From NCBI GenBank assembly GCA_943704425.1, contig CALSCP010000733.1, positions 65,872 to 129,871 of the forward strand: a stretch of DNA of 64,000 nucleotides, read 5' to 3'. Numbering within the stretch: position 1 is the stretch's first letter; every line of letters begins with the position of its first letter. Position numbers and translations under genes: made by a program. The stretch is from Ministeria vibrans ATCC 50519. Lineage: Eukaryota > Protista > Filasterea. Positions 1-64,000 of this stretch are shown here, one piece after another. Under the pieces are notes generated by a model, which was given only the letters and a program-made list of their open reading frames with translations, ran no database searches and had not been told where the DNA came from.

Positions 1-3000
1 TCGTGCTTTTCCATGCGATTTCCATAAAAAATTGTGCGCACATTGTGCTCTTGCGAGCGAACCGACAAAAACTGAAAAAGCTGAAACTTCTGACGCTCCG
101 TCAGCATGTGGTACTCGTCCACGACGAGCCACAAACGGCCCTCGCGACCACACTGACGCGCCAGGAGCGACACCAGCGCCTCTTCAACCAAGACACTGTT
201 GCTCGCGTCAAAGTACTGAAACTGACCGCCATACTCCTTCGCATCTTTAGCCCACAGCCTGCTCACCACCTTCTCCATGTAGCTCGTCTTACCCGCACCC
301 GGCGGCGAAATCACAATCATTGCGCGAAGTTTCACCAACGACTGTTGCAACCCACCTCCCACATTGGCTTCCGTGCAACGAAGCAGCTCTTTGAGCTGCT
401 TCTTCCAGTCACCCCGATAGTTCGTGGACGAGCCGAGCATGAGCCAGCCGCTTTGATCGTCATTACTGTCAGGCGTCGTACTGTCCGGATCGACATAGTT
501 CACATTCTCAATGGACGGTGGTGCACTCGTCGCGTCATCATCGTGGTCGGCCGGATGTGCCATGGCATATTCCAGTTCAACTAGAGTTGGCCGCACAAAG
601 TGGTCAAAGTTGCAGCGGTCGCGAATTTCCGAAAAGTTGCGGTCCGTGTCGAGCTCCTCAAAGTAAATGTAGTGGAATGGCACTGCCTTTGTGTACTCGG
701 CACACCATTTGAGTAGCGCGTCGGAGATGCGTCGTACTCCGTGCACGTACACAATAAGAGTGGCGGACGAGAAGGTGCGTACAATGTGCCGATAGAGCTG
801 ATCGTCCGACGTGAGTCCTTGCTTCCGCAACAGCGCCACGTTGACAAAGTCAACCGGAAAGAGACGCTCGCTCAGGAGATAGCGTGTCGCAACGGAGCAC
901 ACAAAGAGTCCGTACACGCTACTCGTGTGTCGTACAAATTCGTCGACGCCGTGCGGCAAACGCGTGTACTCGCGCAACACGTGCGACTGCTCCTCGTCAC
1001 GGTTTGGATAGGTGTCTGCCAGAGAAAACGCGACGATGGCGTGACGTAGTTGTTCACTCGCATTCAAAAGCTCGGGCAGTTGGTACTCGTGACTCAAAAC
1101 CAGCCGTAACATCCACCGAATCGTCTCGTTTGCAACCGGTGCTGTAATGCACGCACAAATCCACGCGTGCAAATCCGCCGACATATTAGCCAATCGTCCG
1201 TTGAGAGTGTCGTTGCGCAGGATGTAGCCAAACGCGTGCTGAGCAGCACCATCCTGTCGTTGATTTGCTCCACAGCGCACAAACACCATCTCGCCGGCAT
1301 GATGTGTGCGCACCTCGCACACCATGTTCGCCAGACCGGGTGGAATGAATCGCTCGTCGCGCTCGACACGAAGACAGGAGAAAAGTTTGACGTCGGAACG
1401 AATCTGTCCGTCGCCCCACCCTTGAACCCGTGACTCCTCGCTCAGCAAACCAAAGTTTTTGGCCTCGTCAGCACTCGACACACCCAGCATATTTTTCGCC
1501 TTGAATCTCTCGGGAATGCCCCCCAACAGAATCATCTCTAACAACTTGTCGTGAGAAGAAGTACTCTGTGACACAGCCAGTCCATTGCGTAGCACATCGC
1601 GCACCGTCTCGTTCACAAGATGTGATGGAAGCCACTGACGAAGTGTGCTCTCCTCCAAGAAATCACTGTTTGAAGAAGGTCCGTTGGAGAGCTCCTCTGT
1701 AGCTTCCTCCTGACCGAAGGGGCCTGTAAACATGTCTTCATGGTTCTCCGCCAAGAAATCACTGTTTGAAGACGGTCGGTTGGGGCGCTCCTCTGCAGTT
1801 TCCCACTCGAAGCCTGTAAACATGTCTTCATGGTTCTCCGCCAATAAATCACTGTTTGAAGACGGTCCGTTGGAGCGCTCCTCTGTAGCTTCCTCCTGAC
1901 CGAAGGGGCCTGTAAACATGTCTTCATGGTTCTCCGCCAAGAAATCACTGTTTGAAGACGGTCGGTTGGAGCGCTCCTCTGCAGTTTCCCACTCGAAGCC
2001 TGTAAACATGTCTTCATGGTTCTCCGCCAATAAATCACTGTTTGAAGACGGTCCGTTGGAGCGCTCCTCTGTAGCTTCCTCCTGACCGAAGGGGCCTGTA
2101 AACATGTCTTCATGGTTCTCCGCCAAGAAATCACTGTTTGAAGACGGTCGGTTGGGGCGCTCCTCTGTGGCTTCCTCCTGGACGAAGGAGCCTGTAAACA
2201 TGTCTTCGCGCTCGTTGAAATCAATTAATGCCTTCCAAAAGTCGCTCTTTTCAGCGTCTAGCTCTGGTACTGCTTCACCCGACGCAACTGGACTGATGAG
2301 GCGTCGCGATTGCTCCAAGCAATTCCAAAAGTCGCTCTTTTCAGCGTTTAGCTCTGGTGCTGCTTCACCCGACGCAACTGGACTGATGTGGCGTCGAGAT
2401 TGCACCACGTGATCCGAGAGCTCGCCAAATGCCTCCGAAGAGTCGCTCTCTTCAGCGTCTAGCTCTGGTGCTGCTTCACCCGACGCAACTGAACTGATGA
2501 GGCGTCGCGATTGCTCCACGTGATCCGAGAGCTCGCCCAACTTACCTCGGAGCATGCTCGCCACCGTCACCTTGTCATCCTGACAAGCATTTGCATGCTT
2601 CCAAAGTTGGTCACCGACCCACTTGTACAATTGGTCCTCCTCGGACAGGCTCGAACAAGGTGCTTCGGGCGCAGAAATAGGCCCCTGGCCGCTGTAGAGT
2701 GCCATGGCAACAAGCACCGAGAGAAAATCATAGTACTCGGACACGAGTCCAAAGTAATTCAACATGGGTCCCAGCACAAACGCATCCGCAATGCAGTCGG
2801 AATCCGCCTCAAGGTTCACCGCAATGGGGCACAGCTGTTTGGTCGTCTGCGACTTCTTCAAGACAATGCCGTCACCCACCACAATGGCGTTCTCCGGCAG
2901 GTTGTTCACCAAAAAGCGCCAGGCTAACAGATTCGATGGGAAAGTCACCAGTGGGACCTTCTGGCGCACTGCATTGTCGTGTCGTCGCCCTTGTGACGGC

Positions 3001-6000
3001 AAGAAAAAGTTTGTATTGAGCAACTCAGCCTTGGACAGCAGCTGATAGGTGCTGCACGTCTCAAAGACATCATACCCGTCAGCAACATCCTTCACCAGAG
3101 CGCCTCCGGGCCCATCGATCACCTCAATCACATCAGCGCACAGCGAAATCTCGGTATTCCACTTGTCCGAGGACACACTTCGACGACGCACGAGCGATCG
3201 AGCCTGGACAACAAAGTTCCTCTCGTTCTTGTCACCAAACGAAAAAGAAATGATACCCTCCTGCAGGTCCATCATGGACAGGCGGCTCGACGCGCGCTGA
3301 GCAACATCCACCGCCGCGCCGCTGGCCGCTTTCGACTGGCCATCGTCGACAGAAAGTGGGTGCAGCAAACTCGGCACCGAGCCGTGACGGCCACACGCAT
3401 CAACAGTTCGACTCATACCACCGCTCTCGACCCGGCCAAGCTCACTGCTGTCGCACGACGGCGCACCATCAGCAACGGAGCCCATGAGAAGCTGTTCACA
3501 CTTGTGGCGTGTAGTCTTGTCAGAAAAGTCAAGGTCTGTGACACGATCCGGCTTACGACTGTCAACACGTTGAACAGCTTCTCCAAGACTGTCGAGCACC
3601 TGGGCAATGCCAGTCGCATCCGATTTTGCACCTTCGGAGAGATGAGTCTTCAGCAAAAACGACCGTGCCTCGCGCAACGTGATGTCACAGCAATCGTGGG
3701 GTTCTCGCACAGACCACTCCTTTAACGCCAGTTTCAACATGATCAATCCAGTCTCATCGGGTTGGTCTGCCACAGCGACGCCGCGGTCGAGACCACCGCT
3801 ACCGTTCGAGAAGCCAATGCCGCGAATAAGCCAGCGAAAAACACGGGGAAGAGTATTCGTGTTCGTATTGGTGTTCGTGTTGTGCCACTCCTTTGTCCGC
3901 TGTACCATGTCTTTCAACATGGGCTCTGCTACCTTCCGAGCTTCGCCAGCCTCCTGATACATCGCCTTGATCAGGTGCGCAAACACAGAGACGCGCTCTT
4001 CCGCCAGCGTCTCGTTCAGTGACTCCACCAGCGCAAGCACGGCCCGATGCCACAACTGATCGTAGTTGTGTCTCTCGGTGGCAGCAATGGTAATACCGGG
4101 CGCTTTGTCGGCGGGCAGAAACGAGCACAGAGCCTGAAGTGTGAGCGCACGATCATGCTGAGACGGGCCAAAGTAGCGCACAAGGGAGAGCGATGAGCGT
4201 TCGTGGACATCAAGTGCTGAGGGTACAGGGGTGTAGCATGGTTGGGCGAGAAACGAGTCAAGGGTGGAGGAGGACCATAGTGGTTGCTCAAGGTATTCGT
4301 CTCCGAGAGTCTCCTTGATCGTCTTGCACAGCACAGAGAGTGAGACCTTCAAAGCCGCAAACCAGGCACATACCAGGTTGTACATGTAGCGAACGTTCGC
4401 GTTGGTGACCTCAACACCGCGCGTTTTCGGAGAAAAGTTGGGATAAGAAGCACAACGTTCGGCTTGTCGGCGGTGATGGGCCGCAAGCAAAACTCGGAAA
4501 TTGGTGCGCATTAAATCCTCATCAAAGCCATTGTCCACCACAATGTTCCATTGACAGGGAGCAAAGGTGAGCAAAGTGTCCAGCTCGCAAACTTTTTCCA
4601 GCTTCAACGACTCCGCGACACGCTGCCACATCATGCGCCCGTCGCTCTTTTGCTCGTGTACACTAATGTAGAATACACGGTCATCATGCTTCTGGCCGAG
4701 AAGAAAGGTCTTCGTTTCCGGCATGGGAGTGTACTTGTGAAACGCTTGATTAAAAGTGATCAGCAACGGGAGCGGTAGTAAGTGAGGCAAAACGAACCAC
4801 TTGCCCAACGTTGAGCAGCCGAGCGGACCGAGAGCACGCGTGCGCATTGGAAATTCAACTTTGAGACGGTTGATCAGGACGAACGTTGCATTGTCAAGGC
4901 GGCAAGGCGATCCGTCAATGGCGTCGGGTCGCAATGGCAACTCTTGCTCTGGATTGTGCACCCATAGCAAAGCCACAATGGCGTGCATCGCTTGAAAATT
5001 AACAATCGGCTCACTGCCATTGACAAGTCGCTGTGTCATATAGCGCAAAAGCGCGACCTGAGCACTGTGCGATAGTCGAGCCACGTCACGTTTGCCAACT
5101 TTGATGACACCATCCGCAAGCGGTACCGGTGAGACGGAGTTGCACCAGTGTTGCAGCACAGCATCATGCAGCGAGGTCATGCCGTCGGCTTCGAGTGGCA
5201 AACCATTGGTTGTCGAAGGCGAACGAGCCTCATCGGACGGCGAGAGGTGCGACCAGGCGCCCACAAGTTTCTCAAGGTTGTCAGTCTGCAGAAACGCAAC
5301 TGACCACAAAACACGCAAAGCTTCGTGCTTGGCATCGGGAAAATCAAGCGATCCGCAGCTCCGCAAAAAGTAGAGCACCGAGAGCTGTGGCTGCACCAGT
5401 TCACCGTTCGTCATGACACAGTCGGCAATGTACGTGGAGACAGAGGCACTGTCATTTCCATAGGCCCTCTTGGCCCTTTCTATCACAGTCGTAGCCAGAA
5501 GATCGGCAGCGCAATGGGACGAAAGCAACGACAACAAAAGGGCCACAAAAGCCGGTGAGAATTCGCCATCAAAGCTCGAAATGTCCTCAACTGACACAGG
5601 CTTCTCCTCGTCGGTCATATCCAGCAATTGGTACACAAAGCGCGCTAGAAGGGTTTGACGAAGAATGCTGTTGGTGTTGCGCACAGACGAGTGCAATATG
5701 GCCTGCAGCAAGCACAGTCCATACTTTGGCGCATTTTTCAGCACCTTCTCTTCCAACTCCTCCCGAGAGCCCACAATAAGGCGAGCCGCTACTTCGGCTT
5801 GCTGAATAAGAAGCAGTGGTGGCGAGTCAAGTTGAATCAGCACGCGCAGCAGAGGGGGCCACTGAGTTGGCGAATCGCCCACACGAAAGTGGACACCAGC
5901 ACGCAACACAACCGCAGTGTGCTTGTTGCTGAGCGTGATTCTGGCATCGCAAAGTTGCTCGAAAAAGTTGGTGGCCTTGGTCGCGTGGAAGTAGGCAATG

Positions 6001-9000
6001 GAGAGTGCGGAAAAAGCAGCGGGAATGCGCTCTAGACTCCAATCGCACACGTGAAAAAGATTGTCAATAAGATGTAGATGAGGCAATGCGCTGGGAAGTG
6101 GACTGCTCGATTTTTCCATCGCAATAGGCATAAGGCACCGTGTGAGCTGCTGCAAGGTACGTTCCTCGGCGCCCTGCAGCACGCTATCAAGGACCCTTGC
6201 GTCCAGCTGCATAATGAAGCGCAGAGGATGGGAGCACATTGCAAGTGCGTCAAGAAATGCAGTGAGACTTGGGGGGGACTGTCGGAAGGGCACCCCAAGT
6301 TCGTTCCACGGTAACTCTTCCCCTCGCGTCGCAATTTGCAACACAGCTGTGCACACGCCTCCCTCCTCAAAGTCAGCAATTGATCCACGCGCCGCATACT
6401 TGATATTGGCGTCAAGAGAGGAACTCGCACTCGACGGTAGACACAGTGTCTCAAGTAGAGAAAGACCCGAAATGTTCGGCAGTGTCGGTAGAAGCGAGTC
6501 CAGACCCTTCAGGACAGCTGAAATGCGCTCCCCCTCTCTCTGATCCGATGCAATCGCAACGTGAAGAAAGGTGTAGGCCCACAGACGCAAACAGTTGTGG
6601 TGGTGCAGAACTTGTGCGCACGATGCCGTAGCGTAAAACTGGTCAAAAGAGAGCAGGCGTGCGGGAGTGTCGCACCCAACGCCCCAGTTTTGCACAAGAA
6701 GGTCGACAAGTGACTTGAGCCAGATAGTCACTTGTGTCGCGCGACCCGCTCCCTGCGCTCGCGGCTGCTCAGAAAAAGCACTGTCAAAGACAGCCTGGCA
6801 AATCACAAGCACTCCGTCCAAAAGATGCTCAGGAACACCAACGTCGGTAAAATCCATCTTGTTGAAAACAGTGCCCGGTTGGCTCTTGGTGAGCATGTCA
6901 GAGAGCGGCAGAGTGACGTGACGACCCAACAATGTCCAACAAATCCACAGCACCCTGCTGCAGTCGGGGGCGCCGGAAGCCTCGTCAAGACGTGCACTGG
7001 CAGGCGTGGCGGGCTCTTGTAATGTCGACGAATCCAGGTCGTCGTTCTCGCCACCGATATCCTCCGTGCGCAAGGAAGGGGGCACGTAGTGAGAAAAGTT
7101 AAAGATGCAGTTGGAGTTTGTGTCAAAACGGTCCAACTCGGAAAGGGGAATGAGAGATGACAAGACAACGATTGTCTTGATGCCCTCTCGGACCAACGTA
7201 CGCACGGCTGTGAGACGCTCCTCCGCTCCCAACAGGTGACTCCGTCGCAGCACGGCCCATACCATTTTCTTGCGACGCTCCCGACGAGTCGACAGCTGGA
7301 GAGTGGCAAGACGTTCAAAGAAGTCCACATCACCACAATCCAGAAGCACTGGGTGCCCGAGAGCAACAGGTAAGGACTTGGTATGACGGGCTGCTTCCTC
7401 AACGCCACGGATGAGACGATCCGTCACAACAGCGTCTCGCTGAACTACCACCGCGACCTTGGCGCTGAGATTCGGCTGGCCGACTTCCATCGTCGTTGTC
7501 GCATTCGTCTCTGGTGTACTGTGTTGTTGCTGAAAGGCAGCACCACCGTCGTTGGGCACGCTCAGGAGCCATTGAAGCAACGACTCGCGCCAGCTGTCGA
7601 GGTTTCTGTTGCGCTCCTCAATGGCTTTCCAATCACGCAAGCTCATCCCCGTCATCTGGTCCAGCAGACTATCAGTCATGCGGAAAAGGAGCGCAAGAGG
7701 GCTGTCCTTGGCGAAATCAACGGCGGGTGAACTGACCATGGCGGTGGTGCGCGAGGAATGTAGAGTGGGTGCGAAAATATGTGCGGCGAGATCGGTGGAG
7801 CGCAAGTTGTTGATCAGCGCAGGGCTGTGTTGCAGTACAATACGAAGAGATCCAGCGTCACCAAGAAAAGGGTGCACAAAGCGCGCCATGGCACTGGCGG
7901 AGATGGGCTCGCCGAGGGAAAGAAAGGCAACGGTAAAGCAACAGCTTTGCTCCAGCTCGCGCAATCGAGCGGTCATAGCTGCCAGGTTGGAGCGCGCCAA
8001 AGTGAGACGTACAATCACAGGGCGCCAGGTGTCCCACGACTCGGCCTGACACACATGGAGAAGACGTGTGAAATCTTTCTCGTCGAGCACGAGAAGCCGA
8101 CGACTCGAGTCCATCTTGTCTTCGCTCAACACCATCATCAGGAGATTCGTCTCATCGACGGGCATATCGCGAGAGCGCTTCAACCGAGAGCTCCAGAATT
8201 CGTCTGATAGCTTCAGTCGGTTCTGCTCCTGGTCGACCAAATGGCGCAAAGACGCTGGCATCATCTCGGTGAAAATGGGATTTTGCAGGAGTGACTCGAC
8301 CACATCATTCTGTGTCTGCGTGGCACGCCCACTCGTGCGAAGCAGAGTGTAGGCGCTGATGGCGGCAAGCATGGAGACGGCATCAACGGAAAGTGCCGCC
8401 GCATTCGCTTTGGACGATTTGTTTTTGTTTTTGATGAGTTTGATGAAGTCGCGTACACGACTACGGAAGGTGGACTTGGAGTTGTCGGGAAGCTTGAAAC
8501 GCAGCCCAAGCACAATGGTGGCTGACAGACCGTCTGCACTACGAGATGAATAGGTCTGACTGCGAGGGAGCGACAACTTGACAGGATCATCCAGCTGGCT
8601 CGAGGCAATGGAGTACTCAAGCACGTCGGTGTCCAGCTCAAACTTGAGCGTCATTGCGCTGTGGCCTTGCAAAAGCTTGTGACCGGTAAAGGCAAGAAAG
8701 CGATCGGACTTGAGGAGGCGGTGTTGAAGCTGAATGTCGACGCTGTAGGGGTCACTCAGCAAATCGTTGCTGGCACGCTCGGACAAAGATGATTCGCGTA
8801 AGATGCGCTCACTCTCGACGGCAATCTCAAAGACTTCAAGCTTCTGACCGTCCGTGTTGAGTGTGGCAACGCACACTTCCAGCAGACTCTGCTTAACATC
8901 AGCATCTGCGGCACAGCGTACCACGGCTTGACTGCGAGAGATACCGCCAGACGAATGGGAGGCGACCATGGTCGGGCCAGAGGATGCAGTAGAGGAGACG

Positions 9001-10444
9001 GTCGCAGGCAAGGAAGACAGGTTGGCTAGCAGATCTTGCAGAGAGATATATTCGTCCCGCATCAGGCCAGCATTGCGATGGCAGTTCACAAAGACATTGG
9101 AGAAGATCTCCTTGAGAAGCGGGCGCGAGCGTGTGAGGTACGGGTTGCTGCGTGTGCCTGACTTGAGACCAAAAGCGGCAAGGTCAAAATCATTGGCGAG
9201 AGCATCAAACAGAAGTGTAAGACGAGGGGGTCCGAGCGTGCTGATTATTTCAGTAGGATAATCCTCGGTGAGACGCTGAATGGCGCCAAGGACTGGGGAA
9301 GCGAATTCAACGAGTTTGCGAGTCTCCGGAGGGTGAAGGAGATATTCGCAAAGAGTCGAAGGATCGCGGCGCCACGAAATGAGCTTGTAGCAGAGAAGCC
9401 GAAGGCGTGCGTGTTCGAGGGTACCCCGGTCAACGGTGTTGTGTAGCGAGAGCGCCGAGTCCGCCTTGGAACAGAGGCGCTCCACAAGGTCGAGAGACGA
9501 GCGAGCTTTGATTGTGGATTTGACGGCATCCGGGACGTTGTGGAAGAGGAGGTCGCAAGCGATCGTTGTACACCGCTTGATCGGGTGCAAAAAGAGCCAC
9601 ACCCGCGCGGCTCGCTTGACAAGGTCAGCAGAGAGAGAGGCGTTTGATTCCAGACGGAGGCGCATGGCATTGCCATCTTTCGCCTCGTCCGCCGCATCCT
9701 TTATCTCCTTCCAGTCGCCAGCGCCACACCAATCTTCCGCCTTTTGTACGTTTGGCTGCGAAGAAAAGAATAAATACAACAAATAAATAAATGATAAATA
9801 ATAATGTATGTACATACTTGCATGAGGACAGACCACTCCATGCGCTCCGAAGAATCACACTCTCTGCTCAGTTGAAAGATCAGTCTCCAGCACTTGTCGA
9901 GTGTCTCCCTCCGGCGCTCCTCCGTCAGGAACACCCTTGACCTCAGCAGCGACGTGTCCTTGTCCAGATCCGTGGGCTCCTTGGGCCAGGCCCCGCCGTG
10001 CTCGTGCAGCAGCTTGCACATCTCGTAGGAGGGTAAAATAATTTTATCCCGTTCATTCGGCTCCAACAGCTTCACAATCGTCACCCTACACCAACAATGC
10101 AGACACGTTTAACATTTTATTCCCAGCATTCCAGCAAGGTCACTGTCAGACGCGAAGGAGAGGAGGAGAGCGAACCGATTTTTTTTTTTTCTCTCCTCTT
10201 TTTTTTCTCCACAACCAACGTACGCTCGAACGGCTCTTGGAAGACTCAATCCAGCACTGCCCTCGCCCTGCCACTCGGAGCAGCCAAGCGCGCGTTGGAG
10301 GATGGCATAGAGGCCGTGGGGCGACTCGTCGTGGAGGATTGCGGCGATGCCCTTGAGCGACGATGGCGCGGGCGCGTTGTGTGATGGCGGCGGAGGGGCG
10401 ATCCAAGACGCCCCGTGCTTGTGCGGGCGCTTCCCTGACGGCAT
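1..10444 (-). CDS. Giant multi-AAA-like P-loop NTPase, gene A (3' end outside the window, at least 3414 aa); predicted exons 10224-10444, 9818-10085, <1-9755
   Basis: The ORF track lists no minus-strand ORF in the frame with codons at 3k..3k+2 between 3 and 9755, consistent with a stop-free frame running off the edge; the long stretches I translated had no stops. Translation gives Walker A MIVISPPGAGKTS (~285-325), Walker B LWLVVDEYHML (~102-135) and sensor-1-like TIFYGNR (~15-35). Two upstream exons join in frame through GT-AG introns (phases 2 and 0). Confidence 0.88.
1655..2210 (-). repeat. In-frame coding tandem repeat in gene A: six units of 90/96 bp forming a 186-bp higher-order dimer
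   Basis: AAACATGTCTTC recurs at 1728, 1818, 1914, 2004, 2100 and 2196 (spacings 90, 96, 90, 96, 96). Units encode EDMFTGPFGQEEATEERSNGPSSNSDLLAENH and EDMFTGFEWETAEERSNRPSSNSDFLAENH. Confidence 0.95.
2235..2540 (-). repeat. Second in-frame coding repeat in gene A, three copies (spacings 90 and 111 bp)
   Basis: TCAGCGT(C/T)TAGCTCTGGT(A/G)CTGCTTCACCCGACGCAACTG occurs at 2251, 2341 and 2452; it encodes roughly QSRRLISPVASGEAAPELDAEKSDF. Confidence 0.9.
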
Positions 10445-10726
10445 GATCCCTCAGTCGCAACAGTACACACACACACTCACACACACCGAGTCCGTCTCGA
10501 AACAAACGAAAAGATTTGAGAGAGTGACTGAGATTTATTTATTTGTCTGAGAATAAATAAACGAAGAAATTATCTTGTCGTTCGTTTTTTTCTCGAGGTT
10601 GATGCAACGGAAAAAAGTAAGTTGATCAAGTCCCAAAAAACGGCCAAGTCAATGAATTTCTTCTTCATACGCTCTTGAAGTCTAAAGTCCCTTTGCTTGG
10701 CTGGCCACTGCAGTCTCTCGACCGTC
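10445..10726. promoter_or_regulatory. Putative bidirectional promoter / shared 5' region of genes A and B
   Basis: 282-bp interval with an AT-rich core between the divergent ATGs at 10444 (-) and 10727 (+). Inferred from position only. Confidence 0.5.
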
Positions 10727-13700
10727 ATGTCGGTTCCCGAGGACGATTTGGTCGCCAATAAGCACCTTGAGGAACTCAACATCTGCTTTGAGAATGCCTG
10801 GGCCGAAGCCCGCACGCTTCCGGTCTTCCGCGACATGCTGCATGCAGTGTACGAGGATGATCCAACCAATGGTGCCCAGCCGGAGCTGCTTGGAGCCAAG
10901 GCAATGAGGTAATGGCGATTCTCGCTTACTCTGTTTCTGTCTGACTTTATTTTCTCCCAATCCATCAATGAGCCATCGCCCTTTTAAAAATGCATTGCTG
11001 AAGGAAGATCCTTCTTCCATCTGCACATTTGGCCGCTACTGCGGATGATCCATGCTTGGCCAAGGCCCAACAACGACTAACCACCCCCAATCATAGTTCG
11101 TTTGACGAGGCGCCCGACGAGCAGCAAGACATCTTCCTGTACATGCTGTGGGTGCTGTCCCACTTGGTCAACCAACATGGAGTCGTGGAACCGCTCTCCC
11201 GCTTGTCTACGCCTGATATTAGCCAAATGAGCATTGAAGAATTCCAAGTACGATCAATTCATAATAATTATTCATAATAATATTTTTTTTTCTCCTGAAA
11301 CTCACAATCTCGAATAATTCATGTAGGTCATCTTTCCCGCCTTGCGATTGTTTGGAGACGCCCTCCGCGACGACTGCACCGGCTTCATCCCACGGAATTT
11401 TTTCTGCGGCGCAAAACTTTTCACGCAAAATACGTTGAGCTCGAATTCGGCTATGAAGGTCCACGAATCGTTGACGAAGAGCTGGAACGATGTGATCGAG
11501 AAAGGCCAACTGCCACATCATTGCTTGCTGTCCATTGGCGATTTCAACATACTGCGTGTCGTGCAGGAACTGCGAAACAAAGTCTTTGGCAAGCTTTGCC
11601 CGCTTGTGTCGCAAGCCGAGCAGGAGGTGAAGGAGCTGTTTGCGACGTGGAGCGATTTGCTCGACGTTGATGATCGTGCTGCGTTTGATGAGTTTAAGGA
11701 GTTGCTCGTTCCCACGATCATCAACCAAAATAACCAGCCATCTCGTCAGAGAAGCGCCGTGCAAGAAGCAAAATTCCATCGCCCTTTCCCCATTCCGCTC
11801 CCGCCCAAGTTCTCTAGCTCTGGCGAGGATTCCGCCAAAGTGCATCAACTCCTTCACCGTCTCACTTGCAGCGACTTTGCCTTGTGGGCTCACCGCTTCA
11901 AGAAGTCCAGTACGTGCACACCACTCGCAAACATACTCACTCACAATCTTGCCACTTACACAGGGGAGTCGCACCAGACGGATACTCACCGTGACCACTC
12001 TTCCAAATTGGTATTGGATGTGTTGAAATTGTCAGATGACAAGGCTAAAACACGCGAAGATTACCTGTGGCGCAATGCGAAGCTGAAGGACTTTGTTGAG
12101 AAGTGCGAGTCCAAGTGTCTGCTAGATGTCGATTTGAAATTGGAGCGCACCTATCGCTCCTTCTGCGACACGATCCGCCAGGACTGTTTTCAGACACGCC
12201 AGGCCGAGGCACTCGCGGAGGAGCGCAACAATCCCATGCTACTCCTTCTGGACCTGCACGAGACGTTCGAGATCAGCGGCACTCCGGTCAGTCTGGGCGG
12301 CTCGGCCACCACACGTTCAACTCCCACCACTGCGAGCGCAGCCGGTTCTAGCGCACCTCCCATTCTACCGCTACCCCAACGAGACGCTGGAGAGGGTGGT
12401 GGCGACGGTCTTGAGGACAATGCCGAGCAACACACGCGTGCAGTCTTTCTCTACGGCTACCAGGCCGGCTCGAGCAGCACGTCGAAGCGCATGCGCTACT
12501 CGGTCCCTGTCAAACTCGCCGACAAGGATGGCATTGCCAACATTGAAGTGCGAACGGTCGCTCTCCCATTGCACATGCTCTATCTGCTTCTCGACACTCG
12601 TGACAGCGAGGAGTACTTGCGAAAGCTCTCGAGCGACGAGACAAATGAGGCGTCGGGCGAGTCGATGCGTCGCCGCGTCGTTCTCTCCTTTTGCAACGAG
12701 CAAGAATTCGGCGTGTACTCTCAGAAATCTTCTAACGCGTCAAGTCGGCGGCCCACTCATTGGGAGGAAATGATCACCTCTCTGAAGAAAGAATTCTCCG
12801 ACTTGATTATTTCTCTTGAGCCCGAAAGCGGCGCGCACGAAAACGGCAGCGATCGCATAGCAGATGGTCCCTCCAACCTGCGTCTGTCTCTCTCCAGCTG
12901 CATTGTCAAAGAACGCCACAGTGTTGCCAGTATGACAAGCGTTGTGCCAATGCCCGCCACAAAGAGCGTCATTCGTGTCAAGATGGGGCGCAACGAGACC
13001 GAATTGGAGGAGTGCATAACCATCGCCTCGTTGGTGTGCTGCTCCAATGTGCCCGAGTCTGTCAGCACCAAAATTATCCAACGCTTCTACGACACGGCGC
13101 ACGACATCAAGAGTGCCTCTCTGCGCACCTCGGCGCGTACCCTCTGCGACGCTGTCATGGTCAAGTCGCTCACACATGTGTGGGTCAACAGCGAGGCTGT
13201 GGACGATTCGGACGCCAGCGAAGCGCGCTCTTCACGTCCTCTCGCGACGTCGACAGCGCCTGCCATGAGCCTTTCCAGCGCGTTTATCACAGAAGACTTT
13301 CGTGAGCTTTTGAAAGTCCTGCCCAAAAACGATGGCTCGGCGGCAGCCCGCGAGCACTTCAGTCGCATCCTCTACATTGCCTTTCCGGGCCTTCTTCACA
13401 ACCTTTCGATACACCACTTCTTCCAATATCTCAACTCCGATCCGCCTACGTGGCCAACCGCCGCCGTTATGCCCTCCTTTACGGACCTCCTTGCCTCGAC
13501 ACCCTTCATGCGGGCGCGCAATCTCAACAACACTAGTCTACGTGCAACCTCGGCCGACGTGGCCGACATTCTGTCGCTCCTCTACAGCGGCGCTGTGTCC
13601 TCTGCAGTCTTTCTTATCCGCGCCTGCCATCTCAAGATCCTCAACATGGCCATTGTTGATTTTATTCGCACACCTTTCACGCGCTTTGTCATCGACGGCA

Positions 13701-16700
13701 ACAACTTTGAGGGCGCACTAGTCATGCTCAACTCGCAGTTTCCCGCCAACTCCTGGGACGGTTTTCGGCTTCTTCTCGTCGACGTTCAGCCTTCCGTTGC
13801 TCCAAGCGATCTTGTCCGCCTTCTCTCTGTCATCCAGCGCCCCGGTCTTGTCTCATTTTTGATCTACAACGCAGGTGTTGTTGCAGGTCTGCGCTGTGTT
13901 GACCGCCTCTGCAGTCATGCGGAATGGTCTCGCTCAGGCACCGACAACTCAAGCGACATTGACTCCATCGCCCTGTCGCGTGTACTTCTTACCCGCCTTA
14001 CACCCGAATCGACGGACCGCCTGATCGAATTTGACTCATCCGACCGTGCCATCAGTGCTCTCTTTTTGGCGCTCAATGCGTCGGCGAGCGTCGCCCCCGA
14101 AGCAATCGTGAAAGCATGCCCGCCAATCCAGAAAACGTTGCTTCCGCCTGGTGCTGAGACAAGTGCCTGGCGCGAGCGTGTTGGTGACTTCTTTGACCTG
14201 GACGTGTCCACCGCCGACGATTCCGACTTTTCCAGCTACATTGTCAAGCGACATGATTCCGCCTCGCTCGGGCTCATGATCCTGGTGGGTGCCTCCCCCG
14301 AGTTTCTCACGGCCTCCCTTGAGGCCAAGCCCTGGGCCAACACCCTTTTTGAAGTCGACTCATCGCTTCGCTCTACCTCTTCCAGTAGCGCCACTTCGCA
14401 CAAGGCTGCATCGCAGCGTCGCTCCTCGTTTGCGCCCGACTCCCAAGGTGATTGGACGCAAAAACTCTTTTCCTTTCTCGAGACTAGCCGCGACCCTTGT
14501 CAACCTGTGCGCGTGATTGTTCACAAGGCACACCTGCTCTCAAAGAAGATGCGACGCGACATCGTATATGCGGCTATTGCCGCAAGCACTCGCACTCGCG
14601 GCCTTTCTGTGCGCCTCCTGTTCATCGAGCCCGCCTACAATCCGTGCTACGAGACAATTTTCGAGTCGTCCGATTTTGTCACGCAAGCCACGAAGAATGG
14701 CAGTGCGGCGCTCGTCACCAATGACTTGCACCCGCTGTGGTGCTATGCTGCGTCGCCCATTGACCCACTCCCACAGGATGCAACCGACTGCATGATCCTC
14801 GTGTGGTGTGTGCGTCGTGCTTTTTTGCTGCTCGGCTCGACTTTTGTCGCTCCGTCGCACTCCGATCCGGCTCAGCAAGAGAATCTCGGTCCTTCCTCCA
14901 CCCCCCACGAAGCACTCAAAACCGCAGCAACGAACCTGCCCGACAGCAACAAACTGTGCGAGTTTTTTCAAACGTACCCTCACGCTCTGACAAAGCTTGC
15001 GATGCTCACCAGCAACCTGAAACAGTCACACAATGTGGAACTCGACGAACTTCGACGTCTCGTCGTTTTCTCCGCCTCTGTCGCCCTTAAGGCAATGCAA
15101 AATATTGTGCCGTATGTTGTGCCGGAAACGGAAGGGCGCCCTGTCTTTGCGACCCTCGCCATGGCGACGCTTGCGGCGGTGGAGTTTGTCGGCCAACAGT
15201 CCGCCAGTAAATGCGTGGAGCTTGAGTGCACCTTTCCCAAATTCATTGAGCGATGGCCTCTCGCATGTATCGCCCCACAACATGTGCGTGTAGCCGCCTA
15301 TGTGAGCTTTCTGAAGTGCGCCATCGCATCCATTCGTGGCGCCCATGAGCACGACCAGGCATGTTCGCTCTGGGCCTTCAATGTGTTCCGCAAGGCCCAA
15401 GGTCGCTCGTTCACATCCTTGTTGCCCAATTTTCTTCAACCGTACGTGCTCTCGCGACGCTCTGCCTCTGAGACTGGCAACGGTAACGACCAAGGATCTG
15501 TCGGCTACCTACTAGAGACGACACCCCTTGCGACTTCCAGCGCCGCCTCTGCCGGCTTGGCTCACCTCGTCATCATGAGTGGCCGCCTTGATTACAACAC
15601 GCTCACCGACTCGTGGAACAACTTTGCATATGGCAGTGAGGCCCTGTTGACCATCCTCAAGTCTGGCAATGACCCACTGCTTTACTTGCTGTGTGTCTCC
15701 TCGGCGAGCCTCTCGCGTATTTTTCCAAGTCCCCATGCTTTGAAGATGAAAGTTACCAACGATTTGCGCAGACGATTGTGCGAACAGCTGTGTGCCTTGT
15801 CCGCCTATTTTCAATATGAGGAAGAGGCTCGCCGGCGTATCGGGACCGGTGGAGACTCAGCCAAACCCTTGGCGGAGAGACTCGATTGGCTTCTTGATCG
15901 CATCAGCTTTGTCAAGTGGCTCCTTGTCGCGTCTCACCTTGAGGATGCTCCTTCCGTTGCCTTTCACAGCGACGACCTTGACCGAGTCCTTGCACGAGGT
16001 CATGTTCCCTTGGATTCCGGCGACAGCAACTTGGATCCCACAGTCATTGCCATGCTACTTTGTCTCGACGAGCTCGGCAGCAACTCGGGCGAGAGTACAA
16101 CGTTGTTTCAGAGCCTCAAAGAAGTGAAACTCTCTGCGGTGTGGCTGCTGCTTGCTCGGGAAGATAAAGGCGCGGAAGAGAACGCGCGTGTTAGACTCCA
16201 GCTTGGCGAAGCATGGACCAAGAGCCTGAATGAATCTTTGTCGGCGCGCGACTCATCTGCGGATCATTTGACTCACCCCACGATCAACTCGCGTGCGAAC
16301 GTTCATTTCGACGATCGCTCCGATACGTCACTCGTAGACTATGTCGTGGAGACTCTTCTCAACTTGCCTAGGCTTGCCTCCTTGGATCAATATTCGCTCG
16401 TTTGCGATATGTCATTCAAATTCACGCCCAAAGCACTGGCTCGAGTCTGTCTTCATTTGGAGACACTCGATCGAGTTGACCAAGCCGCGATGTTGGCTCT
16501 TGTCCACGACAACATTGCCGCCACTGAAGTGTATCGTCAGGTCGTGGAAGTTGCCTGTGAGTTTCCTACCCTGAGCCGTCTTCTGAAATTTCTCAATGCT
16601 GTTGTTGCCATTGTGCTTCGCTGCGGATTCGAAGACTGGCGCGAACCCAAGCACCTCCAGCTGCTCCTTGCTCTTCGCCCGTCGTTTGCTCTTCCGGTGG

Positions 16701-19700
16701 CCCTTTTGGAGTTTCTCCTTATGTGTCTATCCCGTGATTCGTCTTTAACGTGTCTCCTCTCCGGTGATTCCCTTCCTTCCGAATGGCTTGAATATTATGC
16801 AAAGCGCTCGGATTCTGTACTGAGCAAAGCCGCGCAGCATGCGCTTGAAGTATTGCTGACCGTGCAACAGCAATCCACGCACCCCACCGCCTTGCTCCAT
16901 GACTTTGCTCTCAAATCGAGCTCCCCTGTCGCCATGGCCTTGCTCAGTCTCGTGTGGGCGAACGAGCCAAACCCTATGCAGGACCCGCGCGACCGTTTGC
17001 AATTTGTTGGCAAGCTGGTCATGGATGAGAGCACGGCCGACAGCATTGTCGATGGCGCGATGGCTCTCATGCAACAGTCGCTTGTTAATCGACATTGCTG
17101 GAGCTTGCGGTCGCTGGCAATCTTTGCTTCGTGTGTCTGGTGCATTTTTCCTTGCTCTGGTTTTTGCCCACCCCTGCTCGTGTGGCACTATCTTTTCGAC
17201 TCGTTGGAAGCATCAGCAGAGGAAGCCGGAGACAGCAGTGCTGAGTCAGCTGATCCCATTTTGCTATTGCTGTGGCGAGAGTCGCGAACACACAAGGCAA
17301 GCTACGATCACGCCACGGAGAGTTACACGAGAATGGGAGACATTGCCAAGGCTGTTTTCCTGCCAATGACAGCCGATCTGTCGGTACTCTCTGCCATTTC
17401 GCAACTCTTGCCAGACAACGACGCTCTTCAAATTAGCACCATTTCCTCGACAACCAAGACACACCCTGATGAGTCCAACGTACGCGCACTTGCGCATCCG
17501 TTATGGAGCTGGAATGACTTTGGTCGCTCCGATGGACCATTGTTGGCGCTGTTGTCCCGTGCATTGAATGAACTTCACAAACGTGATGCCGAATGGTGGC
17601 CCCGAGGTCCCCCCTCTTACGTTGACGCATTTGACGAAGATACTGTTTCTGGTGCCGAGTTTGACGACTATCAGCGTCTCTGGGGATCTGTGCGACGTAT
17701 CCAGCTGGACGCCGGCCTCTCAGTCGAGGTTTTAGCAAACAACATTGATGCGTACGCGAGCGCCTTGGCATTGCTTCATACACCTGAGCGTGAGACCGAC
17801 CGCGATGCATTTGATAACTGCGGTTACACTCTGGAGAATGCCTTAAATGCTGTCTGGTTGCTCAGTCTCTGGTTTGCGCGATGTGGAATCTCGTGGGAAC
17901 TTATTCCGCCTAGCTGCGATGCGATTCCAGACTTTCTAGTGCGACGCTTACATGAGAAGCACTTTGAAGGACTCACCGCCGTCCTTGAGACCGCTCTGGA
18001 TGGCGTGCGAGACGGCACCATTCACCAACTTCCCCAAGACATTAGCACCCGCATTTGCGGGATTGAGCACATGAGTGTGCAAACTCAACTAAGTTTTCAT
18101 GCAACAAACGAGTCAAATCTTTTTGATCACGGGCTGTCGAGCTTCAGCTACACGCTCGGCCGTCTGTTTGGCTTTGCACCGCGCTCTCTTGCTCACATTA
18201 TCGTCGGTGACGGCAATGGCAGCTGGCCACGCTACTCGCGTCACACAACCAAACGTGAGCGTTGTGAGAACCTCCTCCCGGACTGCACGCGTGCGATGCT
18301 TGACTTTGACGAGCAAGAAGATGAGTGCCGCTTCAAAGTGCGCACCGTCTTTTACTATTGTACGCTAAAGGACACCGCCGAGGCTCTGTATCCTGATCAG
18401 GATTTCCCCTCGGTTGTCTTTATGAAGCAGTACGTGTTTGATCCCGTTGAACAGTGGATGAAGACGTGCGACTTTGACATCGCTTCCCACAAGGTCCGAC
18501 GACGAACTGCAAAGTTCATGTTGTTACTGGAGGAGCTGCTAAAAGCGCAGGGGCAGTTTGATCACGTGATGGAGTTTAACAACGCGCACAAGTTTGAAAG
18601 CCTTGGGAAAGAGTGGCGGAGCAGTTCCGCGGATGTCAAGATACTCGACTCGCTCTCTACTCTGTATGAGGATGCCAAAGCACAGGAGCCGCGCATCGCG
18701 AATGACGAACTTACGTTGCAGAGGGAGATGCTGTCAACCATCCTGAAAAAAATCTATCCCGAGTTGACCGTGTCACCGGAGTCCGCTGCGCCGCATGTCG
18801 AATTTGAGCCTGTCGACGATGATTTTGACCTGAGTGACCTGACTTCCGTCGCCGAGGATGACACGGCGAGCGACAGTACGGATGTGAGCGAGCATGACAC
18901 CGACATTGATTATGCGACATTGTCTCCGCTCGCTCGTGTGGTGACCGTTCACGGCGATGGCGAGCAGGAAGCTCAGGGTGGCGCAACTTCGGCCGACGAT
19001 CATGAGGTGCTCAACGCGGCCAAAGTCCGATGGCTGTCGGAGGGAAAGCTCATTGTTGATGCAAGGGAGCTTCTCTTTCTACCTGAGACCGGCGCGGCCA
19101 GCTCCGAGATTAACGGTGCCCCCGAGCATGTGTACTTCAAGCGTATGCGCGTGCGTGATGGCGCGCAATGTTTTCTGATTTTGCACCACGCCGAGGCACT
19201 GATTCGTGAGAAGGCAACTTGTGACGCTTTCCATGCGCTCAAGGGTGGTTCTGCACCAAGGGACACGTCGTGCACCGACTTTACGTACGTGTCTTTCTGC
19301 AACAACGTCCACAATGTATGTCTCAAAGACGAGGTACTGCTCACGTTTGCAACCTATCGCGATGCGTGGATTTATCTGGACCGCACTCTCGGTGCGCGCT
19401 CCCTTGTCGTTGGACGAGGTATGTCGCTGTATCGCAATGGTGGACGGTCGTGGGAGGGTGTGGCGTTCATGCAGTCGCTCAGCCCCGATAATGTGATTTC
19501 TTTCATATCTGAGATCGACGCAATGGTGCCGTTTCTTCCTGGTGGCATTGCCGGATTACTTGGGCACTTGGACAAGAGAACGTCTTTGATTGAGTTCATC
19601 AAGACACTCGTGGTGAAACTCGTGCGTGGCGAGATGCTCAGCCGTGATGTTACCGAGAATGATTTCACGCACTATGTGAACAGCAAGTCAACAACTGGCT

Positions 19701-22700
19701 TGGATGAATCTGACTTTGGGCGTCTGTGGACGAAATTGGGTGTTGCGTTACGTGATCCTGTCTGGCTCCGGCGCATTTTCAGCATTGGTAGTGAGACGGA
19801 GGGATTTGGTGAGCTGGGCAAACTGATTGTGGGCGAGGAGAGACGTTTGACAGCGCCTGATCTGTTTGTGCTGCGGATGGGAACTGATAGTGGCAGTGGG
19901 GCTACAGAGGTGTTTTGTGACCTGCTGCGACGACGCAAAGACATTGAGTTGTCGTACCACTCGATGGCGGAGCTACCCGTGGCCGTGTCGTTTTCATCTC
20001 AGATTCTGAAGCGATGCGAACTTGAACTGCTCGAGGCAAAGGAGAGCAAGTCGAACGTTGCCTTTCAGCTGAAGGAGCTGAAAGGGTGGTTGCTAGATGT
20101 GCTATCGTCGCCGCTTCTCACCAAGACGATGAAAAGCTTCCTCGTCATCGTGGACCAGGGAGCCAAAGGGACATGCCTTCCCACCAATATTGCTGAGCAG
20201 GATCGCTTTGTCGCTATCATGCTTGCACGTTGCTGTCCCGTTCCGAAACTGCGCGACAGGCTGCTCTCATTTGTGGACACCGGCCGTTCCAACAAGGACC
20301 ATTCACTTGAACAGACATGTACTCAACGCCGCGACTTGCGCTACGGCGTGGTGGTGTGCAATGACTTGTCGGAACAACTGCTCACGCGACCCTTGACCGC
20401 CAGTGCTGTTGTGGTGATGAACGTGAAGAACGAGACTCCGAAGGACGACGCACTCTTCTTGCGTATTGTGAGCAAATTTGACAGCAACTTCCACATTGTC
20501 TATGTCCATGGGCTTCGCAAGGCAAGCGATATTCTGCTCAAATGGTGCTGCGAGTACACCTATCGCTGGCCGTGGCGATTCATCTTCTTTCAGGAACTCG
20601 ACATCATGTTCAACTTTCCCGAAATTCGCGACCGCATCCAGCACTTCCCGGTCGATGGACTTGACGACTCAAGACAGTCGTTTGCACTTGTGGAAGAGCA
20701 CCAGTGGGTGCGGGCGCACGAGAAGCTACCTGACGAATGTGCTGCTGCGGGAAATGATGCGCATTGTGCGCCGGCGACTGCGGGCGCTGAGGAGCGCAAT
20801 GAGGACGATGAGGACGACGAAGATGATGGTGTGTGCGATGAAGATGGGGACAACGATGGCGATTTGAATTTGTTTGATTGGCAGGAAAAGGCCAAGAAAC
20901 TGCTGGTGGGAGCTTCGTCGTGTGTGCTGCTGCTCACGTCGCCACCGGGGACAGGGAAAACATTTTTTGCCCGGGACCTGTTGAAGGAGGTTGACGAGAA
21001 GAAGTACAGTGAGACTGTTGTGGACGCGCGACGCTTTGACTGCAGCGACGATCGTCTGGTGGTGCAGAGTCTCTCGCACTTGCTTGACGAAGCGTTCCCG
21101 AGCCAGGGTCAGCGAGGTCTGCTGATTGCCGACGAGTTTCACTTGCTCAAACCTCACCAGAAGCGCGAGCTGTTCTCGTGGTTTACGCCACGACTGAGCA
21201 CCCTACGAGTGCTGCTTATTGGCAACCGACAGCTACGCGAAGATATTCAGCTCATCAGCGATCTGAAGAAGGAACAGGAGCCGACAAGTAAGGGGACACC
21301 ACGGAGGGATGGCCGTGGTGTCGCAGACGTCGAGGCGCAATCGTGCTCCTCCAAGACCGCGCCGGGCTGTAAAGTGCGCAAACTCATTGCGACGCTTTCT
21401 CCGAAACGCATTGTGAACGTGTGCTTGAACGAGAAGTCGTCCCTGTCGGATGACGAGAAATTTGCTCTTGAGTGGTGGTACACGTTGCTTTTGACTCTAT
21501 TTGGCCCCGAGGCATTGTCATTGCGCGATGCCTTTTACACAAGCCAAAAGGTTGCTCTGCCATTGCGAAACTCTCATACTGTCCAGTCGAACACGGCAGA
21601 GAGTCTTCGGAAGCGACTGCTTGTGAACATGCCACTCATGAGTGCGAAGATGGCAGGAGTGCTTGCAGAGAGTTTTGTGGAGGCTGTGCGCTCGGATAAC
21701 CACGATTCTCGCAGCTTGCCGTCGACCACGCTGCTTTCGTCACTGTGTCGGGTGGCTATAAAGGTGTCGCGACCTTTGGACAAGAGCCCCCGTCTAACGT
21801 CATTTGTCGCCTTTTGTCGTACCGAGTTGATGCAGCGCTACGATCCGGCGACGCGTGCCAAGGAATGGATCAAGAGAGTGCAGAATGAAGCGAACATTGA
21901 GGCGTCGTGTCAGATCATGCCCGCCGCACCCAACAGCATGTGGATCGACCAGGACCCTGTGCCTGTGGTCATGGACGAATCTCATGTGCACTCGCGCCAA
22001 CGTGCTGTTGTTCAGCAGGCCGGGGCTCTTGACGCTGCTAAGTCGTCGGGTGTGCACTTGGCGGTGGGTCTTGTGGAGCGCAATTTGACGCTTGAGCGAC
22101 TGCGCTATCTTGTGGTGCACTCGCAGCCGGTCAACTGGGTCTACGTGCAACGCCAGTGGAACACATTCAGCCCCGTGACAGATCTGCAGGCGTACGAGGA
22201 ACTGCTGCAGGCCTGCTCCAACCCAATTCTTTGTCTTCAGGCACTCGCCTGTGAGCTTCTCGACGCGTCGCCCGATATTGACCATGACCGGCGGAAGCAG
22301 GCCGAGTCACACTTTTGCATGCTGGCGGAGCGAAGTGCAGAACGCGATCGTCGGCATGGCATGGGCTTGATTGCGTCAAAGGTGTGGAAAGCGTTTTCGC
22401 TGAAGACCAAACTAAATGCTAATGAGCTGTCGGACGATGAGGCTGTGTCGGTGGAAAAGTCAGTGGGTGCGCTCGGACACAGCACTGTGCCGCAAATGTA
22501 CGCAGTGTGGCGCGGCCTGGTTCTGTGCGACCACCTGCGCGACGTTTCGGTGAGCGCAACGTCTCCGCTTGTGATTGACACACTGTTGTGGGCGAGCATC
22601 TCCGAGGACTTCAGCAATGTGTACGCTACGCGGGACAAGACTGACGGTGTGGAAACAAGGGTGAAAAAGCGGATTGTGCCGTTGCTTCTCAACGTGAGTC

Positions 22701-23206
22701 GCTCTCTCGCAAGCTGGTGGCTTCAGAGCAAGGACACGGCTAAGAGCGACAAAGCTGCAAAGCTCTTGTGCGATCTGTGGCGTCGTGGTGTCTTCCGTCA
22801 GCTTTTGAGCACGTCGGTGGTGCACCGTTTGGACACAAGCAGTCTGCTGTGTCTCGCTCGCCATGTCACCTCGCATCTGCTGGACGGCTCGCCGTGGCTT
22901 GCCGCCACCTCCAAACTGTTGAACAGCGACAATCAGCGTGATGAGGACAGTCTTGCTGGGTTTTGCAACGACCACGATTACCGGCGATGCATGAGAAGTG
23001 CCTCGGAGACGATGGGGACGCAGAGAGGTTTGCGCCTGGTCGCCGATCTTGCTTGCGCCTTTGTCCGTCGGCAAAGTGGTGCGAAAACTAGCTATAGCTC
23101 TGTCAAGGAATCGTTTCGAACCCTTTTGTCGGGCAAAGACTTGACTACTGTAGCGATCAACGAGGACGATCTTCAAAAGTTGCGAAGCGACCAGATTGTA
23201 CCTTGA
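10727..23206 (+). CDS. Giant multi-AAA-like P-loop NTPase, gene B (~4101 aa); predicted exons 10727-10908, 11004-11247, 11327-23206
   Basis: 3954-aa ORF plus two in-frame upstream exons (GT-AG, phases 2 and 0). Walker A LLLTSPPGTGKT at ~20927-20962, Walker B LLIADEFHLL at ~21119-21148, sensor-1-like VLLIGNR at ~21209-21229. An acidic linker precedes the ATPase. Confidence 0.92.
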
Positions 23207-23638
23207 TGGTGACCTGAGAGAGAGAGAATTAAACAAATTTATTAGTAATTATTTTGATTTTTTTCAGACTGACGAAATATTCTCTATATTGTACACTTTC
23301 CCTTTAACAGGTATTTAATTTAATCCTCTATACTAATTGCTAGTAATAAATGCTTTGCGATTCATAATAATAAATTTCACTCGCACACAATCTTGATACG
23401 TATTATGTCTGAGACTATCGTTCTTTTATCATCAGTCAGCAATGAGTGAGTCAATACGACGCTCCAGCCTCCAGTGCAACCACTTGAGTCATCAGCCTAT
23501 CCACTCAGTCGACAATCGGTTCACTAATCACTCATACCTCACTTAACTCTTCTCAATTTCACTTCTCAATCTTTTCACTCATTTCAGACTTCAGTCCATA
23601 TTCAATAATCAATTTCATTTTGTGTCTGCACCATCTCA

Positions 23639-26600
23639 ATGGAAACGCCAGACCCCGTCAGTACCGTGCGGGAGCCTGCATCGGGTTGCAGCTCGGCGCC
23701 GCCAGCCCCTCCGGCGTCGGCAGCGCCCTCAGGCGGCTGCGCGACTGTTCAAGCGGACCATGCGCGTGCCCACAGCCCCTCCGACGCCTCCCGCGCCTCC
23801 CCGCCGTCTGCATTCGAACAAGGTTTGTCCTACCCCCATGCCCGATCGTCCCATCACTCGACCACTTCACACTTTTCCTTTTCGATTTCACTTTTGTGTT
23901 CCTAATATTTTTTTTTTCTCTCTCGCTCTCTTGCTGACACTTCGACTGCGCTTGTGTCTCTGTCGCGCAGAGAACACTCCCTCGCATCCAGCGCTTTTTG
24001 AGGCTGTTGGTGATACGGCGCAGTCGAGTGACTCGTGCCCTGTGGAGACTCAAGTAGACGAGTTATCACAGCACTTGGCGTTGAGTGCGCTGGACGAAGT
24101 GGCCGACCAGATTGCGGCTGGCATTGTGGACGACCTCCTGGACGGGCTCGGGGCTGAGGATGGGGAGGAGCAGGATGCCGACGAGATTGCGGCTGGCATT
24201 GTGGACGACCTCCTGGACGGGCTCGGGGCTGAGGATGGGGAGGAGCAGGATGATGAGGACGATGGTTTCGACGAAGATGCGGCAGCGTCTGTGCAGGATG
24301 GGGATCAGCAGGGAGCAGACGACGATGGCGAGGACGACGATGGGAGCATGCAGATTGCAAGCGAGTCTGCCGTAGCGACTCGTCTTGAACATCTTCTGAA
24401 TGTGCTACCCGAATCACTGACACCCAAGAGCATTGGCGAGTTGCGCGCCGCCGGCACGTTGCCAAGCGCATGGCAGACGGTGTCAGACGAAGCACCAGGA
24501 CAACTGTTCCGTGTCATTGTACAAAAGCTCGCGCGCTCGCCGGTCAAGTTTCTTAGCATTACGTCTCTCGTAAGCGAACTCAAGAGCCCCGCTGCGCCCA
24601 CCGCCTTCACCGCCATGCTCAAGTGGATTTGCGAGCGCTGTCACGACACCGTCTTTCAGATTTTTGTGGACGGCATCAAAATGTACATTTCATTCAAGTG
24701 GGTCAACTGGGACTGGGAGGCGCTCTGCACCGTCCACGATTTTGTCCGCGAGTATGTTCAACGTGCCAAACTATCTGCGATTCCATTTGCTAACATGGCC
24801 GGCGCTTGTTCGGTCGGTGCCTTTGTCACGCAAAATGTACGCTCGCGTGGTCGCACTCGCGCCTTCTGTCAGTATTACTCCTCCGTCTTCGACGTCACCG
24901 TGTCTTCGGCTGCCCTCATTCCTCCCTTTGACACCGTCTCCCTTGCGGCCGTCAACTCCTCCTTGCTCTACGGTCCCGCCGTCAAGTCTACCGCATTGCT
25001 CTCGCCCACACAACTCGCTCATGTGGTCGCCCTGCAATACGCTCCACTCGTCGATTATGACGACTCTCACTTGCGTCACCTCACCCTGCCCGTCGTAGCA
25101 CTCGTCAATGGCCTTGTCGCCGTTGAATTTCCCTCGGTAGAGGCTGTTTTGGCAGCCAACTCTTCAAACGTGGTGGCGACCAATGATGAGACGATGGAGG
25201 AAGAGAAGCAAGTGGACAAGGATGTGAATGAGGTTGGCGAGAAGCGGGAGGTTGCGGTGGTTAAGACTGGTGGGGAGGCAAGCGAAAAGGTGGGCGAGGT
25301 TGCAGAGAAAAAAGAGGAGGGGGAGACGGACGAAAATGTAGAAGAGGAGGGGGAGGAAAAGAGTGAAGGCGAAGAAGAAGAAGAGGAAGAAGGTTGCGCG
25401 AAAGAGTCGAGTGCTGCTCTTGAGACTGTGACGGCCGAGTCCAAGTCTGATGTTTATCCAACTGCGGAGGCAGCTGTGTTGGAAGCGACAACAACACCAG
25501 TCACAACAGCAACAGTCGACCTGGTTGCAAAAGATGCGGATGTTTCCACTAACGTAGGCCAGACTGTTGCTTGTCTTCCTGCCGCCTCCATGACGTGGGT
25601 GTACTTTCCACGCACCCTTCTTGTGGCTGGCCGCACATTTGACAATGCTGAAGAGTACGAGCATGCCATGGACGTTGTTGCTCCAGGCACGCTTGTCTCC
25701 ATCACGTGTGTGCCCTTTCCACGCAAGACGACGACCTCCACGTGGCGTGTGATTGCCGCTTCAGCCGCCGCCGCGGAGAACACGAGCGATGAATCCACTG
25801 TCAAGACGGACGTGTGCATTCCCCGATATGTCCGCACCATTCGCCAAGCAATCTCGCAACGCAACGGCGTTCTTCACAAGAGTGCTCTCGAACCCCTTTC
25901 ACAGTCGAGCGGATCGCTACGACGTGCTCTTGCCGCTGCCGGCTCGCTCGAAAAATTTCTCATTCAAAACATTGCATTCTTTTTGCCCTTGCGAAACGAC
26001 CACCTCACCAACAACCCGGCGGCGCCGGGTCTCTCTAAATCCGATCGCCAATTTGTCAGCACCGCTGTGCGTGTGCCCGCATGCCAAGAAATGCGACCCA
26101 AAGTCGCCAAGAGCACTACCGTCACCGCTGCCGCTACCGCCATCGCCGCCTTTGCGACATCCAGTGCTGCAACAGCCACTACTGTCACCAATGCCTCGTT
26201 GATTCCCATGGAGCCCTCCATGATGACCGTGGCCGAAGAGGAAAAAGTGGTGTTGGCGCTCAAGGAAATTATTGGTCCTAAGGGCACCATGAAGACGCAA
26301 GTTGTCTGTGCAAGGCTTGGGACGCATCGCTTCATCAAGAATGACCTTGCTCACCTACGTCAGGGCAACATCACTTTGTTGAAGATTGCAAAGAATGTTG
26401 TTTCACGGCGCCCCTCACTTCTCCGCTTTGTCAACAAGGGTCTTGACGTGCAGTGGATTGCCTCTCCTGCCACCACCACCACCACCACCACATCCTCCTC
26501 CTCCTTATCTTCCGCTTCCGCTCCTGCTTCTGCCGCTACCACAACGACGACAGCAACACCGAGTGCGACGTCTTTCATTGCGTCGCCTGCATCACAAGCA

Positions 26601-29541
26601 GTGGCCGCATCCACCACACTCGCGACCGTCAAGCGACACGTTCGCTCCATTCTTTTGTCCAACGCCGGTCGTTTTTTCACACCTGACGAACTTTGCAGTG
26701 AGTTTTCCACCGCCTCCCGTGGTGTTGACCTAAACGCAGTCGCCCTCGCTATGGGCTACGACTCCCTTCGCTCCTTCCTTCTCGATGGCCTTAGTGACCT
26801 CTTTGTGTACACCATGGGCGAAGACAAACGCGCGCGCTTTTCGGCCGCCGCCTCGTTCGGTCCTGTGCCCGTCGCCGGCGGCCCCGTGCCCACCATCAAG
26901 ATCGAGCCGGCCATTCGTCTAGCGGCCATTGCCGCTCTCACCAGTGCCGGTCCGGCGGGCCTCGTGCAGTCGGATCTCATTCGTCGTTGTGAACTCCAGC
27001 GCAACACCTTTGCTAAGCTCGCCGCCAAGCACAACATTTCCATTCGCGAAGTCCTCCTGCGCTCCATGTGTGACATTATTGTTGTCAAGCAGGCGTCGCC
27101 CAACAAATGGTACTACATGCTCCGGTCTTCCGACCCCACCGCCTCCTCGGCGTCGTCGTCGACCACGTCAAATAGTGCTGCTCCCAAATCTAGCAAGGAC
27201 GGCATGGCGCTGTCGCGTGACCACTTGCCCAAGGTGCCACCCGCCTACGATGTGAAATTGGTACTCGACGAGTGCGATGCGCTTGTTCCTGAGAAACACG
27301 CCGTTGCCAGCGGTGTTTGTGCCATTGCGTGTCAGCTGGCACGTCTGTCCGGCTCCGAACACGACGATGCCGAGGCGCGCATGCGCGTGTGCATGGTACA
27401 GGTGTTTGTCGAGGCAGTCGAGCCCGCTTATCCTTTGGCGTCCTGCTACCTCTTTGACGTGGTCGACTCGACCGACCTTGGGGCGGGTCTGTCCATACCT
27501 TTGCGTTCGCTCTGTGCCAACGAGGCTGTTGTCAAGGTGTTTCACAGCGCCGTCAACGTGGCCATTCCGCTTTTCTACCAGCTCAACGTCACTTTTAAGA
27601 ATGTATTCGACACGGACGCCGCCGCTCAAATGATCCAGTCGCTGCGCAGTGCCGACGTTGTTGCAAGCACGGCTGTGTCGGTGGCGAGCGCCGACAAGTG
27701 GCGTTCGGCTGTCAGTCTCAATTGCTTGGGTGTGCCGCTGAATAGCGCCCTCGACGACTGCGGATGTGCTCAGCAGACGAGACCCGGTAGTGCTGTCGTG
27801 GCCCAAGAGTCACCAGACTTTTGGCAGAGGCAGCGTCCCCTGACGACCATCATGGTCGAGGAGGCGTGCGGCAACGCCACGTCGCTTCTTCTCCTGTATC
27901 GTCACCAGCGAGTCCTCGTGCAACAAGCTGCCCTCGAGTCGCTCTCGCTCGTCTCGCACACCCGTGCTGGTACCTTTGTATCCTCGAGTTCGACGCGCGC
28001 CAAGGCAGTCCGACGTGTGCAGCAGACGTACTCGCAGCGCCGATTGCGCGCCTCTCGCTGGCAGTCGGTCGCGCCCTCGTCACCCGTGCCGGTGCGTCTC
28101 ACGCAATGCATGCGATTTGGCTCTCGTTCGCAATTTGAGTTTCGAGCACCCGCGCCCACCGTCAACGTTCCCAAGACTGTGCCCTTTCCTCCCTCCCAAC
28201 GCCCAACCATGTTTGGTGTGCCTCCTCTGAACAAGGATGTGGAATTTGAGGCGCTCCTTAATGTCCTGCCCAAGCGTGTTGAAGTTGCGTTGCGTCTTCA
28301 TCGCGAACGTGTGACGCGCATTGTCTTTGACGTGACCGACGCTCACGTGATGCACATGTGCGACGGTACAACCGTGCCTCTCACTTCGACCACGTTTGGA
28401 AGTGCTGCCGCGAGCTCGCTTGTCGTCGACGCCGTCCAGCTGCTGCAAAACGAGTACCAGCGCACGGGCGGTGATGCCTATAGTCTTTTCGCCTCCGACG
28501 ACTCCGCATGGATCCCGAAAACTCTCCACCGTATCACCGTGACGCGCAACGACGCCGACGAGATCACTCAACTCATTTACCATGTGCGGCGCAGTGTCGC
28601 CGGCATTGCCGTGCTGCTGCAAGACCTCATTGCCGATCTCATTGTCACGCCGGCGCATCGCGCCGCCTCCATTGCCCCCAAGGCCTTTCTGGTGCTCGGA
28701 AGTGACTTGGAAGGTATCAATTTATATTCATAATAACATTATTATTATTATTTTTAGACTAATAATAAAAATATAATAATAATAATAATAATTATTATTA
28801 TTATTTTTATTTTATCAGTAATATTCGTGACTGACTTTTTTTTTNNNNNNNNNNTTTTTTTGCAGCGCGAAGTGATTTGCTGCGTGAAATTGGACGGGAA
28901 TTGATTGAGCGTCACCACAAGAATGTGGTTGTGCTGGATGCGTACTCGTTTGTTGGCGGTCATCCCAATGTGCCGCATGCCTCAGTGCGCTCTGCTCGTC
29001 GTGTCGCCGTCAAAGACCCCAAACATCTCGTACTTTCAAACGTCTTTTCTATTGTGACGAGCACCAATCATAACATTGCTATTCTTTATTGTTTTTCTTA
29101 ATGTGCTAGTCTACGGCAATTATGGACACGGCACGCAATTTCCGAGGAGACGTGATGATTGTGGACGAGATTATGTGTGAAGCGGACGCGCGAGCTCTTG
29201 TGAGTGTGATTCAGCAGGGAGTGGCGGTGGTGGCAACGGTGGGTGTCCATAGTCTGGCACAGCTTTTGTCGGCGCCCGGGCAGGGGGTGCGTGCGCTTAT
29301 TGGCGATGTGGACGTGACGGCGTCGTCGGCAAGCAAGACACTGCATCGTCTGCACACGCCCGCTGTGTCCGCGGCCGTCGAGGTGCTCGACTACAACAAC
29401 TACAGGGTGCACACGGACGTGCTGCGCTCTGTCGAGGAGATTATTCAGGGCCGCGAAGTGCCCGTCCAGACACGCTGGTCTCCCTCTCCCACCGGCAACC
29501 CCTCCTACGTCCAGTTTGCAACGCCCGACGCCGCATTATGA
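23639..29541 (+). CDS. Egalitarian/EXD1-like protein (wHTH/LOTUS-like repeats, OB-like segment, degenerate DnaQ-type 3'-5' exonuclease) fused to a degenerate Ycf45/SpoIIIAA-type AAA domain; exons 23639-23822, 23971-28713, 28866-29029, 29110-29541
   Basis: Exonuclease motifs YLFDV...VVKVFHS...NVFDT...FWQRQRPLT at ~27260-27900. Ycf45-like motifs LLNVLP, TLHRIT, LLREIGREL, VGGHPNVPH, DVMIVDEI, GVAVVAT and VQTRW at 28250-29541. The segment GYDSLRSFLLDGLSDLF resembles LOTUS/OST-HTH. Splice phases are consistent. Confidence 0.8.
24102..24252 (+). repeat. 75-bp in-frame direct repeat, two copies (AD(Q/E)IAAGIVDDLLDGLGAEDGEEQD)
   Basis: Near-identical copies start at ~24102 and ~24177. Confidence 0.9.
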
Positions 29542-29664
29542 GAAAAATTGTAGTACAATTCGGATTGTGTTTATTTTTCATAAATGTGTGGTGCACTTTA
29601 TTACAATTGGTTTGTCCGACGTCGCAGTATAAGAAAGACTGTAGTAAAATTCGGACATGGTGCG

Positions 29665-31317
29665 TCAACAAGCGACACCCCACTGAGGCTTCGGGCTGGT
29701 CCAAGCAGTTGTGCCTGTGTCAAACAAGTCGGGCTTCGACGCAAAGCGGGTGACGCACCAGGCCGACAAGTCGTGGTTAAACTGCGATGCATTGGCGAGC
29801 ATCTGCGTCAAATCATCACCCTACGTCCATTTTCGTTGCAGTGGCATGCGCATCGAGTGTTCATCATACCGACCGCACGTCCCATCCGCTAATGTCACGA
29901 TTAAAGCTCGCCGCTTTATAAAAGGTACTTGCAAAGGTGATCACCTACGAAGAGAAAGAGAAGAGAGGGAGTTCAGCGAGAGAGGTCGCGAGCGATACGG
30001 ACAACTGACACTCTGTGTGTTCCAAGACTCAACGGATCCATTGAAGTTGGTAGCGCCAGAAAACATAGAGCCAAGATCAGTCGCCTACATGTGAATGTGT
30101 GTAATGATCTTGAGGCATACGAATGCGAGACAGTTGTACCTGAGACATATCCCACGTGTGCAGATCGCCATTAAATTGCTCGGCATTCTCAAACATGGAG
30201 CGGAAGGAGAGTGGCCCCGCGACCGACCACTGGTGGAGGTCGGTCTGGTTGAAGACGGCGCAGTCGCGAAAAGTAGAGTGAAAGCTTGTCACTTGCGAGA
30301 CTTTCCACGAGCCGACAGGATGATTGAATTTGCGGCAGCTACGGAATGTCGAGCGCAGTGTTGTCACCTGAATAAAGAAAAATAAATATAAATTAATAGC
30401 ATGTGAAGATAAAATGAGAAATGGGTCCCTGTCCAAGTAGGCAAGTACCAAAGAGAAAGGAAGAAGACCTGGAAGACAAACAAACAAAAAAGTGTGTTAA
30501 TACCTTTCGTGTGTCCCAATCTGCCAGATTCTGATTGAAACTTTCCGAGTTTTCAAAGGTCTCCTCGAGCGAAGTAATCTAGAAAGGTAGTGCACAGACG
30601 ATCAGACGAGCACATCAGCGGTGGCGTGCGTTGCACCTGCGACACATCCCACGCATTGAGGTTGCCTTCCACTCCAATGCCCGTGTGTTTGAATGAGCGG
30701 TACAGCGTCGTGACGCCTGCAAGATTGAGTCGGTCTGTCGCAAGGATGCGCATGAAGAAACACCCCCAGAAGTGCTCGCCGCCGTCCCCTAGACGAAGAG
30801 GACCCCACTGATCAACCGATATGAGCTTCAGTCGGTCTCCGCCGCTGGAGAAGCGCCATCCTTCAATGGTCCCGTTGATTCGAATGGTGTACGAATTGGG
30901 CGAAGGAAAGATGTGCAGCGATTGATTGAAGTGCGTCACGCGCACGACGGGGCTTCCGTCGCCAAAGTCCACGTCAAAGTCGTATGTGCCGTTTGCGTGC
31001 AGCGGAAGCTGGATCGAGCGCGAGTCGGATGCGCCTGTGTTGTCCGTTGTCCACGTCGATATGAAGTGCGTTGCGTCCGGCTCTGGCGGCGTCTCCAGCG
31101 CCGCAACGCGCGCCTCAATCGCCGCAAGACGGTTGGTGAGCGCCGACTCGGTCAACACCGCTGCGTTGTTGACGTAGAGACCCCCGGTGACGGCTACACG
31201 GCCCGCCGAGATCAGCAGATCGCCGTGCGCCGTCGACGCCACAAACGGATCGTCGTCAGCGCACGCCAACCCCAGTGTGTGTGCCACTAGAAGTACAAAC
31301 ACCGTTGACACGTGCAT
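29665..31317 (-). CDS. Secreted DUF285/BspA-like surface repeat protein (multi-exon)
   Basis: Signal peptide MHVSTVFVLLVAHTLGLACA, short coiled coil LTNRLAAIEARVAALE, then FISTWTT...IQLPL...YDFDVDFGDG, and repeats of the type FNGDLHTWDMSQV / FNRDISGWDVRS. Ends KPQWGVAC* (stop at 29665-29667). Confidence 0.82.
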
Positions 31318-31465
31318 ATCGAACTGCAGTTGAAGAAACTAAATAAAAATTAATTAGAAAAAATAGTATTGATCAGTGAGTGAGTGTCATCGAAAGTATT
31401 CGTGATCATAAATATCATCACAGTAAAATAATTATAGTATTTCAAAATAAACACAGTCATAGTCT

Positions 31466-32197
31466 TTACGTATCACACCCTGCAAAACTCGGCTGTGCCA
31501 AAGTCCAACTGGACGCACCGCTTGAAAACGAATTCGGCTTCGAGCTGATGAGCGGGAAACACCAAGCGCCAAGGTCCCTATTGAACGACGTTGCATCCTG
31601 GAACATGCCAGACGCATACTCCACCGTGACTGGGCGCCAGCTGGAGATGTCCCCGTTAAACGCATAGGCAGCATAAAACATGGACACAGTCCACTTGGCA
31701 CTGCTGGGCTTCCATGCACTCAGCCCGTTACCAACATACGCCGTTGCTCTGTTGAAGATGTTGGAGAAGTCCCGCACATTACTCACATCCCACTGGGATA
31801 AATTCCCATTGAACACCGCATTGTTATAGAATAGCTGTATCATATCAGTCGCGCTAACAGAAGGAATAGAAAGCGTGAGAGAGGCACAGACATATTAGAC
31901 AGACAGATAGACAGACAGAGTGTAAGAGATATTCGTTTGATTCTTACGCAGAGACATTCCACTGTGAGATATCGCCATCAAACAGGCTACTTGCAAACAC
32001 CTGCGACATGCGCCACACGGAACGAGTGTTCCATGTGCTTACAATGGGATTGCCCGCATTGTAGAACAGCCGGTTCATGTCCAATACTAAACCAACAACA
32101 GAAACAAACACAATCATAAGATGTAATAATAATAATAACAAGACGTAATAATAATAATAATAATAACAACAACAACAACAACAACAACAACAATAAC

Positions 32198-32259
<62 letters not shown>

Positions 32260-33472
32260 CAACAACAATAATAATAATAATAATAATAATAATCATAATA
32301 ATAATTATTATTATTCTTATTATTATTATTAGTTAGTTAGAAAATCGGATTTGTCTTGTTGTCTTTCACCATTTGACACGTCCCACTGGCTCAGGTCACC
32401 CGAGAAGGGAGTATCCTGGAAGGTGCGCTGCATGTTCGTGACCTGCCGCACATCCCACCCAGACAGGTCGACTGCGCCATCAAACGACGACCCGTCAAAC
32501 GTCGAAAAGAGCGAAGTCACACTGCACACGTAAGCAAATGGAGCGATTGGGTTTAGTAGCACACGCACACATACATACACATTTATATATATATACAGAG
32601 AGACACAGTATGAAGCACACGTGATGAACACAGATTGATTGAGTGCACTCACTCACACAATCAATCTATCACTTTACTCACGAATCACTCACTCATACTC
32701 ACACAGTACTTCGCACTCACACACACTTGTTCACTCACCTTGACGTATTCCACGACGACACATCTCCGTTGAAGACCGATGCGCTCTTAAACACTTTTTC
32801 AAGGGATCTCACGCCACCAATGCGGAAACTCGCCAGAGACGAGTCAAAAACTGACGCACCCTCAAACATGCTGGTCATTTGCTGGAGACTATCCGTCTCC
32901 CACTGCGACAGATCATCATCAAAACTGCTTGCCAAGTGGAACATTCCTCTCATCGACACAACCCTACGAACACCAATGAAATTACGGAGTAGTGCTATAT
33001 CAGCTGACAAGGCTCTCTTTCTCGCTCTCGACTCTCACCTCTTGACATTCCACTGCGCGACTCCCGACTGAATTCCCGAATTTTGGAACATCTCTTGCAT
33101 GTCCGTCACCTGAAAAAGAAAGAGTTTGAGATGAGCAATACCGATGAGCATCATAATTGATTCGATGTTCGATGACCTGTGCCGTGTCCCAGCAGTTCAT
33201 CGGCTGATTGTACTGTGTGGCACTGTCAAACATTCCCTTCATACTCACAACGCTATCAACACAATTGTCAGCTCAGAACACACATACACTGACATTGGCA
33301 TTTTCTTTCTTCTTTTTCTTACTTGGCAGTGTTAAACGAGCACAACATCTGGTTAAAAACTCCCGCTCCGGAAAAGAGCTCTTCTATTGTGGTTACTCTG
33401 CAGACACAACATGAGACAATACACAGACACACATACAGATCGATTAAACACATACACAATGGACACAAAATT

Positions 33473-33558
<86 letters not shown>

Positions 33559-35193
33559 CTTCCACACAACACAATATATAGTGTATACTGGATGGTATTA
33601 AAGGGCACCGTCGCATTGAAAACAGCGGCGTTCTTCAGCATGGCCTTCATCGACTGGCACGACTGCAGTTCCCAACCTCCCAGATCCACATTGAAGCGCG
33701 ATCTTGGAGTTTTCACGGAAAACATTGCAAACTGACCGCCAGTAAGAACATCCTCAATGAGCCCCTCAAAGATACTGGCAACAGACCTGACATGGCGCAC
33801 GTCCCACATCGCAAGCGACGCAGCCGAGTCGAGCGGCGCATGACGAAACGCGCATGATAAATTGGCTGGAATATTTGTCAGTGCCTGCGGATCCGAAATC
33901 ACATCGAGATGTGTGCATCCGTCAAAATAACCTCCACTCTCGCCAAGACGCAGTGCTGTGCCCCACTGCACAATATCAGTGAGCACCGGCGCATCTGCAT
34001 TCCCTTGAAACGCCCAACCCTCCAGGGTACCCTGCGTCACCACCGTGAACACGTCGCCTGTGCCCGTGCCATACACATGCGTCGCTCGCGTATCGTTCCA
34101 CGACGTCACCGTGTCCGACATGCCGTCACCCCACTGGACTGTGAACGAGTACACTGCGCCTGCCTGTGCCACAAGTGGGAGACGCACAGTCCGTGGCGTC
34201 GCTGCGTACGTCACGTTCCACACTGTCACAAAGGCATCGGACGGATACGGCAGTGCCGTCGCGCATTCTGCACCGCCAAAGTCTGCCGTGCACGCACACG
34301 AATAGCTCAAAATGGTGTTGCTGCCCACCACATTCGAACACGTTCCGTTGTTCAGGCACGGATTGCTCGCACACTAGGTAGACAAAACGATCAGTAGTTA
34401 TCATGTCTCTCCTTGTGGTTTTCCCATACCGGATCAACCTCGGTGCATGTTGTCCCAGTGTATCCTGCTGGACAGGTGCACCGAAAGGTAGTGCTTTCAT
34501 TTGCTGCGATCTCGGAACACACTGCGCCCTGACTGCACGGCGAGCTCCCGCACTGCAGACGACCAGAAGAAGCACAAACAAAGAAGAACACGTCAGCTAC
34601 TACACAGACCAACCATCATGCTGTAGACAAGAGTCGTCTTACGACATCCATTTCCTGACAGCGCACTCCAGAATAGAGTGGAGGGCAGGAGCAGTTGAAC
34701 GAGTGCCAGTTGTCAGAGGAGCAGACGCCACTGTGGAGACACGGCGACGAGTCGCACGCCGTAATTGCTTGGCAACTGCAGCTCGATAGCTGTGACTCCA
34801 GAAGCACCACACGCGCCGAGAGCTGCGTCGTTTGGTGAAGGACAAAGAGCAAAATATAAAACAAACAAAGAAGCAAACAAAACATTGTCGTTATGTTATG
34901 GTGTTGCCACAATTTGGTCGTACGTCGGCCGAAACGGCGAGTAGCTGCTGGATTTGCTGCGCAGTTATCACCACGTCACCAAGACGCAACGTGTTCGGCG
35001 TAAGCTCGGCCGTTTGCGACTGGGGATCGCTGCGTTGAGTGTGGTTGCGCGGAATGAGTTTCAACGAATCCGCTCGCACCACCGTCGAATCCGAATCACG
35101 CGCCACCAACACTGTGCCGGGGGTCGACAATGACCCAGACCACTCTTGGCCACGGCTGAAGGCGAACAGGGTAAACACCAATAAAATCTTCAT
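31466..35193 (-). CDS. Secreted protein with three EGF domains followed by DUF285/BspA-like repeats (multi-exon)
   Basis: Signal peptide MKILLVFTLFAFSRG; EGF units CDSSPCLHSGVC, CGSSPCSQGAVC and CASNPCLNNGTC; FVTVW...VRLPL...FTVQWGDG; many FNGNLSQWDVSNV-type repeats; ends AQPSFAGCDT*. Confidence 0.82.
32110..32330. repeat. Intronic (TAA)n/(CAA)n microsatellite
   Basis: Directly visible; similar tracts at ~35205-35270, ~37205-37255 and ~40568-40685. Confidence 0.95.
33476..33557. repeat. Intronic (CA)n microsatellite
   Basis: Directly visible; similar tracts at ~48109-48170 and ~54738-54874. Confidence 0.95.
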
Positions 35194-35202
35194 ACGAAAA
35201 AG

Positions 35203-35267
<65 letters not shown>

Positions 35268-35325
35268 TATTATTGGAAATGTCTCCTTCTGACTTCTACT
35301 AAAAATAATTTTTTTATTTTTGAGT

Positions 35326-36225
35326 ATGTCTCGGAGGGGACACCAGCACGGTCCTGGTAGCTTGGGGCAAGGTGATTCAGGTCTCGAAATACTGCGATTT
35401 CGTGCAGTCCTGTGCTCATATCTTTCTCACGTAGACTTGAAGCTTCCTCGAATCGAGAAACGCCGCTACTCAACCTCGCTGATTGCCACTTCAAAATCAC
35501 TTCCACCCCCACGTCTATTGCCCCATGAGAGACCGCCCCCACGACCCAGGTTTTACAAATCGCCGCGAGAGGTTTCCTTGGCAACGCAACTTGCCTCCAA
35601 GCAAACGCGCTTGGTTGAACTCGAACAGCGACGCCTGTCGCTTCTGCAAGACTGTGATGACTTGCGAGTGCTCATCGACGAAATAGACGAACAGCTGAGT
35701 GCACGCGTCAGCGCCATTGCCACTCGTGAGGATCACGTTCGTCGCGAGGCAGCGCTGGTAATTGACAGGTTACGTCGTGAACGTGCCGCAGTGCGACAGG
35801 CGTGCGAAGAGGAAAGGCGTCTGCTCGAAAGAGACATTGAACAAACGTCGAACAACATTTGCTCGTCAAATGCACAGCTACGAGCCCTTCAGGCGGAATG
35901 GGACGAACTAGTCGACTATCGCGACCGACTCCAATATATTCTTGCAGACCAAATAGAGCAACTGAAAAAAGACGAAAGTGCACAAATACGACGTCACGAG
36001 TACTCGCTCAAGCGTCTCCACGAGCAATTCCAGCATGTCCGCGACCAGATTGAAGCAAGCACGCGTGAAACTGTTCAAAGGCGCGCCAAAGCCCTTGCGG
36101 AACGACTGGCCGACGCACTCCACCCTGACTACCACCGCATGGCCGCGCACAGCGCCCGCATGCAGCGTGAACTCACTCAGCACAAACAGCTTGCACTCCA
36201 ATTGCATAACACACAATCATCTTAA
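35326..36225 (+). CDS. Coiled-coil protein of unknown function
   Basis: ~300-aa ORF; residues after ~95 are E/Q/R/L-rich with a heptad pattern; AT-rich flanks on both sides. Confidence 0.7.
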   Translation: MSRRGHQHGPGSLGQGDSGLEILRFRAVLCSYLSHVDLKLPRIEKRRYSTSLIATSKSLPPPRLLPHERPPPRPRFYKSPREVSLATQLASKQTRLVELEQRRLSLLQDCDDLRVLIDEIDEQLSARVSAIATREDHVRREAALVIDRLRRERAAVRQACEEERRLLERDIEQTSNNICSSNAQLRALQAEWDELVDYRDRLQYILADQIEQLKKDESAQIRRHEYSLKRLHEQFQHVRDQIEASTRETVQRRAKALAERLADALHPDYHRMAAHSARMQRELTQHKQLALQLHNTQSS

Positions 36226-36304
36226 AATCAATACGTCTTACACCATAATGATAATAAAATATATATTTTTATTAATTTTATAATAATACTAATAATAATA
36301 ATAA

Positions 36305-38570
36305 TTACGTTTTCTTCTGTTCAAACTTCTCGACTGTCTTTGCCAGAAACTTGTGCGACCCTCGAAGCTACAATCTCAAACATGAGTACAACATTTCAAA
36401 TAATCACACCTGAACTCTCTGACCTGTAAGGCTGAATTATGGCACTGAAAGTACTGATCGCGCGACATTTTGTCGCGAGAGCACTCCTGCGGATGCCACG
36501 CATGGAACAGCGCCGGATCCACTGCACGCGTCACATTCAACTATAGCATGTACATTGGTCAACCTTTCATCTCAATTTACAGCAGAGTGTTTTTTCGTCT
36601 GTCTGCGTGTGTGGGTGTGTGTGTGTGTGTGTGCTATGGACTTACGTTGGCCAACAGTAGGCGAGTCATCAAATCAACATCTTCACTTCCCCACCTGCAA
36701 AACAAGTGAATTCAAATCATATTCATTAATGTTTTGCTTTGGAATCTATTAAGCTTACCCCACAGGCAATTTCTTTGAGGTTTTGAGGAACCCCCCGACC
36801 ATATCATAATCCGACACAAAAATGCACAGCTGAGCAGAAACATTATAATTTATTTTCTTAGATTAGTTGAAACTTGCTCGGATCGTGCGCACGCGCCCTT
36901 TCTTTAGACCTACCATTCCGTAACCAAATGTTCGCCAAATGCCCCGCTCCTTGTCAACATCCGGTTCCTTTCCGTTGTACAAACTGCGGAGAAATCAAAC
37001 ATGAATAATGACTGTATCAACACACCCTCAGTTTTCTCGCTCTCCACACACACACACACACACTCTCTCTCTCTAACCTGAATAGAATAGGCGCGTACAC
37101 CCGCGAATTTCTCTTGGTGTTGGTTTGGCAACGCATCATAAAGCCCCGAAGTACAACCACATCCACATCGGCAAAGAAAAGCAACTGCACCACAGTAATT
37201 AGTATAATAATTATAATAATAATAATAATAATTATTATTATTAATATTATTATTGTTGTTTGTTTTTATGTATCTTACCGCCCTTTCACCAAACATCGTC
37301 TTCACATTTGACACTGCAGTCTCAATAGCAGTGGCCCTCGAGAAAGCATTCATTTCCTGGGCTACTTTAGATATAAACGCCAGAATTTTGGTCCTAAAAA
37401 GAAACAACGATAAAAACAAAACATGTCATACTAACTTTTTTTCGTATACTCTTCGGAAAAATCATGCAAAATCTTTGATGCTTCTTCCATGGAGGCATCG
37501 TCTCCCATATAGCCAACAAACACGCGAAACACTGATTTGGGTTCCGTTGACTGAAGCTCACGTAAGCGCATTAAAAATCTGGTGAAATTACGAATAATAA
37601 TAATTATTAGTATTAAGAAACAAAACCAAAACAGGTTTCTCTCTCACTTTTTCAGGGTTGGTAATCGCCCTGCCAATGGAATGACAATGTTCACCACCTC
37701 CACAGATAGATCAAGTTGATCAACATGAACCAGCTGCAACGCCGTAAAAGGTCGCACCAGCTCTACACGCACCGTCCCAATGCTTCCCTACACAACAACA
37801 ACAATAATAATCCACTACCACACAACACTGCACAACCCATCACCTCAATTCAAAAACGATTAATGATATTATTACTATAATTATAATAATGTAATGCACA
37901 ACCAACAATAATACAACACACGACACACAAACAAACACGCAACTCCATCCAATGTCAATGGCCAAGGCAAAAACATCGCATCGCACAACACAAACTCATA
38001 CCGTTTCAAAGACAATCTTCATGTACAAGACATAGTCGGTGCCGCGCTGGCGGTCCGTGTGCCGCTGTATGTGCTCAAGCGACACCAGCTCGCTCCCGCG
38101 AAAGCGCCCGTCGCCCTGAAGCAGCGCCATGGCCCTGTTCACCACGTCCTGCGTCTACACCGAATGCACGCAAAGCGCCGGGTTACGTGTGTGTCACAGC
38201 CCCCGCTTCCCCGAACCTCAATGCGATCTGCACCGCCCATCGTTCGCCGTGGTCTCTCGTCCGCCGCAAAATACACATAATTCGGAGTCACTGCATCCCA
38301 CACAGGCACGTCAACAGGCCGAGCTGGCTGGAAGGCTTCTGCTGGAGCACCGCCGCGTCCGTCGCTGCCCCCCCGACACGGACAGCACCGCTCTGCAACG
38401 ACAAAACACACACACACACACACACTCAACGTTTTCTCGCCCAACACACATTATATCGCACCATCCTCCGCTCCCAACGCCTGAATTAGAACCACCAACA
38501 GCACCAAGTTGCTGCACACAAGATAGAACACGACAGCTTGCTTGGACAGCAGCGTAAACGTCACCGCCAT
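36305..38570 (-). CDS. Type II membrane chondroitin GalNAc-transferase-like glycosyltransferase (CHGN/GT7-type), multi-exon
   Basis: Anchor MAVTFTLLSKQAVVFYLVCSNLVLLVVLIQ. Spliced motifs RGTDYVL, VNIVIPLAGR, FSRATAI, LLFFADVD (DxD), RVYAPILFS, GIWRTFGYG, VGGF, WGSEDVDL, LFHAWHPQEC. Stop at 36305-36307. Confidence 0.85.
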
Positions 38571-38764
38571 GTCAGCATGAACGAAAAAAAATTAACAAGA
38601 CGTGCAAAGCAGATCTCAGACTTTGGAATAAATCGTCAAAGTGAACAATTCACCATTGTTAAACTAAATTTTCTTATCCTCTCCATCTTTTGCTCCGTGG
38701 CTGGTGTACACTCTTACTGGCGCATTGGATCCGCCTGATGACTCGGCGGTGCGGCCTCGTGAAC

Positions 38765-40614
38765 ATGAAGTGGAGTCGGGTTGCGCTGCTCCTGAGCACG
38801 CTCTGCCTTGGCGCTGTCCTCGTCGTCTGGTCCGACAAGGCACGGGTACTCCAGCTCCACCGCACTCCCCCACTCTCTTCTTTGTTTTTCCTTCTTTCAA
38901 TCGCATGACACAAATGAGAAAATATTACACTGAAATTCAGACACGCGAGGAATCTTTTAAAACCCCCTTTTTTTCTCACAGGACGTTCAAGACATTCTCT
39001 ACGGCACCAACAACGACAAGGTAGGAACAAGTCAGGCTCATCACGCTCTCACCACAGACGAACGTCTCTTTTAAGAGTATAGATGCGACACATTAACTCA
39101 TTGAAATTTCTCTCTGTCTCTCTCTCCTTTTTTTTTTTGAATAGGTTGAGATTGTCTCAGAGCGAATTGATCTTGTGCGCAGCGCAGCGGCGTCGGCAGT
39201 GGACGCACCCTCGACGGGGGCTAAGACGACGCGCAGCCTGCGGCCCGGGCTCACCATCATCGTCAAGACGATGGGGGACACGCAGCGTGTGCTGGTGCTC
39301 TGCAAAGAGATCCGCCACTTCTATCCGAGCGTCGACATTCTCATTGGCGATGACGGCCAATCGGCCATTCCCGCCGACGCCAAAGCCCACCTTGCCCGCC
39401 TCAAGGTGAAGTACTTCATTCTGCCGCTGGACGCGGGTGCGTCGGTGACGCGCAACTATCTCATGGACAGGACAGAGACAGAGTTCTTCTGCACTGTCGA
39501 CGACGACTACATCTTCACCGAGCACACCCGCCTCGAGACGCTCATGGACACCCTCAAGCAGAACCCCTCCTTGGTGTTGGCGGGCGGCGCCGTGTCAGAC
39601 CGTGTTGATCTTTGTGCTCGAATGGTCATTGAAGACACGGTAACACAATCATAATAACACGATGATGAATTTAATATTTTGGTAACATTCTTTGTTTTTC
39701 GTTTTTTCTGTTTTCAGATCCTTCTCCTGGTTCCCGACTATCATGCAAAACTCAAGGGCGGTTGTCTTGTGTGCGATTTTATTGCACAATTCTTTGTTGG
39801 TCGCACCGAAATGTTACAGCAGGTAAGAGTTACTATGCTCTTTAGTTTTTTCTCATTCGCCCTCGTCGTGCAGGTTCGTTGGGACGATCAACTGAAGACG
39901 GGCGAGCACGAAGAGCTCTTCTTGCGTTTGCGCGAAAAGTTTCCGTACAGTGCCGGTTTTTGTCCCTCTGTGAATGTTGGACACAAACAGCGCTCGTGGA
40001 ACGAACGAAAGAGCTCGCGTGTTGGCAATAAGTAAGGGGCAAGAGAAGTACATGTGGATTCTTCAATTTCAACAGTGAAATGAGTGGGATTTTGTCGTCT
40101 GTTTACTCTTCTCATCTGCTGCTCTCTTTCTCAGCACCTATATGGAACTGCGCGATCGAGGAATCAAGTACATCAACATCTCTCTGGCGCAACATGGTCT
40201 CACTGGCATTGGCTACGAGATTGGCGAGAAGATTATTGCGCACGGTGATGTTGGAACCGAACGAGTTTCGTTTCTCTTGCAAAAGGTCAGAACCCCAAAG
40301 TACAACCCTAATAGATCACTGACTGAACTGCATTCTCTTTTCGGTAATAGCACCGCTCGAGCGGTGTTGTCATTGACGAGAGCGAGGCGCTGTTTCCACC
40401 GCGATGTTCGAGCAAGGCTGTGCGGTCGGTTGTGCACAAGGACTCATTGAAAAAGTGGTGTGAGGACATTAGCTTGTGGACCTTTGAAGACATTCCCGAA
40501 GTCGAGCTGTTTATCAATGCGCCTGATTTCAAGGTAATATTATAATAGTATTCTATTTTTTTCCTTTTATTATTATTATTGTTATTATTATTATTATTGT
40601 TATTATTATTGTTA

Positions 40615-40659
<45 letters not shown>

Positions 40660-43537
40660 GTATTAGTATTATTATTATTATTATAATATCAATATTGATT
40701 GTATCATACATGTGCGTCTTTTAGATTCTCGCTCGTGAACGAACGGAGATTTATCGCATCTCACAGGCGATTTTGCGCATGCACTCGGCCATGGCACGCG
40801 AAAAATTTGAGTATCAGAACTTTGTGCGTGCGGAGCGTCGTGTGGATCCGCTGCACGGAACTGAGTGGCAAATCCGCATGCGCGTGCGGCCTCAAGACGG
40901 CGAGTCGAGTGCGCGCGAAGAGACATTTGTCATGATGGAGACAATTGAGAAGAAGAATGCCGTCTTTGTGCAACTGCAGCAGTCCGAGGCGACCCGTGTG
41001 AACTTTGTCGTGCCCATCTTCAATGCCTTTGAGCGACTGCAGCGCCTCGTCGAAAATGTTCGGCGCATGTCGCCCGAGCCACGTCTGGTCATTGTCGACT
41101 ATGGCAGTACCGATGGCAATGTGAATCAGCTTCTCAAGAAGTCGGGTGTGGATCATCTCTTTATCGACATTCGCGGTCAGAAGTTTAGCCGAGCAGGTGG
41201 TTTGCAGGCGGGCATCAATGCGGTGTCGAACAGCGAGCTCATCTTCACACTCGACGCGGACATTGACATGCCCGCCAACCTCGTCTCCGTCATCCATCGC
41301 CACGTCGTCAAGGGCAAGCAGATCTTTGCACCCGTTGTTTTCTCCTTTTACAAGGGTCACGACAAGATTTCTCTCAAGGCTAAAGGTAAAGAGTGGAAAA
41401 AAACGAAAAAAAATTAGCGACAACAATAATAATAAACGATGCAATTTGTGTAGGATACTGGAATCCGTCTTACAATGTGGACAAGCACGGCTGGTGGCGC
41501 CGTGAAGGGTTTGGTATGATTGCCGCCTACAAGTCAGATGTGCTCTTCGTGGGCGGATTTGATCTGATGAAGTTCCAAGACAAGTACGAAGCAGGAAGAA
41601 CAGTTGGGAGAGTCATCTAACAACTTTCATTTTAGGTGGGGAGGAGAGGACATTGACCTTGTGACGCGCATGATGCACAGTGGTTACAAGATTTGGCGAT
41701 CGCTCGAGCCCAATTATTATCACAATTTCCACCCACGCACTGCCTGGGGTGGCCATGTCAATGCCCAAGTGCCTTTAAAGGTCAATCATGTGTTTTTTTT
41801 TCTCTCTGTGTGTTCATAATTGAGTTAATAGTAATAATTGTTTTTGTATAGATTTTTGTGTATGATCTTCCGGAGGAATTTAATGTGGCTCCACTGGCAC
41901 TGAACCAAGCGCATCTCCACGACTGGCCGCAAAAGTACAAGATGGGTCGCGACGAATGGGACTGCACCAAAAGCATGTTTTCCATTGAAGTCAAGTTTCA
42001 TCAAATGTACGCAGTGTGATTGTGTGTTTGATGTATATTTTTATATTATTTAATTTTTATATTTTTATTATTCTTATTTTATCACTATTATTTTATTATT
42101 ATTATTGTGTGTGTATGTGTGTAATTGTGTGTGTGTGCATGATTATATTTATAGAGTATTATAATTATATATATTTTGTGTGTACGTTCCAACCTCAATT
42201 TCTTTCTTTCCCATGGTAGGCTGCTGAAGTCGCCGTTTGTCACGACCGAAGCAGCAGAGGCAGACCTGTTTTACGTGCCCATCTACAGCGTGTGTCTGCT
42301 CAACCACAACCTGCCTCTCAACGCCTCCTACTCGGCCATTCAACATAATCACGCCGTCAAATGGATTAGCGAGAAGTTTCCCTTTTGGAACCGAACTTTG
42401 GTAAGCAAATGAACGGCATGGTTATACAAAATTGTCATCATATCTTTTGTAAACTATTTTTGTGTATTTGATAGGGTACCGACCATATTTTCGTGTTGGC
42501 GCAAGGTCTGGCGCGCAATCTGCTGGGGAATGACAATGGACTGGGAAACACCATTGCGCTTACTGTCAATTCTGATCTGTCTCCGCCCCCAAAGACGTAA
42601 GGAAAAGAGGCGAGAAAGAGAGAGAGAGAGGAAGCAGGAAGAAAGAGATGAATATTTTTTTGATTGCGAGTGTGTGAACTGACTTGGCAATGTAGAATGA
42701 AACATGCGTTCTACCACCCGTGGAATGACATTGCGATTCCGCCTTTCTTGCATGACATGACGCAGTTCACCAATGTGGACCATTCTCAGCGCAACTACAA
42801 GGTCTTCTTCAGCGGATCCATCAAGCCCTGGAATCTCGCGTATAGCAAAGGTGTTCGACAGGTACATAAACAGAAACAGAGATAGGGGGGAGGGAAAAGA
42901 AGAACAAAGTGGTTAGAAGACATCGTGATAGAGAGAGAGAGAGAGAGAGAGGAGGGAGAAAGAAACAAAGCGATCGAGAGAGAGCATTCTGTCAGAGACT
43001 CACTCACTGGTAATGCATAGTACATTGCAAAGCACTATGCCAACCAGACCAACTGGTACGTGCACCAGCGCACTACCAATCTCTCTCCTGAGCTGCGCGG
43101 TCAGTTTGTGTCGGCTATTCGTCACTCTGTATTCTGCATTTGCCCCGAGGGCCTCTTTGCATACACTCCGAGAATTACCGAGTCCATTCTCAGCGGTACG
43201 CACACACAAAACGCAGATCCAGTTTATTCACTCACTCACCTGTGTACGGTCAGGATGCATTCCCGTGCTGATGAGCGAGTCACTGGTGCATCCCTTCAGC
43301 AACCTGATTGACTTCAGCACGTTCACCGTGCAACTGGCGCCCTCCGATGTCACGCGTCTCCCGCAGCTGCTCTCCGAGATCAGCGAGAGTGAAATTCGCG
43401 CAAAGCAGCGGGTCATCCAGTCCATCGCCCCCATGTTTCTCTACCACGACACTCCCATCCCGGGCGACGCCTTCTACTCCATCATGGACCAGCTTGCCGC
43501 TAAGAAGCTCCCTATCAAGCAACCGACCGCCAACTAA
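38765..43537 (+). CDS. Three-domain glycosyltransferase: B4GALNT1/2-like (GT2/GT12 fold) + CHGN/GT7-like + exostosin GT47; type II membrane, multi-exon
   Basis: Anchor MKWSRVALLLSTLCLGAVLVVW. Domain 1: LTIIVKT...ILIGDD...ASVTRN...VDDDYIF...KTGEHEELF. Domain 2: FSRAGGLQAG, LDADID, FAPVVFS, WRREGFG, WGGEDIDL. Domain 3: KIFVYDLP, ADLFYVP, PFWNRTLGTDHIF, FCICPEG, ESILSGCIPV. The linking exons splice in frame. Confidence 0.87.
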
Positions 43538-43616
43538 TCATATCACTCACACACGCACATTCACATTCACACACACACACTTTCATATTCGATAAACTTT
43601 TTTTCAACGTGAAAAT

Positions 43617-44108
43617 TTACAGTAAACAACAGTGGGATGAGGGAGACGGAGAGGACGGTGGGGTGGCAGGAAGCAAGTCGGTGGCTGTGAGGACGGCAGC
43701 GAAGAATAGACGCGACGGAAGAACCGAGTGCGACTGGACATAGTGGGCAAAGCCATCGGGCCAAGCGATGGGGAGCACTGCGTCACTGCTACTGCTGTTG
43801 GGGGTGGGGCGCATGAGGAACTCACGCGCGCCGTTAGTGCAGCCACAGAGACGGCATGTGGAGGGGGCCCCGTAGGTGTATGCAGAGGGGGCCAGGGATT
43901 GTTCGAGGCGGCGTAGACGCGCCAACCAGCGGTCTCGGTCGCACCAAAGTGTCTCGGGTTGTGGCGCGGGGAAAGGGTAGCAGCCATGATAGGCGTCGTT
44001 GGTCGCATCCGCACTATCCCCCCAAAATCCTTCCAGATACGCCTTTTCGCGCGTGTTCCCGACGGGTGGTGTGTCACGGTCAAACGTTGCCGGCTCCAAG
44101 ATCGTCAT
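43617..44108 (-). CDS. Small intronless putative metal-binding protein (CxxC...HxxxH)
   Basis: 163-aa ATG-initiated ORF with EGFW, YGAPSTCRLCGCTNGAREF and WPDGFAHYVQSHSVLPS. Confidence 0.7.
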   Translation of the reverse strand: MTILEPATFDRDTPPVGNTREKAYLEGFWGDSADATNDAYHGCYPFPAPQPETLWCDRDRWLARLRRLEQSLAPSAYTYGAPSTCRLCGCTNGAREFLMRPTPNSSSSDAVLPIAWPDGFAHYVQSHSVLPSRLFFAAVLTATDLLPATPPSSPSPSSHCCLL

Positions 44109-44131
44109 TCTCAGTCTCTCTCTCTCTCTCT

Positions 44132-44165
<34 letters not shown>

Positions 44166-44218
44166 ACTGCTCTCTCTCTCTCTCTCTATCTCTATCTCTT
44201 TCTCTCTCTCTTTAGAGT

Positions 44219-44745
44219 CTACTTGGGGTAGCGAAACGTGCGCAGTCGCTTGCGTTCCTCCCGCACAAGATCGACAAAATCGGATGCGCCAAGTGGATCG
44301 CGTTTGGTCACTGGAACGCGCGCTGAGACGTACGGAAGGAGCTGCAACGGAGGGCGCGTGAGTTGTAGCGCAGTGTGCGTCATGTGCCAGCCCGACGGCG
44401 CGTCAGCTCGAGCGGTTCACAAGACAAACTGACATTTGTCTTTTTCCTCTTTTTTTTTTCTCTTTTTTTTCCCCTCTTTTCTTTCTCGTACTCGAAATTC
44501 AGTCAAATCCGGCACCACGATTTCAGGAATGAGACGTGGATTGATAAGATACTGTCCTCTGGTGGTGTGGAAACCCGTTCGCTCCGCTCGATTTCCTACA
44601 CAGAGTCGAAAGAGAGAGAGAGAGTGAGAGAGAGTGAGTGAAAAGCCAAACGAGACAAGAAGAGACGCTTACCTTTGAAGTAGTGTTTGTTGCCTTCCTT
44701 TGTGCCCATTCGCAGTCGATGAGCTCGACTGAACACGCCTCTCAT
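44219..44745 (-). CDS. MRPL41: Mitochondrial large-subunit ribosomal protein mL41 (three exons)
   Basis: Spliced translation MRGVFSRAHRLRMGTKEGNKHYFKGNRAERTGFHTTRGQYLINPRLIPEIVVPDLTEFRLLPYVS matches the mL41 pattern GNKxYxKG...VVPDL...LxPYVS. Confidence 0.88.
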
Positions 44746-44869
44746 TGAGTAGTAATTAAAATTAATGTTTGAAAATATTCATTATTCACAAAAGTCATAA
44801 CTCATACGATATACTGTCATAGTTAATAGTATCAAATATTTATCTGCATTCGAGCCGTAATCTGTCGCC

Positions 44870-46759
44870 ATGGTCTCGTTTACAAACCGGGACATGAAGG
44901 TGATGGTTGGAATTGGCGCTGGATGGACCATTGTCGTGTTTGCCGTCTTCTTTGCTCGCACCGGCGAAATGGCGTCGCTCCAGGCGCATTCCCAAGAGCC
45001 ACTGGGACCCTTGGTAACAATGCTATTAAGTGATGGTGTGTGTCTTAAAGTGGCGTGGCACAACAGTCGCACAATCTAAAACGGAACGGTCACGCAGAAT
45101 GACCAAGTGGCTCTTGCGCCGAATACACACTCGCCTGCTGATGCTATGGCCCACTCCTCGACAGCCGAGTGTCTGCACATCGATCCCCAGCTCTCAGGGT
45201 CGCCCGCAACTGATCTGCAGCGCTCCCGAGCCAAAGGCGGTGCGATTGTGACGCGCGCCAGATCGTTCTATGCTCTGCTGGAGGGAGTCTTTGACGAGCG
45301 CGGGTGGACAATGCGGCCACGACGCAGCCGAGAGCAAGTGAGGGCTAGTGGGAGATCTGTCAACGACCTTGATAGCGACGTGAGTGCAACAAGTGTGTAT
45401 GTGTGTGTGTGTGTGTGTGTTGTGAGTGTGTGTGTGTGGGTTATGTGTCTGTGTGGGTTGTGTGTGCGCGTATCGTCCTTATGTGTGTGTGCTTCTGTTC
45501 TGTCTAGGTTGCACTCGCTTGGTGGGACAACTTCAGTACGAAATATTTCACCAAGTTTGTTGGAAAGATGTTTATCGCATACATCGAGGTGAGTGCGATG
45601 GTATAGTATAGTGGGTGTCAGACTCGTTCTAATGCGATGCATTTTTTGTGGTGGGTGGGTTTTTTTAGGGCATTGGTATGAGCGGATTGGGCGGAATGAA
45701 ATCGGACCAGTTTGCAGTGAAGCGGGAGTACCTTCGCTCCAAGGGCTGTGAAGTGACATTTATGCCACTTTCCTATGACATGAGCACGGCGGAAGACTGT
45801 CGTGACTTTTGGAAAGACTGGAAAGCGAATGAGAGTGCGCGAAATGCGCTCTGGCTCGTCAAGCCTGACATGTCAGAACTCACAAGAGAAAGAGAAAGGG
45901 AGGATAACGACTGATAGAGTGTACATATAGACATGGCGGAGGACGAGGCATATCGGTGGTGCAAGGAGAGGCGTCGCTCAAGACTGCACTGGGGGCCCTT
46001 GGGGAGTGTGCAGGAACAAAGGAACAGAACGGGCGCACTGGCGTCAAAGGGACAGATGCACGAGTGGTCCAGCGCTATTTGGTGGATCAGCTTCTCTTGC
46101 AGCAGCGCAAGTTTGACATTCGCCATTATATGTTGAGTAAGTATGCGTTGTGTGTATGCGTATGTGGCATGTTATGTGCTGTTGAAAAGTGGCACACACT
46201 TCCTCTCATTTTGCTCTTACTCATTTCTCTCTCTTTCTCTCCCCCTCCTTCACTTGTTTTCGCTACAATTTTGTTCATATATGTCTGTCTGTTTGTCTGT
46301 TTAATTTTTTTTTCTTTCAGTTGCGAGCACTCGGCCCTTTCTCGTGTTTCATCGCTATGGGTTTCTGCGTCGCTCCATTGTGCTCTTCAACGAGTCGTCC
46401 TCTTCCAATGCAACCGATGACTCTTCTTCAGCTTCCTCTGCGCTCTATCGCGCACAGCACATTGTCAATACGGTCCTTCAGCTCAAGGCGGGTCAGGATT
46501 CCCTCTCAGACGCACAGGTCTTAATGGTTTCTATGTCTGTCACGACTCTTCACATTGTATCGTTTGTGATTGTAGTGTGTTTTTTGGATGTTGTTTTCTC
46601 TCTCCACCTCTCTCTCTATATACCTTTGTTTTTTTTTGTTTTTTACTTTTTATNNNNNNNNNNNNNNNNNNNNNNNNNNNNNNNNNNNNNNNNNNNNNNN
46701 NNNNNNNNNNNNNNNNNNNNNNNNNNNNNNNNNNNNNNNNNNNNNNNNNNNNNNNNNNN

Positions 46760-46851
<92 letters not shown>

Positions 46852-47393
46852 GCACACTCATTCTCTCGCTTCTTCTAGAATGCGATTTGGCTGATGAGTG
46901 ATCTGCAGCGCTATCTGAGTGTGACACACAATCTTCCATCCGACTATGTGCGCTCCGTTCTCACTCCCAAACTGCGCTCCATTGCCCGTTTGGTCTTTGA
47001 CGCCAGTAAGTCCCGATTAGTCCGCCACAATGGCACCTTTCAAATGGTTGGACTTGACATAATGCTCGACTCTCACTTTAACCCACATCTCATTGAAGGT
47101 ACAACAAAAAGAACCGATACACATTCTGTTCACTCATTTTTTTTTCTTCAGCCAATCAAAATCCTGCAGCTCAAAACTTCACAGCAGGCCAACACAAACT
47201 GCACTCTGATCTGTATAATGACTTGTTTGACCTGGAAACGGAGCTCATGCTGAACCCGTCGGACAAACTGAGTCAGTTGCGCGAAGGAGAGTCGCTCTTT
47301 GGATGGGAGTTGGTCTACAATGAGAAGCACGCGCTGTGTGGCATCGACTCCTTTGATCCGTGTCAAGCACAACGTGATCTGCTTCTCCCCTGA
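44870..47393 (+). CDS. Tubulin-tyrosine-ligase-family ATP-grasp protein with N-terminal signal anchor (multi-exon)
   Basis: Hydrophobic segment VMVGIGAGWTIVVFAVFFA; motifs WLVKP..HGGGRGI, VVQRY, RKFDIRHYML, HIVN and FQMVGLDIMLDSHFNPHLIEANQNP (ExN intact). Confidence 0.85.
46654..46759. other. Assembly gap (N run) in an intron, next to a (CT)n tract; a second 9-N gap lies at 28845-28853
   Basis: N characters in the sequence. Confidence 0.99.
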
Positions 47394-47532
47394 CCCCTTC
47401 AGCAAATTATTCCTCTATTTTGTATAAAGACGACGTAATAATAATCGTAATTTATTCACTCAATCGATGAGTTCAATCCAGGTTTATTTATATCAGATCA
47501 CTTTCTGTAATTAACGTTTATAATCGGCTAGC

Positions 47533-48106
47533 ATGTCCCACCACCCCAAAGACAACATTAGAAGCCGCGTGGATCGCTCGCCAGTGCCCAGTACGTTTGC
47601 TGTTTCCCCTTTTTTCGTTTGCGCGCGAAATCGTTTCTTCTCACTCAGTCACACACACACACTCTCTCTCTCTCTCCTTTCATCTTTCTCAGCTCCGTGC
47701 AAGACAGAACCGTGTCTGTTGGGCATCGACGAGGCTGGCCGTGGACCAGTGTTGGGTATGTCAAAGGAAAATGCGTTTTTTTTGAAACATTGATATAATA
47801 ACGTCTTATTATTTGACTGACTTCTCTTTTGTGTGACTCACTCACTCATTGCAGGTCCGATGGTGTACGGCATCAGCTACTGCCCTGTGAAAGACAACGA
47901 CCGCCTGTGCAAGATGGGCTTCGCGGACTCCAAGACGCTCAACGAGGAGCAGCGCGAGGGACTCTTTGCCGACATTGAAGGCGCATCGGCCTTTCTCGGC
48001 TACTCTGTCCACATCCTGGCGCCCCAGGAGATCTCGCGCGGCATGCTTGGACGGTACGGGCGCCGTTCTCTTGTGCCTGCCTGCGTTGTCGACTGACCTG
48101 TCCTCC

Positions 48107-48171
<65 letters not shown>

Positions 48172-49154
48172 CGCCAAGTACAATCTTAATGCGCTGTCAC
48201 ACGACACAGCCATTGGGCTCATTCGACACGCCCTCGAAGACGGAGTCAACGTCACAGAGGTACACCCACGCTGTGTTGAGACTGGTGCGCTCTCTCTGCA
48301 CTCATGTGAACACTGTAGGTCTACGTGGACACTGTGGGTAAGGCAGAAACGTACCAAGAGAAGCTCGAGAAGCTCTTTCCCAACATTGCTATTACTGTCT
48401 GCCCAAAGGTACATGAGAGGCGCAGTATGTTCTCACGTCAGCGTGGAAGAGGAGGGAAGAGGGAGAGAAAGTCACAAAATGATGGAGAGAGAGGGACGAA
48501 AGAGAAAGAAACAAAGAGACAACGTGAGAGAGAATTGCATGTTGACCGCGCATACGTGTGTGTGTGTGTGCGTCTTCTAGGCGGATAGTAAGTACCCGAT
48601 TGTCAGTGCTGCCTCGATTTGCGCAAAGGTCACGCGTGATCGAGTTTTGCAGCGATGGTCATTCGCAGAAAAGTCCCTGGAGGTAAGTCTCAACTGTTGA
48701 CTAGTACTTTCCTCTCCCTCAACGACAAGTGGACCTGAATCCTCACCCAAATTCTGATGGGTTTTCCCTGCCAGGGTGCATCTGTTGAGTTTGGCTGTGG
48801 CTATCCATCCGACCCTAAAACACAGTCGTGGCTTCGTGAGACGTGCCATCCCGTCTTTGGCTTTCCGGGAATAGTGCGCTTCAGCTGGTCCACCGCTGTC
48901 ACCCTCGTCGATAAGAACTCGGTCAAAGTACGATCACACGAGTGCCCCCGCCCCCTCACACACTTATACATGCTCCTCCACCCACCCGCAATCAGGTTTT
49001 GTGGGATGACGATGAGTCCTTTGACGACACTGATGCGCTTGAGAACGGCTCGTCCATTAGTGACTTTTTCCCCTCTCAGTCCAAAGTCGGTCCTATTCGC
49101 GTTCGCCATCGCTTCTTTCACCATCGCTCTCTCCACCACACAACCGACTTCTGA
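47533..49154 (+). CDS. RNASEH2A: Ribonuclease H2 catalytic subunit A (multi-exon)
   Basis: [88 protein letters not shown]. Confidence 0.96.
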
Positions 49155-49243
49155 CTCAAACTCCAAACACACACACGCACACACTTTCTCATTTTAATTG
49201 TATAATTGTACCACACACACACTCTCTCTCTCTCTCAGTCCGT

Positions 49244-51259
49244 TCAAACCGCAGTGTACTCGTCCTCACTCAGCAGCCCTTCTTCATCTGTATCCACTCC
49301 CCCACACATCTCCATTTCTCCTTTCTCTTCTTCTGTTTCTTCTCCACACTCCATTTCCATTTCTGAATCGTACTTCTCGTTCTGTTCTCGTTCGTCCGTT
49401 CGCTCTGTCCGCTCGATAGTCTCCTCCTCTTTCTCGCTTACACTCTCTTCTTTTTCTTCTTTTTCTTCTTCTCTTTCTTCTTCTCTCTCACTCTCTTCTT
49501 TTCTCTCTTCTTCTTCTTTTGCGCACTCCTCTCTCTCTTCGCTCTCTCTCTCCACTTCCATTTCCTCTCTCTGATCTTCCTTCTCACTCATATCCTCTTT
49601 TTCTTCTTCCTTTTCCCTTACTTCTTGTTCTTCTGTTGATTCCTCCGTCTCTGTCTCTCTCAACTCACTCTCACCCTCGTCTCGTTGTTCCTTTTTCTCT
49701 TCCCTTTCATCACCCCCTCTCTCTTCCGTATCTCTCACTTGATCTGCCTCAGTGTCCGTCTCAGTCTTTTGTTCCTTTTCAGTCGCACTTGTTTCTTCCA
49801 CCTCAGTTACTTGCTCCTTCTCAGTCGTTTCTTGTTCCTCCGTCTCAGTCGTATTTGTTTCTTCCACCTGAGTTACTTGATCCTTCTCAGTCGCTTCTTG
49901 TTCCTCCGTCTCAGTCGCATTTGTTTCTTCCACCTCAGTTACTTGCTCCTTCTCAGTCGTTTCTTGTTCCTCCGTCTCAGTCGTATTTGTTTCTTCCACC
50001 TGAGTTACTTGATCCTTCTCAGTCGCTTCTTGTTCCTCCGTCTCAGTCGTATTTGTTTCTTCCACCTGAGTTACTTGATCCTTCTCAGTCGCTTCTTGTT
50101 CCTCCGTCTCAGCCGTCTCCGTCTCTGTCTGTCCCTGCGTCTCGCCACTCTCTTCCCCTCCTTCCTCATCACTCTCATCACTGCTCTCCTCATCCAACGA
50201 GAACCCCATCTCCTTCATCTTCGCGTGCTCCCCAACCAGCCGCAGCGTCGCCATTGCCTCCCGTCGTGTCAGCTCGCTCACCCGTCCCCCCTGTCGATCG
50301 TCCTCCTCATCCTCCCCCTCGCTGTCGTCGTCCTCTGTCAGCAGTCGCACAAGAGTCTCGGTGACGCCCTCCGTCGCTAGAGCGGCGCGTGCTGCAGGAA
50401 GCACTGCCAGACTGCGCAACGTCGCCGTCACATTCTCGAGCGTACCGCTGTTTGCGCTAGGATCAGCGGCGAGTCCGACCAACGCCGGACAACTGTTGAG
50501 CCGCAGCAGCGCCTCCTTGTTGTCGCGGTTGTGAAACAATAGAGACGAGAGTAGTCCTGAAGCGCTCTCGCGAGCGCGCGGTTCGCTCAGCAGCGGGAGC
50601 AGATGGCGGAGAGCACCCGCATTGACAATGTTCACCTTGTTCGCCGGTGAGTAGGCGAGCGACCACAGAGCGTGCGCACTGTGCGCCTTGAGCACCTCGC
50701 TTGAGGCTGCTTCCTCAAGGACATCGACAAACACGGGAATGCCCCCCATGATGACAATGGCCGAGCGCGTCTCCGGCTGGCCCGTTGCCAGGTTCGCCAG
50801 GCACGCCGCACACGCCTCCTGGCACGCCAGCGTCCGTCTCTTCTGCACGTTCTGCACGTTACGCAAGAGCCCCTTGAGACCGCCCGCCTGCACAATCCGT
50901 TGCTTTCCCATCGTGTTGCCCACAGACATGTTGCACAGCGCCGCGGAAGCACTCGTAGCCGCCGCATTGTCGGCACATTCAACGAGGAACACGAGCGACT
51001 CAACGGCCGACAAAAGCAGTCGTCGGATGGCGTCCCGGTCGCCCCCGCACTCCGCCGTCTTCAAAAGACACCGCAACGCCTCGGCAGCAGCCCCCTGCAC
51101 CTTGCGCACGCGCCCTCGACGCACCAGCGACGTGAGCAGCTCTCCATGCGAAACTTCAAACTCCGTCGCATCAAACTCCCGAAGCAGCTCGTCAACTGCC
51201 TCCTCCGAGAGCTTTCGGGTTGCCAATAGCTCTGCGCACAGCGCTTCTACTCGACTCAT
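49244..51259 (-). CDS. Armadillo-repeat protein with long Glu/Thr-rich C-terminal tail (intronless)
   Basis: ARM-type helices (ASAALCNMS...IVQAGGL, AACLANLA...GGIPVFV, AHALWSLA...NAGAL) followed by an acidic low-complexity tail. Confidence 0.85.
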   Translation of the reverse strand: MSRVEALCAELLATRKLSEEAVDELLREFDATEFEVSHGELLTSLVRRGRVRKVQGAAAEALRCLLKTAECGGDRDAIRRLLLSAVESLVFLVECADNAAATSASAALCNMSVGNTMGKQRIVQAGGLKGLLRNVQNVQKRRTLACQEACAACLANLATGQPETRSAIVIMGGIPVFVDVLEEAASSEVLKAHSAHALWSLAYSPANKVNIVNAGALRHLLPLLSEPRARESASGLLSSLLFHNRDNKEALLRLNSCPALVGLAADPSANSGTLENVTATLRSLAVLPAARAALATEGVTETLVRLLTEDDDSEGEDEEDDRQGGRVSELTRREAMATLRLVGEHAKMKEMGFSLDEESSDESDEEGGEESGETQGQTETETAETEEQEATEKDQVTQVEETNTTETEEQEATEKDQVTQVEETNTTETEEQETTEKEQVTEVEETNATETEEQEATEKDQVTQVEETNTTETEEQETTEKEQVTEVEETSATEKEQKTETDTEADQVRDTEERGGDEREEKKEQRDEGESELRETETEESTEEQEVREKEEEKEDMSEKEDQREEMEVERESEEREECAKEEEERKEESEREEEREEEKEEKEESVSEKEEETIERTERTDEREQNEKYDSEMEMECGEETEEEKGEMEMCGGVDTDEEGLLSEDEYTAV
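49778..50112 (-). repeat. Coding minisatellite, five copies of 66 bp (TETEEQEATEKDQVTQVEETNT and variants)
   Basis: Directly visible in DNA and translation; two unit variants. Confidence 0.92.
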
Positions 51260-51733
51260 AGTGCGATATTTCAAGAGAAAATTTGTTTTTGAAAATCTGT
51301 GATTTTTGTTTGCAATTTTAAAAAACACTTTGCTTTCAAGTGACTCAATCGACTCTCAATTGAACCCCAATCGACAGTTCTACAAGGCCGTCCAGACGGA
51401 TACAGTGATGCATAATGCGCCACTGCATGAGGCTGCAGACGCGAGTCCTGCTCAATGGCACGGGACACAGCACAACGAACGACACTTCAGTCAGACTCGC
51501 TTCATTTTCTGACTGAGTTTGTTTTATATATAAGTAAACGGCAGATTTGCATCATTTAGTCTCATGGCATACGTCGTACTGGCGTTAGTAGTGGCACCAC
51601 CACCCTCACTCCCTCAGAAGTGAACCGACTTATTCGACCATCAGAATACGTCAAACCGCAGATGTTGTACAAAACGAGTTTTTCAGATCGTCAAAAAGTG
51701 GCGCATTTCATTCACTTTTTTTTTTCCGTCTCA

Positions 51734-52288
51734 ATGAGTGTTCAAGAGCTCTCGTCGAAGGCCATCGCGCGTGGCCAGGTTATCTACGATACGTACCGTC
51801 CGCTTGGAACGCACGCCAGCTTTGATCAGATCACAGACGAGGAAATTGCGGCGATTGGTGGTCGACAAAAGTTTCTCGACATGTTTACGAACTTTTACAC
51901 GAAAATGTTCGCTGACGAGCGCATGCGCGTGCTGTTTGACATGCGCCACAGCGACGTCAATGTGCCTCCTGAAGATCACGGCAGACGCCTTGGCTTGTTT
52001 ATGCTTGCGCGGTTCGCTGGCGACACTGAATACCGAATGTTGCGCGGGAACGTCTTTTCGCGACTTGGCGAAGCGCACCACCGCGCTCGAGGGTGTCCTA
52101 TGCGCACCGCAGCGCACCAGGGACGCCAATTTACACTTGCCCAGCGCAACACATGGCTCGGCTACCAGGAGCAAGTCCTCATCGAGGCAGGCGCGGACGC
52201 CAAGTTCCAAGCGAAAATGCTCAAGTTGTACGCTGGCTATGCGATGCCCTTTATCGAGGCTGGCAAAGCGTGGCTCAAGGATGACTAA
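51734..52288 (+). CDS. Truncated (2/2) hemoglobin, group II-like, intronless
   Basis: IGG motif, B9-B10 FY (TNFY), CD1 Phe (RVLF), proximal His in LGEAHH, G8 Trp in RNTWL. Confidence 0.8.
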   Translation: MSVQELSSKAIARGQVIYDTYRPLGTHASFDQITDEEIAAIGGRQKFLDMFTNFYTKMFADERMRVLFDMRHSDVNVPPEDHGRRLGLFMLARFAGDTEYRMLRGNVFSRLGEAHHRARGCPMRTAAHQGRQFTLAQRNTWLGYQEQVLIEAGADAKFQAKMLKLYAGYAMPFIEAGKAWLKDD

Positions 52289-52346
52289 TGGCAGGGTCTC
52301 TCAAGAGTAAAATGTACCAATGCAGTGTTACAATAATAAAATCCAA

Positions 52347-53851
52347 TCACCTGCGCTTCTTCTTCTTCTTCTTGTTCGTCTGGCTGCCTTGCTGCGCGGT
52401 CGCTGGTGCTGCGCTAGGTGCATCGCTGCTTCCAGCCGGCCCCGACGCGGCTACAGAGTCATCTAATCTTGGTTCTATTTCAGTCTCAGTTGCAATCTCA
52501 GCCTCAGTCTCAGCCTCAGTCTCAGTCGCAGCCTCGGTCGCAGTCTCAGTCGCAGCCTCAGTCTCAGTCTCAGTCTCAGCCTCAGTCTCAGCCTCAGTCT
52601 CAGTCGCAGCCTCGGTCGCAGTCTCAGTCGCAGCCCCAGTCTCAGCCTCAGTCTTAGTCGCAGCCTCAGCCTCAGTCTCAGTCTCAGTCGCAATCTCAGC
52701 CTCAGTCTCAGTCGCAGTTTCAATCTCAGTCTCAGTCGCAGTTTCAATCTCAGTCGTAGTCTCCATAATAGTGTCCGGCTCAGTCTCAGTCGCAGTCTCA
52801 GGCAGAGACGTCGTCTCAATCTCCGTGGAACTCTCAGTCTCCGTGGTAGTCTCAGGCTCACTTTTAGCAGCCACAGTCTCGGGCTCAGCCGCCATCTCAA
52901 TCGTCTCTACCTCGGTTTTGGACTCAGTCGTCGTCTCAGTCGTCGTCTCAGTCGTCTCCGGCTCAGTTTCAGTCGCCGTCTCAGTCTCAGTCGTCTCACC
53001 CGCGCCGAGCCTAATCTCTGTCGCAGTCTCCATCACTTCAGTCTCCTTACTCACCTCATGCGAGCCATCGTCCGCTGTGTCAGCTTTTGACTCAGCCACA
53101 ACAGCAGCTTCCGTCGACTCAAACTCTGCTGCAATCCCCGCCTCAGTCGCATCCTGCATCTCAACCTCAAGCTCGCTGAGGGTCTCAGGCTCCACATCTG
53201 GCTCAGGCTCAACCTCGGGCTGCGGCTCGGCCTCCTTGGTCGCTTCCGCCTCGGCTCCCATGTCCCGTTCAGTCGCACTAGCACCCGTCCCACTCTCACT
53301 CCGGCTCTTCTCCTCCTCGTCGTCGTCGTCGTCGTCGTCATCCTTCGGCACAACCACAAGGGACGTCGCACGAGCGTACTCCTGTGGGTATTGCAAGGCC
53401 AGTTTTTGCTTGACAAGCCTAAGCGAGAGCGGACTGTGAGCGACGAGCGGCCCCAAAACACAAAACACAAAACACTCCCCACTCCGCGCTCTCACCGTAT
53501 CCGTCGAAAAATCGAGTCTAGATCCTTTTTGGCACTCTGCAGCACCTCTGTGTAGTGATGAAAGCGAGGCGCCAGGCGGGCATAGTGCGCGTCGGTAATG
53601 TCCACAAACATTTCCATCTTGGCAATCGTCCGCTCGTACCGCCCAAGCCTGCAATACACAGAGCAAAAGGGGGCCCGGGGGGGTCAAACAAAGGGCACAA
53701 TGGCACAGGTGGCAGCTTACGCTCGAGCCTGGTCGCGCCGGATGTCGCCGACAACAGAATGATCAACAAACTCACAACAGCGACGAGCGAGAACGCGCGC
53801 GGCACCAGGAATCTCCGTGGGAGTCGGTGGTGTACGGGGATCTGTCGACAT
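52347..53851 (-). CDS. KXD1: KxDL-domain protein (BORC/BLOC-1-associated) with long acidic E/T/A repeat tail; three exons
   Basis: Spliced from the ATG at 53851: ...LQSAKKDLDSIFRRIRLVKQKLALQYPQEY, the KxDL family signature. Confidence 0.85.
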
Positions 53852-54184
53852 GGTCAAACCAAACTGTGAAGATTTCTTGAATTAAGAATAATTTTCAATT
53901 TTCTCATTACTCGTCGTATAGTCAATTGAGTTCACTTCTCATTTCCAGACATCCATGTGCGTCACCCTCCATATCCTTTTCCGCAACTACATCGAGAACC
54001 CCGTTCCCAACTCTCTATTCAGTGAGAGTATTCACTTGCTCTAACCACACCAACAACAACAACAGCAACAACAATAACAACAACAACAACACACACACAA
54101 CGGACTGCCTCCATATCCTGTTGACGCATTAAACCCAAACAAAAAAGAAAAAGAACCTGTACATTCACTCAGTCACTCGATTGT

Positions 54185-54830
54185 TCACCAAAAGGCACAC
54201 CAGCCAATGAAACACTGACAGAGGTTCTCCATCGACGTCGCCTGAATGATCAGCCGGTCCACCTGCGTCGGCACGTCCAACGTATCGTCCGTGTCAAAGT
54301 CACGACCTAAACACAAGGAAATCAACCAATGCACAATCAGTCGCTTTCGTTCGTACCCGTCAACTTGGCCTGAACTCGATTGATGACACTCACAGCCTTC
54401 TCATTGAGCGCCTCGGGCTTGACCGCAGAGCGTGACTCCATTGCAGCAACACTATGTGAATGCAGATTGGACGTACTACTGTGCACACTGCTCGACGGCG
54501 ACTCTTCCACACTGCTCGACGGACTTACTCCCCCTCCTACGCCACCACCACCACCACCACCTCCTCCTCCTCCCATCGCACTGGCAATGGTGCGACTGCT
54601 CACACTCGCACTAGCCCCTCCACCTCCATGGTGGTCCATCAGCGACGTCACAGGCGACTCCTCATCCCCAAGTAGTGTTGTCTCTCCCTCAAATGTGCTC
54701 GCGCTCTTGGCCCCCTTTCCTCCCTTAATCACCTACAACACACACACACACACACACACACACATCTGGTCAACACACACACACATACACACACGCACAC
54801 ACACACACACACACATACACACACGCACAC

Positions 54831-54877
<47 letters not shown>

Positions 54878-55726
54878 TACAGCAACTTATATCTTCTACC
54901 TTCGTCTTGGTAGTCTCAAGCAGACGCCAGTTGATCAGCGGGTCGTACACAAAGGCCTCCAGCACGGCCATGAGCGAGTCTTTGTGTGCGCGCAGCAGTC
55001 GCATCACAGACTCACACGTCACGCGGTAGTTTCCTTCAATCCCACTCACTTCCATTGCGTTGATCAGCATCCGCGTCAGTCGGAACGGAATCCGCTCAGG
55101 GAATTTGTCTCGATGCATCGCCACTTCAAAGCTGAAAAACACAAAAGAAATAAAAAAACCCCCCGTGTTAAAACACTCCTCTATTTGTGTGTAGTATTCT
55201 TACCAGTCACCAAAATCAATGTGAAGAATCTTCCCACTGAACCGATCAAGCATAAGATTGCTGGGATGGCGATCGCCCAATCCCAAAATGTACCCAACCA
55301 TCGACATAACCGCAAGCGACCGAGTGTAGTTGAGACGACGGTCCAACCACACCTGAGCAGCAGAGGAGAAAAAAAAAAAAAGTCGATTAGCGGCGCTGGT
55401 TAATTTTTTTGTTTGTTTTGTGTGTGTTTTCACCTCTGAGTTGGGACTCTTGAGCCACAAGACTTTGTACAAATCGCGTCCCTTTGTGTTATCAAGTGCA
55501 TGGCGGAAAACCTCAATCTTCTGGGGCACCGTCAGCTTGTCATACTCGGGTGCCATCTGCAGCATGAGACGATGCTCAATGTTCAGCAAAATCTTGCGCT
55601 GTTCACGGTAATCGCGAATGAGAGCATGCAGGGTATCGTGCCCCGGAACCCACCCCAGCAGACCCGAGTTGGGCGACAGTGGAATCACACTGTATGTCCG
55701 GATGCTCAAATGATGTTTGATCGTCT
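54185..55726 (-). CDS. TOR: TOR kinase, 3' fragment only (most of the kinase domain, insert and FATC)
   Basis: [83 protein letters not shown]; FATC ends [14 protein letters not shown]. No HEAT/FAT/FRB coding sequence upstream. Confidence 0.93.
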
Positions 55727-55792
55727 CTACACAAGTAAACGCGCGTCAACACACACGCACACACCACAACTACAAAAACACCACACACAGAG

Positions 55793-55823
<31 letters not shown>

Positions 55824-56108
55824 GAGATGTAACGAGGAATGAGATATTGGGGAGGAAAGGGGCATCTGAGAGTTTCGGAGGGGGGGATGATGGTGTGGAT
55901 GGATGGAGGAGTGCGGGAACAGAGCGCTGGGGCTTGGACGGTGCGACGGTCGAGAGTGGAGCGACGGTTTTTTTTCTTCTTTTTTGGTCTCGACATCGAC
56001 TGAGCGGGAGAAGATAGGGCGAATACAATGGAGGGGAGGGGTGGAGAGGCGTGCAGGCGATGAAACGCGGGGTGGGCCAGTGGGAGGAAGGGGCGGGGGT
56101 GGCCGTAC

Positions 56109-56228
56109 GGTCGTGTCGGAGCAGGTGCCTTGGTTTTGACATGGGGTTGAGTCGCACTCTTGCGCCTGGCCAACTCCAGCGAGGACGCCAAGCAGCACGA
56201 GCACAAGGAGGCCACTTCGGGAGACCAT
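56109..56228 (-). CDS. Orphan first exon of a secreted EGF-domain protein (remaining exons not found)
   Basis: MVSRSGLLVLVLLGVLAGVGQAQECDSTPCQNQGTCSDTT, then a GTACGG donor; only three of the six EGF cysteines are present. Confidence 0.7.
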
Positions 56229-56506
56229 GGACGCGCTTTCGAGGGTCGACGTAAGAGAATTTGTGAGTCAGTACTCAGTTCAAACGACAACAAGACCAAC
56301 TTAAAACTTCAATCAGTCGTTTGTCACAGTTTTCTATTTGCCCATTTGTGGAAGAAGAGAAGGAGCAAACAAGAACAGATTTCACAAGAACTGAGAAGTG
56401 CACATGCCTGCCAGACAACAGACTGACTCAATGGTCATTGACCAATCCTGACTCGTTTGTAATGAGGTTGTGAGTGAGATGTAAATTATTATAATATTGA
56501 TTTTTC

Positions 56507-58004
56507 TTAATTGACATGGTCTTTTGGCTCATTATTCGCCACAACATCTGCCTCATCATCATCGTCATTATTATCATCAGCATCAGCAGCAGCAGCAGCA
56601 GCAACAGTAGTAGTAGTAGTAGTACGCGCTTTTTTACGCACATCCATTTCCTCTTCTTCCTCTTCTTCTTCGTCGTCATCATCGTCGTCGCGACGTCTCT
56701 TCCCTGTCGTCCCTTGCTCTTCTCCTCCCTCTCCCTCCTCTCCATCGTCATTCGTCAACACCAGGTTCTGTGCCGCCTCAACCTGCTCGCCAAGAAGACG
56801 CTCCTCCTCGGCCGACTTGAGCGCGTGTTCCTTCTTGAGCGTCGACGACGACTCACGCGCGAGGCGCAACGTGTACGCATTGTGTGTCTTGGGTGCATAG
56901 AAGATGCGCGGCTCGTCAGCGAGTCGAATGTACATCTCGGAACTAGCGAGGGTCGCACGGTGCGTCTGCCAGACCCCGTGCAGCGTTCGCAGCTGCTCGG
57001 TGGCCTGCAGTGCCTTGAGCTTGGCCACCGTCTCACGTCGCTTGGCAATCAGATCGCGTCGATGACGCGCCGCCGAGGCATCCTCTTCGCGAATGCGCTC
57101 TTGCGCCTTTTCTGCCATTGAGTTGCGACGTTGCACTGTCTCCGTCACCGTCTTGGCTTCGTCACGCGCCTGAGTCAGAGTACCCATGAGCATCCCAAGC
57201 ATACGACGGTTGCGACGCGAGTCTCCAGGTGCCGCAGCACGTCCACGTTCAAGCCGCTTCTCGCGGTCCATCGACGTCTCGCCTTCCTCGCGCTTCGCTT
57301 CGCGCGTACTCCTTGCAGCCTTTTTCGCATCATCTTCGTCCTTGCTTGCACCCTCCGCGGTCGTTGCTCCCTCCACGGTGGTAGATTCATCGTCATCGTG
57401 AACGCGCATCACAACGCTACTCACTCTCTTGCTCATGTCCATGTTGTTGTTGGTGTGCGAAACGCCGCGACGGTCAGCATGTCGCGCCGGGGGCGGTGAT
57501 CTGCTGCGCCTGCGACCCTCTCGCTCGCCGTAGCGTCCACCAATTGGTGCATAGCTGTTGGGTCCATCGTTGTACTGTGAGCGTCGGCGTTCTCGATCGC
57601 CATCGCGTCGGTCTGAAGCGAACGGTCGGTCCGACATCAATCCGCGCGCGTCCGACGACTGCACTGGCGCACCGGAGCGCCGATCGCCCAATCGCCGTTG
57701 GAGCGACGACGACAACTGTTTCTCATAGATGCCAAACTGGCTAGGATCCACGCGCTTCTCGGGGACGGGCGGCGGTGCGTCGCGACGAGGTTTCCTGTTT
57801 GAGGACAGAGGAGAGAGAAAAAAGAAAACGGAAAGACAAAAAAAAAAAAAAAAGAACAGAAGGAAAGACATTAGAGGCGAAAGGGAGAGCACCGCGCCGG
57901 TGGAAGGGCAGCACGGGGATCCAGAGAGGGGAGAGAGGCACGTACGGTCCGAGTTCCGCGTCAACTTCTCGAAGTTGTTCGCGGAGTCTCTCAATGTCTT
58001 CCAT
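56507..58004 (-). CDS. PNN: Pinin/SDK/MemA-domain splicing-associated protein (two exons)
   Basis: RRNRRMLGMLMGTLTQ and YIRLADEPRIFYAP are pinin-family motifs; RS-rich segment RRRSRSP. Confidence 0.8.
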
Positions 58005-58338
58005 GGGCCGGGCAGCGTCCACCAAGTCGAATCAGAACGACAGAAGCACCACAGGGGAGTGTGCGGCGCAGAGGGTAAGAGCTAAGAAGAAAGTAAACTA
58101 AAACTAATTACTAACTCATACGTCTATTTGTTCCGATCAGTGACTAAAGTAATCTTTTCCACTTGGAGTGCCTGTGTACGTAGCTGAAGGCACTTCACAT
58201 TTCACAAGTCACAACACCATGTCAAACTCGATAGATAGTCGAAATCGCGTAAGAGAAGAAGAAGAAGAAAGAGCGGAAATGTGTTGCGCCTGCTCGAGTG
58301 TGGCCGTTGGAGGGGTGGTGTGGTGCGTCGTTGTGAGG

Positions 58339-58917
58339 ATGGCTGGTGTGCGACGGCCCGCCGCATCCGACGTGGGGCCACTCGCTCTGTTTTGCATTGG
58401 GTGTTTTGGTCGTTTTGCCTTTCACTCGGGAAACCTCAGCTGAACGCAGGCGCACAGGCCGCGCTGCCCGTGGGTCGCCTGCCTGCGGGCTCTGTGCGGC
58501 GTGTCGTACCCTTGATAACGAGGTGTCATCTGCTTTCGATTGCGGTTGATCGTTTTTTTTTCATTTTTCATTTTTCCTGTGTCATTTTTGAACCCCGAAC
58601 GTTTGTCTTGTCGGTGGGAGGGCGAATGGAGGAGGGTACGCAGGCGACTGACACTTGCACGGGGCTGGGTGTGTGTCTGGGGTGTAGATCTGGCTGACGC
58701 TGGACCAGAAGGTCCCGCTGTATCCGGGAGACCGAGTGAGTGGCGTTGTGCATCTCGACTGTCAGGTGTCCTTCTCCGCTCGCGGCATTCTCGTCAAGTT
58801 CAAGGGCTTTGAGCGCGGCCAGTGGGAGGAGAAGTTTAAAGAGAAGGTTGAGGATCGCACGGTGGAGCGCATTCGCATTCACAAGGTATGAGACAATAAG
58901 GAGAGACAGTGTGTGTT

Positions 58918-58950
<33 letters not shown>

Positions 58951-59385
58951 TAAGGTACGTTTGCCAACATGTAGGAGAGCAACGATCTGTTCCGGTCCGT
59001 TCTCAATGTCTATCCTTGCTCGGGTGTCATTGACGCTGGTCAGTACGAATTTCCCTTCAACTTTACACTTCCATCAAAGCTCCCCGGTATGAAAGAGGGA
59101 GAGACGAAAAGAACGTTTGATTTGAGTTTTTATATATTGCTGATGAGGTTGTTTCTTAGGAGTGTTCTGTGAAACAAGCAGTGACGCATGGGGTACTGGC
59201 AAAGGATGGGAAGCCAAAGTAAAAAATACAATAAAATAAGAAACCTCGTTCTTGATGCTTTTTGTTTTAGGTGTTGTACAAAGTGAAGGCGTGTGCTGAC
59301 GTCTCTTTCAAGTCGACTCTCAAACACACTCGTAAGACAGAGAGAAAGAAAGAAAGAGGAAGGAGGAGGGAGAAAGAAACAAAGC

Positions 59386-59423
<38 letters not shown>

Positions 59424-60001
59424 CTACAGATTGTTTTTGACTAACGTGTCGCTTGGTGTTGTTCTTCTTTTTGTGTGATTCAGTGAAATTGGTTGTGCGT
59501 GAGCCTATTGGGGGTACTGAAGGTCCATCGGCTGAAGGTGCAAAGTCCTTTTTGACTGGATCTGGAAAAATGATGCTCAGGATTTGGCAGGGTAAGAGAT
59601 AAGGAGGATGGAGAGAAACTAACCCTAACCCTATCTCAAATGACCCCTGGCCACAGACAAACCGGCATACTCCTCTGGCTCTACTGCCATCTTGCGCATT
59701 CAAGCAAACAACACTGGCACCAACAAACCAAAGAAGCTCAAAATTGGTGTCTTCCGAAAACTCACTGTCAATCCAAACGGCAAGAAAATGGTTCGCGAAC
59801 AAAAGGTAATGAAAAACAGTTTTTAATAATATTATCATTATAATAATATTATTATTCTTATAATTATCAGTACTGTTGGTGTTATGCTAACTGACAAACA
59901 TTGTGTGTAAAGGTTTACGAGCAAGTTTACGCGGGATTTGGACCACTTTTCTTTGGACTCCGTTACATTCCTTACACTGTTCCTCTCACTGCTCTCCCTT
60001 C

Positions 60002-60088
<87 letters not shown>

Positions 60089-62106
60089 GAAAGAAACAAA
60101 GTGATAGAGAGAGAGAGAAAGAAAGGAGAAAGAAACAAAGTGATAGAGAGAGAGAGAGAGAAAGAAAGGAGAAAGAAACAAAGTGATAGAGAGAGAGAGA
60201 AAGAAAGGAGAAAGAAACAAAGTGATAGAGAGAGAGAGAAAAAAAGGAGAAAGAAGCAAAGTGATAGAGAGAGAGAAAGAAAGGAGAAAGAAACAAAGTG
60301 ATAGAGAGAGAGAAAGAAAGGAGAAAGAAACAAAGTGATAGAGAGAGAGAAAGAAAGGAGAAAGAAACAAAGTGATGGAGAGAGAGATAATTAAGAGAAA
60401 AGAAGAAAACTGAGTTCATTTGGGTGTGTTTAGTACTCTCTCATCTAAAGTGGTTCGGAATGAGTATACTCTTGCATTTGTCTGTGCAATGCCTAAAGGA
60501 CCAAATCTTTCAGTACGATCAACATTACAGTATTGCTCTTCATCTCTCACTCACAACTATTTTTCACATTTTACTAATTCGGCGCACCAATACTCTTCTC
60601 TTTCCCCTCAGATACGGATGCCGATTGCGGTGTTTGCATCCACCTGGCTGTTTGACACCCCTCCTGCCACTCCTCCCTTCCCCGCTCCCCCTCTGCCTTC
60701 CGACACCTCCTTCCGTCCTGAGTTCCAGAGTGATCGTGATGCTCCCACATGCAACGCCTGTCATTCTGTACGCCACACACGCACACACTCACAAAAACAC
60801 TCTTTCACTGTCTCATTCACACGCTCACATTTTCATAACTCACAAACCCACACACACATACAGTCACACGCTCACACGCTCACATTCTCTGTTTTACTTA
60901 GGGTTTCTCTTTGACCAAGCGCAGACATCACTGTCGTCACTGTCTCAAAGTAACCTCCCCTTTTTTTATCCTCAGCCTCCTTTCTCATTCTGTCTCTTCC
61001 ATTTCTCTCTCCATCACTTTATTTCTTTCTCTCTCCTCTCTCTCTCTTTATCTCTCTTTATTACTTTATTTTTTCTCCCTTCTCTCTCCTTCCCGGAAAT
61101 TTGCCGATTTTATAGATCTTCTGCAAACAATGCTCAACTCGACGAATGGTCATTCCCAATCTTGGATTCACCAGTCCCGAAAGACTATGCGAAGGTGAAA
61201 CGCAGACCGAAGCACACACACACGCCTACAGTCCTAATGCATTGTCGTGCTTTAGCGTGTATTCCCATGGCACAGACGGGCGGCAAACGCGTCGACATTG
61301 CACTAGCGAGTGCCAGCCAAAGACCATTGGGTGAGGCCATGGTCGTACTGCCCGCTCAACAGGCCACTGACAAGGTGCCGTCTCTCGTACCCTACTTCGA
61401 ACACAAATCTTAACCTTAACCTCTATTCTTCACGCGTACACCTTTTCCTTTGTTGGTTTAGATGATTGGAGTGAATGACTTTGATGTACCGTCGCGTCCT
61501 CAGTCGACCGATTCTGTTTCGGTAACACGAGCCACTCAATATTATTTTTTATCAACTCCATTCTTCTTTTCGTGCGTGTGTAGAGCACTCGACCCAAAGC
61601 CAACTCGTTTGCCTCAGTGCCACTCAGTGGTCTCTCTCTCGATGAGCCACATGCGCAACTTGCAGACTCAGGTAATAGCGACTCATTCACACACTTCAGC
61701 AAGCAGGCTCACACCAAACAATGTAACATGCGTACAGAGGATGAAGACGAGGCGTCTACAGCAGAGCCCACCACTGACGGCGGCGACACGAACACGACCA
61801 CTACCACTACCGCCGCAGCGACGAATACGCCTGCGTCCTCCAATCCCTTTGAAGACATCACTCCGGCCGAGAAGGAACGACTCCAGCGCAAGGCCAACAT
61901 GGAGCGCCGTCTCAAGGCCGAGCAAGATCGAAACCGCGCCGCTCTCCTGGTACGCACCCAGACGCCCGCTCTCACTCACTGACTCACACCCGTTTTCTTT
62001 TCTGTAGGGACCGAACAGTGTGTCGTCGAGCTCGGGAGGCAACCGCGGCTCAACCTATGTGCCGGGTCTGCTTGGGGATGATCCTGGTGATAACCCTTTT
62101 ATGTGA
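58339..62106 (+). CDS. Arrestin-fold protein (N and C domains) with FYVE finger, similar in layout to Dictyostelium AdcA; 5' start uncertain
   Basis: LYPGDRVSGVVHL...VKFKGFE, GQYEFPFNFTLPSKLPG and DKPAYSSG (arrestin); CNACHSGFSLTKRRHHCRHCLKIFCKQC...RLCEAC (FYVE); ends DNPFM*. Confidence 0.87.
60005..60387. repeat. Intronic (GA)n tract followed by about eight copies of a ~37-43-bp GA-rich minisatellite
   Basis: Unit (GA)nAAGAAAGGAGAAAGAAACAAAGTGATA is directly visible. Confidence 0.93.
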
Positions 62107-62247
62107 ATCGCTTCTCTTCCATTACAAAAACTTTTTTTTTTGTGTTCAAGTGGTGTACAGATGTGTATTGTATATTTATCATCAGTTGCAGTCGTAGAAG
62201 AGACAAAAACAAGTATGTGCAGACAAGGGGAGGTTACGTGTGGAGAA

Positions 62248-63771
62248 TCACCAAAAGGTGCCGTCAATAGACTGTGCGGGAAGGGAAATGCAGGCAGCGG
62301 GGGTGTTAAAGTCGACGAGAGTCTCGCAGGGCGACTGCTGGAGGACCGATACAACTTGGTCCGAAGTAGAGCAGTGGAAGACAATGGTGGTGGTGTGCGT
62401 GGACGCCGCCAAATTGGCACTTGTGGCGCTGCTGCTGCTGCTGCATGTATCACCATGAGTGCATGTCATCTGCTGGTTGGCAATGGACCAGTGGCATTGA
62501 CTGCCGAGCTGCGCACGTCGTTCACCGGTGCGCACGTTGAGACGGTGTGCGCTGTGGAAAGGGCACACTTCGGTGTCGCGACCGTAGCTGTAGCACTGCT
62601 TGGAGAGCGGGAAGAAAGCATTGTCATGGCCGTAGTCCACCGAGACGTTCAGTGTTGTCGAGGCGCTTTCCAGGTGCTCTTGTGCCTGTGCAATGTATAA
62701 CTCGCGCTGAGCACGACCCTGAGCACGCACATGGGCTCGCTCGTCTCGCTGCTCGCGTGCATCTTGGCACTTGGAGCCGCAGCGGTTGATGGTGCTGGCC
62801 CATTCATCGCTGCCATCGCAACAGTCACAAATGCCATCGTTCACACGCGACGTAGGAATGTACGAGTCGTCGGCCCCACAGTAGAATCTAAAATGATGAA
62901 AAGAAAAAATAATCAGTCTGTTGCTCTGCAAAATAGCAAGAGTAAAAAAAAAAAAAGACTCACCGTCCGTTTCCGCAGGCTGAGGTGCCAGGCTCATCGC
63001 TTCCATCATCACAGTCACAGAAGTTGTCGTTGATGATGTTTTCAAGCATTTCAGGACCACTGCCATCGAGGCAGCGGAATGTCGCGCCTTCGTAGAGGTG
63101 TTGGTGTGATTTGGGCACGCCTCGAATTCCACCTGAGATGGCGTTCTGATCGAGAGTCTCGTTGACCTCGCCCATGCGAGGGGCGGCTGTCATGACAGCA
63201 ATGGGTTGAGGAGATACGCTGGGGTGGCCGTGGAAGTGTGTCGAGTCGATGATGGGCAAGAGAGATGGGTTTGCACCGCTTGGAATCATGTAACACCTAA
63301 TGGAGAAAGATGAAAAGCAATTATGAGTAAAATAGAACTTGCGACTTGTTAGGGAGTCGCTCGGGCGCTGGTTGTGGTTCACAACACGCGATTTTGTGTG
63401 TGTGTGTGTGTGTGGGAGGGGGGTTTGAATTACCAAAGGAGAAGGGTGGAAATCATGCAGAGGAGAGCAGCTTGGGCAGCGCGATGGCTTGTCGAAGGTT
63501 TCTTTGCAGAGGACAGAGTGACGCCAACAAGACTGGGGCGTCGCGATGAGGCTTGCGAGTGAGACGGTGTGAAGAACTCATCGTCAGTGTCGTCTATAAG
63601 AAGTGGTGTGGCGCACAAAGGGTAAGTAGGAGTCGCTGATGGAATGAATGTTGAATGAAAGTTTGGACAGAATGTGTTTTTACCTTCACTCAGGCACATG
63701 CCGATGCTGCCGCGCCGTACGACGGGCGATGACCATGAGAGGTTGTTTGACGAGTGACTAAAGGGGGACAT
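62248..63771 (-). CDS. Glucosidase II beta (PRKCSH)-like protein with LDLa-like Cys domain and MRH-like C-terminus; probably type II anchored; start uncertain
   Basis: [27 protein letters not shown]...SRVNDGICDCCDGSDE; DYGHDNAFFPLSKQC...EVCPF...HGDTC...SPCETLVDFNTPAAC. An upstream exon ends in the hydrophobic segment AAQAALLCMISTLLL. Confidence 0.8.
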
Positions 63772-64000
63772 GATGGTAAATAAGACTGACGTGACGAGAT
63801 GAGGAATTTGTCGCGATGAAGAATTTCGCAAACTTCTGACGCGATTATTAATTTTTTTTTGGTATGTCATATTTTGACGTAATCAAAAGAATGTGAAACA
63901 CAGACTGTGACACTTTTGTGAAACACCCGTGAGGGAGCGAGCTCAGCGACGCATTGAGAAGAGTGGAAGAGGGCGACGGGGAAGTGGAAGTGGGGGGGGG

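Follow-up and report, generated by a model that had tools for sequence, protein, structure and literature searches.

A Ministeria vibrans gene that joins GT12-like, GT7 and GT47 glycosyltransferase domains in one predicted Golgi protein

Animals build their GAG backbones with fixed pairs of glycosyltransferase (GT) domains, GT31 with GT7 and GT47 with GT64. The window analysed here, a 64,000-nucleotide stretch of the Ministeria vibrans assembly, raises the question of whether positions 38765–43537 of the forward strand encode a single protein in which these modules are paired differently, and what such a protein would make. A 16-exon model of this interval translates into 1076 amino acids with its sole stop codon at the end, and all 15 introns (51–213 nt) are of the GT..AG type. 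An alternative in-frame ATG at 38738 could add nine residues at the N-terminus. In RNA-like contigs, the nine listed joints all coincided with model introns, namely introns 1 and 3–10; runs X1, X5 and X7, from three studies, contained nine, eight and six of them, respectively, and run X16, with coverage limited to introns 1–6, contained none of the nine. Intron 2 is implied by the coordinates of the contig records. All three RNA-like runs also have a loose end that matches exon 12, which implies intron 11. X5 record 4 carries exons 6–11 contiguously. X1 record 1 carries exons 1–11 contiguously and continues into exon 12, thereby crossing both inter-domain junctions, where an earlier note on this DNA had named a transcript ending between domains as one outcome that would speak against its claim of one polypeptide spliced in frame. 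The word share in runs X1–X4 (one study) was 0.58, compared to 0.589 expected for the fully spliced model; exons 1–11 only would give 0.416, and retention of introns 12–15 would give 0.693. We conclude that this is one spliced, expressed gene coding for one polypeptide, as that note had claimed.

That two or three neighbouring genes, or an assembly artefact, were mistaken for one gene is already largely refuted and keeps next to no probability: intron 7 or intron 10, if retained, leads to an early stop, rare isoforms are dropped from contigs and joints 12–15 are without a direct view in them, but joints 6 and 7 were seen in two studies (X1 and X5) and joint 10 in three (X1, X5 and X7), no alternative joint was listed, no membrane anchor precedes domain 2 or domain 3, and the word share fits the full spliced model.

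Exon 1 (38765–38845, forward strand, as are all exons of this gene) carries the start ATG and a type II signal anchor (aa 3–26), and its joint with exon 2 was seen in X1 and X7. Exon 2 (38982–39020), placed by the model and by contig record coordinates, encodes the stem. Apart from residues 3–26, no segment of the 1076-aa protein exceeds KD 1.6 in hydrophobicity, in agreement with the type II Golgi-like topology proposed earlier. The anchor is followed by a B4GALNT1-type (GT12-like) catalytic domain, a helix with a cystatin-like domain, GT7 and GT47, in that order. Per-exon Pfam searches identified PF00535 in exon 3, CHGN (PF05679) in exons 8, 9 and 10, GT7C (PF02709) in exon 10 and Exostosin (PF03016) in exons 12, 15 and 16. 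Together with a B4GALNT1 match, these hits uphold the three family assignments of the earlier note, and the motifs that it had read as intact, DDD (159–161), DAD (581–583) and WGGED (669–673), are all present. GT12, GT7 and GT47 enzymes are inverting and nucleotide-sugar-dependent. The GT12-like and GT7 domains retain their predicted catalytic motifs, and the GT47 domain likely does too. The layout is that of a chondroitin synthase, but with a GT12-like domain replacing GT31 and a GT47 domain appended.

Domain 1 (aa ~74–335; exons 3–6 at 39145–39639, 39718–39822, 39874–40031 and 40135–40285) was assigned as a GT12-like GT-A domain by its matches to 9h6j: exon 3 gave an E value of 1.9e-14 by phmmer, and profile A4 reached 3.1e-43 with an alignment extending to Y501/R505. 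Exon 3 gave no Fringe or GT31 match at E values up to 1, unlike the CHSY-like relative P0102, which matches Fringe. Key residues of domain 1 are K81, D159/D161, E254, H277, Y295 and R299. Nine donor-site residues are named for B4GALNT1, five of them GT12-specific (K284, N437, R457, Y501 and R505), in the excerpt of PMC12217166. When aligned to this set, domain 1 keeps six of the nine (K284, D356, D358, H483, Y501 and R505), while R288 is changed to D85, R457 to T249 (adjoining K248) and N437 to Q229. Thus, three of the five GT12-specific residues are identical (K81, Y295 and R299), one is conservatively replaced (Q229) and one is lost (T249), by a mapping made partly via relatives. Since N437 and R457 are GT12-specific, their change suggests that domain 1 may use another donor, and UDP-GalNAc is uncertain in this role. 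B4GALNT1/2 share with our protein the homologous catalytic GT-A domain with its DxD and His (here D159/D161 and H277), but their N-terminal half is missing here, the match starting near human residue 279 and ~50 residues past the anchor; R288, N437 and R457 are altered, and GT7 and GT47 follow in the same chain.

Exon 7 (40351–40533), bounded by joints 6 and 7, encodes a linker (aa 344–404) that is kept in the relative P0130 (E 2.6e-8). The 5' part of exon 8 (40725–40979; aa 405–489) encodes the helix and cystatin-like domain, whose predicted structure (pLDDT 86) compared well with tarocystatin (VIA; Z 10.7, rmsd 1.9, 75 aligned). The top structural match of the helix/cystatin-like query was CHSY3 (9q8z_B; Z 12.0 over 199 residues, rmsd 15.6), and the top Foldseek match was 9o4g_A (E 3.4e-9). 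A helix and cystatin-like domain also stand ahead of GT7 in CHSY and CSGALNACT, the single-step CSGALNACT included (PMC13389171, excerpt), and the predicted structure indicates the same arrangement here.

The rest of exon 8 (to 41385), exon 9 (41454–41583) and exon 10 (41636–41780) encode domain 2 (40980–41780; aa ~490–710), a CHGN-type GT7 domain by Pfam and by alignment to CHSY3. In this alignment, domain 2 retains the motifs DxD, xED and C-terminal His (D581/D583, E672/D673 and H697/H700), by which active GT7 domains are recognised and which the inactive CHPFs lack (excerpt of PMC13389171). CHSY1/3 and CSGALNACT1/2 share the type II anchor, helix, cystatin-like domain and GT7 with these motifs. 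In CHSY1/3 (TM-GT31-helix-cystatin-GT7) an N-terminal GT-A domain likewise precedes the helix; here, however, that domain is GT12-like instead of GT31, and GT47 follows GT7. Two quick trees placed domain 2 outside the CHSY/CSGALNACT clade, yet all three groupings examined survived the AU test, whether CHSY/CSGALNACT-like (p 0.25), with PA14-bearing rows (p 0.41) or the third (p 0.43), and therefore we claim no ortholog or donor from the trees. The first tree included P0130 twice; P0001 was left out of it, as were hits whose domain-2 match was short or weak. The second used 40 hand-picked hits. Alignment A3, in which GT7 rows fell on domain 1, was discarded. PA14-bearing GT7 proteins, which we take from their architecture to be of the B4GALNT3/4 type, were the commonest named architecture among scanned exon 8 relatives (16 of 49 with PA14 and CHGN); the three-GT protein, unlike them, has no PA14.

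Domain 3 (aa 717–~1070), a GT47 exostosin-type domain by Pfam, is joined to the preceding exons through joint 10 and extends to the stop codon over exons 11–16 (41852–42006, 42220–42400, 42475–42596, 42696–42861, 43021–43195 and 43254–43537). PF03016 matched three of these six exons, 12, 15 and 16, in collinear order (profile positions 43–100, 201–250 and 252–292), and exon 12 was the only single domain 3 exon to pass the GT47 cut-off. R975/E978 are candidate active-site residues; E978, in the Pfam-matched part of exon 15, presumably corresponds to the C-alpha-4 acid motif of GT47, an equivalence assigned by motif rather than by alignment. On helix C-alpha-4, GT47 enzymes conserve an Asp/Glu (E349 in EXT1, E293 in IRX10), and their donors differ, GlcA in EXT1 and Xyl in IRX10 (PMC9178029, excerpt). 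By exon, domain 3 matched EXT2 weakly (E 0.25); its Atlas look-alikes, which serve as leads only, were mostly plant or algal GT47 fragments, and a PDB sequence search with exons 12 and 15 returned nothing useful. The GT47 domain is shared with EXT1/EXT2/EXTL3 (GT47+GT64) and with plant single-domain enzymes such as IRX10. Unlike in the EXT proteins, it is C-terminal here, with no GT64 after it (the stop lies ~50 residues past the PF03016 match), and the partner HexNAc transferases are inverting GT7 and GT12-like domains.

Is this combination new? The earlier note did not recognise it, and our searches did not find GT12-like, GT7 and GT47 together, but three GTs per chain have a precedent in chlorovirus PBCV-1 A111/114R, whose three ~300-aa domains have been suggested to attach three sugars of a single glycan (excerpt of PMC7826918). 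That protein is viral and, according to the same excerpt, would work away from the ER-Golgi route and with different sugars. Among the best 150 GT7 relatives, one (P0130) has domains 1 and 2 and none has GT47, an absence that is weak evidence given that the databases searched lack the spliced product of this gene. GT7 paired with GT47 in 0 of these 150 and 0 of 53 further proteins checked, which would fit a recent acquisition of domain 3. P0130 shares domains 1 and 2 and the linker at 28% identity over 567 aa, and since these stay together at such divergence, the pairing is likely old. The P0130 sequence stops short of the point at which a GT47 would show; read by eye, its tail looks frameshifted. 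Two hits, P0013 and P0036, also carry three GTs (GT2+GT4+GT7-like), P0002 has six GT7-like repeats and L003 joins a GT12-like domain to fn3. GT modules therefore swap partners freely among relatives, and fusion need not imply a shared product. Visual inspection alone hinted at a GT2 remnant in the first part of P0185, where Pfam has no such match. Word-indexed homolog searches ('longer') retained 0 of 1063 candidates for exon 8 and 0 of 79 for exon 16, and with profile A1 retained three of 7995 (P0130, P0202 and P0203). None of nine (exon 8) or eight (exon 3) pattern matches in viral contigs held up, nor any of 202 in prokaryote genomes (exon 3). In metagenome contigs queried with P0130, at least 3 of 591 did; the matches listed showed domain 1 only, and P0130's own contig was not among them.

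A stand-alone CSGALNACT-like gene lies at 36424–38570 on the reverse strand, modelled with at least 11 exons, an ambiguous exon 5/6 joint and a 3' end that is not fixed. The earlier note had missed it. Its ATG (38570) and that of the three-GT gene (38765) are divergent and 195 bp apart, and its first joint coincides with an X1 loose end. The protein has an anchor, a cystatin-like region, GT7 with DVD, WGSED and HxxH, and a Cys-containing tail, and in the quick tree of 40 hand-picked hits it groups with CHSY/CSGALNACT-like rows (SH-aLRT 99). It is likely a chain-priming enzyme related to the three-GT protein. The two genes probably share a promoter and, judged by position alone, may act in the same pathway. 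In the three-GT gene, an expressed gene of another eukaryote, the same GAG modules and cystatin-like spacer are recombined across the animal pairings, with a GT12-like domain added.

The best explanation, to which we give about an even chance, is a Golgi protein that would add three beta-linked sugars in turn to one growing glycan. Membrane-anchored and likely sitting in the Golgi lumen, it would probably transfer GalNAc with domains 1 and 2, and with domain 3 a uronic acid, a pentose or a hexose. The fusion would channel a single acceptor through the three steps, and we infer that a long chain is a less likely product than a short unit, defined or branched, carried by glycoproteins or glycolipids. 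One frame with one anchor, contigs that cross both domain junctions, the motifs kept in domains 1 and 2, the Glu of domain 3, the joint conservation of domains 1 and 2 with their linker in P0130, and the A111/114R precedent argue for this explanation. The donor-site changes in domain 1, the several placements of domain 2 within GT7 that survive the AU tests, and the free module swapping weigh against it; donor, acceptor, activity and product are all taken from sequence and family membership. The earlier note had envisaged a self-contained polymerase of a HexNAc-rich glycan. For domains 1 and 2, a HexNAc-rich product is still the best guess. The CSGALNACT-like neighbour weakens the term 'self-contained', and single-turnover, sequential assembly of a short glycan fits the data as well as a putative polymerase does. 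A sequential three-step enzyme would be a useful yet modest addition and a possible tool for one-pot synthesis.

Alternatively, GT7 and GT47 might alternate as a copolymerase of a GAG-like HexNAc-uronic acid chain, with GT47 taking the role that GT31 has in CHSY, the GT12-like domain branching or capping, and the neighbour priming. We hold this to be unlikely, though a real possibility. The CHSY layout, including the helix and cystatin-like domain, and the grouping of the neighbour are consistent with it, as are the addition of GalNAc to GlcA by CHSY GT7, the GlcA transferase activity of EXT1 GT47 (excerpt of PMC9178029, for EXT1) and the making of chondroitin by a choanoflagellate (10.1101/139022, excerpt). 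However, the cystatin-like domain of single-step CSGALNACT (PMC13389171, excerpt), the weak EXT likeness of domain 3 by exon, its mostly plant or algal look-alikes (as leads), and the end of P0130, the only relative with domains 1 and 2, before any visible GT47 all argue against it. Doubtful, too, is a bolder form, in which a GAG-like polymerase was assembled independently from parts of three animal pathways: the CHSY GT7 half and the heparan synthase GT47 half would alternate to build a new GalNAc-uronic acid chain, the ganglioside-synthase-type domain would branch or cap it, and the divergent CSGALNACT-like gene would prime it. The three-GT protein offers a single soluble construct for asking whether GT7 and GT47 co-polymerise, and bears on what non-animal GT12-like domains transfer and which glycan such cells display.

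The three domains could instead be co-tethered, serving separate acceptors or pathways and sharing just an anchor and regulation. The many different partners of GT7-like and GT12-like modules among the hits, and the rarity of GT7 with GT47 noted above, would suit such an arrangement, but domains 1 and 2 and their linker stay together at 28% identity and the known multi-GT Golgi enzymes compared act on one chain (partly from the excerpt of PMC9178029), and we consider it improbable. Still less do we expect one domain to be catalytically dead, a scaffold or acceptor-binding module that would leave a two-activity enzyme. There are precedents in CHPF (excerpt of PMC13389171) and in the GT47 domain of EXTL3 (excerpt of PMC9178029), and three of the nine named donor-site residues are lost or changed in domain 1; however, the aligned relatives of domain 1 likewise have no Arg at the R457 position, and DxD, acid-base and His motifs are all present in domains 1 and 2.

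The gene at 38765 to 43537 (forward strand) was resolved, by sequence reading and scripted splice-site fixing, into 16 exons. All 15 introns (51–213 nt) run from GT to AG, and most are AT-richer than the exons. The spliced product is 1076 residues long with a single, terminal stop, and a start at another in-frame ATG, at 38738, would extend it by nine residues. Retention of intron 7 or 10 would lead to a translation stop within 3 or 12 codons. In a Kyte-Doolittle scan of the whole product, residues 3–26 formed the sole segment above 1.6 and are the predicted type II anchor; no anchor-like hydrophobic segment was found ahead of domain 2 or 3.

Part of the window is present in 17 of the 20 sequencing runs listed. 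We compared the contig sets of four of them (X1, X5, X7 and X16) with the part of the window covering exons 1–11. All nine joints listed are identical to model introns (1 and 3–10); X1 carries nine, X5 eight and X7 six, in three studies. X16 carries no joint and is contiguous over introns 1–6, as DNA would be. That the other three runs are RNA is an automated guess, supported by the exact GT-AG skips. One X1 contig (record 1, 3687 nt) holds exons 1–11 in order and X5 record 4 holds exons 6–11; beyond exon 11, each of the three RNA-like runs has a loose end that is the beginning of exon 12. Joints 12–15 are based on the open frame, collinear Pfam matches and word share, which in X1–X4 (one study) was 0.58, compared to an expected 0.589 for the full spliced model, 0.416 with exons 1–11 only and 0.693 with introns 12–15 retained (UTR ends assumed). 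The earlier note had read one polypeptide through both domain junctions, and this is borne out by the 1076-residue frame, by joints 6 and 7 between domains 1 and 2 (two studies) and by joint 10 between domains 2 and 3 (three studies). Transcripts ending between domains, which it had named as the opposing case, were not what the RNA-like contigs gave, as these cross both junctions; since rare isoforms are lost from contigs, truncated forms may exist at a minor level.

Domain 1 (residues ~74–335) is classed from its matches as a GT12-like GT-A domain. Exon 3 matches PF00535 (Pfam), and among PDB entries it significantly matches human B4GALNT1 alone (9h6j, E 1.9e-14); a profile built from three exons, four relatives and the protein match P0130 reached E 3.1e-43 against 9h6j, with the alignment extending to Y501/R505. 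With mapping partly via relatives, six of the nine B4GALNT1 donor-site residues named in the available text of PMC12217166 are kept (K81, D159, D161, H277, Y295, R299) and three are changed (N437 to Q229, R288 to D85, R457 to T249). UDP-GalNAc is the likely donor, though this is not certain. Unlike B4GALNT1, the gene is missing that protein's N-terminal half.

Domain 2 (residues 405–~710) consists of a helix and cystatin-like fold followed by GT7, as judged by predicted fold and motifs. In the predicted structure of exon 8 (pLDDT 86, 39 sequences in the alignment), residues 405–489 form the helix plus cystatin-like fold (tarocystatin, Z 10.7, rmsd 1.9, 75 aligned), after which comes the GT-A half. 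CHSY3/CHPF were the best structural matches of this model (Foldseek E 3.4e-9); the VIA values for the match were Z 12.0, 199 residues and rmsd 15.6, the two parts being oriented differently. DxD, xED and a C-terminal His, the marks of an active GT7 in the accessible part of PMC13389171, are all present (D581/D583, E672/D673, H697/H700), in agreement with the intact motifs noted earlier. The same text gives chondroitin synthase (CHSY) as TM-GT31-helix-cystatin-GT7. Because helix, cystatin and GT7 keep this order with all GT7 motifs present, the protein has the CHSY layout with GT31 replaced; without GT31 it resembles CHSY in design but is not one. In two quick trees domain 2 fell neither into the CHSY/CSGALNACT-like group nor into the PA14-bearing one, but AU tests rejected neither grouping (p 0.25 and 0.41, respectively).

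Domain 3 (residues 717–~1070) is matched by the GT47 family PF03016 on three of six exons, in order, which confirms an exostosin domain in the same polypeptide. No GT64 follows it in the 1076-residue product; the design thus resembles exostosin (EXT, GT47+GT64) but is not EXT. The EXT2 match reached only E 0.25, and Atlas look-alikes, taken as leads only, are fragments of GT47 proteins that come most often from plants and algae. The N-terminal motifs of domain 3 may be nearer to IRX10-type than to EXT-type GT47, and GlcA is therefore not assured as donor. By its motif, E978 is the likely counterpart of the GT47 helix C-alpha-4 acid. This acid is conserved as EXT1 E349 and IRX10 E293 (PMC9178029, available text).

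When 1.84 billion representatives were scanned in full with exon 8, 558 matches came up, of which the best 150 were compared. One of these 150, P0130 (658 aa; JGI/IMG, 2312-nt contig), shares the succession of domain 1, linker and domain 2 (28% identity across 567 aa) and stops short of where GT47 could appear. Domain 3 was matched by none of the best 150 of 558 and by none of 53 further proteins. Other GT12-like matches have different partners (DNA loci L001 and L003, protein P0202); L001 (4365–7340, forward strand) encodes, without introns, 991 residues in which the GT12-like part precedes a region that is GT-A-like by eye and has no Pfam match. Multi-GT chains are frequent among the matches: P0002 (EukProt, Mastigamoeba balamuthi, 1587 aa) has six tandem GT7-like domains, and two of ten hand-picked proteins (P0013 and P0036) are GT2+GT4+GT7-like chains. 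The gene itself is represented in the collection by no more than a 205-aa exon fragment (P0001); spliced relatives may thus easily escape such a scan, which makes their absence weak evidence. No GT12+GT7+GT47 protein was found in the literature as far as accessible; choanoflagellate GAG-enzyme supplements (10.1101/139022, 10.1101/211789) may contain related fusions. The available text of PMC7826918 provides a precedent for three GTs in one chain, PBCV-1 A111/114R, which the protein resembles in design. The three-domain feature is real and its combination is without match elsewhere in the proteins and literature searched, but proteins of this kind often show shuffled GT domains, and its function is putative.

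The GT12, GT7 and GT47 families are all inverting, so the product is probably beta-linked and HexNAc-rich, and likely made in the Golgi lumen. We propose that the three domains would act sequentially to assemble a short or branched glycan unit, a reading to which we give about half of our confidence. A GT7/GT47 copolymerase, its chain branched or capped by the GT12-like domain, is possible but doubtful. It comes closest to the self-contained Golgi polymerase for a HexNAc-rich glycan proposed earlier, of which the HexNAc-rich product and Golgi location hold up as likely, given the inverting families, while polymerisation takes second place to sequential assembly. Independent activities of merely co-tethered domains seem unlikely. 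Still less probable is one dead domain; the GT7 motifs are complete, and domain 1 has both kept and changed donor-site positions. Separate genes instead of one can practically be dismissed, with contigs crossing both junctions.

Head-to-head with the gene lies a stand-alone CSGALNACT-like gene (36424–38570, minus strand; ATGs 195 bp apart), detected with a profile of domain-2 relatives over six frames of the window. Its product combines an anchor and a cystatin-like region with the motifs DVD, WGSED and HxxH and a tail containing Cys, and Pfam CHGN matched three of eight exons scanned. It is spliced in X1, where its first joint agrees with a loose end; for its exon 5/6 joint three alternatives are left. 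It is 25% identical to domain 2 and sits on a long branch together with the CHSY/CSGALNACT-like rows (SH-aLRT 99), and is thus not a recent duplicate. From position only, we infer a common promoter and pathway for the two genes. The source is an intron-rich eukaryote, probably a unicellular one, with a TOR kinase in the window.

Downstream, at ~44870–46420 (forward strand), an N-terminal hydrophobic anchor-like segment occurs with a tubulin-tyrosine-ligase family match (PF03133, E 3.9e-7); if both parts belong together, this would be a membrane-anchored TTL-like ligase. An intronless 3959-aa open frame at 11327–23206 (forward strand), with a P-loop motif near its C-terminal third, lies in a window that is otherwise intron-rich. 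The 1728-aa open frame at 23547–28733 (forward strand) has acidic repeats, and its end resembles, by eye, an AAA/SpoIIIAA-like domain continuing near 29110–29541. Several exons at 30077–34373 (minus strand) show, by eye, BspA/DUF285-like repeats and an EGF-like module, and possibly encode surface proteins with repeats of bacterial-type origin. Also on the minus strand are C-terminal TOR kinase exons at 54337–55745 (mTOR, E 4.7e-67) and, by eye, a globin-like short open frame at 51560–52288.
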